Virus record (IMG/VR): IMGVR_UViG_3300034073_003340
Coordinates: 62,001-126,000 of that record
Direction: 5' to 3' (one strand)
Length of the DNA: 64,000 bases
Shown: one piece after another, positions 1-64,000 of the stretch
Layout of the letters: the number at the start of each line of letters is the position of its first letter
Numbering within the stretch: the first letter of the stretch is position 1
The notes under the pieces: generated by a model
The model's database searches: none
What the model was told of the DNA's origin: nothing
The model's input: only the letters and a program-made list of their open reading frames with translations
Position numbers and translations under genes: made by a program

Positions 1-344
1 TTCTTTACACGACCGTCTTCCAGAGGAATGTGCTCATGTGTCATTACTCTCCACACAATACTATCAACTGGAATCGACAGTGGGTCAATTTCTTCAATTT
101 TGATCTGATGATTTTTAAGACCTTTTTCCTTTTGGATTAGCTTTTCAGCCTGCATCATCTTCTTGGCCTTGCTCTCACGAACCGACTGGATGAGCTCTAG
201 ATTGATTTCATCAAGCGATCCTACGATACAGTCATAGGATGAATACTTGGGATCTACAAAATAGGAAAAGGTATTCTTGGACTTGTGAATCTCGCTCAGG
301 AGTTCTTTGTTGGTTAGATAATTGACCTTGGGTGTAATAGCCAT
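1..344 (-). CDS. Partial gene (runs off left edge); probable late-transcription sigma factor (T4 gp55-like)
   Basis: Manual translation from ATG 344 with AAGGAG SD gives MAITPKVNYLTNKELLSEIHKSK.., resembling the N-terminal (H/N)YxxNKE(F/L)L motif of gp55-like proteins; open to the window edge; not in the ORF track. Confidence 0.55.
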   Translation of the reverse strand, partial: MAITPKVNYLTNKELLSEIHKSKNTFSYFVDPKYSSYDCIVGSLDEINLELIQSVRESKAKKMMQAEKLIQKEKGLKNHQIKIEEIDPLSIPVDSIVWRVMTHEHIPLEDGRVK

Positions 345-579
345 ATGTGGCGCCGCTCCTTATGTTTTTATTATTGGCGGTTAATGTAAAAAGCAGTCTC
401 TGGGTCATTGCCAGCGCATCGCTTGTATTCTTTTTATAGACTAATAGACACCAGAAATCTATAAATTATACACTCGCCATACCCTTGACTGATTGAAATA
501 AAAGAATAATGACATCTTATTATGGTGTCTATAGAGAGAAGACAGGTTTATTAAAACTCAGGTTTATAGGTCGGTAAAT

Positions 580-1152
580 ATGAATAGAGGCAGTAACAAA
601 GTGGTCTTTGGAGTTGGGCGTTTGAATCCGCCTACTAGGGGTCATGATGTGATGGTTCAACAGGTCAAGGAAGCTGCTGAGCGTCTTGGAGCCCGAGCAA
701 TGCTCTACATCGTAGATGGAGAGAAATCAGGTCAGGACAAAAGCAAAAATCCTTTAACTGGTGAACAACGTGTTGCGATTGCCCGCAGGCTCTTTCCAGG
801 GGTCACTGTTGATGTCGTTGGATCAGCCTACGAAGCCCTGGAAGTGTTAGACCTACAATACCTTGAACCAAAGGTATGGGTTGCGGGATCTGACCGTGCT
901 GCCAAATACCGCAAGCTTCTTGCTAGTGAACAACTAGATTGTGAAGTGCTTGAGGTGGACCGTAGTGCAGGTGAAGCAGATGGTGTAAGCGCCACTGCCG
1001 CACGCAAAGCAGCCCTTGAGGGTAACATGGAAGAGTTCGCTCACCATATGCCCTCAGACCTTAGCCCACAGGAACTTGCGGAGATAGCAGATATGATTCG
1101 TGAGGTGTCCTTGTGTCAGAACCCAATAAGAGTAATACATCAACTGGGCTAG
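580..1152 (+). CDS. Cytidylyltransferase-like (HIGH-family) nucleotidyltransferase
   Basis: GRLNPPTRGH motif, KNPL, VAGSDR, VSATAAR; typical of phage cytidyltransferase-like proteins. Confidence 0.8.
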   Translation: MNRGSNKVVFGVGRLNPPTRGHDVMVQQVKEAAERLGARAMLYIVDGEKSGQDKSKNPLTGEQRVAIARRLFPGVTVDVVGSAYEALEVLDLQYLEPKVWVAGSDRAAKYRKLLASEQLDCEVLEVDRSAGEADGVSATAARKAALEGNMEEFAHHMPSDLSPQELAEIADMIREVSLCQNPIRVIHQLG

Positions 1153-2249
1153 TATCCAGCGGTAGCGGACAAAGCGTAAACGCTAAGGCTATCAGTGCCG
1201 GTGACTTTGCTTATGGTGCTCTAGGCAATGGTACGGCCGGTGGACTAGGTAACGCTGCTCTATTGAGCACCACTACAATTCTTCCCAACACTCGCAGAAC
1301 CAAGATCAGCAGAACCCAATTGGAAGCGGCGGATAAAGAGTATACCCGCCAGATGAATATCCTCAGCCAGTTTTGGTCCGTAAAGGATACTTCTAGCCCT
1401 GAATACGCGGCCCAAAAACAAAATGCTATGATGGCACAATACCAGTGGGAACTGGCAAGAAACAATCTTGAAGAAGTTGTCTCTTCTGAATTGTCAAGAC
1501 AAGATCAACCAATCGAAGTTCTACCCGGCGACATCGTAACCTCTCCAACCATCATAGGAGATCTTGAAGGTATTGTCCCCCAAGTTGACGCTGCCCCGGT
1601 AGAAGACGAGATTGTAGTTATTGGTCGCCCCAGAGATAGTAGAATTCGAATCTCTCCAAAGGAAGGCCAACGAGAAGAAATCTTTGGTGACGAAGAATCC
1701 ATTCTCTATATGTTGCGAGAAACAGATGGGGTATTTTTCCCCTATACTCCAACGATAGATTTCAGTCACCGCGCTGAATACTCGTCTATGGCTCCTACAC
1801 ATGCGAATACTAGCTATTATACCTATACCCATACCCCAGCAGTGCAGATCACCATACAGGGGCAATTCAGTGCCCAGAACTTGGCCGAAGCCAAATATAC
1901 TCTAGCGGCGATACACTTCTTTAGAACGGTAACTAAGATGCATTTTGGTGCTCAAGAAGCTGAAGAAGGCACAGCCGGTCTTCCCCCACCAGTTTTGAAC
2001 CTAAATGGGTATGGTGAGTATATGTTTGATAATCTATCGGTCATCATTCAGGAATTCAAAATGGATCTGCCAAACAACGTGGACTATATAGAAGTAGAGC
2101 ACGCTGGTGGGATAGCATGGGTTCCGACTCTTACAACTTTTACAATAACTTGCGTAGTACAAAATACTCCCAAGCAGCAACGAGATGAATTCAATTTCAA
2201 AGAATTTGCCAGTGGAGAATTGATGCGTAATGGAAATGGATGGATCTAA
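1113..2249 (+). CDS. Putative baseplate/tail-tube initiator protein
   Basis: FPYTPTI..QITIQGQF..PPPVLNLNGYGEYMF segment like gp48/gp54-type tube initiators; first gene of the baseplate block. Confidence 0.5.
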   Translation: MSEPNKSNTSTGLVSSGSGQSVNAKAISAGDFAYGALGNGTAGGLGNAALLSTTTILPNTRRTKISRTQLEAADKEYTRQMNILSQFWSVKDTSSPEYAAQKQNAMMAQYQWELARNNLEEVVSSELSRQDQPIEVLPGDIVTSPTIIGDLEGIVPQVDAAPVEDEIVVIGRPRDSRIRISPKEGQREEIFGDEESILYMLRETDGVFFPYTPTIDFSHRAEYSSMAPTHANTSYYTYTHTPAVQITIQGQFSAQNLAEAKYTLAAIHFFRTVTKMHFGAQEAEEGTAGLPPPVLNLNGYGEYMFDNLSVIIQEFKMDLPNNVDYIEVEHAGGIAWVPTLTTFTITCVVQNTPKQQRDEFNFKEFASGELMRNGNGWI

Positions 2250-2555
2250 ATGAGCAAAGTTGAATATCAAAGATCAAGCCCATACGCTGATACTCCTCAA
2301 ACAACCTGGTATTTGAGTAACTATGAGCCACGAATCATCAATCGTGATGGAACCGATATACGCAAGATACTAGAAACCAAATATGAAAACAGACCAGATT
2401 TGCTTTCTTACGATCTGTATGGGACTCCAAATCTATGGTGGATATTTATGGTTTTGAATCCTGATTCCATAAAGGATCCCATTTATGACTTCAAAGCAGG
2501 TCTTGTGATCTTTGTTCCAACAGCCACTCGTATCTCAAATACATTGGGAATCTAA
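2250..2555 (+). CDS. Baseplate wedge subunit, gp53/LysM-like
   Basis: RPDLLSYDLYGTPNLWWIFMVLN motif characteristic of T4 gp53-like proteins. Confidence 0.8.
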   Translation: MSKVEYQRSSPYADTPQTTWYLSNYEPRIINRDGTDIRKILETKYENRPDLLSYDLYGTPNLWWIFMVLNPDSIKDPIYDFKAGLVIFVPTATRISNTLGI

Positions 2556-5425
2556 TGACAAGAGCTAGACAACTTTTAAATTCTGAAACCAGAACTAATC
2601 AATCGCAGAATAGCACTGAGGGCCAATCAAGTTCAAATGGTTCTACTCCCCCTAATTCTGGGTTCAATGGTCAGTCTCTAGACAAAGCAGATATTGAAAA
2701 TGGTGGTACACCTGGTGGATTTTTAAAGCACCTGAACTTTGTTCCTGAGCCCAACCCAATGGGGGATTTGTTTCAGCCAACTTATCACTTCTCCTTTTAT
2801 CTTGATACTGATGTAGAAGCAGAGCAGGGAACTGGAAAGGAGTTCGTTATAGCTGAAACTGGCTTGACAGGAATGAATCTACAAAGTGTCGAGATTGATA
2901 GCTTTGTTGGTCCCAACATTAGAACTCGTAATGCTACTGCGACCAGTATCACTATGAAGATCTATGAGCCGTTTGGTGCTCAGTTTCCCGATCTGTTGTT
3001 CAATGCGGCTGTGCGAATGAATATTCGCAATTACCTAAAGGCACCTTGGTTTCTGAGATTAAAGCTTCATGGATACGATGAAAATGGTGTCAAAGTAGAA
3101 GTGGGCAAAGGTTGGAAATGGAAGATGGTTCTAATTGATGTTCAGAGCAACATCAGTGAGAATGGATCTGTTCATACCGTGACCGCAATGCCCATGGCTG
3201 AAGTTGCGCTGAATAATCAATATTGTATGCTTCCTTCACTGGTTAACACTAGCGGAACAACCGTTGGTGAAGTTCTCAAAAACATCATAACCAGTATGAA
3301 CGAGAACGTTAAAACCAAGTATGGTGATACTAATCCACCAGTCTTGGAGTTTGCGATTGAGGACAGGGAATATCCCTACGATACCAAGATAGGAGTGAGT
3401 CGTCCTTTCGATCATAGAATTGTTTCTGACTCTCCACAAGATAGTAACACCAGAACCTCCGAAAACTTTGGTACTCAGGATACTCATTTCAGTCCTGGGA
3501 CTGATATCCCTGCGGTGGTTGATATGTTGATGGCACGAACTGATACCGCGATTCAAGCGGCACGCATCAGCCGTGAAAAACCAAAGGTCGATGGACCCGA
3601 CTTGGAAACTGATGTAAGAGATCCGGCTTCTCTCATGCACCGAATTGATACTAAAGTAGAGTATCTTGCCTATAACGCAATTATTGGTGACTATTGTAAG
3701 AAGATAACCTTTATTGTGAAGCCCTATCAGAGCCTACGCTTGTTGACGTCTATGGGAAGAGCAATGTCTTTTGATAAAGAAAAGGTATTGAACCGACTAA
3801 AGGCCAAGCACGCGGTAGATCAGGTTTTGATGAGAAAGCAGTATGATTACATTTTTACTGGTATGAATACTGAAGTAGAGAAATTTGATATCAACGTGAA
3901 CTTTAGATGGGCTGTCAGCATTCCTGTAATCCAAGGATGGAATACAAATACTGGAACAACTGCTAGGGTTGATATTGCCCAATCAGCACAAGATCATTCG
4001 CTAAAATTGAATGCCAACAGCCAGGAACTGGAAGCTACTCGTCTTGAGATTTTCAATCTTGATAGGGATATTGAGGAAGCAGGTTCATCGGTAAGTCCTG
4101 AACAGACACGTCGCCGCGAGGAATTGGAAGCTAGACGTCGTAGGCTTGATGAAGAGAATCGTCAGTTGAGAACCGTGACGGGCTTTGAAGTCGATGAATT
4201 GAATCGTATTGAAAATGAGAAGTCAGAAAAACGACGCCGCGCCAATCCTATAACTGGAAGAATTATAGATGGCGAGGACGATGTCTATGACAATGCGCAA
4301 AGCGAGGCGGATGGAAGTGCCCGTTCTGGGTTTGGTGGATCTGGATCTGATGATTTAAGTTATCTCCCGATCACTATTGTTCAAGACCCTGATTCACCAA
4401 GTGCTAGTGTATATACGGGAACTTCCACTGATAACAATTCCAACAAAGGAGTTTACGGCGCTCTTTTGAACCAGCTCTATGGAAGCTTTGACGGAAACCT
4501 TCAAAGCTTGGAGTTGGATATCAGGGGTGACCCGTATTGGCTGGGCCCTGGTTCAACTGGTCAGGAATATTCCGATCCGTCAACCGCGGATGTTCCTAAT
4601 TTCAATAACGGCGAGCATATGTTTGTTTTCCGTTTTAAATTACCGCAAGGTTATGATCAGTCTACCGGAACAGTAAGTGTCGCTGCCGATGATAAAAAGG
4701 GAGGCAGCAGTGGTCCAGGTGAGGATCAAAAACCCAAAGGTGGCGGCAATAGTAATATCTTTACTGGCTTCTATGCGGTAACCCAAGTCGTTAATCGCTT
4801 CAATAATGGATATTTTTCTCAAACTTTGAATGCCCAGAGGATTCAAGGTTGGACTTATGAAAATATCATTGAAGGTAGAGAAGTCATCGTAGATGACAAT
4901 ACTAATATTACAGATTCTGATGTTCCTTTGATTTCAAATCCTAGGGCAAATGAATCAACCGCTATTGCGAACGGTGGCCGAGGTTCTGGTTCTAGACTAC
5001 CATCTAGAACTACTCTAAGCGAGCGAGAATTGTTGGCGATTACCTTAGTGGGTGAAGCCGGTGGTGAGGGCGATCAAGGAATGTTGGCGGTTGGAAACGT
5101 AATCGTCAACCGTGCTAGAAAGAACTTTACCGGCAATACGGTCAGTGAGGTTATTATGAGCCCTAAGCAATTCTCCGTATGGAACGGCCAACGACCGGAA
5201 ACCCTCTATAATGCTCGTAAGGACACCGATGTATATCGCCGAGCCGACCGAATTGCTGGTGAACTATTGTCCGGCCGCGCCAGTGACGTGACTGGTGGGG
5301 CTGACCACTACCTCAATGAGGTAACTACTAGACAGGGTCGTTCCGACGGTGGGTTGCCCCCTTGGTACCGCAGAAGCAAAGTTACCAAGAAAATTGGCAA
5401 ACATACTTTCCTGAAAATCTTATAA
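2555..5425 (+). CDS. Baseplate hub protein with C-terminal SleB/Hydrolase_2 cell-wall hydrolase domain
   Basis: LDIRGDPYWL hub motif; C-terminal LAITLVGEAGGE..AVGNVIVNR..QFS..GADHY..IGKHTF. Confidence 0.8.
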   Translation: MTRARQLLNSETRTNQSQNSTEGQSSSNGSTPPNSGFNGQSLDKADIENGGTPGGFLKHLNFVPEPNPMGDLFQPTYHFSFYLDTDVEAEQGTGKEFVIAETGLTGMNLQSVEIDSFVGPNIRTRNATATSITMKIYEPFGAQFPDLLFNAAVRMNIRNYLKAPWFLRLKLHGYDENGVKVEVGKGWKWKMVLIDVQSNISENGSVHTVTAMPMAEVALNNQYCMLPSLVNTSGTTVGEVLKNIITSMNENVKTKYGDTNPPVLEFAIEDREYPYDTKIGVSRPFDHRIVSDSPQDSNTRTSENFGTQDTHFSPGTDIPAVVDMLMARTDTAIQAARISREKPKVDGPDLETDVRDPASLMHRIDTKVEYLAYNAIIGDYCKKITFIVKPYQSLRLLTSMGRAMSFDKEKVLNRLKAKHAVDQVLMRKQYDYIFTGMNTEVEKFDINVNFRWAVSIPVIQGWNTNTGTTARVDIAQSAQDHSLKLNANSQELEATRLEIFNLDRDIEEAGSSVSPEQTRRREELEARRRRLDEENRQLRTVTGFEVDELNRIENEKSEKRRRANPITGRIIDGEDDVYDNAQSEADGSARSGFGGSGSDDLSYLPITIVQDPDSPSASVYTGTSTDNNSNKGVYGALLNQLYGSFDGNLQSLELDIRGDPYWLGPGSTGQEYSDPSTADVPNFNNGEHMFVFRFKLPQGYDQSTGTVSVAADDKKGGSSGPGEDQKPKGGGNSNIFTGFYAVTQVVNRFNNGYFSQTLNAQRIQGWTYENIIEGREVIVDDNTNITDSDVPLISNPRANESTAIANGGRGSGSRLPSRTTLSERELLAITLVGEAGGEGDQGMLAVGNVIVNRARKNFTGNTVSEVIMSPKQFSVWNGQRPETLYNARKDTDVYRRADRIAGELLSGRASDVTGGADHYLNEVTTRQGRSDGGLPPWYRRSKVTKKIGKHTFLKIL

Positions 5426-5435
5426 GGAGTTCAAA

Positions 5436-7307
5436 ATGGCTAACCAAGGATTCCGTAGATCATTTCGAACTCCTCCGGGATATCTGAATCAAGAAGCCAA
5501 TGCTAGAGTTGGGCTGTTCAATCAAGTCTATCTCGGGTTTGTCAAAAACAACGAAGATGCTTTCAAGAACGGACGTCTCCGAGTTTGGATTCCTGAGTTT
5601 TCCACATCACCTGACGATGAAAGCCAGTGGGTGACTGTTCAGTATTGTTCCCCAATGGCAGGTGCTACTCCGGTAAAAGACAACGTCAAGGAAGGTAGAA
5701 CGCTTGCTGATACTCAGCAATCATATGGGTGGTGGTCGGTTCCTCCTGATGTCGATAATGAAGTTATTGTAATGTTCATCAACGGAGACCCCAACCGAGG
5801 CATCTATATTGGTGGGCTCTATCAACCGTTTATGAACCACATGGTTCCTGGTATTCCTAGTGCTACTTCCTATCAAGAGGGTGTTGAGGGACAGGACCCA
5901 CCAGTGGCCGAATACAATCGCTGGGATCCAGGAGTCACTGATTCTGACAATCACACTAGGGCTCGCTTTGAGCCCCTACACGAGGGTCTAAGAAACCAGG
6001 GTCTCTACACCGACCCACAGCGCGGTCCTAGTGATGCCGGAGCTCGTAGGGCTCCTGTGAGCAAAGTATATGGCTTTAAGAGTCCCAAAGGTTCTCAGAT
6101 GGTATTTGATGATGCTGATGAGAATTCTTATATTCGCTTTAGGACGGCTTCAGGCGCTCAGATCCTGATCAATGATACCGCGGGATATGTTTACATTATC
6201 AGCGCAAATGGTAACAGTTGGTTTGAAATCAGCGATGATGGTATTGATGGATATTCGGCCAATTCTATCAGCTTGCGATCACAACAGGATATCAACCTAC
6301 ATGCTGACGGCTCAATCAATCAATACGCCAAACGCACCTGGAATGCGTATGCTGGTGGTGGGGCCACGATGCAGGCTAAGAGTGTTGATATTTTGAGTGC
6401 TTCAACAGCAAATATCAGTGCTAATAGTGATCTAAATCTGTTGAGCAACGCCAATGTCAACACAAGTGCGGGCGGTAATTGGAACGCGAGGGCGGGCGGA
6501 ACCGCTGCTTTGAATTCTGGCGGCGCCATGGGAGTAAGCGCAGGGGGAACTCTGTTTCTCAGAGGCTCTCAGATCCAGCAGAACAGTGGTAGTGGCCCAA
6601 GAGCAGCTTCAGCAAAGGAAGGTTCAGGTCCCAAGCCAGAAGAACTAGAAGACCGTGAACTCAACGTAGAAACCAATTATGAAGAAATTTCTACAAAAAC
6701 AATCGTGAGTAGAATGCCTACACACGAGCCATGGTCTGGTCATCCCAACAGTGGTTCTGGTTCGGTTCGTCGTAGGGTTGATCTCAGCGTGAGTTCTAGA
6801 AACCAAGTAGATGGCAACGGCAATCCAGTGGATAATCCAGACGACATACAGCCAGGTGAAGAGGAAATCATCCCAACAGATAACGCAACCTTTGTAGCAC
6901 CAGCATCTGGACCAATAACATCACTGTTTGGTCCTAGGAACACTGGTATCCGAGGAGCAAGTAGGGTTCACAAGGGTGTTGATCTTGGAATTCCAAGAGG
7001 AACTAGTGTGGTTGCTATGCGTGATGGAACGGTAACAAGGGCTGGACGAGCAGGTGGATATGGTAACCTACTTTGTATCAAACATGACAATGGTTATGAA
7101 ACCCGATATGCTCATTTGACTAGCTTCAATGTTCGAGTAGGAACAAAAGTAAAACAGGGACAGGTTATTGCCAAATCAGGTAACACTGGGGTGGGCTCTG
7201 GACCACATCTTCACTTTGAAATTCGTAAGAATGGGACTGCTATAAATCCAAACACCAAATTACGAAATATTCGTAAAGGTGCTAGATTAACCGCAGGAAG
7301 AAACTAA
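5436..7307 (+). CDS. Baseplate central spike (gp5/VgrG-like) with C-terminal M23 peptidase
   Basis: N-terminal OB-fold (GRLRVWIP..VPPDVDNEVIVMFINGD), beta-helix-like repeats, HKGVD and GPHLHFE M23 motifs. Confidence 0.85.
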   Translation: MANQGFRRSFRTPPGYLNQEANARVGLFNQVYLGFVKNNEDAFKNGRLRVWIPEFSTSPDDESQWVTVQYCSPMAGATPVKDNVKEGRTLADTQQSYGWWSVPPDVDNEVIVMFINGDPNRGIYIGGLYQPFMNHMVPGIPSATSYQEGVEGQDPPVAEYNRWDPGVTDSDNHTRARFEPLHEGLRNQGLYTDPQRGPSDAGARRAPVSKVYGFKSPKGSQMVFDDADENSYIRFRTASGAQILINDTAGYVYIISANGNSWFEISDDGIDGYSANSISLRSQQDINLHADGSINQYAKRTWNAYAGGGATMQAKSVDILSASTANISANSDLNLLSNANVNTSAGGNWNARAGGTAALNSGGAMGVSAGGTLFLRGSQIQQNSGSGPRAASAKEGSGPKPEELEDRELNVETNYEEISTKTIVSRMPTHEPWSGHPNSGSGSVRRRVDLSVSSRNQVDGNGNPVDNPDDIQPGEEEIIPTDNATFVAPASGPITSLFGPRNTGIRGASRVHKGVDLGIPRGTSVVAMRDGTVTRAGRAGGYGNLLCIKHDNGYETRYAHLTSFNVRVGTKVKQGQVIAKSGNTGVGSGPHLHFEIRKNGTAINPNTKLRNIRKGARLTAGRN

Positions 7308-7336
7308 TAAAAATGGGGGCTTCTGCCCCCATTTTT
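7308..7336. terminator. Bidirectional intrinsic terminator
   Basis: AAAAATGGGGGC-TTCT-GCCCCCATTTTT between convergent genes. Confidence 0.85.
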
Positions 7337-7940
7337 ACAACCTGTTTGGAATTCCCTTGATGGGACTTAAACCACGGGTTTCGCGCATCATGTTGATAAA
7401 CATTGCGCCTTGCTCTATGGCATCATCAATTGCCACATGGGTATGTGGCAAATCATCAAACCAATGTTTTGGCATCGTGCGTTTGCTACAGCTTTGGAAA
7501 TGTCTACCCAATACTGCCCATGCGTAACTCTTGACATCAACCGCTCTACTAAAGCTAAATGGGTTATTGCCCAGATATTTTACACAATAGTAGTCAATCC
7601 ACTTGAAATCGTAGACTGCTGGGTAACCTACAAAAATTGGTTGCCCCGGTAGGGTTTTGAGCCAATCAGCATATTCCTTCATAGCAGTTGAAGGATCTTG
7701 TGTATTGACTCTTGTTGCCGCATAGGCTTTTCTATTGGCTTCGCTTTCATTCCAAAAAGCCATGGTATCAGGAGTGGGACTGGCCCCTTCCATAAGTTCT
7801 AAATTGGCTTCAAATGTTCCAACTAGATTCTTTTCTACATCAAACGCCGCAGTAGCAAAACTGAGCATACTGGAGAGGCCTGGACATTTTCCGTCAGCCT
7901 CAATATCGGTCATACAGTAGATTTCTTGTTTACCGCCCAT
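7335..7940 (-). CDS. DEDDh 3'-5' exo(ribo)nuclease
   Basis: DIEADG, YDF, THVAIDDAIEQ motifs; ATG 7940 preferred to the track start 8027. Confidence 0.8.
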   Translation of the reverse strand: MGGKQEIYCMTDIEADGKCPGLSSMLSFATAAFDVEKNLVGTFEANLELMEGASPTPDTMAFWNESEANRKAYAATRVNTQDPSTAMKEYADWLKTLPGQPIFVGYPAVYDFKWIDYYCVKYLGNNPFSFSRAVDVKSYAWAVLGRHFQSCSKRTMPKHWFDDLPHTHVAIDDAIEQGAMFINMMRETRGLSPIKGIPNRL

Positions 7941-7971
7941 TTGCTCGCTTCCTGTTCGCTTTATGCGATTC

Positions 7972-8214
7972 TTAGGCTTGAGGTTTGGGATCGCTTTCGA
8001 CCTTTTTGGCCGCTTTGCGCTCAGCAAAACGGTCTTCAGGAGTAATAACCCAATTGGGGTTCTTCTCCTCTGGGCTTTTGAGTTCAGGAGTGTCTTTTCT
8101 TCCAGCTCTGGGCTTCTTCGTAATCAACGGAGAAACCAAAACCTTTTCAACACTATTGAATTTTTCGCGATCCGCTATTGCTTTAGGATCGCCTGTTTTG
8201 GTAGGCTTTTCCAT
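7972..8214 (-). CDS. Hypothetical small basic protein
   Basis: Lys-rich ORF filling the gap; likely start ATG 8214. Confidence 0.45.
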   Translation of the reverse strand: MEKPTKTGDPKAIADREKFNSVEKVLVSPLITKKPRAGRKDTPELKSPEEKNPNWVITPEDRFAERKAAKKVESDPKPQA

Positions 8215-8289
8215 ATTTCCTACTTTATAGCACCTTTTATCCAATTGTCAAGAATTGGTTTTCCGTAAACTGCGTATTTTATACACCGA

Positions 8290-8295
8290 TAAATA
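8290..8295 (+). promoter_or_regulatory. Putative late promoter TAAATA (also 22265, 22881 on +; 48076, 54154, 63674 on -)
   Basis: TAAATA recurs 21-28 nt upstream of start codons; resembles the T4 late promoter TATAAATA. Confidence 0.6.
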
Positions 8296-8316
8296 TCAAT
8301 ATATTGGAGGGATCGC

Positions 8317-8700
8317 ATGACGCAACGCAGATTGTTTGTTGGCTTTAGTACTCAGGAAATGGAAGGCAAACGTGGTTGGTCCGTAACTGATATTGAACTG
8401 ATCAAACGCGATCTTCTCAACCATTTCTATACTCGCAGGGGCGAAAGGGTAATGCTGCCAACCTATGGCACTATAATCTGGGATTTGCTTTTTGAACCAT
8501 TTACCGACTCCATCAAGGCATCAGTAGAGGCGGATGTCAAAAGAGTGGTTAGAAGTGATCCAAGAGTTGTTTTACAAAACGTCAATGCTTCTACATCTGC
8601 GTATGGTATAACCATAGCCATTGAACTCAAGTATGTTCCCTATGATTCAATTGGAACATTTGCTTTGGAGTTTGATCGTCGCTCCCTTGAGAGGAACTAA
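8317..8700 (+). CDS. Baseplate wedge subunit, gp25-like
   Basis: LLNHFYTRRGERVMLPTYG..LLFEP..DPRV motif of the GPW/gp25 family. Confidence 0.9.
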   Translation: MTQRRLFVGFSTQEMEGKRGWSVTDIELIKRDLLNHFYTRRGERVMLPTYGTIIWDLLFEPFTDSIKASVEADVKRVVRSDPRVVLQNVNASTSAYGITIAIELKYVPYDSIGTFALEFDRRSLERN

Positions 8701-8702
8701 GA

Positions 8703-11700
8703 ATGTCACAATCAAACCGCCAGAGTGAACTATTCGCTGGTAACGACTGGCTTGCTGCCTATCGTGCGTTCACTGAGGTAAATCTGAACGCATTTGACTT
8801 TAACACCATTCGTAGTGCGATGGTGGAATATATCCGTCGTAACTACCCAGAAGACTTCAATGACTGGATTGAATCCAGTGAATTTGTGGCTTTAATTGAT
8901 CTGCTGGCATATCTTGGCCAATCTTTGGCATTTAGAACTGATATCAATGCTCGAGAAAACTTTCTTGATGCCGCGCGTCGTCGTGAGTCTATTCTGCGAC
9001 TGGCTAGATCACTATCCTACAATGCTAAAAGAAACTATCCAGCTCGAGGATTGGTAAAACTTACCGAAATCCGTTCTACTTTTGATGTCTACAACTCAAC
9101 TGGTAGAAACCTGAATAATATTGCTATTAGATGGGACGACCCAAACAATCCGGATTGGTTTGAACAATGGGTCATAGTTCTCAATGCTTCTTTGATAGAA
9201 ACCAATCCGTTTGGTGTTCCTTTGAAGACGGAAAATATTGATGGCGTTGAAACTCAACTCTATCGAGTTGACAACGTTCCTACCACCGCGGGTAATTATC
9301 CCTTTAGTGCCACCGTCAATAACCAGTCATACAATTTTGATATCTGTAACGCAGATTTTAATACATCATATGGTTTCGTTGAAAGAGAGCCTGATCCAAA
9401 CGGGCCATTCCATCTAATTTACCGTTCAGATGGTAATGGTAATAGTTCTCCCAACACTGGATTCTTTTTGTATTTCAAGCAAGGAACGCTTCAGAAAAGT
9501 GATTTTTCAATAAGTGAGCCACAAGAAAACAGATCTATTTTCATTGATACTACTGGTATCAATGAAACTGACGTTTGGGTCCAATCGGTTGATGATTTTG
9601 GTTCGCTAATCCCAGATGGTTCGTGGACGAGGGTTGGGCATGTTCCAAGTGATGATATTGTAAAAGTTCTGCTGACAACTGAGAATATCACCTACAATTC
9701 AATTGATGTAGATGTTCAGAACATTTTCCAAGTTGTCACACAAGAGCAAGATCGTATTGCTCTAAGATTTGGAGACGGACGATTTGGTCTTTCACCAGTT
9801 GGTAACCTACGAATCTGGTATCGTGTCTCAGCAAACCAGAATCTAAATATTCGCCCTGAAGATATGCAGGGTCTAGCTATCAATGTCCCGTTTTTTGCTC
9901 GCAACAATACGCAAAAGCGTCTGACCTTGACCTTCTCTCTTCAAGAGGCTGTCAACAACGGAGTCAATAGTGAGAGTAATGCCGATGTTAGACGTAGGGC
10001 CGCTCGTGTTTACGGAACGCAGGGGCGCATGGTTAGTGCTTCTGACTATAATGAACTGCCAGTCCAGACAAATCTAGCAGTACGTCTAAAAGCCGTCAAC
10101 CGAGTCTACTCGGGTCAAAGTCGTTTTATTGATTTGAACGACCCAACCGGTAACTATCAGAATACTAAAGTTTTTGCTGACGATGGTGCGTTCTATCTAC
10201 TGGAGAAAAACGAATCTCAAGAAGTGTCTCAGACAGTTGCCAGCGTTGAAGAAATGATCACCAAATATATTGCTGATGTTGCCGCAAGTGTTGCTCTTCG
10301 AGATTTCTACAGTAACTGGCTTTATAAGAGTCTTCCTACTGGAACGGATATCTATCTACCTTCGTTCAATCGTTTTTCCAACGACTATACCGCCAAATCA
10401 GATGTACGTCGTGAAGTGCGAGAGAATTTAGAACTGAATAGAACTTTTGCTCTCGGGTTTAATAACGAACCCGGCGAAGGCTGGTATGTATTGACCTCCA
10501 GCGAAGTCAATCCTGATCTGGATGATCCTTATGAATTCGTATCAACCGCATCACCAGGACCTAATAGCTGGTTGATTCATGTTGAATTTAACAACAATTT
10601 CTGGAGAATCACTAACAGAGGTCTCAATTATGTTTTTGAGTCAGAGAGGGATTGTAAGTTCTTCTTTGTTAGTGAATACAAAAGCATTGACCCTAACACT
10701 GGAAGGGCAGGTGCAGATACTGTCAATCTTTTGAAGTCACCAAATAACTTCAAGGGTGTTGTTTTGACCAACAATGAAGGCGGCCAAAACAGATTGACTT
10801 CAGATTTGATTTTGAAACTTGAAGATCCATTCATTTACGATGATGGTTTCCACGAGCCATCAAGAGTGAAGGTTCGCTTTAACGATCGCCAATCTGATGG
10901 TATCCCAGATGTTCCTTTCACATATCAGGCTTTGAAAAATATCAGTACAGATGACCAGGGTCGTTTAAATCAATTGGCCATAGTTCATTTGAATACCACT
11001 GACACAGATGGATATCCAGTTCAGCGCCTTATCAAGCGACTTGAACCAGATATCACTCAACTCCTCCCAGGTGAATATGGGTATGTGGAGAGAATAGATA
11101 ACGGAAATGTAGTGGATATCTATAAAGGTAATCCTGGATATTTGATCCCTAGAGTTGATGATATCGTTGGTAACTCACTTCGTCTAAATGAACAGCCTAC
11201 TGACTATTTGGTAGATGGACGCTCATTTACTCTAAGAGAAGGCGTAAACAATTTGGTCTATCAATGGAATCACTTTGCTCCAAGTAGTCATCGTATTGAT
11301 CCGGCTATTTCCAATATCGTTGATATTTTTGTTCTCACCAGAGAATATAATGACGCAATGATAAGTTGGCGAAATGCTGGTGCCAATCCGGCTGATATGC
11401 CAAAGGCACCAAGTGAGTTGAATTTGAGAACCACATTCAATCCTCTAGAGGAATTCAAGATGTTCTCTGATGAGATAGTCTGGCGTCCTGTTAAGTTCAA
11501 ACTTCTTTTTGGACAAAGCGCAGAGCCTCAGTTTAGAAGCAAGTTCAAAATTGTAAAGTTGGCAGGAACTTCAATGTCTGATGGTGAGATCAAATCCAGA
11601 GTGATCGAAGCCGTGCGAGATTTCTTCGAAGTAAATAACTGGGACTTTGGTGAGACATTCTTCTTTTCCGAGTTAGGTGCCTACATTCACAGGCAGTTAG

Positions 11701-11867
11701 CAACGGCAATCTCGAGTGTGGAACTTGTCCCAGTCTTGAATGATAGCTATTTTGGTAACCTGCGTGAAATTAGATGTGCTCCTGATGAGCTGTTCTTCGC
11801 AACCGCGCAAGTAAGTGATGTAGATATTATCACTGCGAATACCCCGACAAACCTTAGGATTAGGTAA
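8703..11867 (+). CDS. Baseplate wedge subunit, gp6-like
   Basis: DFNTIRSAMVEY..DLLAY..ENFLDAARRRESILRLA..FGDGRFG..RMVSASDY. Confidence 0.85.
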   Translation: MSQSNRQSELFAGNDWLAAYRAFTEVNLNAFDFNTIRSAMVEYIRRNYPEDFNDWIESSEFVALIDLLAYLGQSLAFRTDINARENFLDAARRRESILRLARSLSYNAKRNYPARGLVKLTEIRSTFDVYNSTGRNLNNIAIRWDDPNNPDWFEQWVIVLNASLIETNPFGVPLKTENIDGVETQLYRVDNVPTTAGNYPFSATVNNQSYNFDICNADFNTSYGFVEREPDPNGPFHLIYRSDGNGNSSPNTGFFLYFKQGTLQKSDFSISEPQENRSIFIDTTGINETDVWVQSVDDFGSLIPDGSWTRVGHVPSDDIVKVLLTTENITYNSIDVDVQNIFQVVTQEQDRIALRFGDGRFGLSPVGNLRIWYRVSANQNLNIRPEDMQGLAINVPFFARNNTQKRLTLTFSLQEAVNNGVNSESNADVRRRAARVYGTQGRMVSASDYNELPVQTNLAVRLKAVNRVYSGQSRFIDLNDPTGNYQNTKVFADDGAFYLLEKNESQEVSQTVASVEEMITKYIADVAASVALRDFYSNWLYKSLPTGTDIYLPSFNRFSNDYTAKSDVRREVRENLELNRTFALGFNNEPGEGWYVLTSSEVNPDLDDPYEFVSTASPGPNSWLIHVEFNNNFWRITNRGLNYVFESERDCKFFFVSEYKSIDPNTGRAGADTVNLLKSPNNFKGVVLTNNEGGQNRLTSDLILKLEDPFIYDDGFHEPSRVKVRFNDRQSDGIPDVPFTYQALKNISTDDQGRLNQLAIVHLNTTDTDGYPVQRLIKRLEPDITQLLPGEYGYVERIDNGNVVDIYKGNPGYLIPRVDDIVGNSLRLNEQPTDYLVDGRSFTLREGVNNLVYQWNHFAPSSHRIDPAISNIVDIFVLTREYNDAMISWRNAGANPADMPKAPSELNLRTTFNPLEEFKMFSDEIVWRPVKFKLLFGQSAEPQFRSKFKIVKLAGTSMSDGEIKSRVIEAVRDFFEVNNWDFGETFFFSELGAYIHRQLATAISSVELVPVLNDSYFGNLREIRCAPDELFFATAQVSDVDIITANTPTNLRIR

Positions 11868-14800
11868 TGGCCAATAATACTCGTAATAACCCGTTTGCTT
11901 TCACACCAATTGTCTTGGATCAAGACTCACATGAAAAGCGTCGAGTTATCAGACAACTTCCTGCCGTTCACCAGACGGAGACTCTACAGAAGTTCTTTGG
12001 ATCTTCTGTTGATCATTTGTTTGATCCCGGCAAGGGTAAGCCTATTAACGGCTATGTGGGTCAAAAGCCACTATGGTATGAACCAGATCAGGACTATTAC
12101 CTTGAAGAATCAACTGACGATAGAAACTTCTATCAGCTTGAAGCTAGTATGGTCAGTAAGAATTCAGAAGGCGAACTAACTGATCTTCTTCCCTACCCTG
12201 ATCTAATCAATCAGTTGCGCTTCCAAGGTGCTCTGGTGAACAATCACCATAGATTGTTCTCACAGGATTTTTATACCTGGTGTCCTCCTATTGATTTGGA
12301 CAAAATTGTCAACTTCCGACAGTATGTATGGCTTCCCTCAGATGGACCTGAGATTGTCAATAATGCCATCATTATCAAGGGACCTACTGTATCATATAAC
12401 AGCTCTGGAAATGATACGACATTTGACCTTCCGGGATATGACAATACCGGAAATGCTTCTCTTCAGGCTTTCTATGACATATCAGTTCTAACTTCAGATC
12501 TAATTGTTGCTGAAGTCGATGGTGAGCCAAGACCATTTTCCTATGTGTCAGGCCAGACCACTATTACTTTTGACCAGAGGCCACCAGCTGACGCATCGGT
12601 ATCAATTTCCGTATATAGTGATCTAGAAAATAATGCGATTGGGTTACCAAATGCTGATCCAGCTGCGTTTGGTGGAATTTCTCTGAGCTCTGGTATGCGA
12701 GTAATTGTCCTCAATGACAAGAATAGCGACTTCAGCCCAGACGACGTTTTCATTGTTGAAGGCGTTGGTCAGAGCATTTTTCTATTGAACGAAAAGGACT
12801 ATGTGGGAGACTCGCTGTCTGATTACATGGTTATGGCTCGTGGTGCCACAAATCGTAACGAGTGGTCAACTGGAAATCGCTGGTTCCATGTCTCAACTCT
12901 GCCGTCAAATCTAGATCCTGACTTTGTTCTGAGACAGAGAGCAAAACGTCCAATCATTGAATTTAATCGTGATCTAGAACTACACAACTATGGTCTGCGT
13001 CGTCGACTTGATGTGGATCTGGTTATAGAGGATATTGAAGACTTAAACGGATATCTAAACCAGAATCCACAGAATGCGGTATTCTCTGGAATATCAGTAT
13101 CCTGCGTGGCCAACAGCCAGATCAATGTAACCGCTATCAATCCGGCTACCAACGCGCCATATGGTAACGTTGATAGCATTAGAGTTCTTGTACGCAATAC
13201 CGTCAATCCGCTACTGAATAATAATATCTTGGTTCTGGTAAACCAAGGTAATGTTCTAAAGCTGATTTTGGAAACTGATGGTGAGAATCCGTCTGGAGAA
13301 CCAGTGGATGGGGAAGTAGTAAAGATCCTCCTAGGTTTCTATGCAGGTAAAAATCTAAACTGGAATGGAGTGAATTGGGTTCTAAGTCAGAATAAAGGGG
13401 ATGTGAACCAGTATCCTCTATTTGAGCTGTATGATTTGAATGGTAATAATCTGGCAGATCCTGTTCTTTATCCTAACTCCACCTTTGCTGGCTCTAGGCT
13501 ATTTTCTTACAAAGAGGATCGATCAGGCCTACGTCCTTCCGATCCAATTCTCGATATGCCTTTGGTGTATGATAACAAGGGTCAAATCCTGTTTGAAAAC
13601 TATCTCAGCACTGAGAGATATCAGTATGTGATCGCTGGGAGATTTCTTGATATTGATGGATTTTATTTCCATAAGATTGGCAATATTGATCCTTCTCTGG
13701 AGACTTTGAGTAACGATTGGCATAAAGCGCCACAAAAAACTCGCCAGTTTATGGTCGATCGCTATGTTAGCGATGGTAGAACCAAATTGTTCCAGATCAG
13801 CCAAGACGCTTTGGAAATTTCAGTTTCCAGAGGTAGGGTCAATACTGATGGTTCTTTTGAACAAACCGCACTGGTCGAAGATAGCGACTTCATTCGTGTT
13901 GATAGACAGATCTTCATTCTCAACATTCAGTTGGGTGACATAATTGAGATCAGAACTTTCAATCCTGCGAATCCACCGGCTGATGCTAAGGGATTTTATG
14001 AGGTTCCTTTGAATCTCCAAGCTAACCCGGATAATGCCGAAGTCTCGGACATGACTAAAGGTGATTTCTATGATCACTTCTCAGAAATCATGAAGAGGCA
14101 GGATGGATTCCAAGGTGCTGAATATTCAACCAACAACTATCGAGACACTGCTAAGCTTCCTAATTTGGGAACCAACATAATCCAACACTCTGCCGGTTTG
14201 TTGAAGACAATGTTGCTGGCAAGCCAGAGTCAGCTGGACATCACTTCAGCAATTCGCTTTGTTGAATCAGAATATGCTCGCTTCAAGGACAAGTTCCAAC
14301 AGCGAATTCTATCATATGTTGCCAATAATCGTATTGGTAATGCCGCCACTTATGACACTTGGATCAATACCGCTCTTACTGAACTGAACAAAGGTAAAAC
14401 CAAGAGTTTTCCATTCTATCTAAGCGGTATGGCGAAGAACGGGACCAATCAGCTTCCTACCTTTATTCCTCCTACCCCAAGTTTTCTCGGGGTATATCCC
14501 CTATACGCTCCTGAGATCATCTCTCAGGAGGTCGACGGTGCTGACGATGTCTGGTTCGTAAGAGGCCATGATGGTTCTCTTACACAGGGACAGAACGAAA
14601 CAGTAGCCAGGGTTCTACTTGCTTTGGAGCAAAGAATCTTTGATAGTGTCCCTGCTGCGATTCGAGAGCGCGAACGTCCAGTTTGCGATTACCAAGCAGC
14701 TTACGGCGATCAGTATCGTCGCAACGACTATTCATATGAAGAATACCTTCAGATCCTTCGTCCGTCCTTTGAACGCTGGGTGGTAGCGTTTAGGCTTGAT

Positions 14801-17800
14801 CCAAGAGAAAATGATCTTGGACAAGATACTTTGGAGTCAAAGATCAACCTAAAAGCCAATCCATGGACCTGGAACTGGTCTTCTACCAGAACCGCTGCCG
14901 GTGAAAAGGTTCCAGGTAATTGGCGTGGTATCTATGAAAAGTTCTTTGGTACTCAACGACCTGACTTGACTCCTTGGGAGTCACTGGGTTTTTCGATCAA
15001 GCCTGCTTGGTGGGATGATCGATATGGTCCTGCTCCATACACTAGCGAAAATTTGGTTCTTTGGGAAGATCTAGAGCGTGGATATATCCACGACGGTGAT
15101 AGAAAAGGTATCAATACCGAATGGGCACGCCCTGGTCTTCGTGACTATATGCCGGTTGATGCTCGAGGTCGATTGCGCCATCCTGGTCCTCGTGAACTCA
15201 TTGCTTTGAACGAGGTCACCGTTGATACTGACCTAGCTTATGCGACTGATCCTTTGATGTGGGAAGACACCAGAGACGATGGTGTGTTGGGATGTGGTAT
15301 CTGTACTTCCGTTCCTTTGGTCCAAGAACGCAAAGCCGATTGGGAATGGGGAGATATTGGCCCAGTTGAGCAGACTTGGAGAAGAACCAGTAACTTCGCT
15401 TTTGCGGCATCTACTGCGGGCTATTTGATGAAGCCAGCAAGTTTTGTTGAAATGGGTTGGAACACTCAAGACATGAGCCTGTTTTTCAAAGGCACCATGG
15501 GTGAACAGTATCTTAATCAAGATACCAAAGGTCGCCCTGCCCACCGTGCTTTACAGGTCCATGGTGAGGTCCTAGAGGACTTTAGTCTGGTAACCAAGGT
15601 TGGTATCCAGCAATGGATAAGTGATTTTCTCACCAGCAGAAACACCTCAATTAATAGTAATCTTGCTGAAAGAGTAAGAGGTCTTGGAACTCAGCTAAGC
15701 TATAAGATTGCCGGTTTCACTGACTCGACTACTCTTGGTGTGGTAAGTGATGCGTTTGGTAGAGTTCCTAGTGAGGACGTTACCGTAGCTCTGTTTAGAA
15801 GTCCTAGCGTTCGTGAAGAAACCTATAGCGGTGTTGCCATTGAATATACTGGTCGTGGTTATGAAGTCTTTGGATACGATGTATTGAATCCTTACTTTTC
15901 CACACTGCCCCCTGCTATAAACGGTGGTAAGATCAGTGTTGGTGATGGTCTAGGTAGCGTATCTATTCCATCATGGCGTCCAACTACCTATTTCAGTGTT
16001 GGTATCACGGTTAGATATCAGGACAACTTTTATCGAGCAGTAAGAACTCATACTTCAGCTACATTTTTTGAAGATGAATTTTGGACGCAAGTGGCTCGTC
16101 CACAGTTTGCTGACGGCTCTGCTTTGATTTGGTATACCGATGGTGAAATTGAACCAATAGTAGAAAAGGTTTCCTATGGAACCGTCTTCAAAGACCCGCA
16201 GGAAGTTGCCAATTTCTTGAACGGATATGAACGTTATTTGGAATCCAAGGGTTGGATTTTTGAGAACGTTGGCGAGGATGAGTTGGAGGTTCGAGATTGG
16301 AAATCTGCTCTAAGAAGCTTTATTACATGGAGTGGTGCCGATGCTAGAGCAGCTGGTGATTTTATCAGCTTGAGTCCAGCAAGTCGCATGGTCCAATTCT
16401 CTACGGATCAAGGAACTATCCAACCAATCGAGCAGATCGTAAATGGTCTGTATGCCATTGTGGATCAGAATGGTCAACCAATAGACAACCAGTTGACTAG
16501 GGTTGTTCGTAATGACGGCAATGTGAGTATCACATGCGACAACTCGACGTCTGGTATATTCGGTCTTCGTCTCTATATAAGCGAGATGGAGCATGTTCTA
16601 GTATTCAATAATACAACTATCTTTGGTGACACCATTTATAGTCCTTTGTTGAATATCAAGCAGCCAAGACTACGTCTACAAGGCTTCAAGACAGTTGCTT
16701 GGAAGGGTAGAATTGACGCTCCTGGTTTCATCATTACTGGTGACACTTTGACACCAAACTTTGAACGATCAGCAGATGATTTCCGTAGATTCTTTGACAT
16801 TGAATCTATGGAAAACAAGAAGCTACAGGATCGCGCCCGCGCAAACTTTGGCTATGAGGAAAAGGAATATCTGAATAATCTACTACTGACTCCAACCAAT
16901 CAGTTTGAGTTCTATCAGGGTATGATCCAACAAAAGGGTTCTCCCACCTCTATGCGTCGTTTGCTGCGCTCAAACTTCATTCGTCACAATAAGGGTCTAC
17001 GTCTTTTTGAAGAATGGGCATTTCGTGTAGGTGATTATGGAGGTCAAGAGGTCGCACCACAGCTTGACATCTTGATCCGTCAAAGTGAATTCAAGCACAA
17101 CCCTCAGTTGATTCAGTTCAGTAACAGCCAGTCTCCAAATTCGTTTGGTATAATTGATGTCATTGATGAAAACGTAGGACAGGATAATCGAACTTTAGAT
17201 GGTCGTTGGCAATGGCGCCCAGATATGCAGAGCATCAATTGGCCACTAGCTGATTTTGGACAAGGCGACACTCCTCTACCAACTGCTGGCTACGTGAATC
17301 TAAGCGAAGTTCGCTTCACTGTTGCTACTGACTCTGATTTTGAAAACTTCTTTGGTGATCAAGAAGCCACTGAGGATCCAATTGAAAATGGTGATCGCGT
17401 ATGGGTCTACGGTATTGGTAACGGAGACCCAAGCACCGCCTGGATGACCTATAGATTCACTGACACCAACTATGACATGGTGAACTCCTTTGTTCCTTCC
17501 CATGTGGACCAGGGTGTTATCATTCAAGTTCAAAATGATCTACAAGGTATTGTTGATATCAATACTGACCCCACTCAGACACCTGTGTTTGTGGCTCAGA
17601 ATCTAGTTTCCAATGAAACCGATGATAATGGTATCGTGGTTTCTGGGGAACGTCTGATACTAAAAGATATAGTGGGATCAGATATCAATCCATTGGCGAC
17701 CTATATTCCCAAGATTTCTAACCGTGCTAGTGTGACACTGGATTCCACTGTTGGATCTGAAACCTTTATCATGAGTTTCTATCCGGAAGCCAAGCAGATC

Positions 17801-20800
17801 ATCCGCAAGGTTCGAGTAACGATTGAAGAAGCCTTTACAGAAGGTTCCACTTTACAAATTGGCCATACTGGAAATCCTGGCTTATTTGTCAACGTCAGAG
17901 AAGAAGCCGATCGCGGTATTTTCCCAACTAACTTTGACCAAGAGCAGGTTTTGATTCAAACTCCGGCTCTATCCTATATGCCACCAAATGTGACCACCGC
18001 CGATGTAAATCTAGTAAGGGTAGGTCGTGTAGGAAACTTCTGTGCTCAGACAATAGTTGAGTGGGAGTGGGTGAGAGCAAGTGACAACCAGTCATTCACT
18101 GGGCAGGTGACTTACATGCGCCCAAGTGATTATGATTCCTCTAGAGATCAAACTGAAGCTTATCTACAGACTATTAGAGTTCCAGTATTGGCGGAGGATG
18201 TTGTAGGAGGTAGCGAAGGAACTCTCACCATCAGAACCAATGGAGTTCAAACTGATACTCAGGTATTAAGATTTGAGCGATCCACTAGTGCTCGTTTGAA
18301 CTTTGTGGATCTTACTCGAACTGGCTCTTATGAATTTGATAGTGTAAACTTCTCAGTTTTCCCTTGGGACTCAAACCTCGCCGGTGAAAATCGTGATATG
18401 ATTGCTACTCTATTCAACACTGGTTCAAATGGATCAGTTAAAATTGAAGTAGATTATCACTACATGAAGGGATTTGAGTTAACAGAATCTATCAACGGTT
18501 CAGTTGTTCCGGTTATTGCTTCTTCTGAAGGAGGAACTGCTAACCTCTTCACATGGGTCAAAACCCGTTATCCTACGCTTTCAGGCATGCCTGAAAGCCT
18601 GTTTGAGGTTGGTGATTTAATTGAAGTAGATTCAGCGCATGATAACCCTGGATATTGGGCGGTTTATTCTCGTTCAACTTCAGGTTGGGATCAAATCAGA
18701 CGACAAAACCGCAAGGTGGATAGTAGCCTGATTACCAATGCGGCGATCTTCAACAACAAGGAAAACCAACTCAAGCTAGTTCTTCAACTCTATGATCCTT
18801 ACAAGGGCTTCATCCCAGGAGTAGCTGATCGTGAGTTGACTTATAAGACTTTCAACGACCCGGCGACCTATAATGATGGTCGACTAATATGGGGCAAGGA
18901 ACAGGTAGGCCAACTATGGTGGGATCTGAGTGCCGTCAGATATCTCGATTATGAAATCTATGATAGATGGAATGGTAGTGACCATGAAGGTGTTACCTAT
19001 CGCTGGAAGAACTGGGGTAAGGTTGCTCCTAACTCCAGCGTTGATATCTACCAGTGGGTTAGAAGTCCAGTAGCACCCAATGGATGGGCAGATTTTGTTG
19101 AAAGTAAGGCAAATCTAAAGATTGATAATAAGCCGTCTGGCACCGTTTCCGAGGATTCCAAGTTTATAACTGACATGGAATGGAATGAAGAAATTCAAGC
19201 GGACGAAACTGTTTACTATTTCTGGGTTAAGAACCCCACGGTAGTGCCAACTTTGGCCTCTAGGAAACTTTCAGCTCAGCAGGTAAGCAACATTCTTACT
19301 AACCCTACTTCAAACGATATTCCCTTCTTTGCGGTCATTGACACCAACAAATGTATTGTTGGTGGTATCAAGCAGTTCTTGAATGAGACTGATACAGTTC
19401 TAAAAATCAAGTGGCTCAAGGAAGCTGACGTCCATAACAACCACCATAAACAGTGGATGCTACTGCGAGAGCAAGATGAGCGTAATACCATAAATGATAC
19501 GCTTTGGAACAAAATGCGAGATAGCATTGTGGGATGGGACGCAACTGAGAAGTCAGTTCCTGACGAAAAGCTTCCAAAGAATCAACAAATTGGAGCACTG
19601 GTCCGTCCAAGACAAAGTTGGTATCCGGCAGATATTACGGATCTAGGTCAGAGACCTAGCCGCGCCGCGCGCGCCGCGTTTGTTGATGCGTTCAATGATA
19701 TAATGAGCAAACAGCCATTTATCGACCAGTGGTTTGGTTGGGAAGAGGTATTTGATAATGGCGAAGCATTACCTTCGGCTGACAGATATGTAACGACCGC
19801 TCTTGATCTTATCGACTTGAGAAACCTTCTACCTGCTACCCGTAATATGGTCCAGGTCGGGGAGTGTGTTCTTATTGAAAATACAATGGAAGTTGCCGGT
19901 TTCTGGACTCTGTGGAGACTTGCTGAAATCAACGGCCAAAGAACATTTGTCATTGAAGACTTCCAGAAATGGAGAATGCAGGAAGGTGAGCTCTGGAATC
20001 TTGCTAACTGGTATGCGGAGGGTTGGAGTGCCAGTAACTTCCCTAACTATAGATTTGCCACTTATGCTGATCGTGACGCCGCCGGTAACCTAGACGTTAC
20101 CTTGCTCAAGGGAACCTTAGTCCAGGTCGACGTCCAGAGTCCTACTGATGACCGATGGTCATGGGATGTTTATACATCTACGTCTAAGTATCAGGTAGCT
20201 AAGGCTCGTTCTACGATGCGTCTAACTGAAGCGTTTTATGATAAGAGTAGAGTTGAATTTGGACCAGTTCAGGTAAATGGTCTTCTCAACGCTAGCGACG
20301 ATAATCGCATTACTCCTGAAAGAATTCAGGAGTTGGCAGATTTGATCAACTTCCGCGACGGTTCAAGAGAAATAGAATTCATCTTGAATACTATGAGGAC
20401 CAAGCTGTTTGATTCCCTACAAAAGAATAATCTATTCTTTGCTATGGTTAAGAGCGCATTCAAACAGAGTATCAATATCGACTGGGCATTCAAGACTTCA
20501 TTCTTGTATCTTGGTGGCTATTCAGAAAATCTAAGACAAAGCCCAGTGGCGTTCAAAGATCAGATTGATAACGTTATTGCGTATCTGGAAGAGGTGAAAC
20601 CTTACCACGTTAAGATTCGCGAATATGTTCGTCGATTGAGCTATGGACCAGATTTGGCCGCTTTGGCTATGACTGATTTTGACAAGCCGGTTTACCCGTC
20701 AGGGACGTCAAATAGAGTTCTGGATGTAAACAACACGGTTGATCGCTCTATTATGGAAATCAACCGTCCTTGGAGAGACTGGTTTGAAAACTATCTCAAT

Positions 20801-22267
20801 GAAAATCGAGACCTAAACAATTGGGACGAGAACTGGAATGGTGTTCGTCGAATGAAATTAAAGGTCAAGTTTGATCGTATCTCTTGTGGAACAATTAGAG
20901 GTTGGGATACTTCTCCGTGGGATCCTGCTTTGCTTGTTTACAGTCAGCTTGGTAGCTCAACTCAAAGTTTGAGTCAGCTAAGCTCGCTATACAGAACTGG
21001 TTCAACATCTGGATATAACTTTTATCGAGATCAATCAGTGGAAACTATAGAAGAACGAAATCTACTCGTCCGTAGAAATATTGTTACTCCTAGCCGTCCA
21101 GGAACCATCGTAACGGTGCTACAGACAAATGAAAACTTCATGTGGTCTGGTAGCGAGTGGATCAAATTTGAATCGCTAGGCTGGGATCAGGATCCTGACA
21201 TGGGAACCGCTACTAGGATTGAGTCTTCTTATAGACCAGAGCCTGGTATGAAGAGACGTGATGATCCTGGTCTGATTGCCGGATGTGAGTTTGATGGTAC
21301 CGTGATCTCTGATAGTTTTCAGGCCGACGCTTGGGATATCTTCGAATGGGACTCCACTGGATATAGTCAGGGCTTGCGTGAACGAGCAGGGGTTGATCAA
21401 GAAAGTGTTGATGGTAACACGACACCTCAAGATGAGGCAGACCCTGCTTATATCGGCACTACTGGAAATGAATTCAGTCAACCAGCGGTGAATGGAGGTA
21501 GACCACATGAGCTAGTTCAAATCAGAGGTGTTGAAAGCATTGTGGTAAATGTTTCCAGAAATAACGGTCCATATCAAAAGTCATTTATGAACCACAAAGG
21601 CGATTGGCAAGATATGTTGATTTCTGGTTCATCTCTGTCGTTTGTTTCATGGGACCAAACAAACCACAAATTGGTTGTCAGCGTTGCCTCTTGGACTGAA
21701 GACGCACAGGGCTTTACTCCGCTTCATGACCCTCAGAACCCTTCTACGGGCTTTATAAGGGACGTTATGGCGAGCAGAGCCTATCGCTCTACAAGTAATA
21801 TCGATATGACCTCAGCAGGAACAAAAACCTTTAAGTTGAGGAATTTGGGAGAAGTAGAAGGTATTCCTGCTGGTTTGCGCGGTGACGAAGTCAAAGTTGC
21901 TGTCATTAATCCAAAGAATCCTTCCATTAGAGCTATCGGAACCATTTCAAATTCCAAAGGAAACGAAATCAATTGGGATGGAAATGTTGAGATAACGTTT
22001 GATTCTGATGGATTCGTGGATTTAGGTTCTGGTAAGAGCTGGAATATCATCCCGGTTGATATGTTCAACACCCCAGGCATTGTCTGGGTTGGTGATGCTA
22101 GATTCACCTATAATAGTTTGACAATCAACGGCAACATGGTTGAACTCAATGAGGTCTTCCTATCTGGCAACACCTTGGCTCCCCTTAATATAGGCGAAGA
22201 TAGTATAAGCCTAGTCAAGACTAGCCCGGTTTTTGATGGTTCAAAACAACGTCAAATGGCCCGATAA
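11867..22267 (+). CDS. Giant virion structural protein (3466 aa; baseplate wedge/gp7-like position)
   Basis: Follows the gp6-like gene; VKPYHVKIRE motif and WD-rich C-terminus; internal CBM5/12-like module. Confidence 0.7.
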   Translation: MANNTRNNPFAFTPIVLDQDSHEKRRVIRQLPAVHQTETLQKFFGSSVDHLFDPGKGKPINGYVGQKPLWYEPDQDYYLEESTDDRNFYQLEASMVSKNSEGELTDLLPYPDLINQLRFQGALVNNHHRLFSQDFYTWCPPIDLDKIVNFRQYVWLPSDGPEIVNNAIIIKGPTVSYNSSGNDTTFDLPGYDNTGNASLQAFYDISVLTSDLIVAEVDGEPRPFSYVSGQTTITFDQRPPADASVSISVYSDLENNAIGLPNADPAAFGGISLSSGMRVIVLNDKNSDFSPDDVFIVEGVGQSIFLLNEKDYVGDSLSDYMVMARGATNRNEWSTGNRWFHVSTLPSNLDPDFVLRQRAKRPIIEFNRDLELHNYGLRRRLDVDLVIEDIEDLNGYLNQNPQNAVFSGISVSCVANSQINVTAINPATNAPYGNVDSIRVLVRNTVNPLLNNNILVLVNQGNVLKLILETDGENPSGEPVDGEVVKILLGFYAGKNLNWNGVNWVLSQNKGDVNQYPLFELYDLNGNNLADPVLYPNSTFAGSRLFSYKEDRSGLRPSDPILDMPLVYDNKGQILFENYLSTERYQYVIAGRFLDIDGFYFHKIGNIDPSLETLSNDWHKAPQKTRQFMVDRYVSDGRTKLFQISQDALEISVSRGRVNTDGSFEQTALVEDSDFIRVDRQIFILNIQLGDIIEIRTFNPANPPADAKGFYEVPLNLQANPDNAEVSDMTKGDFYDHFSEIMKRQDGFQGAEYSTNNYRDTAKLPNLGTNIIQHSAGLLKTMLLASQSQLDITSAIRFVESEYARFKDKFQQRILSYVANNRIGNAATYDTWINTALTELNKGKTKSFPFYLSGMAKNGTNQLPTFIPPTPSFLGVYPLYAPEIISQEVDGADDVWFVRGHDGSLTQGQNETVARVLLALEQRIFDSVPAAIRERERPVCDYQAAYGDQYRRNDYSYEEYLQILRPSFERWVVAFRLDPRENDLGQDTLESKINLKANPWTWNWSSTRTAAGEKVPGNWRGIYEKFFGTQRPDLTPWESLGFSIKPAWWDDRYGPAPYTSENLVLWEDLERGYIHDGDRKGINTEWARPGLRDYMPVDARGRLRHPGPRELIALNEVTVDTDLAYATDPLMWEDTRDDGVLGCGICTSVPLVQERKADWEWGDIGPVEQTWRRTSNFAFAASTAGYLMKPASFVEMGWNTQDMSLFFKGTMGEQYLNQDTKGRPAHRALQVHGEVLEDFSLVTKVGIQQWISDFLTSRNTSINSNLAERVRGLGTQLSYKIAGFTDSTTLGVVSDAFGRVPSEDVTVALFRSPSVREETYSGVAIEYTGRGYEVFGYDVLNPYFSTLPPAINGGKISVGDGLGSVSIPSWRPTTYFSVGITVRYQDNFYRAVRTHTSATFFEDEFWTQVARPQFADGSALIWYTDGEIEPIVEKVSYGTVFKDPQEVANFLNGYERYLESKGWIFENVGEDELEVRDWKSALRSFITWSGADARAAGDFISLSPASRMVQFSTDQGTIQPIEQIVNGLYAIVDQNGQPIDNQLTRVVRNDGNVSITCDNSTSGIFGLRLYISEMEHVLVFNNTTIFGDTIYSPLLNIKQPRLRLQGFKTVAWKGRIDAPGFIITGDTLTPNFERSADDFRRFFDIESMENKKLQDRARANFGYEEKEYLNNLLLTPTNQFEFYQGMIQQKGSPTSMRRLLRSNFIRHNKGLRLFEEWAFRVGDYGGQEVAPQLDILIRQSEFKHNPQLIQFSNSQSPNSFGIIDVIDENVGQDNRTLDGRWQWRPDMQSINWPLADFGQGDTPLPTAGYVNLSEVRFTVATDSDFENFFGDQEATEDPIENGDRVWVYGIGNGDPSTAWMTYRFTDTNYDMVNSFVPSHVDQGVIIQVQNDLQGIVDINTDPTQTPVFVAQNLVSNETDDNGIVVSGERLILKDIVGSDINPLATYIPKISNRASVTLDSTVGSETFIMSFYPEAKQIIRKVRVTIEEAFTEGSTLQIGHTGNPGLFVNVREEADRGIFPTNFDQEQVLIQTPALSYMPPNVTTADVNLVRVGRVGNFCAQTIVEWEWVRASDNQSFTGQVTYMRPSDYDSSRDQTEAYLQTIRVPVLAEDVVGGSEGTLTIRTNGVQTDTQVLRFERSTSARLNFVDLTRTGSYEFDSVNFSVFPWDSNLAGENRDMIATLFNTGSNGSVKIEVDYHYMKGFELTESINGSVVPVIASSEGGTANLFTWVKTRYPTLSGMPESLFEVGDLIEVDSAHDNPGYWAVYSRSTSGWDQIRRQNRKVDSSLITNAAIFNNKENQLKLVLQLYDPYKGFIPGVADRELTYKTFNDPATYNDGRLIWGKEQVGQLWWDLSAVRYLDYEIYDRWNGSDHEGVTYRWKNWGKVAPNSSVDIYQWVRSPVAPNGWADFVESKANLKIDNKPSGTVSEDSKFITDMEWNEEIQADETVYYFWVKNPTVVPTLASRKLSAQQVSNILTNPTSNDIPFFAVIDTNKCIVGGIKQFLNETDTVLKIKWLKEADVHNNHHKQWMLLREQDERNTINDTLWNKMRDSIVGWDATEKSVPDEKLPKNQQIGALVRPRQSWYPADITDLGQRPSRAARAAFVDAFNDIMSKQPFIDQWFGWEEVFDNGEALPSADRYVTTALDLIDLRNLLPATRNMVQVGECVLIENTMEVAGFWTLWRLAEINGQRTFVIEDFQKWRMQEGELWNLANWYAEGWSASNFPNYRFATYADRDAAGNLDVTLLKGTLVQVDVQSPTDDRWSWDVYTSTSKYQVAKARSTMRLTEAFYDKSRVEFGPVQVNGLLNASDDNRITPERIQELADLINFRDGSREIEFILNTMRTKLFDSLQKNNLFFAMVKSAFKQSINIDWAFKTSFLYLGGYSENLRQSPVAFKDQIDNVIAYLEEVKPYHVKIREYVRRLSYGPDLAALAMTDFDKPVYPSGTSNRVLDVNNTVDRSIMEINRPWRDWFENYLNENRDLNNWDENWNGVRRMKLKVKFDRISCGTIRGWDTSPWDPALLVYSQLGSSTQSLSQLSSLYRTGSTSGYNFYRDQSVETIEERNLLVRRNIVTPSRPGTIVTVLQTNENFMWSGSEWIKFESLGWDQDPDMGTATRIESSYRPEPGMKRRDDPGLIAGCEFDGTVISDSFQADAWDIFEWDSTGYSQGLRERAGVDQESVDGNTTPQDEADPAYIGTTGNEFSQPAVNGGRPHELVQIRGVESIVVNVSRNNGPYQKSFMNHKGDWQDMLISGSSLSFVSWDQTNHKLVVSVASWTEDAQGFTPLHDPQNPSTGFIRDVMASRAYRSTSNIDMTSAGTKTFKLRNLGEVEGIPAGLRGDEVKVAVINPKNPSIRAIGTISNSKGNEINWDGNVEITFDSDGFVDLGSGKSWNIIPVDMFNTPGIVWVGDARFTYNSLTINGNMVELNEVFLSGNTLAPLNIGEDSISLVKTSPVFDGSKQRQMAR

Positions 22268-22295
22268 ATACATATATAATAGGAGTGAATAAGCC

Positions 22296-22859
22296 ATGAG
22301 TGAAGATTTCCAGGATAGTGCGATTCCCAAAATTACCGGCCATGTTTTAATTCGAGACCCAAATAGTGGCCAAGTTCTTTTGGATAAGAGAAACGCCATT
22401 CACTACGAAAATATGAGTCTTGCTATTGGTTATGCTTTGGCAAATCGAGGCGAAGGTATCATTTATTCTATGGCTTTTGGGAATGGTGGTTCAGCGGTAA
22501 GCGGCACTGGTGCTATTACATATTTTCCTACTAATACGGTTGATCCCAAAGCAGATCTTTATGATCCCACCTATAACAAGCTAATAGACGGTAGCTCTGC
22601 TAATTTTCTGGACGTCAAACATATACTGAGCACTCCATACACTGATATTGTGGTTACCTGTACACTTGATTATAACGAGCCAAGTGGCCAGGAAGCTTTT
22701 GATGATACTACGAATCAAGATGGCACCTTTGTATTTGATGAATTGGGATTGAAGACCAGTGAAGGGTTACTGCTAACTCATGTTATCTTCAATCCAATTC
22801 AAAAAGCCCTCAACCGTCTAATTGAAGTGGTTTATACTCTAAGAATCCAGATGTCCTAA
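22296..22859 (+). CDS. Virion structural protein
   Basis: GHVLIRD..NAIHYEN..FVFDELGL..THVIFNPIQK motifs; late promoter upstream. Confidence 0.6.
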   Translation: MSEDFQDSAIPKITGHVLIRDPNSGQVLLDKRNAIHYENMSLAIGYALANRGEGIIYSMAFGNGGSAVSGTGAITYFPTNTVDPKADLYDPTYNKLIDGSSANFLDVKHILSTPYTDIVVTCTLDYNEPSGQEAFDDTTNQDGTFVFDELGLKTSEGLLLTHVIFNPIQKALNRLIEVVYTLRIQMS

Positions 22860-22908
22860 TATTGGTATATTATAGGGCACTAAATATTCGAGATTCCAAG
22901 GAGAAGTC

Positions 22909-24036
22909 ATGAGCTATAGAGTAACCAAAGCAGACGGCAGAAGCGTTATAGTCCAAGATTTGGCCAAAGAAATTGTCGGTGGTCTCACTCTACTGGGTTA
23001 TGGATTTACGAACTATGGCGACGAGATCGCTCAGAACTTTGTCAAAAATCTAGAAAACAATGCCGGATTGGCTGAGCCGCAGAATCCAGTAATTGGTCAG
23101 TTTTGGTTTCAGCTTCCTTTGGATTTAGCTACTCAAAATAAAAATCTCAGAGTATGTGTTTCTACTGATGCCAACACGCTAGATGGTCGGTGGAGGACCT
23201 TATTTGGTATTCGCCCCGATGGCACCATTGATTTAGATGCCTGGACCCTGCGCGGCAAAGCGCCTGCTGCGATAGACGGAAGTTCAAACCAGGTAGGAAT
23301 GCCAGTTGTTTTAAACAACGACGGGAGAATTCCCACTCAGTATATTGATTTCCCCTCGGTTGGATCGGTTGATGTCGCTACACGTTTGCGAGATTCTAGA
23401 ACGTTTGGATCAAGAAATGGTGGACTTCCGTTTAACGGAACCCAGGACGTTCCTCTTACAACGTCCCATATTTCTGAGGGTGATCAACCATATTTTACCC
23501 CACAACGAGCTCGCGAGTCCTTCGTAGGTGGGCGATACATTGCTATTGATAGTGATGGAACGATTCGCTTCACTGGACCTGATCCAACGAGTGGAAGCAC
23601 TGGTGGAACAGGACCACAAGGCCCTATTGGACCCGCAGGACCAACCGGACCGACAGGACCAGAGGGACCAGTTGGACCAGTAGGACCTCAAGGACCAGCA
23701 GGTCAATGGGACGGCACTGTTGGCTTTGACAAGTCTTTTGCTGAGAATGGCTATCAGAAATTGCCAAGTGGTCTTTGGATACAGTGGGGACTATTTACTT
23801 GGTTTAGTAATATCAGAGGCGGACCAGTTTATTATAACTATCCCATTGCCTTCCCTAACGGAGCATGGCATGTTTATCTATCTATACGTGATAACCCAAA
23901 TGGATCCGGTGATCGCAATGAAGAAGACGATGAGCAGATCTGGGCCATTCCTCATTCTGCTACACAATTCGTTGTTTACGACACTGGAGATGACCACCAA
24001 ACATATCCATGTTCGTGGCTTGCTATAGGATACTAA
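22909..24036 (+). CDS. Tail fibre protein with collagen-like repeats
   Basis: About 11 Gly-X-Y triplets; C-terminal NGYQKLPSGLWIQWG fibre-tip domain. Confidence 0.8.
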   Translation: MSYRVTKADGRSVIVQDLAKEIVGGLTLLGYGFTNYGDEIAQNFVKNLENNAGLAEPQNPVIGQFWFQLPLDLATQNKNLRVCVSTDANTLDGRWRTLFGIRPDGTIDLDAWTLRGKAPAAIDGSSNQVGMPVVLNNDGRIPTQYIDFPSVGSVDVATRLRDSRTFGSRNGGLPFNGTQDVPLTTSHISEGDQPYFTPQRARESFVGGRYIAIDSDGTIRFTGPDPTSGSTGGTGPQGPIGPAGPTGPTGPEGPVGPVGPQGPAGQWDGTVGFDKSFAENGYQKLPSGLWIQWGLFTWFSNIRGGPVYYNYPIAFPNGAWHVYLSIRDNPNGSGDRNEEDDEQIWAIPHSATQFVVYDTGDDHQTYPCSWLAIGY

Positions 24037-24037
24037 A

Positions 24038-24430
24038 ATGACCTACTTCTACAGTCCAGAAACCAAGGGTTTCTATAATTCCGACATTCATGGTTCTATG
24101 CCTTCTGATGTCTTCGAAATTTCAGAAGAGCATTATAGAACTCTTTTAGAAGGGCAAAGTCTCGGCAAAACGATCGTCTACAAGTCTAGAAAGCTTCAGT
24201 TGGTAGATTTCGTAGCACCCCCTTTGACATGGGATCAGATCCGCCAAACCAGAGATTCAAAACTAGCGGCAAGCGATTGGACTCAAATGCCAGACACCCA
24301 GCTTTCAGAGGAAAGCAAAGAGGATTGGAGAACCTATAGACAGGTTCTCCGTGATATCACGGAGTCTTTTTCTGAACCTGATGATGTAGTTTGGCCAATG
24401 GCTCCTAATGCTACGCCTACTGAGGAGTAA
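24038..24430 (+). CDS. Tail fibre assembly chaperone
   Basis: YFYSPETKGFY N-terminus and RDSKLAASDWTQMPD..WRTYRQVLRDI..WP C-terminus. Confidence 0.85.
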   Translation: MTYFYSPETKGFYNSDIHGSMPSDVFEISEEHYRTLLEGQSLGKTIVYKSRKLQLVDFVAPPLTWDQIRQTRDSKLAASDWTQMPDTQLSEESKEDWRTYRQVLRDITESFSEPDDVVWPMAPNATPTEE

Positions 24431-24432
24431 GC

Positions 24433-25770
24433 ATGAGCTATACGGTAAACAAAAGTAATGGTGATATTGCCTCAGTGGTAAATGATTTCAGAAAGGAAAT
24501 CATTGGAGGCCTTAATATTCTAGGTTATGGCTATGTAAATTTCGGTGAAGATATTGCTGAAAATTTTGTCAAAATCTCTGAGAATTTTCGTAATGATTCG
24601 CCGCCATACGGCTATGTGACAGGTCAAATTTGGTTAGATACCAATGGTAGTAGAAGTCCATTTCCTGTTCTACGAATGGCTACCAGAGATGCTTCAAACC
24701 TTGATCAAATCAACTTTACTCAAACGTATGTTCCTGAAGATTGGGTTGGACTTTTTTCTATAGATTTTCAAAATAGAAAAGCCGGTCTAATCCATGAGGG
24801 CGAACCTACATTTCCAGACTTAGACCCCACCCCTGGGAGCCTTGTCGTTAGAGGTTCTGATGGTAAGATTCCATTATCGAGTCTACCCGATGGTCTAGGT
24901 AGTGATGCTGAAAATGCGGTATTTGCTCAATCCGCAGGTCGTTTGAACCCTGGTGCGAATATAAATGGCAACCTATTCACTGGCCAAAACGACATAACAA
25001 TAACTACGGCCCAGATTCCAGAATCTGAAAATCTATACTACACTGACGGAAGAGTTAGATTGGCGGTAACTGGTGGTAGGTATATCACGGTAAATCCTAC
25101 TACTGGTGAGATTGCTTTTACGGGACCAGATCCAACCAGTGGTGGGGATGGTGTCGCCGGCCCTCCAGGCCCAGCAGGACCCACCGGTCCACAAGGACCG
25201 CAAGGGCCTAAAGGAGATACCGGTGATACTGGCCCCGCAGGACCTCAAGGACCAGCTGGTTCAGCCGCGGATGTTATTATCAGTTCCCAGTATCAATCGG
25301 GTTCCGGCTACGTAATATATAATGGCGGCTTTACAGTTCAATGGGGAAGCAACCGAGAAGCTTTTTCAAATGAAAGAATCGCAACGGTAACTTTTCCTAT
25401 AGCGTTCACCACGGCCTTCCAAGTGGTAGCCACTCCTTATCTAGCTTTCTTTAACAGAAACGCGGATCTATGGTTACAGATACTTGGCGAACCAACGGCT
25501 ACTTCATTTTCAATCCAGACTCAACAGGATGGTAATAGTGACAACTTCATGGCCGGATTTAACTGGATAGCTTATGGTTTCATATCACCTCCTGCACCGG
25601 CTTCTGGCTCAGGATCTGGCTCAGGATCTGGCTCAGGATCTGGCTCAGGATCTGGCGGGACTGATACAACTCCCCCACCTGACACTACTCCTCCGCCTGA
25701 CACCACGCCGCCACCAGGCGGTGGCGGTGGAGGAGGGAACTTTGGTGATCCTCCAACTCAGTTTGTATAA
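24433..25770 (+). CDS. Second tail fibre paralog with collagen repeats and GS/Pro-rich tail
   Basis: N-terminus paralogous to 22909..24036; Gly-X-Y run; [15 protein letters not shown] tip domain. Confidence 0.8.
25603..25713 (+). repeat. Coding tandem repeats: 4.5x TCTGGCTCAGGA (GS linker) then 3x about 18-bp (DTTPPP)
   Basis: Directly visible in the sequence. Confidence 0.9.
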
Positions 25771-25773
25771 AGA

Positions 25774-25808
25774 AAAGCCCCAGAGATTCTGGGGCTTTCC
25801 TTTTTTTT
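25774..25808 (+). terminator. Intrinsic terminator ending the virion operon
   Basis: AAAGCCCCAGA-GAT-TCTGGGGCTTT followed by a T8 run. Confidence 0.85.
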
Positions 25809-25825
25809 GTCTTGGACCTATGTAT

Positions 25826-26764
25826 TCAAAGTTTGAATGTATTCTTGAATTCAATCAGCTCACGCTTGCTCATACGGAAATGATCTAAAAATTCAGATTC
25901 AGTTTCAAACTGAGAGGTAATATGATCATAAGCTTCTTTGAAGCTTAGATCAAATTCGTTACTACGATGGATCAAAGCCTGCATCAGTTCGACTTCCATC
26001 CCACTGAGAGATTTAGAGTCACGAATATAATCTTCGTAAGCTTCACAAGCGGCAGGGAAAAGAGGCTTGATAAGAGCATAAATCGCGCGAGCAAATTCCT
26101 GAATCTCCCACTGGGCGTGCGAGTCTTCGCGTAGCTTGAGCATGTGGAACAGGTTGTGCAGATTTTGCTTCCAATAGAGTTCAGTATAACCTGCGACTGG
26201 CATTACAATACGTGCCAGCTCTCGAGCCACACCTTCCTCGGGAAATTCATCAGAAAATTCTCGGTAAGAGTCTTCAGCAGCTTCATTGAGAAGAGACTTA
26301 TACGCCGAATAAGAATGTAACGTTGCGCCCCGAATTACTTGCTGGGCCGTCAAAGCATCCAAATCACTGAGAGCTCCATCGCGGCCCTGCTTGTTCATCT
26401 TGCTCTGTGGAAGAATGTTGGCTACTTCTGGCACATACATTTCATCGGTGAGTACCGAATAGCGAGCCGAATACTCATTCAGGCTAGACGTGCGGTGACG
26501 GACCAGCTGACGCATCACAAAAATCGGTAGCTTGAGATGTAGTTTGACTTCACACATCTCAAGAGGGCTGGTGTGCTTGTGGCGAACCAAATAACGGATG
26601 AGTCCTCGGTCTTCACGAACACTCTTGGTGCCGTTACCATATGAGACTCTAGCCGCGCTGACAATAGCCGCATCATCTCCCATATGATCAACCAGACCTA
26701 CAAAGCCATGGTCTAATACGGGAAGATAGCGATCATTGCCCTGAACGTCGGATTGAAGGGTCAT
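25826..26764 (-). CDS. thyX: Flavin-dependent thymidylate synthase
   Basis: HTSPLE, RQLVRHRTSSLNEYSARY ThyX signature, HAQWEI. Confidence 0.97.
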   Translation of the reverse strand: MTLQSDVQGNDRYLPVLDHGFVGLVDHMGDDAAIVSAARVSYGNGTKSVREDRGLIRYLVRHKHTSPLEMCEVKLHLKLPIFVMRQLVRHRTSSLNEYSARYSVLTDEMYVPEVANILPQSKMNKQGRDGALSDLDALTAQQVIRGATLHSYSAYKSLLNEAAEDSYREFSDEFPEEGVARELARIVMPVAGYTELYWKQNLHNLFHMLKLREDSHAQWEIQEFARAIYALIKPLFPAACEAYEDYIRDSKSLSGMEVELMQALIHRSNEFDLSFKEAYDHITSQFETESEFLDHFRMSKRELIEFKNTFKL

Positions 26765-26824
26765 TATACACTCCTGAAATAATCTGGGTTGAGATCTTAC
26801 TCATTCTCAACCCAGATTATACTA

Positions 26825-27100
26825 TCAGAGTGCTATGTCTTTCAATATGATTTCAGAAAAATGTCGGATGGTTTCTTTTACTTCTGAAAGGTTCAGAATC
26901 AAACCAATTTCCGCAATTCCTTGATCTTCAAAGCTATCATCGTCGCTCATAATCTCTTCGAGTTCTTCGCGGGTAATGATGTGGACTTCATCGTCGAAAT
27001 CAGTAACACATGCTGCTGAAACAAATTCTGCTGGAACATGGTATGGTTCAATTTCGCTGAGGATCTTATCTAGTAGATCCTCAAAATCCTGTGTCGCCAT
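26825..27100 (-). CDS. Hypothetical acidic protein
   Basis: ORF in tightly packed operon. Confidence 0.6.
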   Translation of the reverse strand: MATQDFEDLLDKILSEIEPYHVPAEFVSAACVTDFDDEVHIITREELEEIMSDDDSFEDQGIAEIGLILNLSEVKETIRHFSEIILKDIAL

Positions 27101-27602
27101 TGTCGTCACTCCTAACGAGTTTGACCGCTACCTGATAGCGTTCATACACTTTGCGAACCACCGCGTTCTCTCGAACGATCCGTTGTTCACTAATGTATTT
27201 AATCAAATCCTCGCGAGAGATCGACTCAATAGATCCATCATCCATTGTTACTTCAATGGTTTTTTCACTCTTCTTGATTCTAGGGATATGGTATTTGTCG
27301 TAGTTAATCCATTTGTCATAATAGGAATCAGCCACTGAATAACGATTTTTGATATAGCTGAGATCAACTGATGAGTAGAATGGGGGATTCAAATCATGAT
27401 CTGGTTTCGTAGCCGTGGAAGTAATAGACTGGGTCAGATCACTATTACTAATGGTGTAAAGATGTTTAGTAAGCTTCTCTTCTAAAAGAGATTTACTATA
27501 ATCATTCAAGAGTTCATCATAAGGGTTCTTGGAAGTGTTATAGATGTCTTCCCAGGTCTTGTGAGTGGAATCAGAATTCTCAGACAATGGAATCTTTTTC
27601 AT
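27081..27602 (-). CDS. Hypothetical protein (shared C-terminal helix family)
   Basis: ATGA overlap; C-terminal ENAVVRKVYERYQVAVKL. Confidence 0.65.
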   Translation of the reverse strand: MKKIPLSENSDSTHKTWEDIYNTSKNPYDELLNDYSKSLLEEKLTKHLYTISNSDLTQSITSTATKPDHDLNPPFYSSVDLSYIKNRYSVADSYYDKWINYDKYHIPRIKKSEKTIEVTMDDGSIESISREDLIKYISEQRIVRENAVVRKVYERYQVAVKLVRSDDNGDTGF

Positions 27603-28024
27603 TGCTCAATCAACTTGAAAGTCATGAGAAGCTTGTCCCAGCATCCCTTTAGGATAGCGTGTTCGTTTATACCTTTGAGCATGATTTCAAAATCACGCCC
27701 CATTCTTACCATCTGACTAAGGGCCGCCTGAAACTCCTCATGATCAGCAGGAACCACTAATCTGTCATCTTCATAGAAATTAAAAAAGTTCTCATTGAGA
27801 ACTTCTAATTGCTTGTTATGATGTTTTAGATAATGACTCTGAACTGTAGCAATCAAGGTTGACCATTCATTTCGTAGGTCTCTGACCTTCTTGATCTCCT
27901 GATCAAGACGATCGTTCTTGTCTCTGAGTTGTTCAGCAGCCTTCTCCATACCTTTTTGGTAGGCTTCCTTTTTGATCTGCTCTATCTCTGACCAAACTGC
28001 CGTAATCTCACTTTGTTCCATCAT
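27599..28024 (-). CDS. Hypothetical coiled-coil protein (shared C-terminal helix family)
   Basis: C-terminal EHAILKGCWDKLLMTFKL. Confidence 0.65.
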   Translation of the reverse strand: MMEQSEITAVWSEIEQIKKEAYQKGMEKAAEQLRDKNDRLDQEIKKVRDLRNEWSTLIATVQSHYLKHHNKQLEVLNENFFNFYEDDRLVVPADHEEFQAALSQMVRMGRDFEIMLKGINEHAILKGCWDKLLMTFKLIEQ

Positions 28025-28259
28025 ACCCTGCCAATCTTAGTGTCATCATAAACCGTTCCCAAGCACCCCTAACCACTTCATTTTCTTTCACAGCGGCCAT
28101 GAGAATATCAAAGTGGTCGGCTTTGGTTTTTGCCCTATCTAGTTCTTTTTCTCTGAGATCCAGACGAAGTCTGTAGTCGCGACAATTGTCATTTAGAGTA
28201 GAGATCAGCTTTCTAGATCTCTCGATTTCATCTTCTAAAGATTCAATGGTCTTAGACAT
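28008..28259 (-). CDS. Hypothetical coiled-coil protein (shared C-terminal helix family)
   Basis: C-terminal ENEVVRGAWERFMMTLRL. Confidence 0.65.
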   Translation of the reverse strand: MSKTIESLEDEIERSRKLISTLNDNCRDYRLRLDLREKELDRAKTKADHFDILMAAVKENEVVRGAWERFMMTLRLAGYDGTK

Positions 28260-28690
28260 CAGACGTTTTCGCTACCGCCTAGCTTACGCATCAATTGGAT
28301 ATCATTGAACATTTTTCTTAGCTGTGAATTGTCTTCAAGATCTTCCATGAGATAGTGCCACTTCAAAGCATGGAGAGCCATCTTACGGTAGGCCCTCTCC
28401 ATCTTTTTGATCTCTCGACGAAACCGCTCTTCTAGTTCTCGAACGTTTTCTAGAGGCAACTCGGTCTGATACCAATCCTCTTCATACGCCTCAAAAGGCG
28501 AATGCTCACCAGGATTTTCATAAGCAGTTTCTTCGTAGTCATACGAATCAAACACACCGAAGATTTCACAAGCCATTTGAGGTCCAAATGGGTGTAGGGT
28601 TTGATCAGGAACTGGTCCAGCACTTGGTCTATGCGAATTCATCAGTTTTGGGAGACGCCTGATATTCTGTATTCTTGGTAATCTAGCCAT
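28259..28690 (-). CDS. Hypothetical protein (shared C-terminal helix family)
   Basis: C-terminal DNSQLRKMFNDIQLMRKL. Confidence 0.6.
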   Translation of the reverse strand: MARLPRIQNIRRLPKLMNSHRPSAGPVPDQTLHPFGPQMACEIFGVFDSYDYEETAYENPGEHSPFEAYEEDWYQTELPLENVRELEERFRREIKKMERAYRKMALHALKWHYLMEDLEDNSQLRKMFNDIQLMRKLGGSENV

Positions 28691-28751
28691 AGAAGAATCC
28701 TGGAAAGAGGTTAACTTTCCAGGATTCTACACAATTATTAACTAAAGTTCA

Positions 28752-29012
28752 TTATTGAAGTTCACCACGGTCTTTCATAACATCAATGGATTCAAGAGCA
28801 GCAGCTATAACAGCCGCAGCTTTGATAAGATTATCCTCAAATTCATCGATTTCCGGAACGATCCCGTTCCGTCTAACTTCCGAGGTAACATAGTGAGTCA
28901 CAATAGCCACCCAGTCTCCCGGAGTGTTTTTGACGTCCCATTCTGATCCTGGAAGATCGGAATTTCTCTGACGTTCTGCTCGGACTTTTTCTAGAAAAAC
29001 TTCTAACTTCAC
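28752..29012 (-). CDS. Small MazG-like (all-alpha NTP pyrophosphatase fold) protein
   Basis: AERQR..W..NLIKAAAVIAAALE pattern of phage MazG-like proteins. Confidence 0.45.
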   Translation of the reverse strand: MKLEVFLEKVRAERQRNSDLPGSEWDVKNTPGDWVAIVTHYVTSEVRRNGIVPEIDEFEDNLIKAAAVIAAALESIDVMKDRGELQ

Positions 29013-30037
29013 TTTTTAGCCTTTGGTGGACGACCACGCTTTTTAGGAGCAGGAGCAGTTGCTACTAGTTCACTTGCCTTCGTGCCAGCTGGCAATCCAT
29101 CCTTACGGGGACGACCTACCGGTTTCTTAGGCTGCATCGCCGCCCATTTTTCCTTGTCAGCCTTGTCTTCTCTCAAAGCGGCGCGATCAAGAAATTCCTG
29201 GAGGGCGGCATCACTGGTATCAACTTGATTGCCTTCCATTTCTTCCAAACCGTTGATGCGATTGAGCTCTTCAGTGGCCGCCTGTAGGGCCATCCTAACT
29301 TCTTCAGGAAGAGCCATACCATCAGTGTCTACATGAATGGGGTTCTCTGGGGCCATTGAGGGTTCTACAACTGTCATGTTGTCTTCAGCAGTAGCGTGGA
29401 CGACCTCAGTAGCCATGATAGGCTCAGAGACAATCTCAGGGACAGTTACCGATGTCTCGATTACTTCTGGACTAGCCGTCACCTGTGTATTTGCCGCTTC
29501 TGGACGCAGACTAGGTACTAGACGATACGCCTGTTCCCTTTTACGAGCTGCTTCTTCTTCCAAGTCCATTGCCTGGCGAATGATATTCTTAGCAATGTCG
29601 TATTGTGCCTGGGCACTATCTGTTCTCTGGTTTTCCAAAACGCGGTTTTCCAGTTGCTGATCTACAACTGGGGGAGCATCCTCGCCATTCATATAATCCA
29701 CAATCGTACGCAATGGACAGGGGGCGTTTGGCGCTGGATACATTACGATATTATCGATTTCTACAACGCGGAGAAGGCCGTAGGTATGTAGGGCATTCAT
29801 CATATCTAGACCCAAATCAGGGAGAATTCTTCTCTGAAGAAGGGTATGGAGATGAGGGGTTTGCTGCCCTTCAGTAGAATCAATAATATCCATTAGGGCG
29901 TCGTGAAAACGATCAGGTAGAGCGTCAGTATCTACAACCAAGGCGTTATTTTCATTTCCAGGAATCTGCATGAAAACCACGACGCACCGACGATCAGTAT
30001 TTCTGATGCGACCAACGTGCTTTTTAAAAGTGCTCAT
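29009..30037 (-). CDS. Hypothetical protein with C-terminal AT-hook-like motifs
   Basis: KKPVGRPRK and KKRGRPPK; strong GGAG SD. Confidence 0.65.
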   Translation of the reverse strand: MSTFKKHVGRIRNTDRRCVVVFMQIPGNENNALVVDTDALPDRFHDALMDIIDSTEGQQTPHLHTLLQRRILPDLGLDMMNALHTYGLLRVVEIDNIVMYPAPNAPCPLRTIVDYMNGEDAPPVVDQQLENRVLENQRTDSAQAQYDIAKNIIRQAMDLEEEAARKREQAYRLVPSLRPEAANTQVTASPEVIETSVTVPEIVSEPIMATEVVHATAEDNMTVVEPSMAPENPIHVDTDGMALPEEVRMALQAATEELNRINGLEEMEGNQVDTSDAALQEFLDRAALREDKADKEKWAAMQPKKPVGRPRKDGLPAGTKASELVATAPAPKKRGRPPKAKK

Positions 30038-30160
30038 TTTTGAGTTCTCCTTTTTGGATGTTGTGGAAGGTAAATTCCATACATCAAATTCGTCCTCTCC
30101 AAAGGCACCGAGATTTGGTTCTTGGAGAATTGTGGCGCTTAAGGTGCGCCTTGAACCTTA

Positions 30161-30367
30161 TTAGGTAATTGGCTCTTCTTCAGCAGCTTCTTCCTTGGGA
30201 AGATTTGCTTCTAGAAAAGCTGCCAGCTTGTCTCGAACTGAACCAACACTGGTCAGTTCTCCGCCCTTGAACGCTCCACGTTCAGCGGCCACATCAATGA
30301 TGCGAAGGGTATTCTGCAGATCAACTAGAGTAATCTGAGGGCTTTCAGCCTGGGTTTCTTCAGCCAT
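30161..30367 (-). CDS. Conserved hypothetical phage protein
   Basis: DLQNTLRIIDVAAERGAFKGGEL motif; AGGAG SD. Confidence 0.7.
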   Translation of the reverse strand: MAEETQAESPQITLVDLQNTLRIIDVAAERGAFKGGELTSVGSVRDKLAAFLEANLPKEEAAEEEPIT

Positions 30368-30481
30368 AGTAATCTCCTATTTTCGGCTTATCCGATCTAC
30401 AGAGAATACTAGATATTGGGTAAGAAACTCAATATTCTAACGGCACTCAACCGTATTTAGTTAAGTGCCGCTAGAACTTTT

Positions 30482-31057
30482 TCAAAGAGTCGTTGGACGC
30501 TTACGCCGCTTGGGCTTGATAGTCACAAGGTCGATATCCCAACCAGTGAACTGAGCCCAAGATTCGTGAGGCACATCAATGGGAAGCTTCTGAGCCTTGG
30601 CTACTAGCTGGTAGTAGTCTGGACGCTTGGGCTTACCACACATCGGCGTCACCATGAAGTGGGCCTTCTGATGGTTACACTCAGAACAAGCAGCTACCAC
30701 ATTTTCCCAACGAGTCTTACCACCGTGGAACCGTGGAACCACGTGGTCAAGAGTCAGAGGACCCTTGACTTCACTCTCATGCTTGCCACAGTATTGGCAG
30801 CGGTGATCATCGCGCAGCATGATGTTGTTTCTGCTGAACTTGACCCCGCGGGATACCTTGACATAATCACGAAGCAACAGGACTGCTGGAACATTAATGG
30901 TCGTGGAAGGGCTGTGGACCTCCCAGTCTTCATAATGAGCCAGAACCTCAGCGTTCTCTAGGAATTGAAGCTTGATAGCAGCTTGCCAGGAAAGAGTGCT
31001 CAAAGGCACCACACTTAGCGGCAGACCATCAGCGTTTAGAATCAAAGTGTCAGACAT
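30482..31057 (-). CDS. HNH endonuclease
   Basis: RDDHRCQYCG..LTLDHVVPR..GG..WENVVAACSECN. Confidence 0.92.
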   Translation of the reverse strand: MSDTLILNADGLPLSVVPLSTLSWQAAIKLQFLENAEVLAHYEDWEVHSPSTTINVPAVLLLRDYVKVSRGVKFSRNNIMLRDDHRCQYCGKHESEVKGPLTLDHVVPRFHGGKTRWENVVAACSECNHQKAHFMVTPMCGKPKRPDYYQLVAKAQKLPIDVPHESWAQFTGWDIDLVTIKPKRRKRPTTL

Positions 31058-31169
31058 GGGTCACCATCGTTCTTCTGCGAAGTTGTGTACCCCTACACAC
31101 TTCTACTTATACAGGCATACAGGGGTTAATCAATCTAAAAAGTGAAGAAATTTTCAAATAAAAACTAAG

Positions 31170-32438
31170 TCAATGATATTTAAAGTTTTTAATATTCAAA
31201 TTACTATCCTGGAATAGAATATCGGCAGATGTCAGTCTGCCTCCCTTTCCGCATCCAGTATCCATGAAATAAGCTTCGCCGCCTTTGGCTCCTTTGACTT
31301 TCAGAGGCTGAGTAGTGGATCTAATGTCATGTCCTACCATGACTCGCTTGTCGGCAGGTATCCTATTGACCCAATCATAAACCCTAGTTGGATATCCATC
31401 TGGTCTAGGTTCGGAAGTATTATCGACTTCGCCAAAGAGTGCCATGGTTTCAAATTTGCCAACAAGCCGAGGGGAATCTATATCAAACATCTCTGGTTCG
31501 GCTGCTCCATGAGTAAACAAGGTGTTACCAATAACCCAATGATGTCTTGAAAACCCTAAGAGGGCTTTATAGCGAATCTCAAACTTGCGCCGCGCGTCTG
31601 GTCCCAATTCCTCAATGGCTTTGGTAGTGACCTTGTTGCCATCACTCAACCTGACTTTGACGTCGTTATGCTTGATCTGTTCCAACCATCGTTCAATCTT
31701 CCTCTCATGGTTGCCAATCAAACAAAGTCCTCGCCCTCGAGATACCACATCATAGACATGATCCACGCATTCTATGGGATTAGGTCCATAGTCTATAATA
31801 TCACCCAGGAAGATACAAAATAGGTTTCTTTGTGTTGCCCATTCAGTTGCTGCCTTTAATGGTTCCAACATGGCGTGAACATCACCAATGACCATAAGGC
31901 CCCTAAAGCCTAGTTTTTCGATATTTTCTTTGAGTAACTTGTTTGATAGTCTGGGAACTACTTCAAAGTTTTCTTTCCGAGTGTCAATTACATTGGCAAC
32001 GCCATCACCTCTCAGAATATCTCTTTCATTGTTGCGGAAGATATGTTCCTGTTTGGTAATAGCCGCTATAGCGTTCGGCCTCCAGCTATTCTTTGAATCT
32101 ACAAGTTTGGAATCCAAACTTCGATTACATACAATATAGAAAATAGGAACTCCGATCTTCAAAGCAATGTCTGATAACCCAGTCCTGTCCTTTTTTCTCA
32201 AGTTAGTAGCATCAACCACTACTCGTTCACCAAGTTCTAGTTTGAGTTGAGCTCTTCGGTAAACTTCCCTAAAAACTATGTCATTTATATTGGTTTTCTG
32301 AACGTCGCCACACAGCTCATAACGGATAGCTTCACTACTCATGATTTCATAATCAGCAAACATTTTGGACAAGGTCGTCTTGCCACTGTTAGCTGGACCA
32401 ACGAAGATCACCAGACTATGGAGTGGTATTCTTTTCAT
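31170..32438 (-). CDS. Polynucleotide kinase-phosphatase (Pnkp-like: P-loop kinase + metallophosphoesterase)
   Basis: GPANSGKT and VVDATN kinase motifs; GDVH, GDIIDYG, GNHE, HG, GH phosphoesterase motifs; start ATG 32438. Confidence 0.88.
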   Translation of the reverse strand: MKRIPLHSLVIFVGPANSGKTTLSKMFADYEIMSSEAIRYELCGDVQKTNINDIVFREVYRRAQLKLELGERVVVDATNLRKKDRTGLSDIALKIGVPIFYIVCNRSLDSKLVDSKNSWRPNAIAAITKQEHIFRNNERDILRGDGVANVIDTRKENFEVVPRLSNKLLKENIEKLGFRGLMVIGDVHAMLEPLKAATEWATQRNLFCIFLGDIIDYGPNPIECVDHVYDVVSRGRGLCLIGNHERKIERWLEQIKHNDVKVRLSDGNKVTTKAIEELGPDARRKFEIRYKALLGFSRHHWVIGNTLFTHGAAEPEMFDIDSPRLVGKFETMALFGEVDNTSEPRPDGYPTRVYDWVNRIPADKRVMVGHDIRSTTQPLKVKGAKGGEAYFMDTGCGKGGRLTSADILFQDSNLNIKNFKYH

Positions 32439-32512
32439 ATCACCAATATAAATGAAAATTGACATCAAAGTCAATTTTGTTACATAATAGAGCATACAGG
32501 TGAGGATTCTAT

Positions 32513-32959
32513 ATGCGCCGCTCTTATCTAATTGCCAGCCTTGCTGGTGCTATTGCTCTATTTACAACTGGGTCTTTGGTCGCGGTTTCGAACCGTGCTT
32601 CCAAGATTGAAAGTTTCAAGACCAAGCTTTCAGAACTTACATTTTGTAGAACTGCCTATGAAATTGCCAGTTCTCATCCCAGCTATATCTCTAGATTCGT
32701 AGAGGATGAACGCACCAAGGCTGATCTCCTAAAAGAATCCGAGATCTTGAATTCCAAAAAGGAAAAAATCGATCTGCTTCTTGATCAACATATCAAGAAC
32801 GCTTCTTCTTTGCCATTAGATGATGTGTCGGTAAAGACATTGATTGACAAAACTACTTGGGACGCTGAACTAGAAGCGGTTCAAGCCGCTGGATGGGTCG
32901 AGGAACACGAAGCATTCCTCGACCACATTGACGAGATTTGTAAGCCCTATCTCAACTGA
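32513..32959 (+). CDS. Hypothetical exported/membrane-anchored protein
   Basis: N-terminal signal-like hydrophobic segment; TTGACA..CATAAT promoter and GAGG SD. Confidence 0.65.
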   Translation: MRRSYLIASLAGAIALFTTGSLVAVSNRASKIESFKTKLSELTFCRTAYEIASSHPSYISRFVEDERTKADLLKESEILNSKKEKIDLLLDQHIKNASSLPLDDVSVKTLIDKTTWDAELEAVQAAGWVEEHEAFLDHIDEICKPYLN

Positions 32960-33524
32960 TAGTCGCGTTACCATCCTCTGAAATACGCAGGGTGCCGCGC
33001 TTTACTCGAAGAGAACCCTTGGTGCTTGGATGGTCGGGAGTCTCACGAGTTGTGAAACCAGTCTGGCATTCCATGTGGTTAACATAGAACGTCTTTCCAC
33101 GAGCTTTCACGACCCACATTGGAATGAAATCAAACTCCATGGACTTTTTATTGAAATGGAAATCAATGTTCTTGGTTTCCATTTCAAGAGGGAACTCCTT
33201 GGCCTGCTCTTTGATTCCATTACGCATGGACTTGATCTGATTCCACCGAATCTTAGCGGTTTCCAGGGCTGTCATGAGCTTGCGGGCAATTGCTCGTTTG
33301 TGAACATGCTCAGTCCTCAGCTTGCTGATTCGGTCTCTAACTGGATCCAACATGGGATCTAGATGATCCTTATAATCATTGAACTTTCGTTCCAGTGCCT
33401 TGATTTGAAACTTGCTCGACCTGACCTCCGAAGAGGCGTGAGCATAAAGCTCACGCCAATCGGAACGCCATGCCTGATAGCCAGCATAGTCTTTGAATTG
33501 CGGCTGAATACCATGAACGCTCAT
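32952..33524 (-). CDS. Hypothetical protein
   Basis: AAGGAG SD; N-terminus paralogous to 33535..33795. Confidence 0.7.
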   Translation of the reverse strand: MSVHGIQPQFKDYAGYQAWRSDWRELYAHASSEVRSSKFQIKALERKFNDYKDHLDPMLDPVRDRISKLRTEHVHKRAIARKLMTALETAKIRWNQIKSMRNGIKEQAKEFPLEMETKNIDFHFNKKSMEFDFIPMWVVKARGKTFYVNHMECQTGFTTRETPDHPSTKGSLRVKRGTLRISEDGNATIS

Positions 33525-33534
33525 CCTGATCTCC

Positions 33535-33795
33535 TTAAGCCGCAGCCGCAGCCAAAGCCGCCAGCTGGTTGTTCTTGAATTCGGTTGCTGCCGTGCGCTC
33601 CGACATCATCTTGTTGGCGCGAACACGCAGACGGTAGAGCGCCGCCTGTAAATCCGCATTGTCACCGCCCCTGTTATCACGCTGTTCCTGCTTGTTGGCA
33701 CGGATCTCGAGAGTGACTTCCCGATACTTGGCGCGCCATTCCGCACGGTAGGCCAGGTATTCGTCGCGAGTCGTAAAAGTAAAATTGTAGGTCAT
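33535..33795 (-). CDS. Hypothetical helical protein
   Basis: GGAGGAG SD before ATG 33795. Confidence 0.7.
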   Translation of the reverse strand: MTYNFTFTTRDEYLAYRAEWRAKYREVTLEIRANKQEQRDNRGGDNADLQAALYRLRVRANKMMSERTAATEFKNNQLAALAAAAA

Positions 33796-33796
33796 G

Positions 33797-34114
33797 TTAT
33801 TGTGCTCCTCCGAAAGTGAGTTTGAAAAGAACGGCGATATCAGGTTTTTCAAAATACCACCGTGAACCATTGCCATTGTGCCAAAAACTACTGCCTTTAT
33901 CCATACACCACGTCTTCATTTGGGAGATGGCAAAACCATCTGTTGGCTTGATATCAACGGTTGTCATCTCAGGCCAAGCTTCGCGGAGTCTTTTACTCCA
34001 ATGCTTGTCACGAGTGCTGATACCAACTGGCGGACAAAATAGAAGGCCCTGTTCTCGCCAGACCTTGATGTAGGCCTGAGTGGCCAGGCTTTGTGCTGTC
34101 TTGAAGTCCGTCAT
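33797..34114 (-). CDS. Hypothetical protein, FKL-motif family
   Basis: TGATG overlap with pth2; ends WYFEKPDIAVLFKLTF. Confidence 0.7.
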   Translation of the reverse strand: MTDFKTAQSLATQAYIKVWREQGLLFCPPVGISTRDKHWSKRLREAWPEMTTVDIKPTDGFAISQMKTWCMDKGSSFWHNGNGSRWYFEKPDIAVLFKLTFGGAQ

Positions 34115-34572
34115 CAGCCGACCACCGAGAATCGCTTGGTGATCGCATGAGCCTGCTCCTTGGTACAAGGACCAATACCAAGCGCAGTCACGATGGGATT
34201 ACCATCGAATGCCGTGCCGGGCATGATGTGGTTCTTGTCAATGATAAGCGAGGTGATCAGGCCAGCTTCCTGTGCGGCTTCATAAGCGCGCATAATTGCG
34301 GCTTCGTTCTTGGCCTTAAGGATGACCTGGGTGCCGATGAAGTCTGGGCCCTGGTAAACGCGCAGGAGCTCAGGATCGCGACGGCTCGCGAGAAGCACAC
34401 AGTTCTTGGCCGCATGACAAGCCTGACTTGCCATCTTGCCTGGAGTCATGTCCAGGTCGCCGCGAATGATGCTGTAGATGCGAAGCTTTTCGGAGGCTGC
34501 TTCGAATGCCTGGTAGTCGTTGTCGTTGTCGTAACGAGCAGCGGCTTCCTACAAGAAAGAATTCGTGATCAT
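34114..34572 (-). CDS. pth2: Peptidyl-tRNA hydrolase, Pth2 family, with in-frame UAG at codon 8 (34551-34549)
   Basis: KLRIYSIIRGDLDMTPGKMASQACHA and TALGIGP Pth2 motifs; the conserved first strand lies upstream of the track ATG 34449; every upstream in-frame ATG/GTG/TTG (SD-backed ATG 34572) precedes a TAG. Confidence 0.85.
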
Positions 34573-34612
34573 TTTCATTCCTTTCATCTTTTGTCCAACA
34601 TCGGACAACTTC

Positions 34613-34640
34613 AACTTAGTAGGCAATTAGGATATGTCAA
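34613..34640 (-). promoter_or_regulatory. Sigma70-type promoter of pth2
   Basis: TTGACA-N16-TAAGTT upstream of ATG 34572. Confidence 0.55.
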
Positions 34641-34648
34641 CCTACTTT

Positions 34649-35011
34649 TTACCTCCAACGCAATTTAAACATCATTGCGTCTTTGGAATTCTCAAAAACA
34701 ACACCAACGCTAGTGCTACAACCACTAGACCAGCCCACGGCTTCCCAACTACCAAACTTGGTATTATCGGCGCACCATTGCTTGATTTCACCCATGGAAT
34801 GCCATGTGAAGCCAAACATACGGACCAGGAACCAGCCCGGAAACTTGCTGTTGATGGAAGGGGCGAAATCAGAGTCCTCAAAGTCATCATCCTCGAAGAG
34901 CGCATTACGCTCTTGCTGGGCTGACTCAGCTTGCTCGGGAGTTTCTTCGGCGATAACACCATCACGGTCGAAATAATCGACCCACACTAATTCATTCATC
35001 TCAACACTCAC
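34649..35011 (-). CDS. Hypothetical protein, FKL-motif family
   Basis: Ends VVFENSKDAMMFKLRWR. Confidence 0.7.
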   Translation of the reverse strand: MSVEMNELVWVDYFDRDGVIAEETPEQAESAQQERNALFEDDDFEDSDFAPSINSKFPGWFLVRMFGFTWHSMGEIKQWCADNTKFGSWEAVGWSSGCSTSVGVVFENSKDAMMFKLRWR

Positions 35012-35091
35012 TTTCTAAACTAAATCACAAACGGATTAGCAGCGAGTGGAGGTGCCCTTGGGGCCTAGTGGTGTGTTAGGATCTTTTTCAT
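35008..35091 (-). promoter_or_regulatory. Putative regulatory mini-ORF MKKILTHH*(UAG)APRAPPLAANPFVI*(UAG)FRK*(UGA)
   Basis: Manual translation; amber followed by a RAPP motif; terminal TGA overlaps the GTG start of the next gene. Confidence 0.5.
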
Positions 35092-35094
35092 GCT

Positions 35095-35454
35095 CTACTT
35101 ATACTGATCTAATACGTAAGAGTCAATAACTAATGACAATTTAGACATTATGGCGTCGTCAGCAGTCTGCGTTCTCACTATCAGACGCATTTGGTATTTT
35201 ACTGGCCCTGAAGTCTCTCTTATCTCCATATAGGTATAGAAATGACCCTTTGTATAATCAAGCAATTGCTTGAAAATCTTAGGATTCGGCCAATAATAAA
35301 ATGATGGGTGTTCGCAATCAAACCAGTCTTTTGCGAACCAATGCTGAAGAGAGATCTCCGTTGACCATCCCTCGGTTACTACTACCTCGGTGGATCTATT
35401 GAATTGAATATAGTCTGATCTAAGAGCCTTTGTGACTCTGCGGATGTCAGTCAA
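35095..35454 (-). CDS. Hypothetical protein, degenerate FKL-motif family; TAG stop
   Basis: DDAIMSKL near the C-terminus; overlaps the upstream gene. Confidence 0.6.
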   Translation of the reverse strand: MTDIRRVTKALRSDYIQFNRSTEVVVTEGWSTEISLQHWFAKDWFDCEHPSFYYWPNPKIFKQLLDYTKGHFYTYMEIRETSGPVKYQMRLIVRTQTADDAIMSKLSLVIDSYVLDQYK

Positions 35455-35890
35455 AATAGCCTCGGTCTGCGGCCAGGTTCAGCAGACCGCGATAGACTCG
35501 CATATTAGGTCTATACGGACCCCGTCCAAAATACTTTCTGTCGTCCCCATAGAGGGCCTTTTCAAGGGCCGCGGCAACCGCTGCGCTCCGACACTGCCCC
35601 ATGAGACAGTGAACGTAGATGACGCTTACATTGCGCTCTTTCATCGATTCAACGAAGTCTAAGATCTTTTCAGCATGACTGTCGTTGAAGAGAATACGAG
35701 TTTCCTCTTCCGGTTCGCCGTTCTTATATTCGTCGATATCATGGAACTGTAGGTTGAGTCTTGCGACCAAATGCCCATTCTCATGAACTTTTGGAAAATC
35801 ACCATTTTCACAGATACTGATTAGAGCCCACGACTTCTCAGGCGGACTCACTGCCATCATAGTGGCGCGGCTGTAAACGACAAATTTCAT
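35447..35890 (-). CDS. Protein-tyrosine/dual-specificity phosphatase-like protein
   Basis: VHCLMGQCRS CX5R motif; LISI..F.DI..PN pattern. Confidence 0.85.
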   Translation of the reverse strand: MKFVVYSRATMMAVSPPEKSWALISICENGDFPKVHENGHLVARLNLQFHDIDEYKNGEPEEETRILFNDSHAEKILDFVESMKERNVSVIYVHCLMGQCRSAAVAAALEKALYGDDRKYFGRGPYRPNMRVYRGLLNLAADRGYFD

Positions 35891-35920
35891 AACCAAACAT
35901 TACAGCACGCCGTCTAGTTG

Positions 35921-36739
35921 TCAATCAGCTTCTGGTGGTGTCTTGTTGATATCACCGCGCTGGGCCTGATACCAGTTGTAGACGCAGCGGTCGAGACCAA
36001 TCGCAATCTCGAGGACTAACGCGTCTTTTTCCACAATATCTTTCTTGCCCTGGAAGGTCAGCTTCTGAGGGAAATCAGTCCGAAGGCTGATCGAGCAGAC
36101 TTCCATCCACTTGTCGCCATTCCAAATTTCCACATCCATGGTTCGCTTGCTATAAGCGGGCAGTCGATCACTTTCCACCAGCCGGGTGGGTAGGTGTACC
36201 ATTGCGCCGATCATCTGCTGAACCTTGGGCAACATGGCTTCCTGATAATCCATACCAGAATCAGCAGTGAAGATACACTGGAACTCCTGCTGGTAGAACT
36301 CTTTTAGCCGCATATGCTTGGTGGGCTGGATAATTTCTCGACGAAAGCTTTTACCGGCTTGCCATACGACCAAGGGAGGGAAAACCTTGGGATGAACGTT
36401 ATTCAGTAGATGTTGCGCATAGGCATAGCTACCTGGCGTGGTCTCGGGACGAAGCGCGAGGATGCGTGGTGGAGGGCTAGCCTCACTATCGACCCACTTT
36501 TGATCTTCCTCACTCAATCGAGGATCTTGCTCCCAAATGTCGTTGGCAGTGTAATTGACGTTGAGGAGATCACGCGGGTTGAGCAGTGGAGCCTCGATCT
36601 GGAAAAACTTCCAGCGATCATTGAGGGCCTGAAGTTCTACCTGAATACGAGCGGCAAAGAAATCTCGCATAGTCTCACGAAGCTTGATCTCTTCCTCGTT
36701 CCAAAACACAAGGCCATTGATATTGAAGATGTTCTGCAT
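35921..36739 (-). CDS. Glycyl-tRNA synthetase (alpha2-type)-like catalytic core without anticodon-binding domain
   Basis: LRPETT, QAGKSFRRE..RLKEFYQQEFQ (motif 2), AYSKRTMDVE, EVCSISLRTDF, VLEIAIGLDR (motif 3); ends about 20 aa after motif 3. Confidence 0.85.
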   Translation of the reverse strand: MQNIFNINGLVFWNEEEIKLRETMRDFFAARIQVELQALNDRWKFFQIEAPLLNPRDLLNVNYTANDIWEQDPRLSEEDQKWVDSEASPPPRILALRPETTPGSYAYAQHLLNNVHPKVFPPLVVWQAGKSFRREIIQPTKHMRLKEFYQQEFQCIFTADSGMDYQEAMLPKVQQMIGAMVHLPTRLVESDRLPAYSKRTMDVEIWNGDKWMEVCSISLRTDFPQKLTFQGKKDIVEKDALVLEIAIGLDRCVYNWYQAQRGDINKTPPEAD

Positions 36740-36741
36740 TT

Positions 36742-37113
36742 TTAGTTCAACCTTATATGAGCCGGAAGAGGCAGGAACTCGTCGGTCTTGGGAAATCGAA
36801 TATGGGTGGCGACAGTGTCGCCATTCTCATGAATGATCACACGGAAAGTCAACTCCAACCCTGCATAGGCGAAGTTTCGAGCACAAGCGCCTTCGAGGCC
36901 TAACTCCTCTGCGTCAATTACTCGGTCGTCCTTGGTGCTGTAGACACGAAAGCCGTCCCAGGTCAGAGGAAAACAAGGCTTCTTGGCTCTCTCCTCACGG
37001 CGAGCACGCTCTACACGGATGTTAGCTTCCAAGCGGTCGAGGCATTGGTCATCCATCTTGTCAATGGGTATATCATCATAATTTGCGGTTCCCGTGTGAT
37101 CAATTATACCCAT
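36742..37113 (-). CDS. Hypothetical protein between tRNA-Sup and the GlyRS-like gene
   Basis: GAGGT SD; tightly packed. Confidence 0.65.
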   Translation of the reverse strand: MGIIDHTGTANYDDIPIDKMDDQCLDRLEANIRVERARREERAKKPCFPLTWDGFRVYSTKDDRVIDAEELGLEGACARNFAYAGLELTFRVIIHENGDTVATHIRFPKTDEFLPLPAHIRLN

Positions 37114-37131
37114 GATTTACCTCAAATTCGG

Positions 37132-37204
37132 CCTCCCCGCCGAGATTCGAACTCGGGTCTCGCGATTTTAGAGATCGCTGCTCTACCAACTGAGCTACGG
37201 GAAG
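37132..37204 (-). tRNA. Amber suppressor tRNA, anticodon CUA
   Basis: Canonical cloverleaf: acceptor CTTCCCG/CGGGGAG, D-arm GCTC-AGTTGGTA-GAGC, anticodon arm GCGAT-CT[CTA]AA-ATCGC (anticodon 37171-37169), T-arm CCGAG-TTCGAAT-CTCGG; G73; followed by CCG, not CCA. Confidence 0.93.
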
Positions 37205-37215
37205 ATGTAACCTGT

Positions 37216-37677
37216 TTAGGATTTATTCTCCAGCGCGTCAAGACGCTCCATGATCTCGCGGAGCAATCGAACTTGCTCGTCCGACTGTTTTTTGAGAATT
37301 TCTTGTTCTTCGTGCGTAAAGGCATTGCTGTCAACGATCAAATGTGCTGACATCTTTGCCGTGATAATCGGCACGACCAGAAACACGCAAATAAACATGA
37401 ACGCACCGCCAACCAACTTGGAGATCAAGTGGGTGGGATATAGATCACCATACCCCACCGTCGTAGCAGTGACAGTGGCCCACCAAAAGCTATTGGTGAG
37501 GTCTTTGCCCTCTACGATACTAAAGGTGACCGCAGCGATAGTCATTGTTATAATGAACAACATGACCATGGGAAGGACCTTGTTGGCCATCTTCTGCATG
37601 ATGTTCATTTGAACCATAGGTTGGGCAATAGCAATATCATAGATATCACTACCAACCTTTTCAATTCCCTTACGCAT
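37216..37677 (-). CDS. Potassium channel (2-TM, KcsA-like)
   Basis: [16 protein letters not shown] selectivity filter between two TM helices. Confidence 0.92.
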
Positions 37678-37700
37678 TGCGGTCTCCTGTATAGAAGTTG

Positions 37701-38294
37701 TCAGTCGAGTTCGCTATACTTGCTGGCCATGCGGTCCGACATGCGCTGAAGTCCACCGGCAATGGTCTGGTAGACCGAAGCAAACACTCGCTGGAGGAAG
37801 TCACCAACGAAAGTGCCGATGAACGAAAAGGGCCAAAACACCATCCAAGTGGTGATACGACCCTTGTTATAGCGGACCATTCGGTTTACATTGATGTCAA
37901 GTGCCTTGACATCATAGATGCTATTGAAAGCATCACGTACCGCAGCATCAGCTGGCATTTCCTTGAGACCCCGGCTTTCCAGAAAGCGCCAGCGAAGTGT
38001 TTCATAGCGATCGAAAAGCTTGGGCAGAAAGAATAGACGCCACTTGATGAATGCCCAAATGGCAGCAATGCCCACATATGCCAAGGCACCGTATACCACA
38101 TAGAGTGGATTATCCTGGATAAAATCCAGAACAGGTGCGTTGGTAAATGCCACAATAGCGGCAACCGTGATCAAAAGAGTGAGGGTGGCCGATCCGACCT
38201 TTTCCGAGTCGATCTGAGCCGCGAGGATCAGAGTAACAGTGCCGACGATAATCCAAAAGAGGACACCGCCGAACGTGATGAGTTCTGCAATCAT
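37701..38294 (-). CDS. Hypothetical membrane protein
   Basis: Three N-terminal TM segments; [11 protein letters not shown]; ATGA overlap with cysS. Confidence 0.7.
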
Positions 38295-39640
38295 GTTCGT
38301 CTCCATTCGGTGCCGTGAACGCCATCGGCCAGCGTGATCCCCATTTCACTTAACTGCTGACGGATCCTATCAGCTTCTTCATAATCTTTGGCTTTTCGTG
38401 CTTCTTGACGAGCAACCACTAGAGCATCAACCGCTTCCTTGTCAACACCTAGAGTTCTCCATTGATGTGGAGTATGGTTTAACAGTCCAAGAAGTTTGCC
38501 TGATTTGATCAACTTAGCCTTAAGTGGGGCCTTTTCCCTACTAGAATCAAGCTCGCTAGCCAAAGCGTGTAGAGCGGTAATAGCCGCAGGTGTATTGAGA
38601 TCCTGAAAAAGCTTAGAGGTGAATTCCCCGGTCAGGCTAGTATCTTCAGCCCAATTAATGTCGTCCCATCGATAAAGGATGTCATAAACCCCTGACAAGG
38701 ATTTATGAGCCTGCTCCAAAGCCTCCCATGAAAAGTCCATGGGTGAACGGTAATGGGTTCGGAGAAAATAGTATCGAACGGTCTCGGCCGGATACTTCTC
38801 GAATAGATCACTTAGAAGAATCACATTGCCGCGACTCTTGGACATCTTTTCACCGTTTACCGTCAAAAGCCCATTATGGACCCAATAACGAGAAAGTGGT
38901 TTGTCCATAGCACAATGACTTTGCGCGCATTCTGCTTCATGATGAGGGAAACGAAGATCAGCACCGCCCCCATGTATATCAATTGTCTGTTCCTGGAACT
39001 CTTTGGCAATCATCGCCGAGCATTCAATATGCCAGCCGGGTCTGCCGTCACCCCAAGGACTGCTCCACCGTGGCTCTCCAGACTTAGCAGGCTTCCAAAG
39101 GACAAAATCTCTGGGATCCTTTTTCTTTGGATCAACTACCACTCGACCACCGGATCTAAGATCATTATGATTGGCTAGACCTGGATGTGGATTACTGGGC
39201 ACGTGAAAAAAGACTTCACCCTTAGAAACATAGGCATGCTTGCTAATGATCAATCGCTTGATCAAAGTTCGCATTGCTTGAATGGATTCAGTGGCTTTGG
39301 GCTCGACCGTTGGTGGTAGACAATTCAATGCCTTGAGGTCGTTGTGATAGGAAGCAATAGCCGGATCAGTGATTTGACTGATGTCTACCGTCTGCTGCGA
39401 TGCTGCTTCAATGATTTTGTCATCAATGTCAGTTATGTTACGGGCATAGCGGACATGATCTTCGCCATAGATATATCGCAGAACTCGGAATAGCTGATCG
39501 AAAACCAGTGCGGGTCTCGCGTTACCAATATGAGCAGGACCATAGACCGTAGGTCCGCAAACATACATCATGACCTGCCTAGGGTCCCCAGGCGTAAAGG
39601 TCTCAGTCTGTCGAGATTGGCTGTTATAAATTTCCAACAT
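38291..39640 (-). CDS. cysS: Cysteinyl-tRNA synthetase
   Basis: MYVCGPTVY, HIGN, DFVLWK, GRPGWHIECSAM, DIHGGG.DL.FPHHE, KMSKS. Confidence 0.97.
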   Translation of the reverse strand: MLEIYNSQSRQTETFTPGDPRQVMMYVCGPTVYGPAHIGNARPALVFDQLFRVLRYIYGEDHVRYARNITDIDDKIIEAASQQTVDISQITDPAIASYHNDLKALNCLPPTVEPKATESIQAMRTLIKRLIISKHAYVSKGEVFFHVPSNPHPGLANHNDLRSGGRVVVDPKKKDPRDFVLWKPAKSGEPRWSSPWGDGRPGWHIECSAMIAKEFQEQTIDIHGGGADLRFPHHEAECAQSHCAMDKPLSRYWVHNGLLTVNGEKMSKSRGNVILLSDLFEKYPAETVRYYFLRTHYRSPMDFSWEALEQAHKSLSGVYDILYRWDDINWAEDTSLTGEFTSKLFQDLNTPAAITALHALASELDSSREKAPLKAKLIKSGKLLGLLNHTPHQWRTLGVDKEAVDALVVARQEARKAKDYEEADRIRQQLSEMGITLADGVHGTEWRRT

Positions 39641-39646
39641 ATAACC

Positions 39647-39674
39647 AATCTACGACAAATTGGCCAGATGTCAA
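39647..39674 (-). promoter_or_regulatory. Sigma70-type promoter giving a probable leaderless cysS mRNA
   Basis: TTGACA-N16-TAGATT-N6-ATG, no SD. Confidence 0.6.
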
Positions 39675-40064
39675 TTAGAAGTTGCCTAAGAATGCTAGCT
39701 TAAACAAAGCAGCATGAGCTCTATTGCCAAACTTGGCAGTCAGTTGGGTAGTTCTTTTGTTGGTTAAAAAGTAGTTCAAGCCCAAGTCGACTTTGAATTC
39801 AAAGTATGCTTGATCCTGAGTTATACAATTGCGAGCCCATTCCATTACATTGGTTCCTTGGATTTCAAACGGAGCCCGCTCAAGAATTCCAGTGGAGTCA
39901 TCTGGATGCCACTCACTGGTGATATCAAAAGGAATAACAAATTTAACCTTATAAGGCATTACCAGATGCCAAGGATCTGATCTAAAGCTGTATTTGAATT
40001 TCTTGATGTTATCTAAGGGGTGATCACCGCCTCCATAGCGCGTTGATCTCTTATGCCAACTCAT
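39675..40064 (-). CDS. Hypothetical protein, FKL-motif family
   Basis: Ends KFGNRAHAALFKLAF. Confidence 0.65.
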   Translation of the reverse strand: MSWHKRSTRYGGGDHPLDNIKKFKYSFRSDPWHLVMPYKVKFVIPFDITSEWHPDDSTGILERAPFEIQGTNVMEWARNCITQDQAYFEFKVDLGLNYFLTNKRTTQLTAKFGNRAHAALFKLAFLGNF

Positions 40065-40894
40065 AGGTCCTCGCCAGCCCATTCCCTGGCAGCAGCTTTA
40101 CTGACACCATCGACAACTTTTTCCAAGTCGCAGGCATACAGTCCGGCGCAGCTGAATCCGTTGAGTTCAACAATCTTTGGACCATCTTCAGTTAGAGCAA
40201 CATCACAGGTATAAGCGATATCCACCTGCCATTCATGTTGCGCAACTTTTTGTGCCAACTCCCAACACTCCTGCGGCCAATCACGTCGCACGTCCAGTTT
40301 GCCATCCCAGCGATATTCTGATCCGGCAATAACCTGTTTGTCAGCGATAACAAAGCGGAATTCACCTTGGATATCCACACCGGGATTGATCAAAATCAGT
40401 GTGTCTTCCATTACCCCACTGATCTGTTCCAAGGTAGAGATATCGTCATCCAGCAATCCAAATTTGATTCGCTGGCCAGCAAATGTCTTGAACCCACTAT
40501 TAGGTCGGACAAAGAGCAGATTAGTATCGTGCTCATAAAATAGTTCACGAGCTCTCTGTTTGAACATGGACCATGTCATGAATTTGGCTTCTCGATTGAG
40601 AAACCAATTCAATGGCAAATAGCTCATATACTGAGTCGCAGAAGTCCGCAGATTTACCCCAAGCTGTCCAGGCTGGAATCTACCGTCTGGGTTTACTTTT
40701 TTGGTAAACTCGTGCGAACCGTAGAGAACTACTGGTCCATCAATGTTATCGATGTGGGAATAAGTCCCGTCGTCTTCTCGTTCAATCTCGATCACATTAT
40801 GACCAAGAGAACGAATAACATCAGGTAGAGGGCGCTGACCATAGATCATGCGCTCAATAATGAAATCGTCGAGGATCCAAGTGACTGGGGTCAT
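40061..40894 (-). CDS. ATP-grasp domain protein (DUF4343/R2K-like)
   Basis: FVRPNSGFKTFAG, EFRFVI, YTCDVA..KIVELNGFSCAGLY. Confidence 0.8.
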   Translation of the reverse strand: MTPVTWILDDFIIERMIYGQRPLPDVIRSLGHNVIEIEREDDGTYSHIDNIDGPVVLYGSHEFTKKVNPDGRFQPGQLGVNLRTSATQYMSYLPLNWFLNREAKFMTWSMFKQRARELFYEHDTNLLFVRPNSGFKTFAGQRIKFGLLDDDISTLEQISGVMEDTLILINPGVDIQGEFRFVIADKQVIAGSEYRWDGKLDVRRDWPQECWELAQKVAQHEWQVDIAYTCDVALTEDGPKIVELNGFSCAGLYACDLEKVVDGVSKAAAREWAGEDL

Positions 40895-40934
40895 CCCACT
40901 ATATTAGGGTAGGATGGCCCCAAAGTCAACCAGC

Positions 40935-41282
40935 TTATGCTGCCTGTTGAATATCTTCCTGATAATTCTGCTCAAACGGCAGTTCAGTCAGTATTTCAAC
41001 GTCGTCGCTAAGCCTCTCAATTTTTAGATTGGCTTCGGCCATCAAGGTTAGCATCATATGACGAAGCTGCTCCGACATCTGAATAACCTTGACATCAGGA
41101 TCAAGGTTGGCATCACGACGTATTTGATGAATACGGTCCTTGGCCGCTTTGCGAGCCTGTTGTAGAAGCATTCTGCCAACAGTCTGGCTCACCACATCAA
41201 GAGATACCTCTTCAGTTTGTTCCAGGGCTTCAGGAGCAATTTGAGTTAGGTCTAGGTTGAACTCTACTTTGAACTTTGACAC
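40935..41282 (-). CDS. Hypothetical protein
   Basis: GTG start with GGAGA SD; long structured leader. Confidence 0.65.
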   Translation of the reverse strand: MSKFKVEFNLDLTQIAPEALEQTEEVSLDVVSQTVGRMLLQQARKAAKDRIHQIRRDANLDPDVKVIQMSEQLRHMMLTLMAEANLKIERLSDDVEILTELPFEQNYQEDIQQAA

Positions 41283-41499
41283 AGTCGATCTCCCAAACGG
41301 GTCTCTTATGCGGAAAAGGAAGAATGCTCAGACCAAAAGGGACAAGTCCCAAGGGGCAAAAGCCCTATTCCGATCTGTGTGCCTAAGCATGTCCTGTCCA
41401 CTAGCAGAAAATTTGTAAGAAGCCAAGAGCAAAAAGCATTTTACTTTTTAGTCCAGTTTTTCTGAAAAATCCTGTCACTGTTTTGACAAAAACCCGGTA

Positions 41500-41826
41500 T
41501 TATGATTTATTTGAATACAATCCAAAACTTATGAAAAGCGGTAAGTCCGTCTCGTTATAAAGACTATACGGACCTAATTTGAAATAGAGCGCTTCTCTTA
41601 CGTCTTTGAAAATAATACGTATATAGGTATGAGGGATATGATCAGGTGTTGGAGAAATTTCCTCTATCTGGCTCAAGTCCCAAGGACTTTTACAATTCTT
41701 ATATAACCAGATCTCCACAAAGCTATAAAGAAGATCAATATTGATCTTCTTCAAATGCGTCACCTCAAGGGTAACGGTGAAACCATCAACCAAAGACTGT
41801 GAATGAGACTCTCTTATCAAGTTCAT
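41500..41826 (-). CDS. Hypothetical protein, FKL-motif family
   Basis: IIFKDVREALYFKL. Confidence 0.6.
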   Translation of the reverse strand: MNLIRESHSQSLVDGFTVTLEVTHLKKINIDLLYSFVEIWLYKNCKSPWDLSQIEEISPTPDHIPHTYIRIIFKDVREALYFKLGPYSLYNETDLPLFISFGLYSNKS

Positions 41827-41875
41827 CCCGTATTTATGAGTTGCGCTAACTTCTTAGCGCAACTCACTCAGGGCT

Positions 41876-43078
41876 TCACTCACACAGATTAGTATCCCTG
41901 AAATCACTCCAGGAAGTTCCACCCCACAGGTGACGCATTGAATTCACCTTGGTCTGGCTACCAAGCTGCGAACCCACATACTTGATCAACAGTGAATAGA
42001 CCCCTTCTTCGCCATCTGCCAATCGGTCCCAAGTCGAAAACTTAAAGCCCTGGAGCCCGTTCTTTTCGCTGGTAACCTTTTCAGCAAACTTCTTCTTGCT
42101 ACCGTTGAAGTTGTCGAAATCCGCCTGGACTTCCCAGTAGAGTTCGCTTGCTAGCTTCTTCAGTCCTACGAAAATGCTCTTGGCAAAATCGTCAGCAGCC
42201 TGAACTAGGTCCTCGGGCAGAAAAGGCTTGGCGTCATCCAGCTTTTCGTCCACGATCAGACGAATAACATCCTTTTCATGGTTGAGATGTTCCAGCGTCT
42301 TATGGAGCAGCGAATACCATTCTCCCTTCAGCTTGAGCATGGTGCCGTCTGCCCAACGGAAAACATCACCTTCCTCGCCCTCAACTCCTCGGATCTCGGC
42401 AATGGTTTCGTCGTCAATGCCAGTGATCTCGCCGGAAAAAGAACAACAAGGAATGCCATAGGAGGCGGCTTCCTCCTTGAGCAAAGGAGCATCCATATAC
42501 TCACCGGTTTCGTTGTCGCGAATAGCAGTCAAAACCAGCTGAGTCACGGGATAATCGATAACAATGCGCTGAATGCGAGAGCACCATTCAAAGATCGGAG
42601 TCTTGCCCTGGCTCATCCAATACTTACAGAACTCGTGATACTCAACACGATCCTTGGCCCACACGTCCACCGGCGCAGCCACGCCAGTAAGACCCATCTT
42701 GGTGCAGAAGCGCACTTCGCCCTTGATCAGCAGAGGAGTGATCATCGAACCATCAAGCTTCTTGAATCGACGATACGGCTTTGACCAATCGACTGATCCC
42801 GGCATAGTCTCAGGACGTTCTCCGAGGTTGAAGAACTTGTGATACTTGCGAGAAATCACCTTGCCAGTCGCAGTATCAAAGGTGATGCCGCGACATTCGC
42901 GCAACAGTGCCGTCCGTCGATCAGTTACTGGCGGGAAGGTATCTTCGAAATTGACGAGATAGTTGATCACGGTGTATCCGTGCTCTTCGTCCACCTTGAC
43001 CACAAATTCTTCGCGGCCCTCAATGGCTTCAAGAATTTCCGACAAATGCGTAATCTTGGGAAATTGATAGGAAGTCAT
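41876..43078 (-). CDS. RNA ligase, T4 Rnl1-like
   Basis: RECRGITF, KFFNLGE, KLDGSMI (motif I), FEW, EG.V, KLKGEWY. Confidence 0.92.
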   Translation of the reverse strand: MTSYQFPKITHLSEILEAIEGREEFVVKVDEEHGYTVINYLVNFEDTFPPVTDRRTALLRECRGITFDTATGKVISRKYHKFFNLGERPETMPGSVDWSKPYRRFKKLDGSMITPLLIKGEVRFCTKMGLTGVAAPVDVWAKDRVEYHEFCKYWMSQGKTPIFEWCSRIQRIVIDYPVTQLVLTAIRDNETGEYMDAPLLKEEAASYGIPCCSFSGEITGIDDETIAEIRGVEGEEGDVFRWADGTMLKLKGEWYSLLHKTLEHLNHEKDVIRLIVDEKLDDAKPFLPEDLVQAADDFAKSIFVGLKKLASELYWEVQADFDNFNGSKKKFAEKVTSEKNGLQGFKFSTWDRLADGEEGVYSLLIKYVGSQLGSQTKVNSMRHLWGGTSWSDFRDTNLCE

Positions 43079-43203
43079 TGATTTCACCTTTGCGTTTGGT
43101 TTTAAACTATTGCTGACAAGAAATTTCCTGCTCAGCGTCAATGTTGGATAATGACACTGAACAGGAAATTGTCAACCAGACTTTGGTGTCTAGACACCAA
43201 AAA

Positions 43204-43824
43204 TTATGGGCGGTGTTCAATCACCTTGTCACCCAAGCCCATAGCAACTGCCTCTTCTGCTGAAAGAAACGTGTCAAATTTCATGGTCTGGAAGAGCTCT
43301 TCATATGTCTTACCAGCGGTGTTGTGGCGAACATACAGTTGAGTCAGACGCTCGTTGATTCGAAGAGATTCTTCGAATGACCGCTTGGCATCTTCAAACT
43401 GCAGATCCTGAACATGAACCGACCCACTGGTTCCACGGGTGCCGCTTGACACACGGTGGATCATAGTGCGGGATTCAGGCAGAAGATAACGCTTACCGGC
43501 AGCGCCGGCCTGGGCCAAGAACGAACCCATGGAACATGCCTGTCCCATGACCAGCGTATTCACGTCTGGCTTGATAAACCGCATGGTGTCATAGATAGCT
43601 AGACCAGCAGTAACGGCACCACCGGGTGAATTGATGTAGAGCCAAATATCCTTGGCGGGATCTTCACTTTCGAGAAAAAGCAGCTGGGCACAGACAATCT
43701 GCGCCATCTGATCTTCAACTTCGCCATTGAGAAAAACGATGCGTTCTTTGAGAAGGCGCGAATAGATATCGTAGGCGCGCTCTCCGCGACCGGTTGTTTC
43801 AATAACAGTTGGAACCAATGGCAT
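43204..43824 (-). CDS. clpP: ATP-dependent Clp protease proteolytic subunit
   Basis: [32 protein letters not shown]. Confidence 0.96.
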
Positions 43825-43888
43825 TATAAAAACTCCTTGCGTTAGAACACCGTGTTAAAACCATAAACCATTGATAGCAATATTCAAA

Positions 43889-44200
43889 TTACTTTGTTTC
43901 CCACGCCTGATGACCACCGCGAAGCTTAAACATGAGTGCGTCATTTTTATCTTCGAATCTCACAACCATGATATGGCCGTCAGCTTTTCCCTTGGGATTT
44001 TTATAGGTGTAATAGGCCCATTTACCAGGCGTATTTTCCATTAGCCAATTCTCAACTTCTTTGGCGGCTTCAAAAGTATCCGGAAGTTGGAACTGAGTCC
44101 GAGTCCAAGACTTCTTCATAGGACCAGATAACGACCTGCGAAATAGCTTGTCGGTCTGAACTTCAAAATCAGTAAAAGTGAGGTTTGTTGGCTTTTCCAT
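43889..44200 (-). CDS. Hypothetical protein, FKL-motif family
   Basis: VRFEDKNDALMFKLRGG. Confidence 0.7.
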   Translation of the reverse strand: MEKPTNLTFTDFEVQTDKLFRRSLSGPMKKSWTRTQFQLPDTFEAAKEVENWLMENTPGKWAYYTYKNPKGKADGHIMVVRFEDKNDALMFKLRGGHQAWETK

Positions 44201-44247
44201 ACCACCTATTATGTAGGAAAACTAACCCGGTCGTCTATATTCTAGTC

Positions 44248-44273
44248 AAAAAAGAGCCCCATAGCATGGGGCT
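44248..44273 (-). terminator. Intrinsic terminator
   Basis: AGCCCC-ATGCTAT-GGGGCT followed by a T-tract on the minus strand. Confidence 0.7.
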
Positions 44274-44296
44274 AGTTGACAGCAAGGCTAGTAGGG

Positions 44297-44452
44297 CTAG
44301 GGACGTATTCCAGCCCCTGCGAGCAGCTTTTGAGGGTCTAGTGTGGGGTCTTGCGTAACAAGCATTGTTACGACATGATGAATCATGTCGCCATTTGCTT
44401 GGTCATAATTTTTGAGTATACGAAGAACTTTGATGAGGGTAGGTTTGTGCAT
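44297..44452 (-). CDS. Small hypothetical protein (51 aa), TAG stop
   Basis: Manual translation MHKPTLIKVLRILKNYDQANGDMIHHVVTMLVTQDPTLDPQKLLAGAGIRP; GGAG SD; below the track cutoff. Confidence 0.55.
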   Translation of the reverse strand: MHKPTLIKVLRILKNYDQANGDMIHHVVTMLVTQDPTLDPQKLLAGAGIRP

Positions 44453-44517
44453 TAGCACTCCGATCTATGTGGGAGAGTCCTGGACTCTCCCACACAAAGC
44501 AACTCTCTACAGAATTC

Positions 44518-45807
44518 TTACGCCGCGCGGCGCTCGTTTTCCTTCACATAATACGCGGTCATGCCCCAGGGAGCCACGATGCTCGTGTTGCCATGGACAA
44601 TGAACAGCGTATCGCAATAGTCCTCTTCGCCCCACGTGCCGCACGGATAACCATCTGTGAACATCACGAACTTCTTGGGTTCAATGCTGTCACCGATGCC
44701 ATCGATGTCACCGAAGCCATAGCCGGCCGGATCGCGCATGAACTCCCAGTTACACTCGAACATGGTGCCACCGCCGCCCTTGGGCTCGTAGTCCATAATC
44801 TCGTCAATGTTGTTCTGTGTGAACACCTTGGGATTATAGACCTGGGTGTCGAACGTCCAAAGCGTCAGCTTGAAGTCATCGAACGTTTCCATAATGCCCT
44901 TGGTTTCCGAGAGGAAATCGCGCAGCATCTGATCGGTCATCGACCCCGAGGTATCAATACAGACCGCAACGTCGACCGTGTCCTTGAAGTTGCTGCCGGG
45001 AAGGATAACGGACGCGCCGCCACCAATACCCCACGACCGCTTGCTGGGACGGTTGAACGTATAGTCATCCTTGATAGAAGACTGAATGTGCATCTCGAGA
45101 AGAGTCCGCCAGTCCATAATGGGGTTGGTGAATTCTTCAATGAGGCGACGCACCCCTGCGGGGACCTTGCCAGCACCAACGGCCTGGGCAGCATTGATAA
45201 CAGCGGCCTTGATCTCATTACGGATCTTTTGCTTGTCCTCTTCGGTCAACTGGGGAGGACCGTCGGGACCGCCCTGGACCGTGACCGTAATGGTCTTGCC
45301 ACTGCCGTTGCCGTCGCCATCGCCGTCACCGTCGCTGCCGTCCATTTCCAAATGCTCGTCCAGAGTCATCTGAATCTTGGTCTGGTTCTGTTCCAGCAGT
45401 CGGTAAACTTCCTCAGAAGTCATTTCGTCTGTATACTTGTCATCATACAGACCGCCCTTGGGCATGTTACCCAGCTTTTCCTTGACCAGGGAATAGTTGA
45501 CGATGTAGTCATTCGCCATATTCCACAGCTTGTGTTCGCGCGAACCCTTGCGGCCAAGGTGATCATAAACACAGTGGAGGACCTCATGACCAATGAGGAA
45601 CAGCAGTTCATCAGGGGTCAGAGACTTGATAAATTCGCGATTGTAATACAGCTTGCGACCATCGGTTGCTGCCGTCTTACACCACTTGGTAGCGTCAACG
45701 AGCTCCATGCGGGTTGCGAGATTGCCGAAAAACGGCTGGTTGAAGAGGAGCCCTACTCGGGCCTGAACGATCGACTGAACGACCGGATCGGACATATTTG
45801 CTGCCAT
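44518..45807 (-). CDS. Metallopeptidase-like + vWA domain protein (DUF2201-type)
   Basis: TAATDG, HEVLH, DTSGSM MIDAS, GGGGT, FTDG. Confidence 0.9.
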   Translation of the reverse strand: MAANMSDPVVQSIVQARVGLLFNQPFFGNLATRMELVDATKWCKTAATDGRKLYYNREFIKSLTPDELLFLIGHEVLHCVYDHLGRKGSREHKLWNMANDYIVNYSLVKEKLGNMPKGGLYDDKYTDEMTSEEVYRLLEQNQTKIQMTLDEHLEMDGSDGDGDGDGNGSGKTITVTVQGGPDGPPQLTEEDKQKIRNEIKAAVINAAQAVGAGKVPAGVRRLIEEFTNPIMDWRTLLEMHIQSSIKDDYTFNRPSKRSWGIGGGASVILPGSNFKDTVDVAVCIDTSGSMTDQMLRDFLSETKGIMETFDDFKLTLWTFDTQVYNPKVFTQNNIDEIMDYEPKGGGGTMFECNWEFMRDPAGYGFGDIDGIGDSIEPKKFVMFTDGYPCGTWGEEDYCDTLFIVHGNTSIVAPWGMTAYYVKENERRAA

Positions 45808-45964
45808 GAGATCCTTCCTTTTGTTGTATCCGCTAGTATAGCGGAAAACATCGTCGTGTCAACTTTTTAGGTGACAAGGTCAGTTGTGATTTTGTGATAA
45901 AATGAAAGGGTGACCTGTTGCCAAGCCACCCTTTCCCCGTTAGGCCACGGGAAGCCGTTACGGA

Positions 45965-47182
45965 TCAAGCCGCCAGGATCAGGTCCTGATACTTGTCCGA
46001 GAACTCATCCCAGTTCTTCATGCCCGACGGATCGAACTGGATCCGGAAGATCGCCAGCGCGGTCCGCGAACCCATGATGACCATTTCCGACTGGAAGTTC
46101 TTCATCATGAAGCCCAGGAAGTTGTCCACGTTGGCCGAGAACTTCTTCTTGTCCTCGGGCTTGGCGCCCTTGGCCGTCGAAGAATCATACCGGTCCTTGA
46201 GTTCGTAGCACAGAGCCGTGGTCAGAGCATACATCAGCGAGATGTCAGCGCCCTTCTTCAGTTCAGTGATCTTGCCCTCGAGAATGTCGCCGGCTGCGGG
46301 CAGGTTTGCCGCATTCTTGCGGTATTCCAGGAACTTGACCGCGATACCGTCACCGACCGAGCCGGCGATCAGGCTCATCTGAACCGTTTCAGGAATGTTG
46401 GGATCACCGCGCAGAATGTCGGAGACCATTTCCCAGGAACGCGGGGTGGGGAAGCCGCGCGACGCGCTGGTAGCTTCGAACTGGAACAGTTCGTGCTTGA
46501 AAGCGGTCAGGTAGCCGACCACCGCCTGGTGGAAACCGGTCTGCAGAGCAAAGGTCTGGAAATCCTCGAAGTCCACGCGCATTTCAATGTGCGTGAAGCG
46601 ATTCTGGAGCGGAGTGGGCATCTTGAACGTCGCGCCCTTGTCAGTCTCGCGGTTACCGGCCGCCATCACGATCACGTTATCGGGGACCACGTATTCGCCG
46701 AGGGCGCCATCGAGAACCAGCTGGTAGGAGCCGGCCTGGACCGAAGGAGCAGCGTTGGGCAGTTCGTCCAGCAGGATGATAGCACCATCGTACTTGTGAC
46801 CCATATCATCGGTGATCTGAGCCTTGCGCATGGGCGTTCCATCATCGGCAACGCCGCGCTTCGGCAGCATCTGCGGAATCGCCCATTCAACATAGGCGCG
46901 GCCGGTCATATCGTCCTTGAACGGAACCGGGATACCACGAAGGTCGGTGGGTTCCATCTGAGTCAGTCGGATATCGATGAGCTTGAAGTTCAGTTCGTCA
47001 GCGACCTGCTCGACGACCGAAGACTTGGCAATGCCAGGCGCGCCCCAGATAAACAGACCACGACGCTTCTTGCCGCGTTCTGCGTTCTCGAGGTTGACCT
47101 TGACCATATGCTTGATAGCAATCGCAGCCTCCGACGGCTTGACCGTCAGTGTGTCGATGCGCGTTGAACCCTTCTTGGACAT
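45965..47182 (-). CDS. MoxR-like AAA+ ATPase
   Basis: GAPGIAKS Walker A, ILLDE Walker B, AAGNR, NRF, TPRSW; ATG 47182 with AGGAG SD. Confidence 0.9.
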   Translation of the reverse strand: MSKKGSTRIDTLTVKPSEAAIAIKHMVKVNLENAERGKKRRGLFIWGAPGIAKSSVVEQVADELNFKLIDIRLTQMEPTDLRGIPVPFKDDMTGRAYVEWAIPQMLPKRGVADDGTPMRKAQITDDMGHKYDGAIILLDELPNAAPSVQAGSYQLVLDGALGEYVVPDNVIVMAAGNRETDKGATFKMPTPLQNRFTHIEMRVDFEDFQTFALQTGFHQAVVGYLTAFKHELFQFEATSASRGFPTPRSWEMVSDILRGDPNIPETVQMSLIAGSVGDGIAVKFLEYRKNAANLPAAGDILEGKITELKKGADISLMYALTTALCYELKDRYDSSTAKGAKPEDKKKFSANVDNFLGFMMKNFQSEMVIMGSRTALAIFRIQFDPSGMKNWDEFSDKYQDLILAA

Positions 47183-47365
47183 TGTAACTCCTTTTGTTTG
47201 GCCTAACGGTTTGCTGTAAACCTTCACCATTACTAGCGTCAACGAAAGAGGTGTCAACCAACTTTTTTCCACTAGGTGAAGATTTTTGCCCCCGCCGTGT
47301 TTCAGCTGTTAACTGACAGGTAAGAGTTACGCAATAAAGATTTTGCGTCAGAGGTGAATTTTTCT

Positions 47366-47764
47366 TTAGCCGGAGAATGCGTTGAGGAGAATATCAAGAT
47401 CTCCTACGAGTTTGGCGCGCATGGCGAGATCGGCTTCAAAGAATGTAACGGTTATAGGTAGATAGTTGTTGGCATGCCACGGCATACTACATTGTCGATC
47501 CAGATATAAGACATGACGGCTTGAAAAGGTTTGTTGGTCAGGGAACACCACTTCAAACTTTTTGAAAAAGCTTGTCATTATTGCCAGTCCACCCTGACTC
47601 AACTGAAGTCCACATTTGGCATCATCATTCCCACCTCGGAAATTTTTAAACATCATACGGATAAGTTCATCATCCGTCATGTTTGGTATTTCATTAGCGT
47701 GCTTGACCGGATTGGCATCATATGCCTTTCTTATAGCAGCCACTATGGGATAATGTATGCTCAT
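47366..47764 (-). CDS. Conserved hypothetical phage protein
   Basis: GLQLS..G, LYLDR..PW; ATGA overlap. Confidence 0.65.
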   Translation of the reverse strand: MSIHYPIVAAIRKAYDANPVKHANEIPNMTDDELIRMMFKNFRGGNDDAKCGLQLSQGGLAIMTSFFKKFEVVFPDQQTFSSRHVLYLDRQCSMPWHANNYLPITVTFFEADLAMRAKLVGDLDILLNAFSG

Positions 47765-48048
47765 TCAGAAATAGGCTTGCCACCCGTTAGCTCATAGACT
47801 TTAAATTTGTCAGTCTTGAAGAGCTTGTTGAGCTTTTCAGCAAGATTGAAAGCATGACCGGGATTACTGAAACTTACCTTCTTATATTTTGGACCAGGGT
47901 AGTTTACTAGACTGTTGATCGATCTCAAATTGATCGGTTTGCCCTCAAAGAACACGGCATAGATAGCTTCAGCTTCCAACACCTGTTCGGCTTTGAAGGT
48001 CTTTGGATCAGTGTAATCCAATAGTATTCTTGGTTTTGGCCTAGACAT
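47761..48048 (-). CDS. Conserved hypothetical phage protein
   Basis: MSRPKP..YPGPKYKKVSFSNPGHAFNLAEKLN; late promoter upstream. Confidence 0.75.
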   Translation of the reverse strand: MSRPKPRILLDYTDPKTFKAEQVLEAEAIYAVFFEGKPINLRSINSLVNYPGPKYKKVSFSNPGHAFNLAEKLNKLFKTDKFKVYELTGGKPISE

Positions 48049-48142
48049 TTGCGACCTCTCTATTAAGCACATGGTTATTTATCCAACTTGACTCCTAATG
48101 AATATATGTTAGAGTAATCCTGATTTGGAGAGAATTTTTCTT

Positions 48143-48676
48143 ATGAGCACAATTGGACTATATGCAGGATCCTTTGATCCCATGACACGGGGACATTTGG
48201 ATATCTTGAGCAAAGCAGCTCAGACCTTTGATACAGTCCATGTGGCAGTTGGTCGCAATGCTTCCAAAAAGGGCTTCTTTGATGTAGAAACCCGAATCGT
48301 ACTGATGAAGCAGGCTGTCAATGAATGGGAGAATCCCATTCTCAAACAGGCAGTTGAAATGGGTCGTTTGACGTTTGGTCAATATGAAGGAATCAGTATT
48401 ATCAAATATGCCAACCATATTGGTGCCACTCACATTGTTAGGGGCCTCCGCCAGGCGGGCGACTTCAATGATGAGTTTGCTTTGACAGGTGCCGCTGCCT
48501 ATTTGGATGGCAATATTATCTTTACCCATTTTATTGGTAAGGAAAAATATCTGCATGTTTCAAGTAGCACTGCTCGTGAACTAGCCAGTCTGGATGAAGA
48601 TATCAGCTGGCTAGTCACCCCTAGCGTTGAAAAAGCTCTCGAGGATGAGTTTGCTGCTCGCAGACTCAACAGGTAA
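48143..48676 (+). CDS. coaD: Phosphopantetheine adenylyltransferase
   Basis: YAGSFDPMTRGHLD, IVRGLR..DF..E, VSSS..RE. Confidence 0.92.
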   Translation: MSTIGLYAGSFDPMTRGHLDILSKAAQTFDTVHVAVGRNASKKGFFDVETRIVLMKQAVNEWENPILKQAVEMGRLTFGQYEGISIIKYANHIGATHIVRGLRQAGDFNDEFALTGAAAYLDGNIIFTHFIGKEKYLHVSSSTARELASLDEDISWLVTPSVEKALEDEFAARRLNR

Positions 48677-48865
48677 ATGGAAAGATTTCTCCTCATTTTT
48701 CTAGCTATCTTTTTGCTAGTAACCATCTGCTTGGCTATCCATATTCAGATAGGTCATAAAAGAGATCTCAATTATCCAGCACGTATATTGATATTCTTGT
48801 TGACCCTATTGATGATCTTTACGTTCTATCACGTCAACCAAAGTCTGCTCACGCTGGTTGATTAG
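48677..48865 (+). CDS. Small putative membrane protein
   Basis: Two hydrophobic segments; abuts the coaD stop; overlaps a minus-strand gene. Confidence 0.4.
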   Translation: MERFLLIFLAIFLLVTICLAIHIQIGHKRDLNYPARILIFLLTLLMIFTFYHVNQSLLTLVD

Positions 48866-49075
48866 AGAAATCATCTCCTGCCTCGTAAGGTCACCAAACC
48901 ATTTACGAGGATTACCACAACAAAAATTAGAGCAGGGATGCGGTGTTACCGCTGATCTACGAATCCAACCTGTGCGGTCCTCTGCGTGACCCCACCAACC
49001 AAGAGCGCTCGCGCGACGTTCCGCACGAGCAATAGCGCGCTCACGTTGAGCACGTCTCCAAGACCTATTTCGCAT
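48806..49075 (-). CDS. Arg-rich small protein with C-x2/3-C motif
   Basis: GGAGG SD before MRNRSWRR; TPHPCSNFCCGNPRK. Confidence 0.7.
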   Translation of the reverse strand: MRNRSWRRAQRERAIARAERRASALGWWGHAEDRTGWIRRSAVTPHPCSNFCCGNPRKWFGDLTRQEMISLINQREQTLVDVIERKDHQ

Positions 49076-49162
49076 GTTTACCTCCACACGCCTAGGCCCC
49101 AGCGTTAATTCGCCGGGGTCAGGGCATGTTGGGAGGTCTAAGTTCCTTGATTTCCATATTGT

Positions 49163-50035
49163 CTACTTAGTGGAAATGTCGATTTGAGTCAAGGTAAAGG
49201 GTGGATTTTCCCTTGGATAGCCGCGAGCATTATTGGCGTATATCACGCCCTCGATTTCTCGCATCTGACGATGATGAGTGTGTCCATATATCCAAAGTTT
49301 GATTTTGTTTTTGGAGTCTGCTTGGATTACCTGGTCGAGCGCAGTATTTACATAGCTGGGAGTAAGAGTATTCCAAACAATATCTCCTACCTTCCATTCC
49401 ATGAGATCCGCCCTTGGACTCATGTGAGTGGTAACCACGATAGCATGAATTGATTCGTCTTCACCGGCAATTCTTACTTGTTCGGCAAGATTGATAGCTT
49501 GGGTAGCGGCCAGACTTTCAACCGTAGAACCGTTGAAATCCAAAAAGCGAGAATCGTTGGAATATTGATTCCAAGCCCGCTTGGCAGTGAAATCGCTGAT
49601 TCCTTGGTCTTCATAAGCTCTAAAATTATACCAGCCGGTACTACCAAAGAAAGCCACCCCATCTAGAGTAAAGCTGTTATCGTCCTTTAGATAATGAACA
49701 TTATCCAAGCGACTCAATTGATTGGACAAAAATTCCATACCATGGTCAATCGACATATCATTATCATAATGATCGTGATTGCCTTCAACTACTACCACAT
49801 GCTCATATTCAGCAGATGCTGCTTCAATTACCTGGATAGTAGTGATAAGATTGTTGGATATATCACCAGCAATTACTAAGACCCGACTATCTGGATTCTT
49901 ATATTCTCTCCAATCAATATAAAGAAACAGAGACTCGTAAGGTTCACCTGACCACTTACGACTATTGGGATCATGAAGTCGAGTCTGATTGTGCCAAGCG
50001 TCAACATGAAGGTCAGAGCAGAAATCTATTTTCAT
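49163..50035 (-). CDS. Calcineurin-like metallophosphoesterase; TAG stop
   Basis: SDLH, AGD, GNHD, TH, GHTH motifs. Confidence 0.92.
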   Translation of the reverse strand: MKIDFCSDLHVDAWHNQTRLHDPNSRKWSGEPYESLFLYIDWREYKNPDSRVLVIAGDISNNLITTIQVIEAASAEYEHVVVVEGNHDHYDNDMSIDHGMEFLSNQLSRLDNVHYLKDDNSFTLDGVAFFGSTGWYNFRAYEDQGISDFTAKRAWNQYSNDSRFLDFNGSTVESLAATQAINLAEQVRIAGEDESIHAIVVTTHMSPRADLMEWKVGDIVWNTLTPSYVNTALDQVIQADSKNKIKLWIYGHTHHRQMREIEGVIYANNARGYPRENPPFTLTQIDISTK

Positions 50036-50250
50036 TTGAAAGATCCCCCGCCTATGACAACTTCAGTTACTTCCTTGGCTTTCGAGAGCTCGTTTATTTC
50101 CCTCAATAGTTCGTTTTCTCTAACCAACATCAGGGAAAGCTCATTTGAAAGATCTTGAGCTTGATCCATTGTCATAGAAAATGCCACTGAACGTGATCGA
50201 CTCTTCTGGCGCACTGAATCAATGAAACGTCTTATAACCTGATAGTTCAC
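50032..50250 (-). CDS. Hypothetical protein
   Basis: Coupled overlaps on both sides; ends GGGSFK. Confidence 0.65.
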   Translation of the reverse strand: MNYQVIRRFIDSVRQKSRSRSVAFSMTMDQAQDLSNELSLMLVRENELLREINELSKAKEVTEVVIGGGSFK

Positions 50251-50714
50251 TTGTCTTGCCCCACCGATAAGTTGGCTTGAGTATTCAGCATACTAATGTG
50301 GTTGCTGAGTTCCAGTTTGTTACGAAAAGGTCCAACTGACTCGTATTGTTTGGTGGTACTTTCTTTGGGACAATATGCGATTGTCCAACCGTTGGGGAAT
50401 TTCAAACCCCAATATCCCGCAGCAAATATCATTCTACCACCAGTGGTATACAGTGGTGGCTTCTCGCTTTGGATCACAATATGTTCATGTTTGACTGGAT
50501 AGCCATTTATCTGGCTAACTTCATTGTCTTCTTGTCGCTGTTCCAGAGACAACTTGCCAAACTTCTTTTCAACCGCCTGGTAATCTTCAAATTCAAGACG
50601 ACTAGAAGGGCTCATAAAAAGATAGCCCTCGTCGGTTTTAAACAAAAGACCTGAAGATCCAGATGTCGTGCGAATAATCCAGCTATTGCTGGTGAGTTGG
50701 AGCATTTTGCTCAT
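50247..50714 (-). CDS. Conserved hypothetical phage protein
   Basis: AAGYW..W..YCPK..Y..GPF; GGAGG SD. Confidence 0.7.
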   Translation of the reverse strand: MSKMLQLTSNSWIIRTTSGSSGLLFKTDEGYLFMSPSSRLEFEDYQAVEKKFGKLSLEQRQEDNEVSQINGYPVKHEHIVIQSEKPPLYTTGGRMIFAAGYWGLKFPNGWTIAYCPKESTTKQYESVGPFRNKLELSNHISMLNTQANLSVGQDK

Positions 50715-50772
50715 TGAGTCCTCCAGTTATTATATCTATCCTAACAGATATAACAACCAGAGTTCAATAAAA

Positions 50773-51099
50773 TCATGGATTCAAGGTGGGTGGAATGTCT
50801 TGACCAGTTGCTAGATACGCCGCATGAAAAATGGCTCTAGTCTGATCTCTAGTCGTGTTGGTATCCAATATGCCTCGAACAATCAAAGCGCATTGAATAA
50901 ACCCAATCCAACGACCAGTCTTATCAACAGGATTCTGTTGATTCCGGTCCATTCCAGTTTCTACCAGCCAGAGTAAATGGTCATAGTTGACTTCATCTAC
51001 TATCGGGGTGTTTCTGATAAGCTCTTCATTATCAATGATGACAGTTCTCAATTCCGTCATCACCTGCATCTGAGCATCACGAACTTCTTGGAGTATCAT
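50773..51099 (-). CDS. Hypothetical protein
   Basis: DKTGRWIGFIQ motif. Confidence 0.65.
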   Translation of the reverse strand: MILQEVRDAQMQVMTELRTVIIDNEELIRNTPIVDEVNYDHLLWLVETGMDRNQQNPVDKTGRWIGFIQCALIVRGILDTNTTRDQTRAIFHAAYLATGQDIPPTLNP

Positions 51100-51527
51100 T
51101 TTGGTTCAATGCTTTCGGCGGGACGATAGTAGCGACCAGCTGTCTTACCATCCAGGCGATGTTCGTCATTTTTATCATTGGCCCAAGCACTTACAATGAA
51201 GCCCTCTCTAGCCAAAACGTAGGAATAATCGTAATCTTCGCTTAGGTTATGAACTCTGATGAGCATCTTTTGGATCTTGTTTAACGAGATACCAGACTCA
51301 TTTATCTGTTCATAAATCTCCACAAGAGTGTTGTTGGGATGAAAAATTTCTTCCCTCGAGGGAAGAGGAATGATACCACGACGATCTTCCATAAGCTGCT
51401 CAGCAGCATGGAACGTGACATCTACTTCCTTGATCTGGCCAACAAACTCGGCACACATTTCACCAACGTTCTCGGGGAAGAAAATCTTATTATGATAACA
51501 GCGAAGATTGATACGTGGCTTAGCCAT
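51096..51527 (-). CDS. Hypothetical protein
   Basis: Start ATG 51527 after the CYTH gene; FHAAEQ..SAWAN..H pattern. Confidence 0.6.
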   Translation of the reverse strand: MAKPRINLRCYHNKIFFPENVGEMCAEFVGQIKEVDVTFHAAEQLMEDRRGIIPLPSREEIFHPNNTLVEIYEQINESGISLNKIQKMLIRVHNLSEDYDYSYVLAREGFIVSAWANDKNDEHRLDGKTAGRYYRPAESIEPK

Positions 51528-51531
51528 AAAA

Positions 51532-52098
51532 TTAGGCGATCTCCTTGAGCAGTTGTATGACTTTAGAACGTTCACACAACTTGCGATTCTTGAACCGACC
51601 GTCATCTTCTGGTACGGCAAAAGTCAGATACTCTTTTACCAGCGGATGAAGTCGATCGGGAGGTCCTGCGTTGGCAGGCACCTCAAACTCCGCCATGGCG
51701 AGATAGATGCCTTTTTGGTCTCGGAAAAAGTCAATTTCCCAAACACCTGAAGTATTATTACATGGAAGTAGGAATCGTGTCTTTATAATTTTGTGATCAG
51801 CTTCGTCCCAAGCAAGATCAAAATCCTCCTTGGAGATTTCACTTTCAATCTCCAAACATCCTGGTTGATTGGTCAGATCATGCTTATAAGTGAATATGCG
51901 TTCAGTCTTGGGTTCATCTTGAAGTTTACCTTGGTAAATCTGCCAAGTTTTCAAACGAACTCTGCCACCCCTGCTGAGATATCCTTGCTGGATATCTACC
52001 TTGCCAGTAATAAGCCCAGGGGTGTCAATTGGGCTTAGTCTAGCCCAAAGTTCTTCAGCATCTCGAAGGACATACTTAAATTCACGTTCAATTGGCAT
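51532..52098 (-). CDS. CYTH-domain (triphosphate tunnel) protein
   Basis: IEREFKY, QGYL, RVR, K.R, WEIDFF, AEFE. Confidence 0.88.
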   Translation of the reverse strand: MPIEREFKYVLRDAEELWARLSPIDTPGLITGKVDIQQGYLSRGGRVRLKTWQIYQGKLQDEPKTERIFTYKHDLTNQPGCLEIESEISKEDFDLAWDEADHKIIKTRFLLPCNNTSGVWEIDFFRDQKGIYLAMAEFEVPANAGPPDRLHPLVKEYLTFAVPEDDGRFKNRKLCERSKVIQLLKEIA

Positions 52099-52171
52099 TT
52101 GCGTCCTCCGTCCCTGTGAGTGTCATATGGGACCTGTAAAATCTTACGTCAATCCCTGTAGCTTCGCCTTT

Positions 52172-53218
52172 CTAAGAATTTGTATAGGGTGCCTGTAGAA
52201 GAGCAGCATACTCGTTGGGGTTCTTGGATAGATTGACAAGGGCCATTTCCTCACAGAACTTTAAGAACCAAATTCCAACGCCGGTTTTCTTTGGCTGCTG
52301 GACAGCTTCAAGGATAACGGCATCCAGAAGTTGCTTGATTTCTTCGGGCTGTTGACGAAGATCAATAAGCGTTTGATTGCGACGGTAGGCGTCCTGAACT
52401 TTGACGATGTTGCCTTCATGGTCTTCCCATTCGTCGTTCATGAACAGGGTCCAGTCGTAACCTCTACCGGCTCGGTCTTCGTATGCCTCTTTAATCCCAG
52501 GCTTTTTGGAAGATCCATTCTCTCGCACGCCAGGCTTGGCACTCATGATATTATCGGAGGCGTCACCTCTGATACATTTCTTGAACAGTTCGTATTCGGG
52601 ATCAGGAGGACTGATGAATTCAGTCGTCTTCTTCTTGACCTCGCGAACCTTGCCATTCTTACCAATGACCTTTTCCGTAATAGTCTTTTCCTTGGCGGCA
52701 GGCTGGTCCTTTTCATCAAGAACAAAATCCTTGGTGATGGTCCACTGCTTTACACCGTCGTAGATCTTCACGTTATCAGCTAGTAGCTGATAAAAATCAC
52801 TGTCACCGGAAAAAATGATGTGCTGGTCATTGGGATGAAGGTCAATCCATCGAGCAATAAAGTCATCAGCTTCACAACCAACAGACTCAAGAACTGTCAC
52901 ATTGGTTCTCTTGCGAAGAAACTCAACAAGATGCTTCATTGTGTCAAAATAAAGCTCGTCCTCTTCTCGTTCACTTTTGGTCTTCAAAGCATCTTGGACG
53001 CGACGATGAGCCTTGTAATCTGGATAGATTTCTCGTCTCCAAGAACTCTTATCCAACGCCACCACAATGTGATCAGCCCCAAATTTACGCCAGATCTGAC
53101 GCAAGCTGTTGAAACAAATATGTAGAGCCATTCCTGCTTTGGTAGCAGCGTCACCGGTGGTTACATGCTTACAGCGATGGAAAAGGTTAGAAGCGTCTAC
53201 TATTGCGTAGGTAGCCAT
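52172..53218 (-). CDS. RNase H / 5'-3' exonuclease (T4 rnh-like); TAG stop
   Basis: IVDASN, SWRREIYPDYKAHR, EADD, SGDSDFYQL, GDASDNI. Confidence 0.92.
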   Translation of the reverse strand: MATYAIVDASNLFHRCKHVTTGDAATKAGMALHICFNSLRQIWRKFGADHIVVALDKSSWRREIYPDYKAHRRVQDALKTKSEREEDELYFDTMKHLVEFLRKRTNVTVLESVGCEADDFIARWIDLHPNDQHIIFSGDSDFYQLLADNVKIYDGVKQWTITKDFVLDEKDQPAAKEKTITEKVIGKNGKVREVKKKTTEFISPPDPEYELFKKCIRGDASDNIMSAKPGVRENGSSKKPGIKEAYEDRAGRGYDWTLFMNDEWEDHEGNIVKVQDAYRRNQTLIDLRQQPEEIKQLLDAVILEAVQQPKKTGVGIWFLKFCEEMALVNLSKNPNEYAALLQAPYTNS

Positions 53219-53275
53219 TTGAATCTCCTGATTATCCGTTATCTTAACATCAAGAGAAGTCAGAAATCATTATTC

Positions 53276-54130
53276 TTAGCTGTATTCTGTCAATCCATCA
53301 TCGCGCTTGGTGCGACTAACCCCTGCCATTGGCATCGGATCTGAGGATCCATCATCAATATCTAGTGGATTATCAATGTTAAGCATTTGGCGCATGGCTT
53401 CTTCAAACCATTTGTCTACTATCTCGTCCGGGGTGACGCCAGACCAGCCTTTGCTTTCCAGGAACTGAATAAAGTATTCATTCCAATCTAGCTCAATGGC
53501 CATCTGGGTGTTTTCGCCGCGAATAGTATGATCAGCACCGATGACATTAAACCAAGGTTCTCTTAGAAGAGTAGCCACTTCCTTGTCGTGCTCGTTTTCA
53601 GTTATGTTTCCAAACTTGAGCTCTAATCCAAGCTGAGCAATCTTGTAGTCAATGGATGATTTGTCATCAAACTTCATGTCTAGAAGTTCGTGCTCTGCTT
53701 GCTCTTCAGTCTTATGACCAAATCTGACATCCAGTTTGAGCTTATCTCTTTTGTAAGACTCAGTTTCTTTGTTGTCGTAGGACAATTCAAAAAGCTTGTA
53801 TTCCAGCTCTTCCAAGCTGAGTTTGCCAAACTTATGGAGGTATTTGGCTATCGCGCGCTCGCGGTCCGTCTCATTGAGATTGACATCATTTTCAATCAAG
53901 CCAAGTCCATAATCAAACTCACCAATCTTATGATAGCGATAGTCTAGTCTGAGTTTGTCGGTGCGATATGCCTTGGTATCCTTGTCTTCATGGTCAATAT
54001 CTAGAAGACGGTAGGCCAGATCCTCGCCATCCCAATAGTATTCAGCCTCAGCAACCTTACGAAGAGAGCCTGCTAGTCCCCAGTGAGCGGGCCAAAAGCC
54101 AAAAGGAATGATGCGTTTGATCTTAGCCAT
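53276..54130 (-). CDS. Hypothetical protein with internal about 36-aa repeats
   Basis: IELDWNEYFI..IVDKWF C-terminus; repeated helical units. Confidence 0.7.
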   Translation of the reverse strand: MAKIKRIIPFGFWPAHWGLAGSLRKVAEAEYYWDGEDLAYRLLDIDHEDKDTKAYRTDKLRLDYRYHKIGEFDYGLGLIENDVNLNETDRERAIAKYLHKFGKLSLEELEYKLFELSYDNKETESYKRDKLKLDVRFGHKTEEQAEHELLDMKFDDKSSIDYKIAQLGLELKFGNITENEHDKEVATLLREPWFNVIGADHTIRGENTQMAIELDWNEYFIQFLESKGWSGVTPDEIVDKWFEEAMRQMLNIDNPLDIDDGSSDPMPMAGVSRTKRDDGLTEYS

Positions 54131-54139
54131 ATTAACCTC

Positions 54140-54670
54140 TTATGTTATCTGAGTATTTAATCCAATGATATTCAATATCTGGGTGATGCGATCCACCTCG
54201 GGGTCATTGGTCACTCTATGATAATCAATCGATTTGGCATCTAGAAAGTTCTTGATAGCATCATCGACCTCTATTGCCTGTTCAGCAGTTTGGTTTCGAC
54301 CAGTAGGCTGATAAGCAAAATCTCTACCAATCAAAAAGTTATGATTTTCGTAGGAATTCCAGACTTCCATTAGGAATGTATCAAAGGTAGAAAAGTAGTC
54401 ATCAGATTTATAAATGAGCCCAAGCGGCAATGGACTATCGGTTATTACAAATTCAACCTGTTCGCTCAGACGTTGAATTCTGCGATTCTGCTTTGCCAAG
54501 ATATATAGCTGATCAGTCAAGACATTTTGACGCTTCTCCCACGTCATATCCTTGGCATACTCGGTTACTAGCTCTACTTCCACTTGGCGCTTCTTCATTT
54601 CAAAGAATAGCCCTGCGGCGGTGGTGGATTTACCAGCACCAGGTCCACCCCATATATTGATAACTTTCAT
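54140..54670 (-). CDS. P-loop kinase/ATPase (NadR/AAA_28-like)
   Basis: GGPGAGKST, EYAK, ITDSPL. Confidence 0.8.
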   Translation of the reverse strand: MKVINIWGGPGAGKSTTAAGLFFEMKKRQVEVELVTEYAKDMTWEKRQNVLTDQLYILAKQNRRIQRLSEQVEFVITDSPLPLGLIYKSDDYFSTFDTFLMEVWNSYENHNFLIGRDFAYQPTGRNQTAEQAIEVDDAIKNFLDAKSIDYHRVTNDPEVDRITQILNIIGLNTQIT

Positions 54671-54724
54671 CTTGAACCCTCTTGAAATAACAGGTGGGAC
54701 CATGGTCCCACCTGTTACTTTGTA

Positions 54725-54994
54725 TTATTCTGGATCTGGAATCTGAGTAGCTTCCGCCAGGGTCTCAAACCAGGGCTGCTGTAGCCTGGTTTCCAGGCTG
54801 GCCATCTCGTCCAAAAATACCTGTCTAGCCACTGGTGTTTCAGTCTGATATACTGGGATTTCTAGACCTGCTTGTGACGTGGCAAAAAGCGTACCAGTCA
54901 TAAGATCATTTGGAATATCAACCACAGTAGCTGACAGATAATATCCGTCGATCAGATATGATCTGATCCTTCTAATTGTCTCGAGAATCATCAC
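54725..54994 (-). CDS. Hypothetical protein
   Basis: GTGA overlap with the upstream gene. Confidence 0.55.
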   Translation of the reverse strand: MMILETIRRIRSYLIDGYYLSATVVDIPNDLMTGTLFATSQAGLEIPVYQTETPVARQVFLDEMASLETRLQQPWFETLAEATQIPDPE

Positions 54995-55245
54995 TTCACC
55001 CCACTAGGATCAAAAATCTGATGGCCGACACCGGCCACAAAGATGCCTGTGGCAGTCGCCACTTTTTCCGCCTGAATGGCAGACATTACTGGAGTCAACT
55101 CATAACGCTGACCTGACTTAGAGATTGCGGTAACACGCGCCGAAGAACGGCGAATGTCAGGTAGATTGATTACCCTTTCGGTAACCACGGCTTCGACCTC
55201 ATCTGCGAGGAGTTCGCCATTCATAGTCTTAATGGTATTTGCCAT
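54991..55245 (-). CDS. Hypothetical protein
   Basis: Directly after queE. Confidence 0.6.
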   Translation of the reverse strand: MANTIKTMNGELLADEVEAVVTERVINLPDIRRSSARVTAISKSGQRYELTPVMSAIQAEKVATATGIFVAGVGHQIFDPSGVK

Positions 55246-55246
55246 C

Positions 55247-56122
55247 TTATTTTCCAATCACATTTCCGAAGACCCAGGTGTGGACCCTCGCAGATACTGA
55301 ATACCCACGCTCAACTGCCATTTCAGCAATCTTTGCTTGGTGACTTTCCTGCATTTCACGATCAGCCCCAACAGGCATGATCCAAACGTCCCAATCGATA
55401 CCAGCCTCACGATAGAGGTCAGTTGCTCTCGCGACTTCGTCCCAGTTACGGTCAGTGCCATTACAAACATACTTCAGCTGTCCAGCATTGCTGATAGCCT
55501 TGTATTGTGCCACAACTTCTGGCTTGATCGCGTTAGCCCACATCTCGCCACTCAAGTAGAGCTTGGGAGATACTGACCAAAACAGCTCACCGTCGTGATT
55601 CACGAAAGTGTTTTCAAAAGCGGGACGAGGCTTTTGAGTGCCGTTTGTCTCGATGGTAACAAACTTTGGAGTATTGTTACGAAGAGCAAAGTTTTCCATT
55701 ACATCAACAATAGCCGTCTGACTCATCATAGGCTCACCACCAGTGAATGCCATGTGATGCCACTGCTTGGATGTGGGATGAAGGAACTTGCCTCCTGGCA
55801 GGGTTGCTTCAATCTTATCACAGATTTCAGCAGCCGTGCTCTGGTGAGCTAGAGCACTGAACTTCTTTGCCCAGGAATAGCTGGAATCACAGCCACGATG
55901 GAAAACCGGAAGGGCTTCCATACTCTTATATTCCGAGGGATCAATGTTAAGATAGTCCAGGTCATAGGTCTCTGGCTTGTCTGGCTGTTCCTGACCGAAG
56001 CCTGCGCATTCAAAGTTACAACCCCATACTCTCAGCCAAGTAGTCGGCCTACCGGTATACTGACCTTCTCCTTGAAAAGTCTGTCCGAAAATCTCGGAAT
56101 AACGATACTTCTTCTCTGTCAT
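55247..56122 (-). CDS. queE: 7-carboxy-7-deazaguanine synthase (radical SAM)
   Basis: SEIF..QGEG..G, GCNFEC..CDS, TGGEP, IETNG, SVSPKL. Confidence 0.9.
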   Translation of the reverse strand: MTEKKYRYSEIFGQTFQGEGQYTGRPTTWLRVWGCNFECAGFGQEQPDKPETYDLDYLNIDPSEYKSMEALPVFHRGCDSSYSWAKKFSALAHQSTAAEICDKIEATLPGGKFLHPTSKQWHHMAFTGGEPMMSQTAIVDVMENFALRNNTPKFVTIETNGTQKPRPAFENTFVNHDGELFWSVSPKLYLSGEMWANAIKPEVVAQYKAISNAGQLKYVCNGTDRNWDEVARATDLYREAGIDWDVWIMPVGADREMQESHQAKIAEMAVERGYSVSARVHTWVFGNVIGK

Positions 56123-56628
56123 GCTTTCCACCATTCCTCGTAGGGAAAGATTACCCAGCGCTCATCTTCAGCACGAGAGATTTCTCGACCCACAAAATCT
56201 GCTTCAAATACGTCCTGGCTGATGTTGTTCCACAACACTGCTACCTTGAATTGGTCTTCCCATCTTTCCAAAGGTAGATTAGGTGTCCCACTCAAATTGA
56301 CTAAATTGGTAATCTCATCTGCTACTCTACACAAAGTATCACCAGAATCGCAAATATCATCTACCAGAAGAATGTTTTGTCCTTCCTTGATCCTACGAGC
56401 AACATCAGAGATTTCACTCACATGGCTAACCATGTTATCCCGAAGGCTGTAGTTGATAGTCTGTAGAGGCTTACCTAGGTAGTGACTCAGCATAGTTGCT
56501 GGAACCAGTCCGCCACGAGCTATTCCAACCACTACATCGGGTTTGAAATCACCAACACTCATCTGACGGATGATCTCTTGAAGATCGCCCCGCATTTGGT
56601 CGTTGGTGTAAATGATCTTGTTGGGCAT
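56119..56628 (-). CDS. Type I phosphoribosyltransferase (xanthine/guanine PRT-like)
   Basis: GIARGG, LLVDDICDSGDT PRPP loop, WVIFPYE. Confidence 0.9.
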   Translation of the reverse strand: MPNKIIYTNDQMRGDLQEIIRQMSVGDFKPDVVVGIARGGLVPATMLSHYLGKPLQTINYSLRDNMVSHVSEISDVARRIKEGQNILLVDDICDSGDTLCRVADEITNLVNLSGTPNLPLERWEDQFKVAVLWNNISQDVFEADFVGREISRAEDERWVIFPYEEWWKA

Positions 56629-56683
56629 AACGCACCTCGCTGAAAATACTGGTGTGGTTAACTCCACACCAGTATTCTATATT

Positions 56684-57427
56684 TTAGGAGTGACCCTTCA
56701 TGCTCAGCATGAGCTTGTAGAACTCGTCCTTGAGGTGCGGTTCATCACGGAACTTGCCACGCATGATCGCAGTCGTCATGTCGCTTTCATGTTCCTTGAC
56801 ACCACGATGAGTCATACAGTGGTGCTCTGCTTTCAGAACGACCGCAACGTTCTCGGTCTCCGCATAACGAACCAGTTCGTCAGCAATCTGAGTCGTCATT
56901 TCTTCCTGGATCTGTGGACGTTCCGCAATCCAATGAACAATACGATTGAACTTCGAGAGGCCAATAACCTTGTCCTCAGGAAAGATGCCAACCCAGCAAC
57001 GACCCACGATGTTCTGGAAGTGATGGGCACAAGTAGAGCGAATCGAGATCGGACCGGCGGTATAGAGGTCCTGGTAACCTACGTTGGGGAACGAAGTGAT
57101 CTTTGGAGCACCAACATATCGGCCGCCATAGGTTTCGTTCACATACATCTTGGCAACTCGTCGAGCGGTACCATTGGTGTTGTGGTCATGGTCGGTATCG
57201 ATGACTAGGCTGCGGAGAACCGCTTCCATCTTTTCAGTGACTTCGTCGACCAAAAGAGCGCGCTCTTCATCAGTAATGAAACCTGAAATGTTGTCATTAC
57301 AGTGGAACTTCTGCCCTGCTGCGATGAGGCGCGCACGGATCTTCTCAGAAACGGGAACCTCTTGCCCACAGCCGCCAGCTTCGCAATCGTTGGAGCCACA
57401 ACCTGTGGTAAGTTTGGTATCGGACAT
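56684..57427 (-). CDS. folE: GTP cyclohydrolase I
   Basis: TARRVAKMY, STCAHH, GLSKFNR, QIQEE, HHCMTHRGV. Confidence 0.95.
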   Translation of the reverse strand: MSDTKLTTGCGSNDCEAGGCGQEVPVSEKIRARLIAAGQKFHCNDNISGFITDEERALLVDEVTEKMEAVLRSLVIDTDHDHNTNGTARRVAKMYVNETYGGRYVGAPKITSFPNVGYQDLYTAGPISIRSTCAHHFQNIVGRCWVGIFPEDKVIGLSKFNRIVHWIAERPQIQEEMTTQIADELVRYAETENVAVVLKAEHHCMTHRGVKEHESDMTTAIMRGKFRDEPHLKDEFYKLMLSMKGHS

Positions 57428-57499
57428 TAACTGTCTCTCCTTTTTATTTGTTGTTCTATACTCTACTTAGAATTGGGTAGAGTGTCAATTTATAGGGTG

Positions 57500-57919
57500 T
57501 TAATACGAGCTTAATTTAAACATAACCGCTTTGGCCTTGAGAAATCTGGCATAATCATCCATGTCTTCAAATCCAATTGTCAGTTGACCTTTTGATCCAT
57601 TGGCAGGGCTCAAAAGGCTATCCTGGTATACTGAAATTGATCTATGGTCAGAAGTGGGGACAACTTGGACTGAAATAAAATAGAGCCCAATGTTATTGGT
57701 ATCGCAATATTTACGAATATCCCCAGCAAAGTCTTTCCACATTACTTCTTCAAGTTCAATATGGTTTTTGATTTTTACGGAAAAAGAAGCATTCGCATGG
57801 ATTACTACCCTATTTCTCATCATATTAGCATAGAGCTCTGATCCAGGTGTCACGTTGGAAAGAAGAATCTCTTTGGGCATTTTGACATCAGTTATGGTCA
57901 GATCAACGGATGATGTCAT
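57500..57919 (-). CDS. Hypothetical protein, FKL-motif family
   Basis: IGFEDMDD..AVMFKL; ATGA overlap. Confidence 0.65.
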   Translation of the reverse strand: MTSSVDLTITDVKMPKEILLSNVTPGSELYANMMRNRVVIHANASFSVKIKNHIELEEVMWKDFAGDIRKYCDTNNIGLYFISVQVVPTSDHRSISVYQDSLLSPANGSKGQLTIGFEDMDDYARFLKAKAVMFKLSSY

Positions 57920-58326
57920 TTTGATAACCTCAATATTAGGCCCTGTTCCTTGAGCCAAAGATCCATGTCTTCTCGGCGTTCAAAGAACAGTTCCATGTCA
58001 TACAAATACTGGTCGGTCGTTTTGCTCATATGACTTTTGATCTTCCAAGACCAATAGCCTTCTAATCGAGTGTCACAGAACTTTCTGATACTTTCACGTA
58101 GCTCTGCCCATTCATCAGTTTTGCTGGTTGAAATGCTACAGGAAAACTTCATCTCAACTCTATTGAGATGGAAGGCAACACCAAGATCTTTGAATTCATT
58201 GCGAAGCTTAACCGAAGTTTCTATCCGCTTTAGTTTTCCAAAGGTATCATCAGTTGTGATATCAAAGACGATATCACGATCGATGAATTTGCTATGGCGA
58301 ACCGAATGGCAAACAATATCGTTCAT
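57916..58326 (-). CDS. Hypothetical protein, paralog of its neighbours
   Basis: FCDTRLEGYW..FFERREDMD. Confidence 0.65.
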   Translation of the reverse strand: MNDIVCHSVRHSKFIDRDIVFDITTDDTFGKLKRIETSVKLRNEFKDLGVAFHLNRVEMKFSCSISTSKTDEWAELRESIRKFCDTRLEGYWSWKIKSHMSKTTDQYLYDMELFFERREDMDLWLKEQGLILRLSK

Positions 58327-58688
58327 GGAAGAGACAACTTGGTAATTACCGCACAATCGCGGATATATCGGATAAGGTCTTCCTCATACTCAAACATGAA
58401 CTGAATTTTGAGTTCACTACTAGGCAAACCATCGTCTAGCTCGTCCTCATTATCCCAAACAGTCCAAAAACCTGAGCAGTTGGAATCGCACCATGCTTCC
58501 ATCTGACTAAAGGCATCAGTATATTCGGTTGTGATATCTTCAATGGGTCTACCACCTTCATGAACTTTTCTGATCTTGATGGTTATCAGAAATTTGTTCC
58601 TATGGAAGTTCTGATAGAGGTCAGACCATACAGGCCTGACCTCTCCAGTTGAGCTACTGCCCAGAAACAAATCATTGTATCGGATCAT
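58323..58688 (-). CDS. Hypothetical protein, paralog of its neighbours
   Basis: WCDSNCSGFW..FMFEYEEDL..AVITKL; start uncertain (58688 or 58703). Confidence 0.6.
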   Translation of the reverse strand: MIRYNDLFLGSSSTGEVRPVWSDLYQNFHRNKFLITIKIRKVHEGGRPIEDITTEYTDAFSQMEAWCDSNCSGFWTVWDNEDELDDGLPSSELKIQFMFEYEEDLIRYIRDCAVITKLSLP

Positions 58689-58719
58689 GCGACAGCGTCG
58701 CATTTGATCGATTTTGATT

Positions 58720-59862
58720 TCAGCCAGCATAGCGATACTGCTCGCCCTGTCCCAGAAGAATATCAATAGTGCGGTCAATGGTCTTGTGCTGATCATCAGC
58801 AGCATACCAGACTTCACTATCGTCCAAAGTAGTGAGAAGATAATCCATCTTGGTGATAGCATCTTCAACGGACCAAGGCACATAGAGATGTTTGGCAGAA
58901 TTGTTGAGAGCCTGTGGGAAGCTGCGGAAAGCAGGACATAGGCTCAAGGTGCCAAGCGCCGAAGCTTCGTTCAGGGTATTGCTTTGCCAATCCTGGCGAG
59001 CGCAATTGAACTGAAGCTGTGAATCAGCGAGGATCTCATAATATTCAGACTTCTTGAGACCTTCTTTGATAACCAACTTGCCTTCTGATTCCAGACGACG
59101 AGCCCGGTCAACATATTCCTGATGAGTTGAGCGAAGATGCTTGGCTCCAGTCAAAATCCAAAACTCATATCCACGATCAACAAAGTCGCTATTTTCGATG
59201 AGGTCCATGAAAAAGTCAGGCTGTTTTTCATGGTCAAATCGAGAGGTATAGACAATACGCTTTTTCCGCTCATTGAGGGGCTTTAGAGCGTCAAAGCCTC
59301 CTACGCGACTACGGACTTCCTCACGGTCAAATGGTAGTCCAGTGACGTAGAGAGGGGCTTCTAAGAGGGCAATTCTCATATGCGGGCCCATCTCGGTGTT
59401 GGCCATCAGAATACCGTCACAAGTCTTGCTGACCAGCTGCTCGAAATCACGCATCCAATTACGCCATGGAAAAACGAAGTCGTCAGGATCGATGGACTGC
59501 GCAAGGTTGCGAGTAAAGACCTTGGGCTTCATGTGAGCAGGAAGCTGCTCCATGATATATGGTAGACTTTCATAGCCTGGCTGGAATAGGTCCTCACTGA
59601 AGATTACATCGTTGCCAGTTACTTCACCGGCTTCCATGAGACGAACCAGTTCAGCCATCTGGGTCATGCTCCAATAACAGCGACCGTGGGCATCCAATAC
59701 CTGACCCGTCTTGATTTCCTTATCCTCGCGAAGGGTTCTGCCATAAACAGTGAGGAATGGGATGCCCCGCTCCTTGAACCTGCTTTCGTTCCAGTCCTTT
59801 AGCTGAAGAGTATAACGCTCTTCATAAGGCTCCAGTGGTAAATAGATAATACGCTTGCTCAT
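58720..59862 (-). CDS. Glycosyltransferase (GT-B fold)
   Basis: SRFDHEKQP, YYEILADS, EASALG, P..RSFP C-terminal GT-B motifs. Confidence 0.8.
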   Translation of the reverse strand: MSKRIIYLPLEPYEERYTLQLKDWNESRFKERGIPFLTVYGRTLREDKEIKTGQVLDAHGRCYWSMTQMAELVRLMEAGEVTGNDVIFSEDLFQPGYESLPYIMEQLPAHMKPKVFTRNLAQSIDPDDFVFPWRNWMRDFEQLVSKTCDGILMANTEMGPHMRIALLEAPLYVTGLPFDREEVRSRVGGFDALKPLNERKKRIVYTSRFDHEKQPDFFMDLIENSDFVDRGYEFWILTGAKHLRSTHQEYVDRARRLESEGKLVIKEGLKKSEYYEILADSQLQFNCARQDWQSNTLNEASALGTLSLCPAFRSFPQALNNSAKHLYVPWSVEDAITKMDYLLTTLDDSEVWYAADDQHKTIDRTIDILLGQGEQYRYAG

Positions 59863-59868
59863 TTGGGT

Positions 59869-60240
59869 TCACTCCTTGACGGGGTATTCAGCAAAACTGC
59901 CATTTTCACCATCTTCACTTACCTCAATGGTAATGTGACGTCCTGGATACTTGGTAGTAATCTGAGTAAAGAGATCGTCGCTTATCATTTCGCAACTCTT
60001 GAAATCAAGCTGTAGAGTTCCCTCATTGTAGAGGCCTTCAAGCCAACGCTTGAACTGTATGAACTCTAGATCGCGGTCTTCATGAAAGACCTCAATCCAC
60101 ACCTTGAAGTGGAAAATGTGACGATGGGGATGACCCAAGAAGCTAACGTCAGCTAAATTGGGATCAGTGAGGGCTGCGGGATATTTGTGGATCCCCTCCT
60201 TGCGGAAAGTGACCCAGATCATCTTGAAGTTTTCTGTCAT
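59869..60240 (-). CDS. QueD-like 6-pyruvoyl/6-carboxy-tetrahydropterin synthase (T-fold)
   Basis: GIH, HPHRHIFH, SCEM, EVSED; context with folE/queE. Confidence 0.7.
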   Translation of the reverse strand: MTENFKMIWVTFRKEGIHKYPAALTDPNLADVSFLGHPHRHIFHFKVWIEVFHEDRDLEFIQFKRWLEGLYNEGTLQLDFKSCEMISDDLFTQITTKYPGRHITIEVSEDGENGSFAEYPVKE

Positions 60241-60276
60241 ATCTTGTTCTAGCAGAACAGGTGACCAAAAAGCAAA

Positions 60277-60531
60277 TTACATCCAGGTCATTTTAAACAA
60301 AATTGCCGCTTTGACGTCTTGGAATTCCATGGAAACTTGCCACTGACTGATGATCTTTAGATCAAAAGAAATCCCATGACGATCAACCCATTCACCAACA
60401 TCTCGATAGAGAGTCGCATACCAGATAGACTGACCATCCCTTGGTATAAATTTGCGATCTATTATACAAAGTGGTTTGACACCAATCTCTTTTCCAAGCT
60501 GAGTACCAATCAAAAGAGTTACTTTTTCCAC
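60277..60531 (-). CDS. Hypothetical protein, FKL-motif family
   Basis: MEFQDVKAAILFKMTWM. Confidence 0.65.
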   Translation of the reverse strand: MEKVTLLIGTQLGKEIGVKPLCIIDRKFIPRDGQSIWYATLYRDVGEWVDRHGISFDLKIISQWQVSMEFQDVKAAILFKMTWM

Positions 60532-60848
60532 GCTACTTTCTTTCTTTTATTGATGCTTTGATGGAAAAGTTCTTCAAATTGGGCATTTCCAAAATACTCT
60601 GAACCCCAGGCTAGTATAAATGTTCTCGCCGCCTTTACATCAGAAAACCTCAGATAGACATCGTTGGTAGACCTTTTCCCGGTTTCAGGTTTATCCATAA
60701 GAAGATACTTCTTATATGAAATCCTGTTATCTCTTAGCCAATCTACCATTTCCGTATTGAGTTCAACCCTCCAGCTACTACGGAAAGAGTCAGAGCCTGA
60801 TACCCATCTCCAACAATGACGTCTGGCTAGCTTGACTGTTACATCCAC
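60519..60848 (-). CDS. Hypothetical protein, FKL-motif family (degenerate)
   Basis: GTG 60848 overlapping the upstream gene end; LRFSDVKAARTFILAW. Confidence 0.6.
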   Translation of the reverse strand: MDVTVKLARRHCWRWVSGSDSFRSSWRVELNTEMVDWLRDNRISYKKYLLMDKPETGKRSTNDVYLRFSDVKAARTFILAWGSEYFGNAQFEELFHQSINKRKKVAWKK

Positions 60849-61069
60849 CGCAGCTTGAACATCACTGCCTGATTTTTGTTTGGGATGATCAGTAGTGCTG
60901 CTGAATTCTCCGGACGCCATCCCGGTGGACAAAACACATATTGAATCTGATTCTCTGCCAACCATAGGGCAATCTCGTCTCGAAGCTTGAGACGATAGCG
61001 TTGGTTCGACTTCACCATTTCCACATGGTGAGATCTCAGTTTGAAAGTTTGGTTTGCTGTTATGACCAT
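60839..61069 (-). CDS. Hypothetical protein, FKL-motif family
   Basis: NKNQAVMFKLRWM. Confidence 0.65.
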   Translation of the reverse strand: MVITANQTFKLRSHHVEMVKSNQRYRLKLRDEIALWLAENQIQYVFCPPGWRPENSAALLIIPNKNQAVMFKLRWM

Positions 61070-61350
61070 GTGAGTTTGAACAACATTGCGTGGTCTTTTT
61101 GTTCAAATATGATTCGGCTACGTCCATTGCCCCCGAGTACCATTTTATGAGGAAAGTTACGATCTTGTAGCCATTTCTGAATATCATGCTTGAGTTTTCT
61201 AGACGTTCTTCTCGTCTTGAAACCATATTTGGAAGTATTGGGGGTCGAAAACTCAAAATCCCAATGTTTTATGTGATAGAGCTTGATCGTGCGAATCTTC
61301 TCTTCAGCATAAAACTCTTTGCTCTTCCAAAGATCAGGCTTTTCGGGCAT
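61060..61350 (-). CDS. Hypothetical protein, FKL-motif family
   Basis: IIFEQKDHAMLFKLTWS. Confidence 0.65.
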   Translation of the reverse strand: MPEKPDLWKSKEFYAEEKIRTIKLYHIKHWDFEFSTPNTSKYGFKTRRTSRKLKHDIQKWLQDRNFPHKMVLGGNGRSRIIFEQKDHAMLFKLTWS

Positions 61351-61906
61351 ATTTGTTCCAAATCATTAGATCAAAATCTGCAACGCTCATACCACTAGCA
61401 TCTGCCAACTTGAGGAACTCTTCCTCAAGTGTCTTATACTTGGGGCCGGCCGGTGGAGTCCCCTTTTGATCAGTAATACCCAAATCCCGCATGTGGCGAA
61501 TCACATGAGTATCAAGACAAGCAATGCGCTGATTTTTACGAGTGTGGAGAACAAAATAGCGAGCAGTTTTGGCGCCCACACCGTGGATGGATTCGAGATC
61601 CTCAACAGAGCAGGTAGCTAAATTCTTACCAACACTTTCTCGAAAAGCCCGTTCCAGCTTGGTATACTGACCCAAACGAGATTCTTTGATCCGGTCAAGC
61701 AGGATTCCACTCATATTCATCACACTGACTACCTGGAACGGAGTCGTGAAACCGGGGAACTCTTCCCTGCCTTTACTCAAAAAAGATTCGAGAGCCTTTG
61801 CCTGTTGGACTGCGGTTTTCCCCGCCACACAGATACAGAACAGCCAGAACTCTTGGAGTTCTTCAACGGTTCGGTCAAACTTTGTGACATCAGTTGGATC
61901 TATCAT
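61334..61906 (-). CDS. Helix-hairpin-helix DNA glycosylase-like protein
   Basis: LESIHGVGAKTARYF HhH motif followed by LDTHVIR; DLMIW. Confidence 0.75.
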   Translation of the reverse strand: MIDPTDVTKFDRTVEELQEFWLFCICVAGKTAVQQAKALESFLSKGREEFPGFTTPFQVVSVMNMSGILLDRIKESRLGQYTKLERAFRESVGKNLATCSVEDLESIHGVGAKTARYFVLHTRKNQRIACLDTHVIRHMRDLGITDQKGTPPAGPKYKTLEEEFLKLADASGMSVADFDLMIWNKYARKA

Positions 61907-62126
61907 AACTTTACCATAAGATAATAGAACAGCATTGTCACTCTCGATCTTGGGGAGCCGCCGCTCCCCGCCTTCTGCCTGCTCTCGAGACTCGCGGTCT
62001 CTCGGTGCGTTGATCCGTAATCACCTCCTCAGGTATAAAGTATGGCAGGCTCCAGCAAAGCATTGTGCTTCAAGATGTGTCCGAAGACCTGCTTAGAATA
62101 CAGGAGATCTTCGGACACGTCATTAT

Positions 62127-63646
62127 TCACCAACGCTCTTGGATCAGCATTCCTGAAAAGAATCGCTGCCAGATGCGTTCACTAATAAAGGGCATAATAG
62201 GATGTATCATGGGCAGAATCATTCGCAAACCTTCCAAGAGAGTCAAGAGAGCTTCGCGATCCCCCGCAAAGATTCGTTCCTTGATATCTTCCATGTAACC
62301 GCTACAGAAGTCTTCGAACAAGATCCTATGACATTCTAAGGCAGCTTTGCTGTATTGGTAGTCCTTGTAGAGCTCTTTGAGATGCGTCTGTCGCGCTCTC
62401 AGAAGCTCTATGAGCGCGATGTCGCGTTCATGCTTACTCGGATGCTGCGAAGGTTGCCCAATACGCTCCAAATGAATCTGAGCGAACTTAGCAGCATTCC
62501 AAAGCTTGGTAGACATTCTTTTGCCAGCTTGGAACTTTTCATCCCATATTTTCATGTCCAGGCCCGGCTGGGTAGCTTCTGCCAACGCAAATCGCATGGC
62601 ATCACAACCATACTGGTCAATGATCGTCAGAGGATCAATCCCGTTGCCAAGACTCTTGGACATCTTGCGACCCTGCTTATCCCGCATGATACCATGGAGG
62701 TAGATGGTCTTGAATGGCATCTCACCCGTGAGCAAGAGTCCCATCATCAACATTCTGGCACACCAGAAGAACAAGATATCGTCGGCAGTCTCAATCATTT
62801 CAGCGGGGTAGAATTTCCGCAGGTCTGGTGTGTCATTGGGCCAACCAAGAGTTGCGAAGGGCCAAAGAGCAGAGGAAAACCAAGTGTCTAGACAGCCTGC
62901 TTCGCGTTGGAACCCTTTGGGTCCCTCTTGGCCAATTTGGATCTCTTCTCCCTGCCTCCAGATCGGCAACTTATGACCCCAGCGGATCTGCCTACTAATA
63001 CACCATGGTTCAATATTATTGAGAAAGTGGCGAAGAGTCTTGGCTTCGCTGGCTGGGCGAATTTCCAACTCGTCCTCATCCATTCTATCCAACAACTGCT
63101 TGGCTAGGTCGCGCATGTCTAGATACCATTGATCACCTTGCCTGTAGAGCATTCCTGCCCTATGGCACTTCTCAAGGGCCGTTGTGACCGCTCTTGAATA
63201 GTCCTCATCTAGAGTAAAGGTATAGCGGGACCAATCACATGAAGCGCCTGTTCTACGGATCTGTTGATTGATCTCTCCGCTAAGATTGGCTTTGTATGTT
63301 TCCGCGAAGTCATCAAAGGCAGGACCCATGGGATCCAATCCCTGATCCAACATAAGCTGGTCGAGTTTGTCCTGCGTTGCTAGTCCTGCGTGATCAGTGC
63401 CGGGAAGCCACAAAGCGGCCTTTCCCTGGGAGCGGGCAAAGCGAATAGAGATGTCTTGGAGCGTTGTGAACAACGCATGACCCATATGAAGTTTGCCCGT
63501 GATATTGGGCGGGGGCATGGGGATGAAATAGGGATCATCGCCCTTGGGTCTAAAGGCCCCGACAGTTTCCCACGCGCTGTAGAGCTCTTGCTCTTCAGTG
63601 TTGTGGTCGAAACGCTTGGTTAGTTGCTGACGTCCAACGTGGTCAT
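62127..63646 (-). CDS. valS: Minimal valyl-tRNA synthetase (no CP1 editing domain); start ATG out of frame with the body (frameshift or pseudogene)
   Basis: PPPNITG.LHMGHA, PGTDHAGLATQ, WCISRQ..WGH, LDTWFSS, DILFFW, KMSKS; conserved N-terminus continues upstream of the track ATG 63518. Confidence 0.85.
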
Positions 63647-63798
63647 TTTGTTATCCTCCAAATAATCGTACGATATTTATACAACGGAGGGGCTCAGTTC
63701 GCAAGAGCAAACCAAGCCCCCTCCTAGAAAGGCTAAATATTACAAACAAAGGCTCAGCTGGGGCCCTTGGAACAGAAACCCCAGCTTCGCTTCAGAAT

Positions 63799-63927
63799 TT
63801 ACCTAGTCTCAACGACAGTGGTGCGTGGACGCTTTTTGGCTTCCTTTAATGGAATGAATTTACCAGTTCCAGCATCTCTCGCACGTTTTGTCTTATTAGG
63901 ATTAGTAGACTTTATTTTCTTTGCCAT
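63799..63927 (-). CDS. Small basic protein (42 aa)
   Basis: Manual translation MAKKIKSTNPNKTKRARDAGTGKFIPLKEAKKRPRTTVVETR; RD..TG.F..A..RP.TTVVE motif; AAGG SD. Confidence 0.65.
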   Translation of the reverse strand: MAKKIKSTNPNKTKRARDAGTGKFIPLKEAKKRPRTTVVETR

Positions 63928-64000
63928 AATATTGGCCTTTCTCTAACCATACTTTCCGAAATGGGAAGTTTCAATGGTTAGCTCGTTTGGGGAGTGTTCT

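What the first reader, a model, noticed from the sequence alone, without database searches (positions are those of the whole stretch)
37129..37204. Amber suppressor tRNA with an atypical acceptor stem
Seen: anticodon loop CU-CUA-AA; acceptor pairs C1-G72, U2-A71, U3.G70; discriminator G73; 5-nt variable loop; 3' end CCG, so CCA must be added. Established: this matches neither bacterial tRNA-Gly identity (G1-C72, C2-G71, U73) nor the tRNA-Pyl architecture. Inference: the stem may avoid host synthetases and be read by the neighbouring phage enzyme.
Basis: partly seen in the sequence, partly recalled or inferred. Interest (0 to 1): 0.8.

Follow-up and report, generated by a model that had tools for sequence, protein, structure and literature searches.

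The report
Amber suppressor tRNA in jumbo phage
This is a real, conserved stop-codon-reading (UAG) tRNA gene in a 436-kb soil or subsurface phage, a kind already known from giant phages, and its odd first base pair and its supposed partnership with the neighbouring enzyme are not backed by comparison with relatives.

Summary
Window 37132-37204 (- strand) is a canonical cloverleaf tRNA with anticodon CUA, C1-G72/U2-A71/U3.G70, discriminator G73, a 5-nt variable loop and no encoded CCA (Rfam tRNA 63 bits, E 2.5e-11).

It is functional. Nine aligned orthologues show compensatory changes at 15 of 21 pairs and no broken pair.

The "atypical" C1-G72 pair is a lineage variant: 2 of 13 orthologues have it and 11 have G1-C72. 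Only G73, the anticodon loop and (in the nine aligned) the D stem are constant.

The genome is a complete 435,856-bp jumbo phage with 59 tRNAs, using the standard code:
- TAG ends 7.5% of genes.
- No convincing in-frame TAG was found.
- No release-factor gene was found.

The neighbouring enzyme is a 272-aa glycyl-tRNA-synthetase-like catalytic core with no anticodon-binding domain. Its link to the tRNA is one inherited collinear gene block. Elsewhere the enzyme occurs without CUA tRNAs, often beside ordinary tRNA-Gly, and 9 of 9 other CUA-bearing jumbo phages lack it.

Best reading: an ordinary phage amber suppressor, with the charging enzyme and the inserted amino acid unresolved. A dedicated enzyme-tRNA pair is possible but unlikely (about 0.1).

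The parts
37132..37204 (-). Mature tRNA body, positions 1-73. Anticodon CUA lies at 37169-37171. The 5' acceptor strand is 37198-37204, the 3' acceptor strand is 37133-37139, and discriminator G73 is at 37132.
   Evidence: ARAGORN. Rfam tRNA at 63.1 bits. Sequence read. Covariation in 9 orthologues.
37129..37131 (-). 3' trailer CCG. CCA is not encoded and must be added after trimming.
   Evidence: Sequence. Among orthologues some encode CCA and some do not. The phage encodes a PolyA_pol/CCA-adding family enzyme at genome 380474-380839.
35921..36739 (-). 272-aa class IIa aminoacyl-tRNA-synthetase catalytic core. It is closest to dimeric (alpha2) GlyRS and has no anticodon-binding domain.
   Evidence: Pfam tRNA-synt_2b. 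PDB sequence hits to GlyRS at E 3e-8, and 1e-12 with a family profile. NCBIfam glycine--tRNA ligase at 55 bits, far below the 312-bit cut-off. AlphaFold2 model pLDDT 86 with best folds GlyRS and ProRS cores. Invariant motifs in 28 homologues.
36742..37113 (-). 123-aa ORF of unknown function between the tRNA and the enzyme. It is present in only some relatives.
   Evidence: No Pfam or PHROG hit. Atlas model is poor, pLDDT 0.46. tblastn finds it in L009-L011 but not in L008 or L012-L014.
37216..37677 (-). 153-aa potassium-channel-like gene. Its stop lies 11 nt upstream of the tRNA's 5' end.
   Evidence: Pfam Ion_trans_2 at E 1.8e-11. Conserved in most relatives.
37701..38306 (-). 201-aa conserved phage protein of unknown function.
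   Evidence: No family hit. Atlas cluster of 1,792 mostly viral members. Conserved in all relatives.
38291..39640 (-). Full-length cysteinyl-tRNA synthetase at the head of the collinear translation block.
   Evidence: Pfam tRNA-synt_1e at E 6e-110. NCBIfam cysS at 460 bits against a cut-off of 340.
34114..34449 (-). Pth2-type peptidyl-tRNA hydrolase, in the same block and on the same strand.
   Evidence: Pfam PTH2 at E 1.7e-17. Syntenic in all relatives.

Best explanation
The element is a functional phage-encoded amber (UAG) suppressor tRNA of the kind already seen in many jumbo phages.

**Shown**
- It has a canonical cloverleaf with a CUA anticodon in a standard 7-nt loop.
- It has been kept under purifying selection across a clade of roughly 390-470-kb phages.
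- It sits inside a tightly packed same-strand block of translation and tRNA-related genes: CysRS, a 201-aa ORF, a K+ channel, the tRNA, a 123-aa ORF, the GlyRS-like core, a phosphatase and Pth2.

**Inferred**
- It is co-transcribed with its neighbours. The gaps are 11 nt upstream and 16 nt downstream, and it has no promoter or terminator of its own.
- It is cut out by RNase P and 3' trimming, and receives CCA from the host or from the phage's own CCA-adding enzyme.
- It is aminoacylated, most probably by an enzyme that tolerates the CUA anticodon and accepts G73.
- It then competes with release factor 1 at UAG.

**Consequence.** The phage uses the standard code, and TAG is its rarest stop. The practical effect would be low-level read-through, a median of 11 extra codons on 43 phage genes plus host genes. 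This is the 'suppressor acquired, code not yet changed' state described for relatives of recoded phages.

**Unresolved.** The inserted amino acid is not known.
- The body is most like tRNA-Lys, Met or Thr.
- G73 with C34 and A36 fits TrpRS rules.
- G73 with U35 fits GlnRS, AsnRS or AspRS rules.
- U35 fits LysRS rules.

C1-G72 in this copy is a neutral or lineage-specific flip, not the key to its identity.
For: **The tRNA is real and under selection.**
- tRNA calls.
- 15 of 21 pairs compensatory and none broken in nine aligned orthologues. The anticodon loop and the D stem are invariant there.
- G73 is invariant in all 13 orthologues.

**The genome uses the standard code.**
- It is a complete jumbo phage with direct terminal repeats.
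- Standard-code ORFs cover 82-84% of it.
- TAG ends 43 of 573 predicted genes.
- Reading TAG as sense gains no more coverage than doing the same with TGA or TAA.
- All same-frame TAG junctions with coding signal on both sides resolve into antisense shadow frames or separate complete genes.
- No release factor is encoded.
- A CCA-adding-type enzyme is encoded.

**CUA tRNAs are common in phages.**
Of 67 distinct tRNAs, 26 have G73 and 9 have C1-G72, 7 of those with G73.

**Literature.**
- Jumbo phage XacN1 has two CUA suppressors and no identifiable target (PMC5852040).
- Standard-code phages acquire suppressor tRNAs before recoding, and host GlnRS or TrpRS are thought to charge them (bioRxiv 10.1101/2021.08.26.457843).
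Against: - No expression or charging data exist. Only DNA runs hold this sequence.
- No target gene for suppression was found, so the selective benefit is unexplained.
- The tRNA sits alone, about 190 kb from the phage's main tRNA array, beside an unusual synthetase-like enzyme. That placement could reflect a dedicated function.
- G73 with a variable acceptor stem matches no single textbook identity set. The identity rules used here come from E. coli and B. subtilis and are my own knowledge. The host is unknown.
Confidence: 0.7

Rival explanations
1. Dedicated pair. The 272-aa GlyRS-like core has no anticodon-binding domain and so ignores the anticodon. It specifically charges this G73 tRNA-CUA with glycine or another small amino acid, giving the phage a private UAG-decoding pair that host synthetases do not touch.
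For: - The tRNA lies upstream of the enzyme on the same strand in every member of the clade examined, 13 loci with enzyme identity down to about 58%. This holds even though the ORFs between them come and go.
- The enzyme keeps class II motifs 1-3 and the three glutamates equivalent to the GlyRS glycine pocket (E99, E152, E244 invariant). The mapping to human GlyRS residues E245, E296 and E522 is from my own knowledge.
- There is no anticodon-binding domain.
- The tRNA fails bacterial tRNA-Gly identity, and G73 is invariant.
- A suppressor-tRNA plus synthetase 'code-change module' has a precedent in Jade phages.
Against: - The adjacency is one collinear block. The CUA-adjacent enzymes form a single clade (100/99 support) plus Phosso, so this amounts to one or two independent events.
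- The enzyme family (more than 1,800 clusters) occurs in Caulobacter, Brevundimonas, Xanthomonas and huge uncultured phages with no adjacent CUA tRNA.
- Four of nine such genomes show no CUA tRNA at all by pattern search.
- In six of twelve loci where the enzyme lies beside other tRNA genes, it sits within about 700 bp of an otherwise canonical U73 tRNA-Gly(UCC).
- 0 of 9 other complete CUA-bearing jumbo phages has the enzyme, with a positive control of 5 of 5. Similar tRNAs are therefore charged by something else.
- Apart from G73, no acceptor-stem base is conserved for the enzyme to read.
Confidence: 0.12
2. Non-decoding role. The tRNA is not used by the ribosome. It acts as a decoy or replacement against host anticodon nucleases, or as an aminoacyl donor for a phage transferase in the neighbouring block (ATP-grasp, RNA ligase, phosphatase, Pth2).
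For: - No suppression target was found.
- The block contains tRNA-repair-type genes. The RNA ligase homologue and the phosphatase are annotated in Phosso, an R2K ATP-grasp and Pth2 are present, and synteny is conserved.
- The body resembles tRNA-Lys, a frequent nuclease target (target status is from my own knowledge).
Against: - The anticodon loop CUCUAAA is invariant in the nine aligned orthologues and CUA is retained in all 13. This argues for selection on decoding UAG itself.
- No aminoacyl-tRNA transferase family was detected in the neighbours.
- All elements needed for normal ribosomal use (D, T and acceptor features) are canonical.
Confidence: 0.08
3. Decaying or chance tRNA-like sequence with no function.
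For: - CCA is missing.
- It has an unusual C1-G72 pair and a U3.G70 wobble.
- The tRNA is isolated from the main array.
Against: - It scores 63 bits against the tRNA model.
- Nine orthologues show 15 compensatory pairs and no broken pair.
- Many other tRNAs in this phage also lack an encoded CCA.
Confidence: 0.02

Closest known systems
CUA suppressor tRNAs of standard-code jumbo phages (for example Xanthomonas phage XacN1, PMC5852040)
   Same: - A jumbo phage with dozens of tRNAs and the standard code.
- CUA tRNAs are present, two of them in both XacN1 and this genome.
- In-silico read-through reveals no target gene (one search compared).
   Different: - Here the tRNA sits alone in a synthetase and tRNA-repair block, not in the tRNA array or the terminal repeats.
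- This copy has C1-G72 and G73.
Suppressor tRNAs and 'code-change modules' of recoded phages (Borges et al., bioRxiv 10.1101/2021.08.26.457843)
   Same: - A suppressor tRNA next to a synthetase gene.
- The stop codon that the suppressor reads is rare.
- This matches the proposed pre-recoding stage.
   Different: - The module described there is a TGA suppressor with TrpRS and RF1 next to a recoded lysis cassette.
- Here there is no release factor and no recoded gene.
- The synthetase is a GlyRS-like core, not one predicted to serve a Gln or Trp suppressor.
E. coli su+7 (supU), the tRNA-Trp-derived amber suppressor (my own knowledge; alluded to)
   Same: - G73.
- Anticodon loop CUCUAAA, one change from the CUCCAAA loop of tRNA-Trp.
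- A class I tRNA with a 5-nt variable loop.
   Different: - su+7 has A1-U72 and a tRNA-Trp body.
- This tRNA's body is nearer to Lys, Met or Thr tRNAs.
- The phage's own tRNA-Trp genes are only about 63% identical.
tRNA-Pyl with PylRS
   Same: - CUA anticodon and G73.
- A neighbouring class II catalytic core of about 270 aa without an anticodon-binding domain, plus a small adjacent ORF. This is superficially like the split PylSc and PylSn.
   Different: - The tRNA has none of the Pyl architecture.
- The enzyme matches GlyRS, not PylS.
- The small ORF is not conserved.
- No pylBCD genes were seen in the block.
Dimeric (alpha2) glycyl-tRNA synthetase with tRNA-Gly
   Same: The neighbouring enzyme shares the catalytic fold, motifs 1-3 and the acidic glycine pocket residues.
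   Different: - The enzyme lacks the anticodon-binding domain and insertion domains.
- It scores far below the GlyRS equivalog cut-off.
- The tRNA lacks C35, C36, U73 or A73, and the C2-G71 and G3-C70 pairs.

Membership tests
tRNA (Rfam RF00005) | Cloverleaf matching the covariance model above the gathering score | tested here: met
   63.1 bits against a gathering score of 29, over model positions 1-71. ARAGORN agrees.
tRNA (Rfam RF00005) | Stems maintained by compensatory substitutions in orthologues | tested here: met
   15 of 21 pairs have double changes, and there are 0 broken pairs in 9 sequences.
Amber suppressor tRNA | Anticodon CUA in a 7-nt loop with U33 and a purine at position 37 | tested here: met
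   The loop is C32 U33 C34 U35 A36 A37 A38. It is invariant in the nine aligned orthologues, and CUA is kept in all 13.
Amber suppressor tRNA | The tRNA is aminoacylated and reads UAG on the ribosome | not testable with these tools
   Only DNA sequencing runs hold the locus.
tRNA-Pyl | 6-bp anticodon stem, 3-nt variable loop, short D loop without G18 G19, and one base between the acceptor and D stems | tested here: not met
   It has a 5-bp anticodon stem, a 5-nt variable loop, an 8-nt D loop with GG, and two bases (U8, A9) between the stems. ARAGORN's 'Pyl' label only reflects the anticodon.
Bacterial tRNA-Gly | G1-C72, C2-G71, G3-C70, U73, C35 and C36 (identity rules from my own knowledge) | tested here: not met
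   This tRNA has C1-G72, U2-A71, U3.G70, G73, U35 and A36. The phage's own tRNA-Gly genes carry G1-C72, C2-G71, G3 and U73.
Stop-codon-recoded phage (TAG as a sense codon, code 15) | In-frame TAG codons inside conserved genes, and gene fragmentation under the standard code | tested here: not met
   Standard-code ORF coverage is 82-84%. Treating TAG as sense gives no special gain. The candidates resolve into antisense shadow frames or separate complete genes.
Phage code-change module (suppressor tRNA, synthetase and release factor) | A release factor gene accompanies the suppressor | tested here: not met
   There is no PCRF-domain match in the complete genome. The bacterial controls were positive.
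Alpha2 glycyl-tRNA synthetase (for the neighbouring enzyme) | Class II motifs 1-3 and the acidic glycine-binding residues | tested here: met
   RPET, FRRE...EFYQQEFQ and LEIAIGLDR are invariant in 28 homologues. They align to the GlyRS motifs.
Alpha2 glycyl-tRNA synthetase (for the neighbouring enzyme) | C-terminal anticodon-binding domain, and a score above the equivalog cut-off | tested here: not met
   The protein ends right after motif 3. NCBIfam scores are 55 bits against 312 and 32 bits against 243.
Dedicated (orthogonal) synthetase-tRNA pair | Enzyme and tRNA co-occur across independent lineages | tested here: not met
   - The adjacency is one clade plus Phosso.
- The enzyme occurs without a CUA tRNA in 4 of 9 genomes.
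- CUA tRNAs occur without the enzyme in 9 of 9 genomes.
Dedicated (orthogonal) synthetase-tRNA pair | The enzyme charges this tRNA and host enzymes do not | not testable with these tools
   This needs in vitro aminoacylation.

The most novel reading that the evidence does not exclude
The invariant-G73 tRNA-CUA and the anticodon-blind, 272-aa GlyRS-like core are a natural minimal synthetase-suppressor pair. They would let this clade of jumbo phages insert glycine, or another small residue, at UAG independently of the host.
Probability: 0.1. Interest if true: 0.8.

Novelty: new member of a known kind. Interest (0 to 1): 0.35.

Why it matters
Amber suppressor tRNAs in phages that still use the standard code are thought to be the first step toward stop-codon reassignment, but what they do before recoding is unknown. 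This locus is a clean, conserved example: 13 orthologues, and a cultured relative, Sinorhizobium phage Phosso. The question could be tested there at the bench.

The more unusual object is the neighbour. A large phage-specific family of about 250-aa GlyRS-like cores without any anticodon-binding domain would be of interest as a natural minimal class II synthetase, whatever its substrate turns out to be.

Tried and rejected
**1. Genome-wide or local TAG recoding.**
- I compared ORF sets under four stop-codon schemes.
- I listed all same-frame TAG junctions and scored them with a dicodon coding model in six frames.
- I ran the surviving pieces through Pfam and PHROGs.
- All were antisense shadow frames or complete neighbouring genes.

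**2. Backup stops after TAG.** Extension lengths after TAG (median 11 codons) do not differ from those after TAA or TGA.

**3. A split anticodon-binding or PylSn-like domain in the flanking 123-aa and 201-aa ORFs.** There were no Pfam or PHROG hits, and the Atlas gave nothing informative. The 123-aa ORF is missing in several relatives.

**4. Isotype assignment by similarity.**
- The nearest phage tRNAs are Arg-UCU (73%), Lys-UUU (70%) and Thr (70%).
- With the anticodon and acceptor stem masked, the neighbours are mostly Lys, Met and Thr.
- This is too generic to name the amino acid. tRNAscan-SE isotype models are not available here.

**5. Promoter and terminator scan.** Nothing exceeded the shuffled controls.

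**6. RNA evidence.** No RNA run was shown to hold the locus, although that search was not RNA-specific.

**7. First viral pattern search.** It returned nothing because I mis-spaced the pattern. I corrected it.

**8. Literature search for Phosso.** No paper was found.

Full report
**1. The observation**

The window holds exactly one tRNA call, at 37130-37204 on the - strand with anticodon CUA. Rfam's tRNA model matches 37132-37204 end to end at 63.1 bits, E 2.5e-11.

Read on the - strand, the molecule has these features:
- Acceptor pairs C1-G72, U2-A71, U3.G70, C4-G69, C5-G68, C6-G67 and G7-C66.
- U8 and A9, then a 4-bp D stem with an AGUUGGUA loop.
- A 5-bp anticodon stem and the loop C-U-CUA-A-A, with the anticodon at 37169-37171.
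- A 5-nt variable loop and a canonical T arm.
- Discriminator G73, followed by CCG.

**2. Where it lies**

The window is bases 62001-126000 of a single 435,856-bp contig with direct terminal repeats, rated 100% complete. It is a jumbo phage of 46% G+C. ARAGORN finds 59 tRNA genes in it.

The sequence comes from subsurface and soil metagenomes and recurs in part in wastewater and freshwater assemblies. Only DNA runs hold it. The only named relative in the phage collection is Sinorhizobium phage Phosso, 469 kb.

The tRNA is far from the main tRNA array at 292-326 kb. It sits in a tightly packed, same-strand block. In transcription order the block reads:
- CysRS (38291-39640)
- a 201-aa ORF
- a K+-channel-like gene (37216-37677)
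- the tRNA
- a 123-aa ORF
- a 272-aa class II synthetase core (35921-36739)
- a dual-specificity-phosphatase-like gene
- further downstream, a Pth2 peptidyl-tRNA hydrolase

Upstream of CysRS lie an R2K ATP-grasp gene and a homologue of Phosso's annotated RNA ligase.

The gaps around the tRNA are 11 nt and 16 nt, and no promoter or terminator stands out from the shuffled controls. Co-transcription followed by excision is therefore the natural inference.

**3. Is it a working gene?**

I collected orthologues from Phosso, from seven IMG/VR contigs and from four further assemblies. Nine of them, aligned, fold into the same cloverleaf. Of 21 pairs, 15 show compensatory double changes and none is broken.

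In those nine the four D-stem pairs and the whole anticodon loop are invariant. G73 and the CUA anticodon are kept in all 13. This rules out a pseudogene or a chance match.

**4. The "atypical acceptor stem"**

C1-G72 is present only in this window and in Phosso. The other 11 orthologues have G1-C72, and in the nine aligned copies pairs 2-71 and 3-70 take four different forms each.

Comparison with the orthologue at locus L011, which has the same 5' leader, shows simple paired substitutions at 1-72 and 2-71 and an A-to-G change at position 70. The stem sequence is therefore not a conserved identity signal. G73 may be one.

These features are also not unique among phage CUA tRNAs:
- Of 67 distinct CUA tRNAs, 26 have G73, 23 have A73 and 13 have U73.
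- Nine have C1-G72, and seven of those also have G73.

**5. Does the phage need a UAG decoder?**

No sign of that was found.
- Standard-code ORFs of at least 100 aa already cover 82% of the genome. Making TAG a sense codon raises coverage no more than doing the same for TGA or TAA.
- With a dicodon coding model, 573 genes are predicted: 286 end in TAA, 244 in TGA and 43 in TAG, which is 7.5%.
- Of 122 same-frame TAG junctions with substantial ORF pieces on both sides, 31 had positive coding scores on both sides.
- Six-frame scoring of the 17 most suspicious showed all but two to be shadows of genes on the opposite strand or to have a non-coding downstream piece. Two more of the 31 had a start codon within five codons of the TAG.
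- I then tested three of these four, leaving out the junction at genome 193761, whose start lies one codon after the TAG. The downstream piece was a complete domain or family match in two and had a start five codons after the TAG in the third.
- Extensions after TAG stops are no shorter than after other stops.
- The phage has no release-factor gene.
- It does encode a CCA-adding-type nucleotidyltransferase, which fits the missing CCA.

**6. The neighbouring enzyme**

The 272-aa protein is a class IIa catalytic core.
- Its best matches among solved structures, by sequence, are dimeric GlyRS. E is 3e-8 for the single sequence and 1e-12 with a family profile.
- The best NCBIfam hits are glycine--tRNA ligase models, but far under their cut-offs.
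- A confident AlphaFold2 model (pLDDT 86) matches GlyRS and ProRS cores and has nothing after motif 3.
- In 28 homologues the segments RPET, FRRE...KEFYQQEFQ and LEIAIGLDR are invariant.
- By my own mapping to GlyRS, these include the motif 2 arginine and the three glutamates of the glycine pocket. The serine that follows the third glutamate in GlyRS is alanine here.

So it is probably an active adenylate-forming enzyme for glycine or a similarly small amino acid, and it cannot read an anticodon by the usual domain. Phosso's record calls the orthologue "serine-tRNA synthetase", which my results do not support.

**7. Is the tRNA its substrate?**

For:
- The tRNA precedes the enzyme on the same strand in all 13 loci of this clade, although the ORFs between them differ.
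- An anticodon-blind enzyme and a tRNA that fails tRNA-Gly identity would make a tidy private pair.

Against:
- (a) The whole block from CysRS to Pth2 is collinear in all these genomes. In a tree of the enzyme, eight CUA-adjacent sequences, including this window's, form one clade (100/99 support), with Phosso unresolved nearby. The linkage therefore counts as one or two evolutionary events.
- (b) The enzyme family is large, 1,844 hits at E of 0.001 or better. It occurs in Caulobacter, Brevundimonas and Xanthomonas jumbo phages and in 630-kb uncultured phages with no CUA tRNA nearby.
- (c) Of nine such genomes, five have a CUA tRNA elsewhere, tens to hundreds of kilobases away. Four show none by pattern search.
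- (d) Where the enzyme lies beside other tRNA genes, a canonical U73 tRNA-Gly(UCC) sits within about 700 bp in six of twelve loci. This hints that ordinary tRNA-Gly is the family's substrate.
- (e) None of nine other complete jumbo phages carrying CUA tRNAs encodes the enzyme. Four of them have G73 and two of those have C1-G72. The same search found the enzyme in five of five positive controls.

Phyletic patterns therefore do not support an obligate pair. Only biochemistry can exclude one.

**8. Which amino acid?**

This is unresolved.
- The phage's own tRNAs follow bacterial identity rules. Among its class I tRNAs, G73 occurs in Trp, Asn, Asp and Arg-UCU.
- The tRNA body is closest to Arg-UCU, Lys-UUU and Thr.
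- With the anticodon and acceptor stem masked, it is closest to Lys, Met and Thr tRNAs from the phage loci I collected.
- By textbook rules (my own knowledge), amber suppressors are commonly taken by GlnRS or LysRS through U35, and G73 with C34 and A36 suits TrpRS.
- Besides CysRS and the GlyRS-like core, the phage encodes a bacterial-type GluRS, a ThrRS lacking its N-terminal part, and a HisRS fragment. It encodes no Trp/Tyr-type (class Ib) or Lys/Asp/Asn-type (class IIb) synthetase.

**9. Comparison with what is known**

- Jumbo phage XacN1 carries two CUA suppressors. Its authors found no target by in-silico read-through (PMC5852040).
- Agrobacterium phage Atu_ph07 carries a UCA suppressor (PMC6102473).
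- Borges et al. describe suppressor acquisition by standard-code phages as a step toward recoding. They also describe a suppressor tRNA, TrpRS and RF1 module, and they suspect host GlnRS or TrpRS as the charging enzymes.
- A 2026 survey reports suppressor tRNAs in 61% of the jumbo phage genomes that use alternative genetic codes (PMC13037316).

This locus is another member of that class. Its particular features are its position in a synthetase and tRNA-repair block and its C1-G72 variant.

**10. Verdict**

It is unsupported on the claim that the acceptor stem is a private handle for the neighbouring enzyme.

The element is a new member of a known kind, of moderate-to-low interest. The neighbouring minimal GlyRS-like family is the more intriguing lead.

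Noticed in passing
window 35921-36739 (-); homologues P0001-P0120; loci L002-L038: A large phage-specific family of about 245-300-aa GlyRS-like class II cores without an anticodon-binding domain, with 1,844 hits at E of 0.001 or better. In public records it is annotated variously as 'hypothetical', 'serine-tRNA synthetase' or 'RNA synthetase class II'. Where it lies among tRNA genes, it often sits beside canonical tRNA-Gly(UCC).
   Followed up: partly
genome 293258-293333 (-), outside the window (locus L042): A second CUA tRNA in the same phage. It has G1-C72, A73, an encoded CCA and a G.G mismatch in the anticodon stem. Many other jumbo-phage contigs also carry two CUA tRNAs with different discriminators, G73 plus A73 or U73. 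This suggests two suppressors with different identities.
   Followed up: partly
window 37216-37677 (-): A 153-aa potassium-channel-like gene (Ion_trans_2) ends 11 nt before the tRNA. It is conserved at that position in most relatives.
   Followed up: no
genome 213662-214930, 305847-307043 and 319008-319460 (loci L144-L146); window 38291-39640: The phage encodes a bacterial-type GluRS (422 aa), a ThrRS lacking the N-terminal editing region (398 aa), a 150-aa HisRS fragment and a full-length CysRS.
   Followed up: partly
window 34114-34449 (-): A Pth2-type (archaeal/eukaryotic-type) peptidyl-tRNA hydrolase. It is 85-93% identical in the close relatives L008-L013 and 73% in Phosso, which makes it the best-conserved gene of the block.
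   Followed up: no
window 48560-50035 (-), genome 110560-112035: One reading frame runs 1,476 nt with six TAG codons and no TAA or TGA. It contains a 290-aa and a 93-aa predicted gene, both ending in TAG. The stretch just after the first TAG scored as non-coding, so I treated them as separate genes.
   Followed up: partly
genome 336774-338201 (-), locus L040: An ADP-ribosylglycohydrolase gene (301 aa) and a P-loop kinase gene (173-codon piece, with a start 12 codons in) lie in the same frame, separated by a single TAG. Each matches a complete domain, so read-through fusion is possible but not indicated.
   Followed up: partly
genome 318794-318870 (-): A tRNA-Asp(GUC) call with C1-G72, G73 and an odd, G+C-rich D arm. 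This is another phage tRNA with the unusual first pair.
   Followed up: no
genome 292007-292099 (-): A 93-nt tRNA-Ile(UAU) call with a long insertion after the anticodon arm. It may be an intron or an oversized variable region.
   Followed up: no
locus L149, 2671-2747 and 3033-3108: In one relative, two CUA tRNAs lie between the K+ channel gene and the GlyRS-like gene. One has A73 and the other G73.
   Followed up: no

What the first reader, a model, noticed from the sequence alone, without database searches (positions are those of the whole stretch)
55247..60240. 7-deazaguanine genes linked to a phosphoribosyltransferase and a glycosyltransferase rather than DpdA/QueC
Seen: gene order queD-like, GT-B glycosyltransferase, three small paralogs, folE, PRTase, queE, with a P-loop kinase downstream and an HhH glycosylase-like gene upstream. 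No queC or dpdA is recognisable in this window. Established: FolE-QueD-QueE make 7-carboxy-7-deazaguanine, and phages normally insert such bases with DpdA. Inference: the base could be converted to a nucleotide by the PRTase and/or further glycosylated, giving an uncharacterised DNA hypermodification.
Basis: partly seen in the sequence, partly recalled or inferred. Interest (0 to 1): 0.65.

Follow-up and report, generated by a model that had tools for sequence, protein, structure and literature searches.

The report
Phage 7-deazaguanine DNA-modification gene module

Summary
On the minus strand it runs: HhH glycosylase, a QueD paralog, a GT-B glycosyltransferase, three weak small paralogs, FolE, a purine PRTase, QueE, two small ORFs, a P-loop kinase.

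Three points change the reading:
- The "queD-like" gene is DpdL, the proposed 7-carboxy-7-deazaguanine (CDG) decarboxylase of Cellulophaga phage phiST. It carries the LxxxHRHxF motif. The true QueD lies about 255 kb away.
- QueC is absent from the whole 435,856-bp genome, as expected for a DpdL-type pathway.
- A DpdA-like enzyme does exist. A 568-aa protein at genome 417,693-419,399 gives no Pfam or PHROG hit, but it has an invariant GDSGGFQ motif and folds as a tRNA-guanine transglycosylase (Z 19.9). In PA5oct and in most related metagenomic loci it sits at the head of this same module.

So this is a phiST-type 7-deazaguanine DNA system, not a DpdA-free one.

What is new is the near-constant company of a Gpt-like PRTase and a GT4 glycosyltransferase. 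I found no mention of either in this role in the literature I searched. Their functions are inferred: guanine salvage or deaza-nucleotide synthesis for the PRTase, and further glycosylation of the deazaguanine for the glycosyltransferase. PA5oct, a cultured carrier, has an unidentified G modification, which makes the question testable.

The parts
61334..61906 (-). EndoIII/Ogg-like HhH DNA glycosylase-like protein (190 aa). It neighbours the module only in close relatives.
   Evidence: Pfam Ogg-HhH 5.7e-08 and HHH 4.8e-06; phrog_11575 6.6e-62. The Lys in GVGAKTA and the Asp in LDTHV are conserved here, in L007 and in L021, but lost in the Phosso homolog.
59869..60240 (-). DpdL-like T-fold protein, a QueD paralog and the proposed CDG decarboxylase.
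   Evidence: phrog_17812 6.7e-37, the family of phiST DpdL (3.9e-69). phmmer against phiST CGPG_00067 gives 6.6e-13. The motif LGHPHRHIF fits the LxxxHRHxF signature of Cui et al. 2023.
58720..59862 (-). GT-B (GT4-like) glycosyltransferase, 380 aa, directly downstream of DpdL.
   Evidence: AF2 pLDDT 89.4. Foldseek top hits are BshA, MshA, PimA, PglA and the BH4 glucosyltransferase. At least 6875 homologs, some carrying PF00534/PF13692. Homologs sit next to DpdL in BUCT-ZZ01, PA5oct gp167, ACP17 gp124 and Phosso.
58323..58703 (-). Small paralog 1. The likely start is after the GT stop; the longest ORF runs to 58883. Function unknown; lineage-specific.
   Evidence: Alignment A5, 21-27% identity with shared HRN, CD, G-aromatic-W and FE..D..KLS motifs. 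phmmer p146 against p186 gives 4e-05.
57916..58356 (-). Small paralog 2 (146 aa ORF). Function unknown.
   Evidence: Homolog of the L007 137-aa gene (5.8e-41).
57500..57958 (-). Small paralog 3 (152 aa ORF). Function unknown.
   Evidence: Homolog of the L007 133-aa gene (7.9e-25).
56684..57427 (-). GTP cyclohydrolase I (FolE).
   Evidence: PF01227 1.5e-45; phrog_2197 7e-53; NCBIfam FolE models.
56119..56667 (-). Type I 6-oxopurine (Gpt/XGPRT-like) phosphoribosyltransferase.
   Evidence: PF00156 3e-19. The best NCBIfam hit is xanthine PRTase. The profile matches PDB 1VDM purine PRTase at 8.5e-27, then Sulfolobus GpT-1/2 and E. coli XGPRT. The PRPP motif VDDICDSGDT and the C-terminal W..FPYE are present.
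55247..56134 (-). QueE-like radical-SAM CDG synthase.
   Evidence: phrog_2076 6.1e-56; NCBIfam QueE models match in pieces. The three Cys of C-x3-C...C-D-S are conserved, with a 38-residue insertion.
54725..55257 (-). Two small ORFs (88 and 89 aa) between QueE and the kinase. Unknown function; conserved in the close relative L007.
   Evidence: No family hits. L007 homologs at 4.7e-27 and 2.1e-22.
54140..54703 (-). P-loop nucleotide/nucleoside-kinase-like protein. Not part of the widely conserved module.
   Evidence: AAA_28 1.3e-12; phrog_2107 'thymidylate kinase' 1.7e-20. The Phosso homolog is annotated as thymidylate kinase. Found in only 2 of 80 PRT-anchored loci.

Best explanation
The locus is the core of a DpdL-type (phiST-type) 7-deazaguanine DNA-modification system, split across three sites in a 436-kb phage genome.

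**Proposed pathway**
1. FolE (window), QueD (genome 376,768-377,322) and QueE (window) convert GTP to 7-carboxy-7-deazaguanine (CDG).
2. The DpdL paralog removes the carboxyl group to give 7-deazaguanine. This step is proposed in the literature and unproven.
3. A long, divergent DpdA-like transglycosylase (genome 417,693-419,399) exchanges this base for guanine in phage DNA after replication. QueC is not needed.

**Two accessory enzymes travel with the module**
- The Gpt-like PRTase most likely recycles the roughly 200,000 guanines that full replacement would release per genome copy (guanine + PRPP -> GMP -> GTP -> FolE). That would also remove a competing base from the exchange reaction.
- The GT4 glycosyltransferase most likely adds a sugar to the deazaguanine. 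Huimycin, where a glycosyltransferase glycosylates N2 of a 7-deazapurine, is the precedent. The final mark would then be a glycosylated dDG rather than plain dDG.

**Shown and inferred**
- Shown computationally: gene identities, folds, motifs, synteny, and the absence of QueC.
- Inferred: every enzymatic activity, DNA as the target, and both accessory roles.
For: **Gene identities:**

**DpdL:** the motif LGHPHRHIF fits LxxxHRHxF.

**No QueC:** the only hit is NadE.

**TGT-like protein**
- Alignment A2 has invariant GDSGGFQ, VQGR, HxLG and SxD columns.
- An ESM Atlas neighbour cluster carries PF01702.
- The AF2 model has pLDDT 85.6.
- All top-50 Foldseek PDB hits are TGT or ArcTGT.
- VIA-align gives Z 19.9 over about 300 residues.
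- BFVD hits are phage TGT/DpdA proteins, including phiST DpdA3.
- hhalign gives 80.5% to ACP17 gp123 and 44.7% to phiST DpdA3.

**Synteny**
- PA5oct has gp168 TGT-like, gp167 GT, gp166 DpdL, gp163 PRT and gp162 QueE.
- Among IMG/VR loci anchored on DpdL, 64 of 66 have the TGT-like gene, 44 of 45 the GT, 43 of 45 FolE, 37 of 45 the PRT and 35 of 45 QueE.
- Among loci anchored on the PRT, 64 of 65 have QueE, 41 of 44 FolE, and 40 of 44 have both DpdL and GT.

**DNA as the target**
- phiST (FolE, QueD, QueE, DpdL, DpdA3) has about 100% dDG by LC-MS (PMC10516641).
- PA5oct DNA resists G-containing restriction enzymes and is sensed by nucleases that target modified G (PMC12191111).

**PRTase**
- It is Gpt-like.
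- It is dispensable: absent from Phosso, ACP17 and RHph_I1_18.

**Glycosyltransferase precedent:** HuiG in huimycin biosynthesis (PMC7439116).
Against: - No chemistry was measured for this phage.
- DpdL activity has never been demonstrated. Cui et al. could not reconstitute dDG from DpdL plus DpdA of phiST or ACP17 in E. coli.
- HMMER finds no sequence link between the TGT-like protein and Pfam TGT, the PADLOC models or PDB sequences. Its assignment rests on motifs and on a predicted fold, and the equivalence of the second catalytic Asp is my own inference.
- The TGT-like gene lies 300 kb from the cluster in this genome.
- The guanine-salvage role of the PRTase is an argument from logic only. 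The tubercidin precedent points the other way.
- 7-deazaguanine has no hydroxyl group, so the glycosyltransferase's acceptor atom is unknown.
- The TARA-type contigs keep the GT, PRT and TGT-like genes without DpdL nearby.
Confidence: 0.6

Rival explanations
1. Pre-replicative nucleotide route. The PRTase couples 7-deazaguanine or CDG to PRPP. Kinases and the phage ribonucleotide reductase convert the product to 7-deaza-dGTP, MazG depletes dGTP, and the DNA polymerase incorporates the analogue. The TGT-like enzyme would be secondary, acting in repair or as a top-up.
For: - TubE (tubercidin) and ToyH (toyocamycin) are purine-type PRTases in clusters with GCH-I, CPH4 synthase and CDG synthase. 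TubE makes the CDG ribonucleotide (PMC6112128).
- A P-loop kinase lies downstream of the cluster.
- The genome encodes MazG and RNR.
- In phiST the PRTase sits beside RNR. In Brevundimonas phages, FolE and the PRTase sit beside a dNMP kinase and RNR.
- MazG, HIT and a nucleotidyltransferase flank the PRTase in marine contigs.
- The complete G replacement seen in phiST is easier to reach through the dNTP pool.
Against: - The TGT-like gene is more constant than the PRTase: 64 of 66 loci against 37 of 45.
- Phosso, ACP17 and RHph_I1_18 keep FolE, QueD, QueE and DpdL, and a TGT-like gene was found in the first two, but all three lack the PRTase.
- TubE rejected plain deazaguanine.
- The Asp of DDxxD that contacts N7 in 6-oxopurine PRTases is invariant here. 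By my own knowledge this suggests a normal purine substrate.
- The kinase is not part of the conserved module: 2 of 80 loci.
Confidence: 0.2
2. The product is not a DNA base but a small molecule. It would be either a glycosylated deazapurine nucleoside of the huimycin, dapiramicin or tubercidin kind, or a pterin glycoside made by FolE, a PTPS-like T-fold protein and the glycosyltransferase. It would serve host takeover or signalling.
For: - The gene set resembles deazapurine natural-product clusters: core genes plus a PRTase and a GT4 enzyme.
- BH4 glucosyltransferases are among the structural matches of the glycosyltransferase.
- Epimerase, nucleotidyltransferase and HIT genes accompany the module in many loci.
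Against: - A TGT-fold base-exchange enzyme heads the module in nearly all relatives.
- QueE commits the pathway to a 7-deazapurine rather than a pterin.
- The module sits among replication genes: DNA polymerase, clamp, 5'-3' exonuclease and helicase.
- phiST and PA5oct show modified G in DNA.
- The BH4 glucosyltransferase matches are no better than those to any other GT4 enzyme.
Confidence: 0.08
3. The TGT-like enzyme modifies tRNA, of phage or host, with a 7-deazaguanine in a queuosine-like wobble modification, rather than modifying DNA.
For: - The closest solved folds are tRNA-guanine transglycosylases.
- The phage invests in translation: an aaRS-like gene lies 2 kb upstream of the cluster.
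Against: - The homologous module in PA5oct goes with restriction-resistant, G-modified DNA.
- The DpdL pathway in phiST yields dDG in DNA.
- Structural neighbours among viral proteins are phage DpdA-type enzymes.
- The gene sits next to a DnaB-like helicase.
Confidence: 0.05

Closest known systems
Cellulophaga phage phiST 7-deazaguanine (dDG) system: FolE, QueD, QueE, DpdL, DpdA3 (Cui et al. 2023, PMC10516641)
   Same: - FolE, QueD, QueE and a DpdL paralog carrying the LxxxHRHxF motif.
- No QueC.
- A TGT-superfamily protein that Pfam does not detect.
- phiST also encodes a homologous PRTase (CGPG_00045) that the paper does not discuss (0 occurrences of 'phosphoribosyl').
   Different: - The transglycosylase here is 568 aa against 259 aa, and only weakly alignable (hhalign 44.7%). 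It is nearer to ACP17 gp123/phrog_10773 (80.5%).
- A GT4 glycosyltransferase is fused into the module next to DpdL. No GT homolog was found in the phiST stretches examined.
- The genes are scattered over three genomic sites.
Pseudomonas jumbo phage PA5oct, gp162-gp168 (Wroclawvirus)
   Same: - Same module and order: TGT-like gp168, GT gp167, DpdL gp166, PRTase gp163, QueE gp162, then the 5'-3' exonuclease.
- Its DNA carries an unidentified G modification (PMC12191111).
   Different: - In PA5oct the TGT-like gene is inside the module.
- An epimerase fragment (gp164) replaces FolE at that position.
- The proteins are only 30-55% identical to those of this window.
Tubercidin and toyocamycin biosynthesis (TubE and ToyH PRTases with GCH-I, CPH4 synthase and CDG synthase)
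   Same: - A purine-type PRTase is clustered with the three CDG-forming enzymes.
- The tubercidin pathway also lacks QueC and decarboxylates later.
   Different: - No UbiD decarboxylase, GMP reductase, Nudix or HAD tailoring genes occur in the cluster.
- A TGT-fold enzyme is present.
- The context is phage replication genes.
- The substrate of the PRTase is untested.
Huimycin and dapiramicin biosynthesis (HuiG glycosyltransferase on the 2-amino group of a 7-deazapurine)
   Same: A glycosyltransferase is genetically linked to the FolE, QueD and QueE core. The huimycin family carries PF13439, the GT4 N-terminal domain.
   Different: - Huimycin needs QueC (preQ0) and an O-methyltransferase.
- Its product is a free metabolite.
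- I did not compare the HuiG sequence with the phage GT, because no sequence was at hand.
E. coli Gpt (XGPRT) and archaeal 6-oxopurine PRTases (PDB 1VDM, 4Z1O, 1NUL)
   Same: Profile-level homology at 8.5e-27 to 1.5e-12, with a shared PRPP loop and a shared C-terminal aromatic motif.
   Different: The phage clade is embedded in a deazaguanine module. It carries a 20-30 residue insertion after the PRPP loop in the jumbo-phage members.

Membership tests
DpdL-type phage 7-deazaguanine DNA modification system (phiST type) | FolE, QueD and QueE are present to make CDG. | tested here: met
   FolE and QueE lie in the window. QueD lies at genome 376,768-377,322: PF01242 2.7e-13 and phmmer against phiST QueD 6.3e-29.
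DpdL-type phage 7-deazaguanine DNA modification system (phiST type) | A DpdL QueD-paralog with LxxxHRHxF in place of CxxxHGH. | tested here: met
   The motif is LGHPHRHIF. The protein shares phrog_17812 with phiST DpdL.
DpdL-type phage 7-deazaguanine DNA modification system (phiST type) | QueC is absent. | tested here: met
   A whole-genome PF06508 search finds only a NadE-type NAD synthase.
DpdL-type phage 7-deazaguanine DNA modification system (phiST type) | A DpdA-family (TGT-fold) transglycosylase is encoded. | tested here: met
   The 568-aa protein at genome 417,693-419,399 has a TGT fold (Z 19.9) and an invariant DSGGFQ motif.
DpdL-type phage 7-deazaguanine DNA modification system (phiST type) | The transglycosylase belongs to the DpdA3 subfamily. 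| tested here: inconclusive
   hhalign gives 44.7% to phiST DpdA3 and 80.5% to ACP17 gp123. phrog_20335 and phrog_19058 give no hit. The Foldseek match to phiST M4SLA5 has E 7e-3.
DpdL-type phage 7-deazaguanine DNA modification system (phiST type) | dDG replaces dG in virion DNA. | not testable with these tools
   This needs LC-MS/MS. The only support is by analogy with phiST and PA5oct.
Deazapurine nucleoside pathway (tubercidin/toyocamycin type) | A purine-type PRTase is clustered with GCH-I, CPH4 synthase and CDG synthase. | tested here: met
   The PRTase lies between FolE and QueE. The linkage is conserved: QueE is present in 64 of 65 PRT-anchored loci.
Deazapurine nucleoside pathway (tubercidin/toyocamycin type) | Nucleotide-level tailoring enzymes: UbiD decarboxylase, GMP reductase, Nudix or HAD phosphatase. 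| tested here: not met
   None of the cluster proteins matches these families in Pfam, PHROG or NCBIfam. The genome as a whole was not searched for them.
Deazapurine nucleoside pathway (tubercidin/toyocamycin type) | The PRTase accepts CDG or preQ0. | not testable with these tools
   This needs an enzyme assay.
Type I 6-oxopurine PRTase (Gpt/XGPRT) | A PRPP-binding acidic loop and profile homology to solved purine PRTases. | tested here: met
   The loop is VDDICDSGDT. PDB 1VDM matches at 8.5e-27 and E. coli XGPRT at 1.5e-12.
GT-B / GT4 glycosyltransferase | A two-Rossmann-domain GT-B fold. | tested here: met
   AF2 pLDDT 89.4. Foldseek probability is 1.00 to BshA, MshA and PimA, with TM about 0.7.
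GT-B / GT4 glycosyltransferase | Sequence membership: Pfam Glycos_transf_1 above the gathering score. | tested here: not met
   The window protein gives no Pfam hit. Some relatives at 50-54% identity carry PF00534 or PF13692.
Phage DNA glucosyltransferases (T4 alpha- and beta-GT type) | Closest structural relatives are DNA-acting GTs, and the acceptor is a hydroxymethylated base. | tested here: inconclusive
   No T4 GT is among the top 50 Foldseek matches. I did not search the genome for a hydroxymethylase.

The most novel reading that the evidence does not exclude
In phages that carry this module, 7-deazaguanine in DNA is further glycosylated by the GT4 enzyme, for example on the exocyclic N2 as in huimycin or on C7. 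That would be the first sugar-bearing purine hypermodification of DNA. Carriers include this 436-kb phage, PA5oct, ACP17, BUCT-ZZ01, Phosso and hundreds of environmental phages. The Gpt-like PRTase would close a guanine-to-GTP-to-deazaguanine recycling loop that makes complete replacement affordable.
Probability: 0.3. Interest if true: 0.85.

Novelty: new variant of a known kind. Interest (0 to 1): 0.6.

Why it matters
- **The DpdA family is wider than current screens see.** 7-Deazaguanine DNA modifications shield phages from restriction and CRISPR. The published model names DpdA as the signature enzyme. A long DpdA-like subfamily that Pfam, PHROG and PADLOC all miss heads a widespread module here.
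- **Two unexplained enzymes are near-constant partners of the pathway.** They could explain why DpdL plus DpdA alone failed to reconstitute dDG in E. coli. They could also identify the unknown G modification of the phage PA5oct.
- **The question is testable now.** Several cultured phages carry the same module, so it can be settled by mass spectrometry and gene knock-outs.

Tried and rejected
- **Pfam TGT and PHROG DpdA3 searches of the genome.** PF01702, phrog_20335 and phrog_19058 found nothing. I rejected this as evidence of absence, because PF01702 also misses phiST's own DpdA3.
- **The single QueC hit.** It is a NadE-type NAD synthase.
- **The 380-aa protein as a hidden DpdA3.** Rejected: it has a GT-B fold.
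- **Sequence-profile searches for the TGT-like family.** Searches against PDB found nothing even at E 10, and PADLOC found nothing. Only motifs and the fold identify it.
- **The Phosso 135-aa ORF at the PRTase position.** It is not a PRTase (12% identity), and the Phosso genome has none.
- **The 119-aa ORF upstream of the GT in TARA contigs.** It is an HNH endonuclease, not DpdL.
- **The P-loop kinase.** It matches no solved structure by sequence and is not part of the conserved module.
- **Pterin-glycoside reading of FolE, T-fold protein and GT.** I considered it because BH4 glucosyltransferases appear among the fold matches. I set it aside because QueE and the TGT-like gene are integral to the module.
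- **Literature not available.** Crippen et al. 2019 and the supplementary tables of Cui et al. 2023 are not held. I could not check whether PA5oct-type proteins are already listed there as DpdA3.

Full report
**Setting.** The window is bases 62,001-126,000 of a 435,856-bp virus record with direct terminal repeats, rated complete. The finding lies in a run of minus-strand genes between a family-B DNA polymerase region and a 5'-3' exonuclease. It is therefore part of the replication and nucleotide-metabolism block of a very large phage.

**Checking the observation.**
- FolE (56684-57427) matches PF01227 at 1.5e-45.
- The PRTase (56119-56667) matches PF00156 at 3e-19.
- The radical-SAM gene (55247-56134) matches the phage QueE family phrog_2076 at 6.1e-56. 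It keeps three cysteines in a C-x3-C...C-D-S arrangement with a 38-residue insertion.
- The downstream P-loop protein (54140-54703) matches AAA_28 and a PHROG annotated as thymidylate kinase.
- The upstream gene (61334-61906) is an HhH glycosylase-like protein.
- The 380-aa gene (58720-59862) has no family hit in Pfam, PHROGs or NCBIfam. Its AlphaFold model (pLDDT 89.4) is a GT-B fold. The best matches are the GT4 enzymes BshA, MshA and PimA. Some of its more than 6,800 relatives carry Glycos_transf_1.
- The three small ORFs are distant paralogs, 21-27% identical, with shared motifs. They are lineage-specific.

**The 'queD-like' gene is DpdL.**
- The 123-aa protein does not match Pfam PTPS.
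- It belongs to phrog_17812 together with phiST CGPG_00067 and matches that protein directly at 6.6e-13.
- Cui et al. 2023 named this protein DpdL and proposed it as the CDG decarboxylase that yields 7-deazaguanine. They gave its signature as LxxxHRHxF in place of QueD's CxxxHGH. The window protein reads LGHPHRHIF.
- A true QueD is encoded at genome 376,768-377,322: PF01242 at 2.7e-13, and 6.3e-29 against phiST QueD.

**QueC and DpdA in the whole genome.**
- QueC is absent. The one PF06508 hit is a NadE-type NAD synthase.
- Pfam TGT and the PHROG families of phiST DpdA3 gave nothing. Pfam TGT also gives nothing in phiST itself, so that negative result carries no weight.
- The lead came from synteny. 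In PA5oct and in TARA marine contigs, the gene just upstream of the glycosyltransferase is a 490-540-aa protein. Its homolog in this genome lies at 417,693-419,399, 568 aa, next to a DnaB-like helicase.
- It has no Pfam or PHROG hit.
- A language-model neighbour cluster is 30% PF01702.
- An alignment of 27 relatives (A2) shows invariant G-D-S-G-G-x-Q, V-Q-G-R, H-x-L-G and S-x-D columns.
- By my own knowledge of Zymomonas TGT, D-S-G-G-Y-Q holds the general acid/base Asp102, and the nucleophile Asp280 is followed by Cys281. The numbering agrees with the mutant names. The invariant D103 and D312 would be their counterparts. This mapping is my inference, not a computed superposition.
- The AlphaFold model (pLDDT 85.6) matches only tRNA-guanine and archaeosine transglycosylases among the top 50 PDB chains, with Z 19.9 over about 300 residues.
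- Among viral models it matches phage TGT/DpdA proteins, including phiST's 259-aa DpdA3 weakly.
- Profile comparison gives 80.5% probability to ACP17 gp123 (phrog_10773) and 44.7% to phiST DpdA3.
- Cui et al. state that ACP17 has a dpdA, which they co-expressed with its dpdL.

I conclude that the genome does encode a DpdA-like transglycosylase of a long, poorly detectable subfamily.

**How conserved is the module?**
- *Cultured phages.* The following share TGT-like or phrog_10773, DpdL, GT, FolE and QueE in one block, with local variations: BUCT-ZZ01 (Kyanoviridae), PA5oct (Wroclawvirus), ACP17 (Busanvirus), and Sinorhizobium phage Phosso, which has the most similar DpdL (72%) and TGT-like protein (52%) among cultured phages.
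- *Scan anchored on the PRTase.* The IMG/VR scan returned 515 confirmed relatives. Of the best 80 loci, 44 have at least 9 kb upstream. Of those 44, 41 have FolE, 40 have DpdL, 40 have the GT (always both or neither) and 38 have the TGT-like gene. Of 65 loci with at least 6 kb downstream, 64 have QueE.
- *Scan anchored on DpdL.* This scan returned 592 relatives. The TGT-like gene occurs in 64 of 66 loci, the GT in 44 of 45, FolE in 43 of 45, the PRTase in 37 of 45 and QueE in 35 of 45.
- *Typical order.* TGT-like, DpdL, GT, (epimerase), FolE, (nucleotidyltransferase, QueD), PRTase, (HIT), QueE, 5'-3' exonuclease.
- *A caveat on sampling.* These loci are the best-scoring relatives, so part of the constancy reflects shared ancestry. 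The recurrence in unrelated backbones shows it is more than that.
- *A marine variant.* The TARA contigs (protein P0109, listed in 162 index blocks) have the TGT-like gene, an HNH endonuclease, GT, epimerase, FolE, DUF2061, MazG, a nucleotidyltransferase, the PRTase, HIT and QueE, but no DpdL or QueD within 8 kb.

**Target of the modification.**
- phiST, with FolE, QueD, QueE, DpdL and DpdA3, replaces essentially all dG by dDG (302,000 per million nucleotides).
[quoted passage not shown] It is restricted by END nucleases, including one that targets only G-modified phages. The chemical identity of the mark was not determined.
- This supports DNA as the target for the module in this window, by homology only.

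**The PRTase.**
- Its profile matches archaeal and bacterial 6-oxopurine PRTases: 1VDM at 8.5e-27, Sulfolobus GpT, and E. coli XGPRT.
- The PRPP loop and a third invariant Asp are conserved.
- Homologs occur in phiST next to ribonucleotide reductase, and in Brevundimonas phages in the order RNR, dNMP kinase, FolE, PRTase.
- It is absent from Phosso, ACP17 and RHph_I1_18, which keep the rest of the pathway. It is therefore accessory.

Two roles fit.
- *Guanine salvage, which I favour.* Exchange of every G would release about 200,000 guanines per genome copy (201,661 G+C base pairs). Converting them to GMP feeds GTP back to FolE and removes the competing base.
- *Deaza-nucleotide synthesis.* TubE does this with CDG in tubercidin biosynthesis, although TubE rejected plain deazaguanine.

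The greater constancy of the TGT-like gene, and the fact that the PRTase can be lost, argue that insertion is by base exchange. They do not exclude a parallel nucleotide route.

**The glycosyltransferase.**
- It is almost always present and usually adjoins DpdL.
- Many loci add an NAD-dependent epimerase/dehydratase, a second GT, a cytidylyltransferase-like enzyme and a HIT protein. Together these look like a sugar-nucleotide supply line.
- 7-Deazaguanine has no hydroxyl group, so a T4-style O-glycosylation is not possible.
- The one precedent is huimycin and dapiramicin. There a glycosyltransferase, from a family annotated with the GT4 N-terminal domain, attaches a sugar to the 2-amino group of a 7-deazapurine.
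- I therefore propose that the phage GT decorates the deazaguanine. This is inference.
- Cui et al. could not obtain dDG from DpdL plus DpdA of phiST or ACP17 in E. coli and suspected missing enzymes. The GT (ACP17) and the PRTase (phiST) are candidates.

**What is known.**
- The core is the published phiST-type pathway.
- Cui et al. 2023 does not contain the words phosphoribosyl or glycosyl.
- Full-text searches linking phage 7-deazaguanine to a PRTase or a glycosyltransferase returned nothing relevant.
- A 2026 genome-mining preprint sorts 7-deazapurine clusters by the presence of DpdA or TGT HMM hits. That rule would misclassify this module.

**Verdict.**
The pathway call and the interest in the PRTase and GT are right. 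'Rather than DpdA' is wrong.
- I rate this a new variant of a known kind, with moderate to high interest, because cultured carriers make the open chemistry directly testable.

Noticed in passing
window 62127-63518 (-): A 463-aa class I aminoacyl-tRNA-synthetase-like gene (tRNA-synt_1 1.5e-94 plus an Anticodon_1 domain). This is much shorter than cellular Ile/Leu/Val enzymes. It is conserved at 452 aa in the 288-kb relative L007.
   Followed up: no
window 61334-61906 (-); L015:9379-9912: The HhH glycosylase-like protein keeps the EndoIII-type catalytic Lys (GVGAKTA) and Asp (LDTHV). The Phosso homolog in the same position has lost both. The link to deazaguanine DNA is unknown. Host END nucleases use inactivated EndoIII/Ogg domains to sense modified G.
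   Followed up: partly
window 60277-60531 and 61060-61350; genome 187-193 kb, 268 kb, 371-381 kb: A family of small proteins ending in an F...KL(T/S)W-like motif is scattered through the genome. They resemble the C-termini of the three small paralogs inside the cluster.
   Followed up: no
genome 28,740-29,735 (L001:1309-2304): A phage-encoded NadE-type NAD synthase (PF02540 4.8e-41). It caused the only 'QueC' hit in the genome.
   Followed up: partly
L008-L011 (TARA and other marine contigs): An abundant marine phage group carries a variant module with MazG, DUF2061, a cytidylyltransferase-like enzyme, HIT and an epimerase, but no DpdL or QueD nearby. Two further radical-SAM proteins (398 and about 374 aa) lie a few kb upstream. 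Its end product may differ from dDG.
   Followed up: partly
L003:10504-11847 (BUCT-ZZ01) and 17 of 80 IMG/VR loci: A second, different GT-B glycosyltransferase (Glyco_trans_1_4) and an epimerase lie downstream of QueE in many module variants. This suggests a di-sugar or a modified sugar.
   Followed up: no
genome 376,768-377,322 (L020:4769-5323): The phage QueD and its homologs in BUCT-ZZ01, ACP17, RHph_I1_18 and phiST all read CxxxHGY rather than the canonical CxxxHGH.
   Followed up: no
window 55247-56134 (-): The QueE-like protein has a 38-residue insertion between the second and third cluster cysteines. phiST has 7 residues there, and ACP17 and Phosso have the classical CxxxCxxC.
   Followed up: no

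What the first reader, a model, noticed from the sequence alone, without database searches (positions are those of the whole stretch)
63518..63679. valS start codon is out of frame: possible programmed -1 frameshift
Seen: TAAATA promoter-like site, GGAGG SD and ATG 63646 open only MTTLDVSN-TAA. The conserved ValRS N-terminus (LTKRFDHNTEEQELYSAWETVGAFRP..YFIPMPPPN) is in the -1 frame, which has no ATG/GTG/TTG after its upstream TAA. No classic X XXY YYZ slippery heptamer is evident. The 8-codon leader contains Thr-Thr and one Val codon. Inference: a recoding event possibly sensing charged-tRNA levels, or a 1-nt deletion (pseudogene or assembly error).
Basis: partly seen in the sequence, partly recalled or inferred. 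Interest (0 to 1): 0.6.

Follow-up and report, generated by a model that had tools for sequence, protein, structure and literature searches.

The report
Valine-sensing frameshift leader of phage ValRS
A huge phage's almost valine-free valyl-tRNA synthetase gene begins with a short out-of-frame leader ending in one valine codon, an arrangement kept in all 22 relatives examined, so the enzyme is probably made by a programmed -1 frameshift that switches on when charged valine-tRNA runs low.

Summary
On the minus strand, SD GGAGG and ATG 63646 open only MTTLDVSN-TAA. The ValRS frame lies at -1 and has no table-11 start codon before ATC 63524.

It is not an error or a pseudogene:
- Independent metagenome contigs cover the leader with no indel.
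- The ORF is under strong purifying selection (dN/dS 0.07-0.18).
- All 22 relatives examined (31-75% aa identity), including cultured Stenotrophomonas phage RAS14, share the layout: SD, +1-frame ATG, 0 or 2 codons, [L/W/C]-[D/E/N/Q]-Val, 0-4 codons, stop.

An invariant block G-T-K-X-X-A-M-G-T-N contains a possible P-site slip site, X XAN, followed by a Val codon; X co-varies as GG, AA or CC.

The enzyme lacks the editing domain and is almost valine-free: 3 Val in 507 aa against 32 expected, and a median of 3 across 118 family proteins.

Best reading: a -1 frameshift at a "hungry" Val codon, so ValRS is made when Val-tRNA is scarce. This resembles prfB autoregulation but senses an aminoacyl-tRNA. 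The mechanism is inferred; no RNA or protein data exist. Rivals are a shifty-stop shift, termination-reinitiation, and a retrograde Val-to-Val hop.

The parts
63674..63681 (-). TATAAATA promoter-like motif (resembles the T4 late-promoter consensus)
   Evidence: Read directly. Similar TATAAATA-like motifs lie upstream of the SD in several relatives. The sigma-70 scan found nothing here. Function was not tested.
63655..63659 (-). Shine-Dalgarno GGAGG, 8 nt upstream of the leader ATG
   Evidence: All 22 relatives have an SD-like sequence 5-9 nt upstream of the +1-frame ATG.
63651..63653 (-). TAA that closes the ValRS frame upstream, inside the SD-ATG spacer
63620..63646 (-). Leader ORF in the 0 frame: ATG ... 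TAA, encoding MTTLDVSN
   Evidence: Homologous 6-10-codon leaders are present in 22/22 relatives.
63629..63638 (-). Conserved 10-nt block GTTGGACGTC. Family consensus is G-T-K-X-X-A-M-G-T-N, with positions 1, 2, 6, 8 and 9 invariant.
   Evidence: Per-column analysis of 18 sequences, extended to 22. Synonymous sites elsewhere in the gene are near saturation.
63629..63635 (-). Proposed -1 shift site G GAC GTC. The P-site Asp codon can re-pair on GGA, and the 0-frame Val codon GTC (63631-63629) sits in the A site as sensor.
   Evidence: The X XAN GTN pattern holds in 22/22, with X = G, A or C co-varying at both positions. This is inference, not an experiment.
63620..63623 (-). Leader stop TAA (63622-63620) overlapping the first conserved ValRS residue, Leu CTA (63623-63621)
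   Evidence: The leader stop overlaps this Leu codon in 20 of 22. CTA is used there in 16 of the 21 metagenomic genes, although CTA is 6% of their Leu codons.
62127..63632 (-). ValRS coding sequence in the -1 frame, from CGT (Arg, first codon after the proposed shift) to the stop. It is a class Ia core plus anticodon-binding domain, without the CP1 editing domain or the C-terminal coiled coil, and holds 3 Val in 507 codons.
   Evidence: Pfam PF00133 6.7e-98 and PF08264. Alignment to T. thermophilus ValRS 1GAX residues 3-169 and 334-694. Val depletion p = 2e-11 against the genome background. dN/dS 0.07-0.18.
63477..63488 (-). HIGH motif (HMGH)
   Evidence: Invariant in alignment A1.
62652..62666 (-). 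KMSKS motif
   Evidence: Conserved in alignment A1.

Best explanation
The window belongs to a 436-kb tailed phage. Its valS gene encodes a short, editing-domain-less, almost valine-free ValRS, and this enzyme can only be made by recoding.

Proposed sequence of events:
1. Ribosomes start at the SD-proximal ATG 63646 and translate a short leader in the 0 frame.
2. When the leader's single Val codon (GTC 63631-63629) enters the A site, the outcome depends on the supply of Val-tRNA(Val).
3. If Val-tRNA(Val) is plentiful, Val is inserted and the ribosome terminates two codons later at TAA. No ValRS is made.
4. If Val-tRNA(Val) is scarce, the A site stays empty. The P-site tRNA(Asp) on GAC slips back one base onto GGA (the G GAC motif).
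5. Arg CGT is read next, and translation continues in the -1 frame through the Val-poor ValRS ORF.

This would be a negative-feedback switch, in logic like RF2/prfB, that senses an aminoacyl-tRNA through a 'hungry' sense codon.

Shown here: the frame layout, its conservation, the sequence constraints and the Val depletion.
Inferred: that a ribosomal -1 shift occurs, that it occurs at this site, and that Val-tRNA level controls it.
For: 1. The layout is real. The source contig is identical at depth 47. Contigs of a second sample and of an independent freshwater study span the leader with substitutions but no indel.

2. The gene is functional. HIGH and KMSKS are intact. dN/dS is 0.07-0.18 with pS 0.5-0.76.

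3. The leader is conserved. All 22 members at 31-75% aa identity, including cultured Stenotrophomonas phage RAS14, have SD, a +1-frame ATG, [L/W/C]-[D/E/N/Q]-Val, 0-4 codons and a stop. Nine have no ATG/GTG/TTG at all in the ValRS frame before M-PPPN. Of 117 database proteins of the family, 90 were called N-terminally truncated.

4. Nucleotide constraints exceed what either frame's coding needs.
- The 0-frame Val codon is invariant at GT while its third base varies (A, C or T).
- The overlapping -1-frame codon toggles Arg CGT / Ser AGT.
- The codon before it is always XAN, preceded by the same X (G GAC, G GAA, A AAC, C CAA), which allows -1 re-pairing. Chance of the rare X variants coinciding is about 1/420 under a simple shuffle.

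5. The ValRS ORF is valine-depleted.
- 3 Val in 507 aa against 32 expected (p = 2e-11, second strongest depletion in the genome).
- 51 Val codons in 21 genes.
- Across 118 family proteins the median is 3 Val and 16 have none, whereas 77 bacterial ValRSs average 6.8%.
- A strain variant changes one of the remaining Val residues to Ala.

6. Leader and ORF use different Val codons. The leader Val is GTA in 17/21, while GTA is never used in the 21 ORFs.

7. There is precedent. -1 frameshifting at hungry codons by P-site slippage is an established laboratory phenomenon, discussed in the review PMC5009743.
Against: - There is no RNA-seq, ribosome-profiling or proteomic evidence (one search found no RNA run).
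- G GAC is a weak slip site: on GGA, tRNA(Asp) keeps one Watson-Crick pair, one G-U pair and one mismatch. C CAA gives a C-U mismatch in the middle position.
- No conserved downstream RNA structure exists. SD distance to the site varies (about 14-20 nt).
- Three features are not explained by this model: the invariant GT at block positions 1-2 (a Val codon in the ValRS frame 7 nt upstream); the strong preference for CTA at the Leu codon that carries the leader stop; and near-identity of the whole SD-to-Val stretch among WIN-type leaders.
- Seven members have GTG at position 1, and RAS14 and L201 have an in-frame ATG overlapping the leader stop. At least some members could therefore start ValRS without a frameshift.
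- The ORF still holds 2 Val codons downstream.
- The 22 sequences are related by descent, so the counts overstate independence.
Confidence: 0.5

Rival explanations
1. Shifty-stop -1 shift. The whole leader, including Val, is translated. With the stop in the A site, a Leu-tRNA decodes the overlapping Y-U-R triplet (C|UAA read as CUA) and translation continues as ...V-S-N-L-T-K.
For: The leader stop overlaps the first conserved Leu codon in 20/22. That Leu is CTA in 16/21 although CTA is 6% of Leu codons, and it is absent from the rest of the ORF in four genes. The phage carries two tRNAs with anticodon UAG. 'Shifty stops' and non-cognate -1 decoding are known (PMC5009743).
Against: The codon before the stop varies (AAC, GTC, ATC, AGC, CGC, CCC, GCC, CTC, ATT) and mostly cannot re-pair at -1. 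This model explains neither the invariant Val codon nor the X XAN co-variation. It would make synthesis of a valine-free enzyme depend on Val-tRNA. In RAS14 and L201 the stop is not on the Leu codon.
Confidence: 0.15
2. No frameshift. The leader is a coupled upstream ORF. After termination the ribosome re-initiates nearby in the ValRS frame, either at the codon overlapping the stop or at the GTK codon that sits where canonical ValRSs have their Met.
For: RAS14 and L201 have ATG overlapping the leader stop (an ATGA overlap). L191 has TTG, and L002 and L007 have CTG. Seven of 22 have GTG at block position 1. The -1-frame V-G-R-K-x-L-T-K resembles canonical M-G-K-N-L-A-K N-termini. L of LTK aligns with residue 3 of T. 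thermophilus ValRS.
Against: The window and 8 others have no ATG/GTG/TTG at all. The window has no table-11 start before ATC 63524. CTA, TTA and GTT each pair with initiator tRNA at only one or two positions. This model does not explain the invariant 0-frame Val codon or X XAN. It would also give positive rather than negative feedback.
Confidence: 0.15
3. Retrograde hop. Peptidyl-tRNA(Val) on the 0-frame GTN detaches and re-pairs 7 nt upstream on the -1-frame GTK. The ribosome then re-reads GGA CGT ... in the ValRS frame, giving ...L-D-V-G-R-Q-Q-L-T-K.
For: This is the only model that uses both invariant GT dinucleotides (block positions 1-2 and 8-9). The observed codon pairs are compatible with a single tRNA(Val): GTC occurs only with GTT, and GTG only with GTA. 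Backward realignment has been shown in a T4 gene 60-derived cassette (PMC5009743).
Against: No natural example is known. No conserved structure or fixed SD distance exists to drive it. The A-site codon after Val varies. It needs charged Val-tRNA and adds a Val to a Val-avoiding protein. X XAN co-variation is left unexplained.
Confidence: 0.07
4. Transcriptional slippage or RNA editing adds one nucleotide to the mRNA between ATG and the Leu codon.
For: A one-base insertion would restore the frame. No RNA data are available to exclude it.
Against: The leader has no homopolymer longer than 2 (the spacer has A4). Known slippage needs runs of about 7-9 bases (PMC5009743).
Confidence: 0.03
5. Sequencing or assembly error, or a decaying pseudogene with a 1-nt deletion.
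For: A single missing base would give the same picture in one sequence.
Against: No indel appears in contigs of three samples from two studies. The same discontinuity is seen in 22 relatives from many assemblies and in a cultured phage genome. dN/dS is 0.07-0.18, and the catalytic motifs are intact.
Confidence: 0.01

Closest known systems
prfB (release factor 2) autoregulatory +1 frameshift
   Same: A short 5' ORF ends at an in-frame stop, and the main product lies in another frame. The proposed logic is the same: the factor that decodes the A-site codon is the gene's own product or output, so scarcity raises frameshifting.
   Different: The direction is -1, not +1. The sensor is a sense (Val) codon read by aminoacyl-tRNA, not UGA read by RF2. 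There is no CUU U slip codon and no internal SD 3 nt upstream.
Leftward (-1) frameshifting at 'hungry' codons (laboratory constructs; reviewed in PMC5009743)
   Same: The A site is empty at a codon whose aminoacyl-tRNA is limiting, and the P-site tRNA slips -1 onto an overlapping near-cognate triplet. No downstream structure is needed.
   Different: Here it would be a natural, conserved, gene-regulatory use. That review treats hungry-codon shifting mainly as error, and no natural aaRS example was found in the literature searches.
Canonical -1 programmed frameshifting (dnaX, IS elements, phage tail chaperones)
   Same: A -1 shift joins two overlapping frames into one protein.
   Different: There is no X XXY YYZ heptamer and no conserved hairpin or pseudoknot. 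The site is 3-5 codons from the start codon, and the 0-frame product is only a 6-10-residue peptide.
Leader-peptide attenuation and T-box control of aaRS and amino-acid operons (pheST, ilv, his; T-box)
   Same: Charged-tRNA level is sensed at cognate codons or anticodons in a short 5' leader of a synthetase gene.
   Different: The output would be a reading-frame change, not transcription termination. There is a single cognate codon, no terminator/antiterminator pair and no T-box (Rfam found nothing).
Cognate bias of amino-acid biosynthetic enzymes (PMC4209129)
   Same: The protein is depleted in the amino acid whose supply it restores.
   Different: Here the depletion is in an aminoacyl-tRNA synthetase of a phage, and it is extreme (0-0.7% Val). 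The phage's ThrRS core is likewise Thr-poor.

Membership tests
Class Ia valyl-tRNA synthetase | HIGH and KMSKS catalytic motifs, Rossmann core and anticodon-binding domain | tested here: met
   HMGH and KMSKS are present. PF00133 scores 6.7e-98 and PF08264 4e-15. The best solved relative is T. thermophilus ValRS at 2.8e-106.
Class Ia valyl-tRNA synthetase | CP1 editing domain and C-terminal coiled-coil domain | tested here: not met
   The alignment to 1GAX skips residues about 170-333 and ends at 694 of 862. The protein has about 500 aa against 860-950. It is a truncated variant of the family.
Canonical -1 programmed ribosomal frameshift site | Slippery heptamer X XXY YYZ | tested here: not met
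   None exists between ATG 63646 and TAA 63620. The conserved motif is X XAN GTN.
Canonical -1 programmed ribosomal frameshift site | Conserved downstream stimulatory hairpin or pseudoknot | tested here: not met
   RNAalifold on 18 homologous 5' regions predicted 0 pairs. The single-sequence fold has z = -1.5.
Hungry-codon -1 frameshift | P-site tRNA can re-pair on the overlapping -1 triplet | tested here: inconclusive
   X XAN holds in 22/22 with co-varying X (GG, AA, CC). Two of three positions pair, or three with a G-U pair for GAA. The energetics are weak.
Hungry-codon -1 frameshift | The A-site codon is read by a limiting aminoacyl-tRNA, and the shift rises on starvation | not testable with these tools
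   A Val codon occupies that position in 22/22 and the ORF is Val-depleted. Whether the shift responds to Val-tRNA level needs an experiment.
prfB-type autoregulatory frameshift | +1 shift on CUU UGA C with an internal SD | tested here: not met
   The frame relation is -1 (or +2), and there is no CUU U.
Coupled upstream ORF (termination-reinitiation) | Leader stop overlapping or adjacent to a canonical start codon of the main ORF | tested here: not met
   The window has C-TAA over CTA and no table-11 start before 63524. The feature is met in RAS14 and L201 (ATG), and with weak starts in L191 (TTG) and L002 and L007 (CTG).
Pseudogene or assembly error | Indel not shared by reads or relatives; relaxed selection | tested here: not met
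T-box or other known RNA leader | Match to an Rfam model | tested here: not met
   Only a chance alpha_tmRNA hit at 12.5 bits, E = 0.13.

The most novel reading that the evidence does not exclude
A family of huge-phage ValRS genes forms a self-contained 'emergency' module in two parts.
- The enzyme has been purged of valine, so it can be translated without Val-tRNA.
- An 18-33-nt leader turns it on by a non-canonical -1 frameshift only when the ribosome starves at a single Val codon.

This would be the first natural case of an aminoacyl-tRNA synthetase autoregulated by programmed frameshifting, and the first natural regulatory use of hungry-codon slippage. It may serve against host defences or shut-off that deplete charged tRNA(Val). 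The phage also carries tRNA-repair-type genes and 59 tRNAs.
Probability: 0.45. Interest if true: 0.9.

Novelty: new variant of a known kind. Interest (0 to 1): 0.82.

Why it matters
If confirmed, this adds a new class to autoregulatory recoding: a sense-codon, aminoacyl-tRNA-sensing -1 frameshift with no heptamer and no RNA structure. It would also be a new way of controlling a synthetase gene, alongside T-boxes, attenuators and operator mimicry.

It shows that phage-encoded synthetases can be shaped to be made during failure of the very charging reaction they restore. The evidence is ValRS with 0-0.7% Val and a Thr-poor ThrRS. This bears on why huge phages carry translation genes at all.

There is a practical consequence. 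About three quarters of this family's proteins in public databases are annotated 45-55 residues too short, because gene callers cannot find a start.

The same leader occurs in a cultured jumbo phage, Stenotrophomonas phage RAS14, so the idea is directly testable.

Tried and rejected
- **Non-canonical start codons in the ValRS frame.** None lies before ATC 63524.
- **Other genetic codes.** Reading the leader TAA as sense only continues the wrong frame. The phage's suppressor tRNAs read TAG, not TAA.
- **Forward hops between matched codons.** AAC to AAC across the stop lands in the wrong frame. GAC to the GAC of F-D-H would delete the conserved LTKRF, and the codons do not match in relatives. 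Both were rejected by inspection.
- **tRNA(Val) anticodon mimicry by GGAC.** Rejected, because seven members have GGAA or CCAA.
- **Conserved RNA structure.** None found. No Rfam family matched.
- **The 9-nt block elsewhere in the phage genome.** There were 57 hits against about 53 expected. The two ATG-adjacent ones are internal to ordinary ORFs, so the motif is ValRS-specific.
- **An initiator-like tRNA for GUN or CUA.** The three tRNA(Val) and the tRNA(UAG) genes have ordinary G1-C72 ends.
- **Scans of genome contigs and metagenome contigs.** The phage and plasmid collections hold no close family member; RAS14 and CM1 at 31% identity are the nearest.
- **Literature searches.** No description of this leader or of valine-free ValRS was found. 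One search timed out.
- **Other depleted ORFs in the genome.** ORFs with 0 Ile, 0 Asp or 1 Lys have no Pfam hit, so they give no extra synthetase cases. CysRS is uninformative, since its Cys residues bind zinc.
- **Sequencing runs.** No RNA sequencing run holds the locus, and only assembled contigs could be laid, not raw reads.
Full report
**What is there**

The feature lies on the minus strand.
- A TATAAATA motif (63681-63674) is followed by SD GGAGG (63659-63655).
- Eight nucleotides further on is ATG 63646.
- This ATG opens only nine codons: ATG ACC ACG TTG GAC GTC AGC AAC TAA (MTTLDVSN, stop 63622-63620).
- A 507-codon frame encoding a valyl-tRNA synthetase runs from just after TAA 63653-63651 to the stop at 62127, offset by -1 from the ATG frame.
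- That frame has no ATG, GTG or TTG before ATG 63518, the Met of the conserved I-P-M-P-P-P-N strand. With every table-11 start codon allowed, the earliest is ATC 63524.

The stretch upstream of 63518 in the ValRS frame (LTKRFDH..YSAWE..GAF.P..YFIP) is the normal ValRS N-terminus. Leu 63623-63621 aligns with residue 3 of Thermus thermophilus ValRS. A start at 63518 would cut off the first strand of the Rossmann fold.

**Context**

The window is bases 62001-126000 of a 435,856-bp IMG/VR virus record with direct terminal repeats. It encodes baseplate, tail-fibre and other tailed-phage proteins. The whole genome has 59 tRNA genes. Runs holding the stretch come from subsurface, soil and freshwater metagenomes.

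The ValRS is the only one in the genome.
- It has HIGH (HMGH) and KMSKS motifs.
- It lacks the CP1 editing domain, corresponding to residues about 170-333 of 1GAX.
- It lacks the C-terminal 170 residues.

**Not an error, not a pseudogene**

Only assembled contigs could be laid, not raw reads.
- The source sample's contig is identical at depth 47.
- Contigs from another sample (63406-63660 and 63631-64000) and from an independent freshwater study (63500-63650) cross the leader with substitutions but no insertion or deletion.
- One of those substitutions turns Val-30 of the enzyme into Ala.

Pairwise dN/dS between family members is 0.07-0.18, while synonymous sites are close to saturation (pS 0.50-0.76).

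**The same layout in every relative**

I collected the 5' ends of 21 further members of this short-ValRS family, at 31-75% amino-acid identity.
- Nine came from IMG/VR contigs of 9-578 kb.
- One came from a 1.86-Mb metagenome contig.
- Ten came from Logan, ENA, JGI and NCBI assemblies.
- One is the cultured jumbo phage Stenotrophomonas phage RAS14, OP752703.1.

All 22, counting the window, have the following:
- an SD 5-9 nt upstream of an ATG in the +1 frame relative to ValRS;
- then 0 or 2 codons;
- then [Leu/Trp/Cys]-[Asp/Glu/Asn/Gln]-Val;
- then 0-4 codons and a stop.

Leader peptides include MTTLDVSN, MTTLEV, MTLLDVI, MWDVRS, MLDVSN, MSPLNVI, MSPLNV (RAS14), MSSLEVRL, MNAWDVTP and MERCQVI.

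Start codons in the ValRS frame before M-PPPN:
- Nine genes have no ATG/GTG/TTG at all.
- Seven have GTG at the Val of 'VGR'.
- L191 has TTG at the Leu.
- RAS14 and L201 have an ATG overlapping the leader stop.

Among the 117 best family hits in the 5.8-billion-protein collection, 90 were called from M-PPPN or later. This fits an absence of an in-frame start, which I confirmed in DNA in only 9 of the 22 genes examined.

**Sequence constraints**

Anchored on the leader, ten consecutive bases read G-T-K-X-X-A-M-G-T-N. Positions 1, 2, 6, 8 and 9 are invariant (extended).

Neither reading frame alone explains this.
- In the ValRS frame, positions 7-9 toggle between Arg CGT and Ser AGT, and positions 4-6 between Gly GGA, Lys AAA and Pro CCA. 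The third bases never change.
- In the leader frame, positions 8-10 are always Val with a free third base (A, C or T). Positions 5-7 are the similar residues Asp, Glu, Asn and Gln.
- Position 1 is always G, although it is the third base of a variable codon (ATG, ACG, CTG, GCG, CCG, TCG, AGG).
- Positions 4 and 5 are always identical to each other: GG in 19 sequences, AA in L111 and RAS14, and CC in L199.

So the codon before the Val codon is always XAN preceded by X. That is the requirement for its tRNA to keep first-position pairing after a one-base backward slip.

No conserved RNA structure accompanies the site, and no Rfam family matches it.

**A nearly valine-free ValRS**

- The window's enzyme has 3 Val in 507 residues. 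The phage's ORFs average 6.4%, giving 32 expected (binomial p = 2e-11). This is the second most extreme depletion of any residue in any ORF of 200 aa or more.
- The 21 metagenomic relatives hold 51 Val codons in about 9,700 codons.
- The 118 short family proteins have a median of 3 Val, and 16 have none. By contrast, 77 bacterial ValRSs average 6.8% with a minimum of 4.7%.
- RAS14's enzyme has no Val in 449 residues.
- A more distant short ValRS on a 508-kb viral contig (L022) has none in 516 residues and an ordinary ATG start.
- The few Val codons left in the ORFs are GTC (35), GTG (10) and GTT (6), never GTA. The leader Val codon is GTA in 17 of 21. GTA is 20% of Val codons genome-wide.
- The phage's ThrRS core (401 aa) is likewise Thr-poor, with 5 against 23 expected, but has a normal start.

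**Most likely mechanism**

An enzyme purged of valine, placed behind a leader whose one invariant sense codon is valine, points to control by Val-tRNA(Val).

My best reading is a -1 shift at a hungry codon.
1. The ribosome arrives with GAC (Asp) in the P site and GTC (Val) in an empty A site.
2. tRNA(Asp) slips from GAC to GGA.
3. CGT (Arg) is decoded next, and the ValRS frame is read. The predicted N-terminus is M-T-T-L-D-R-Q-Q-L-T-K.
4. With ample Val-tRNA, the ribosome instead inserts Val and terminates two codons later.

This gives negative feedback analogous to prfB. Leftward shifting at hungry codons by P-site slippage is an established laboratory phenomenon (PMC5009743).

I put about 0.9 on 'real, conserved recoding or other non-standard expression', and about 0.5 on this particular mechanism.

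**What this model leaves unexplained**

- The invariant GT at positions 1-2, which makes a Val codon in the ValRS frame 7 nt upstream of the leader's Val codon.
- The use of CTA for the first conserved Leu in 16 of 21 genes, so that the leader stop (TAA or TAG) sits exactly there. CTA is 6% of their Leu codons and is absent from the rest of four ORFs.
- The near-identity of the whole SD-to-Val stretch among WIN-type leaders, despite saturated synonymous sites.

**Rival mechanisms**

These loose ends keep three rivals alive.
- **A -1 shift at the stop, with Leu-tRNA decoding Y-U-R.** It explains CTA, but not Val or X XAN, and the preceding codons cannot re-pair.
- **Termination-reinitiation, or a GTG start.** This is real enough in RAS14 and L201, where an ATG overlaps the stop. 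It is impossible by ordinary rules in the window and eight others.
- **A 7-nt retrograde hop of peptidyl-tRNA(Val) between the two Val codons.** It explains both GT pairs and has a synthetic precedent. It needs charged Val-tRNA and has no visible driver.

Transcriptional slippage is unlikely, because there is no homopolymer run.

**Comparison with known systems, and novelty**

The closest analogue in logic is the RF2 +1 frameshift. The closest in mechanics is laboratory hungry-codon -1 slippage.

It fails the defining tests of three other classes:
- canonical -1 sites, because there is no heptamer and no structure;
- T-box or attenuator leaders;
- for the window, coupled upstream ORFs.

Four literature searches found no description of this leader or of valine-free synthetases. 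I rate it a new variant of a known kind, namely autoregulatory programmed frameshifting.

**Limits**

- No RNA, ribosome-profiling or protein data were available.
- Contigs rather than raw reads were laid.
- The 22 sequences are not phylogenetically independent.
- Re-pairing at G GAC is weak.

The presence of the same leader in a cultured phage makes reporter, mutational and mass-spectrometric tests straightforward.

Noticed in passing
window 37130-37204 (-); second copy at G000 293258-293333: tRNA genes with anticodon CUA (amber suppressors, labelled 'Pyl' by ARAGORN). They suggest TAG may be read as sense in part of this phage's genes.
   Followed up: no
window 35921-36739 (-): A 272-aa class II aaRS-like ORF (PF00587, 4e-9) lies next to the suppressor tRNA. 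It could be a dedicated charging enzyme. It is Gly- and Ser-poor.
   Followed up: partly
window 38291-39640 (-): A complete CysRS (PF01406, 6e-110) with an ordinary in-frame ATG.
   Followed up: partly
window 31170-32495 (-) and 41876-43141 (-): A polynucleotide kinase/phosphatase-like ORF and a T4 Rnl1-like RNA ligase ORF. This is the pair T4 uses to repair tRNA cut by host anticodon nucleases. It fits a counter-defence role for the translation genes.
   Followed up: no
G000:C1:305850-307052 (-) (locus L207): A ThrRS catalytic and anticodon-binding core of 401 aa without N-terminal domains. It has only 5 Thr against 23 expected, so cognate depletion is not limited to ValRS. It has a normal ATG start.
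   Followed up: partly
L022:1453-3000 (IMGVR_UViG_3300049793_000366, 508 kb): A distant short ValRS (29% identity) with no valine in 516 residues and a plain in-frame ATG. Valine-free ValRS therefore exists without the frameshift leader.
   Followed up: partly
L210:370-1738 (Stenotrophomonas phage RAS14, OP752703.1 85987-87336): This cultured 320-kb phage has the same leader (MSPLNV, with stop TGA overlapping the annotated ValRS ATG) and a ValRS with 0 Val in 449 aa. It is a ready experimental system.
   Followed up: yes
L111 (Ga0308158_10000001, 1.86 Mb), L197 (JBAJGS010024343.1, 1.27 Mb), L198 (Ga0480284_0000001, 1.01 Mb): Family members with the same leader sit on contigs of 1.0-1.9 Mb, larger than any described phage genome. 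Whether these are cells, megaplasmids or giant phages was not examined.
   Followed up: no
G000:C1:323805-323881 (-): A 77-nt tRNA with anticodon UAG (reads CUA) but a short variable arm, unlike bacterial tRNA(Leu). Its identity is unknown. CUA is the codon carrying the leader stop.
   Followed up: partly
G000:C1:310819-310892 (-): An odd tRNA(Asp) (GUC) prediction with a 4-bp anticodon stem and U at position 37. tRNA(Asp) is the proposed slipping tRNA in the window.
   Followed up: partly
G000:C1:155631-156542 (+) and 149963-150697 (+): ORFs with 0 Ile in 304 aa and 0 Asp in 245 aa. Neither has a Pfam match.
   Followed up: partly
window 63562: A strain variant seen in two other samples (A>G on the plus strand) changes Val-30 of ValRS to Ala, removing one of the enzyme's last valines.
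   Followed up: partly
window 11867-22267 (+): A 3466-aa ORF directly downstream of the baseplate wedge gene. It is Lys- and Ala-poor.
   Followed up: no
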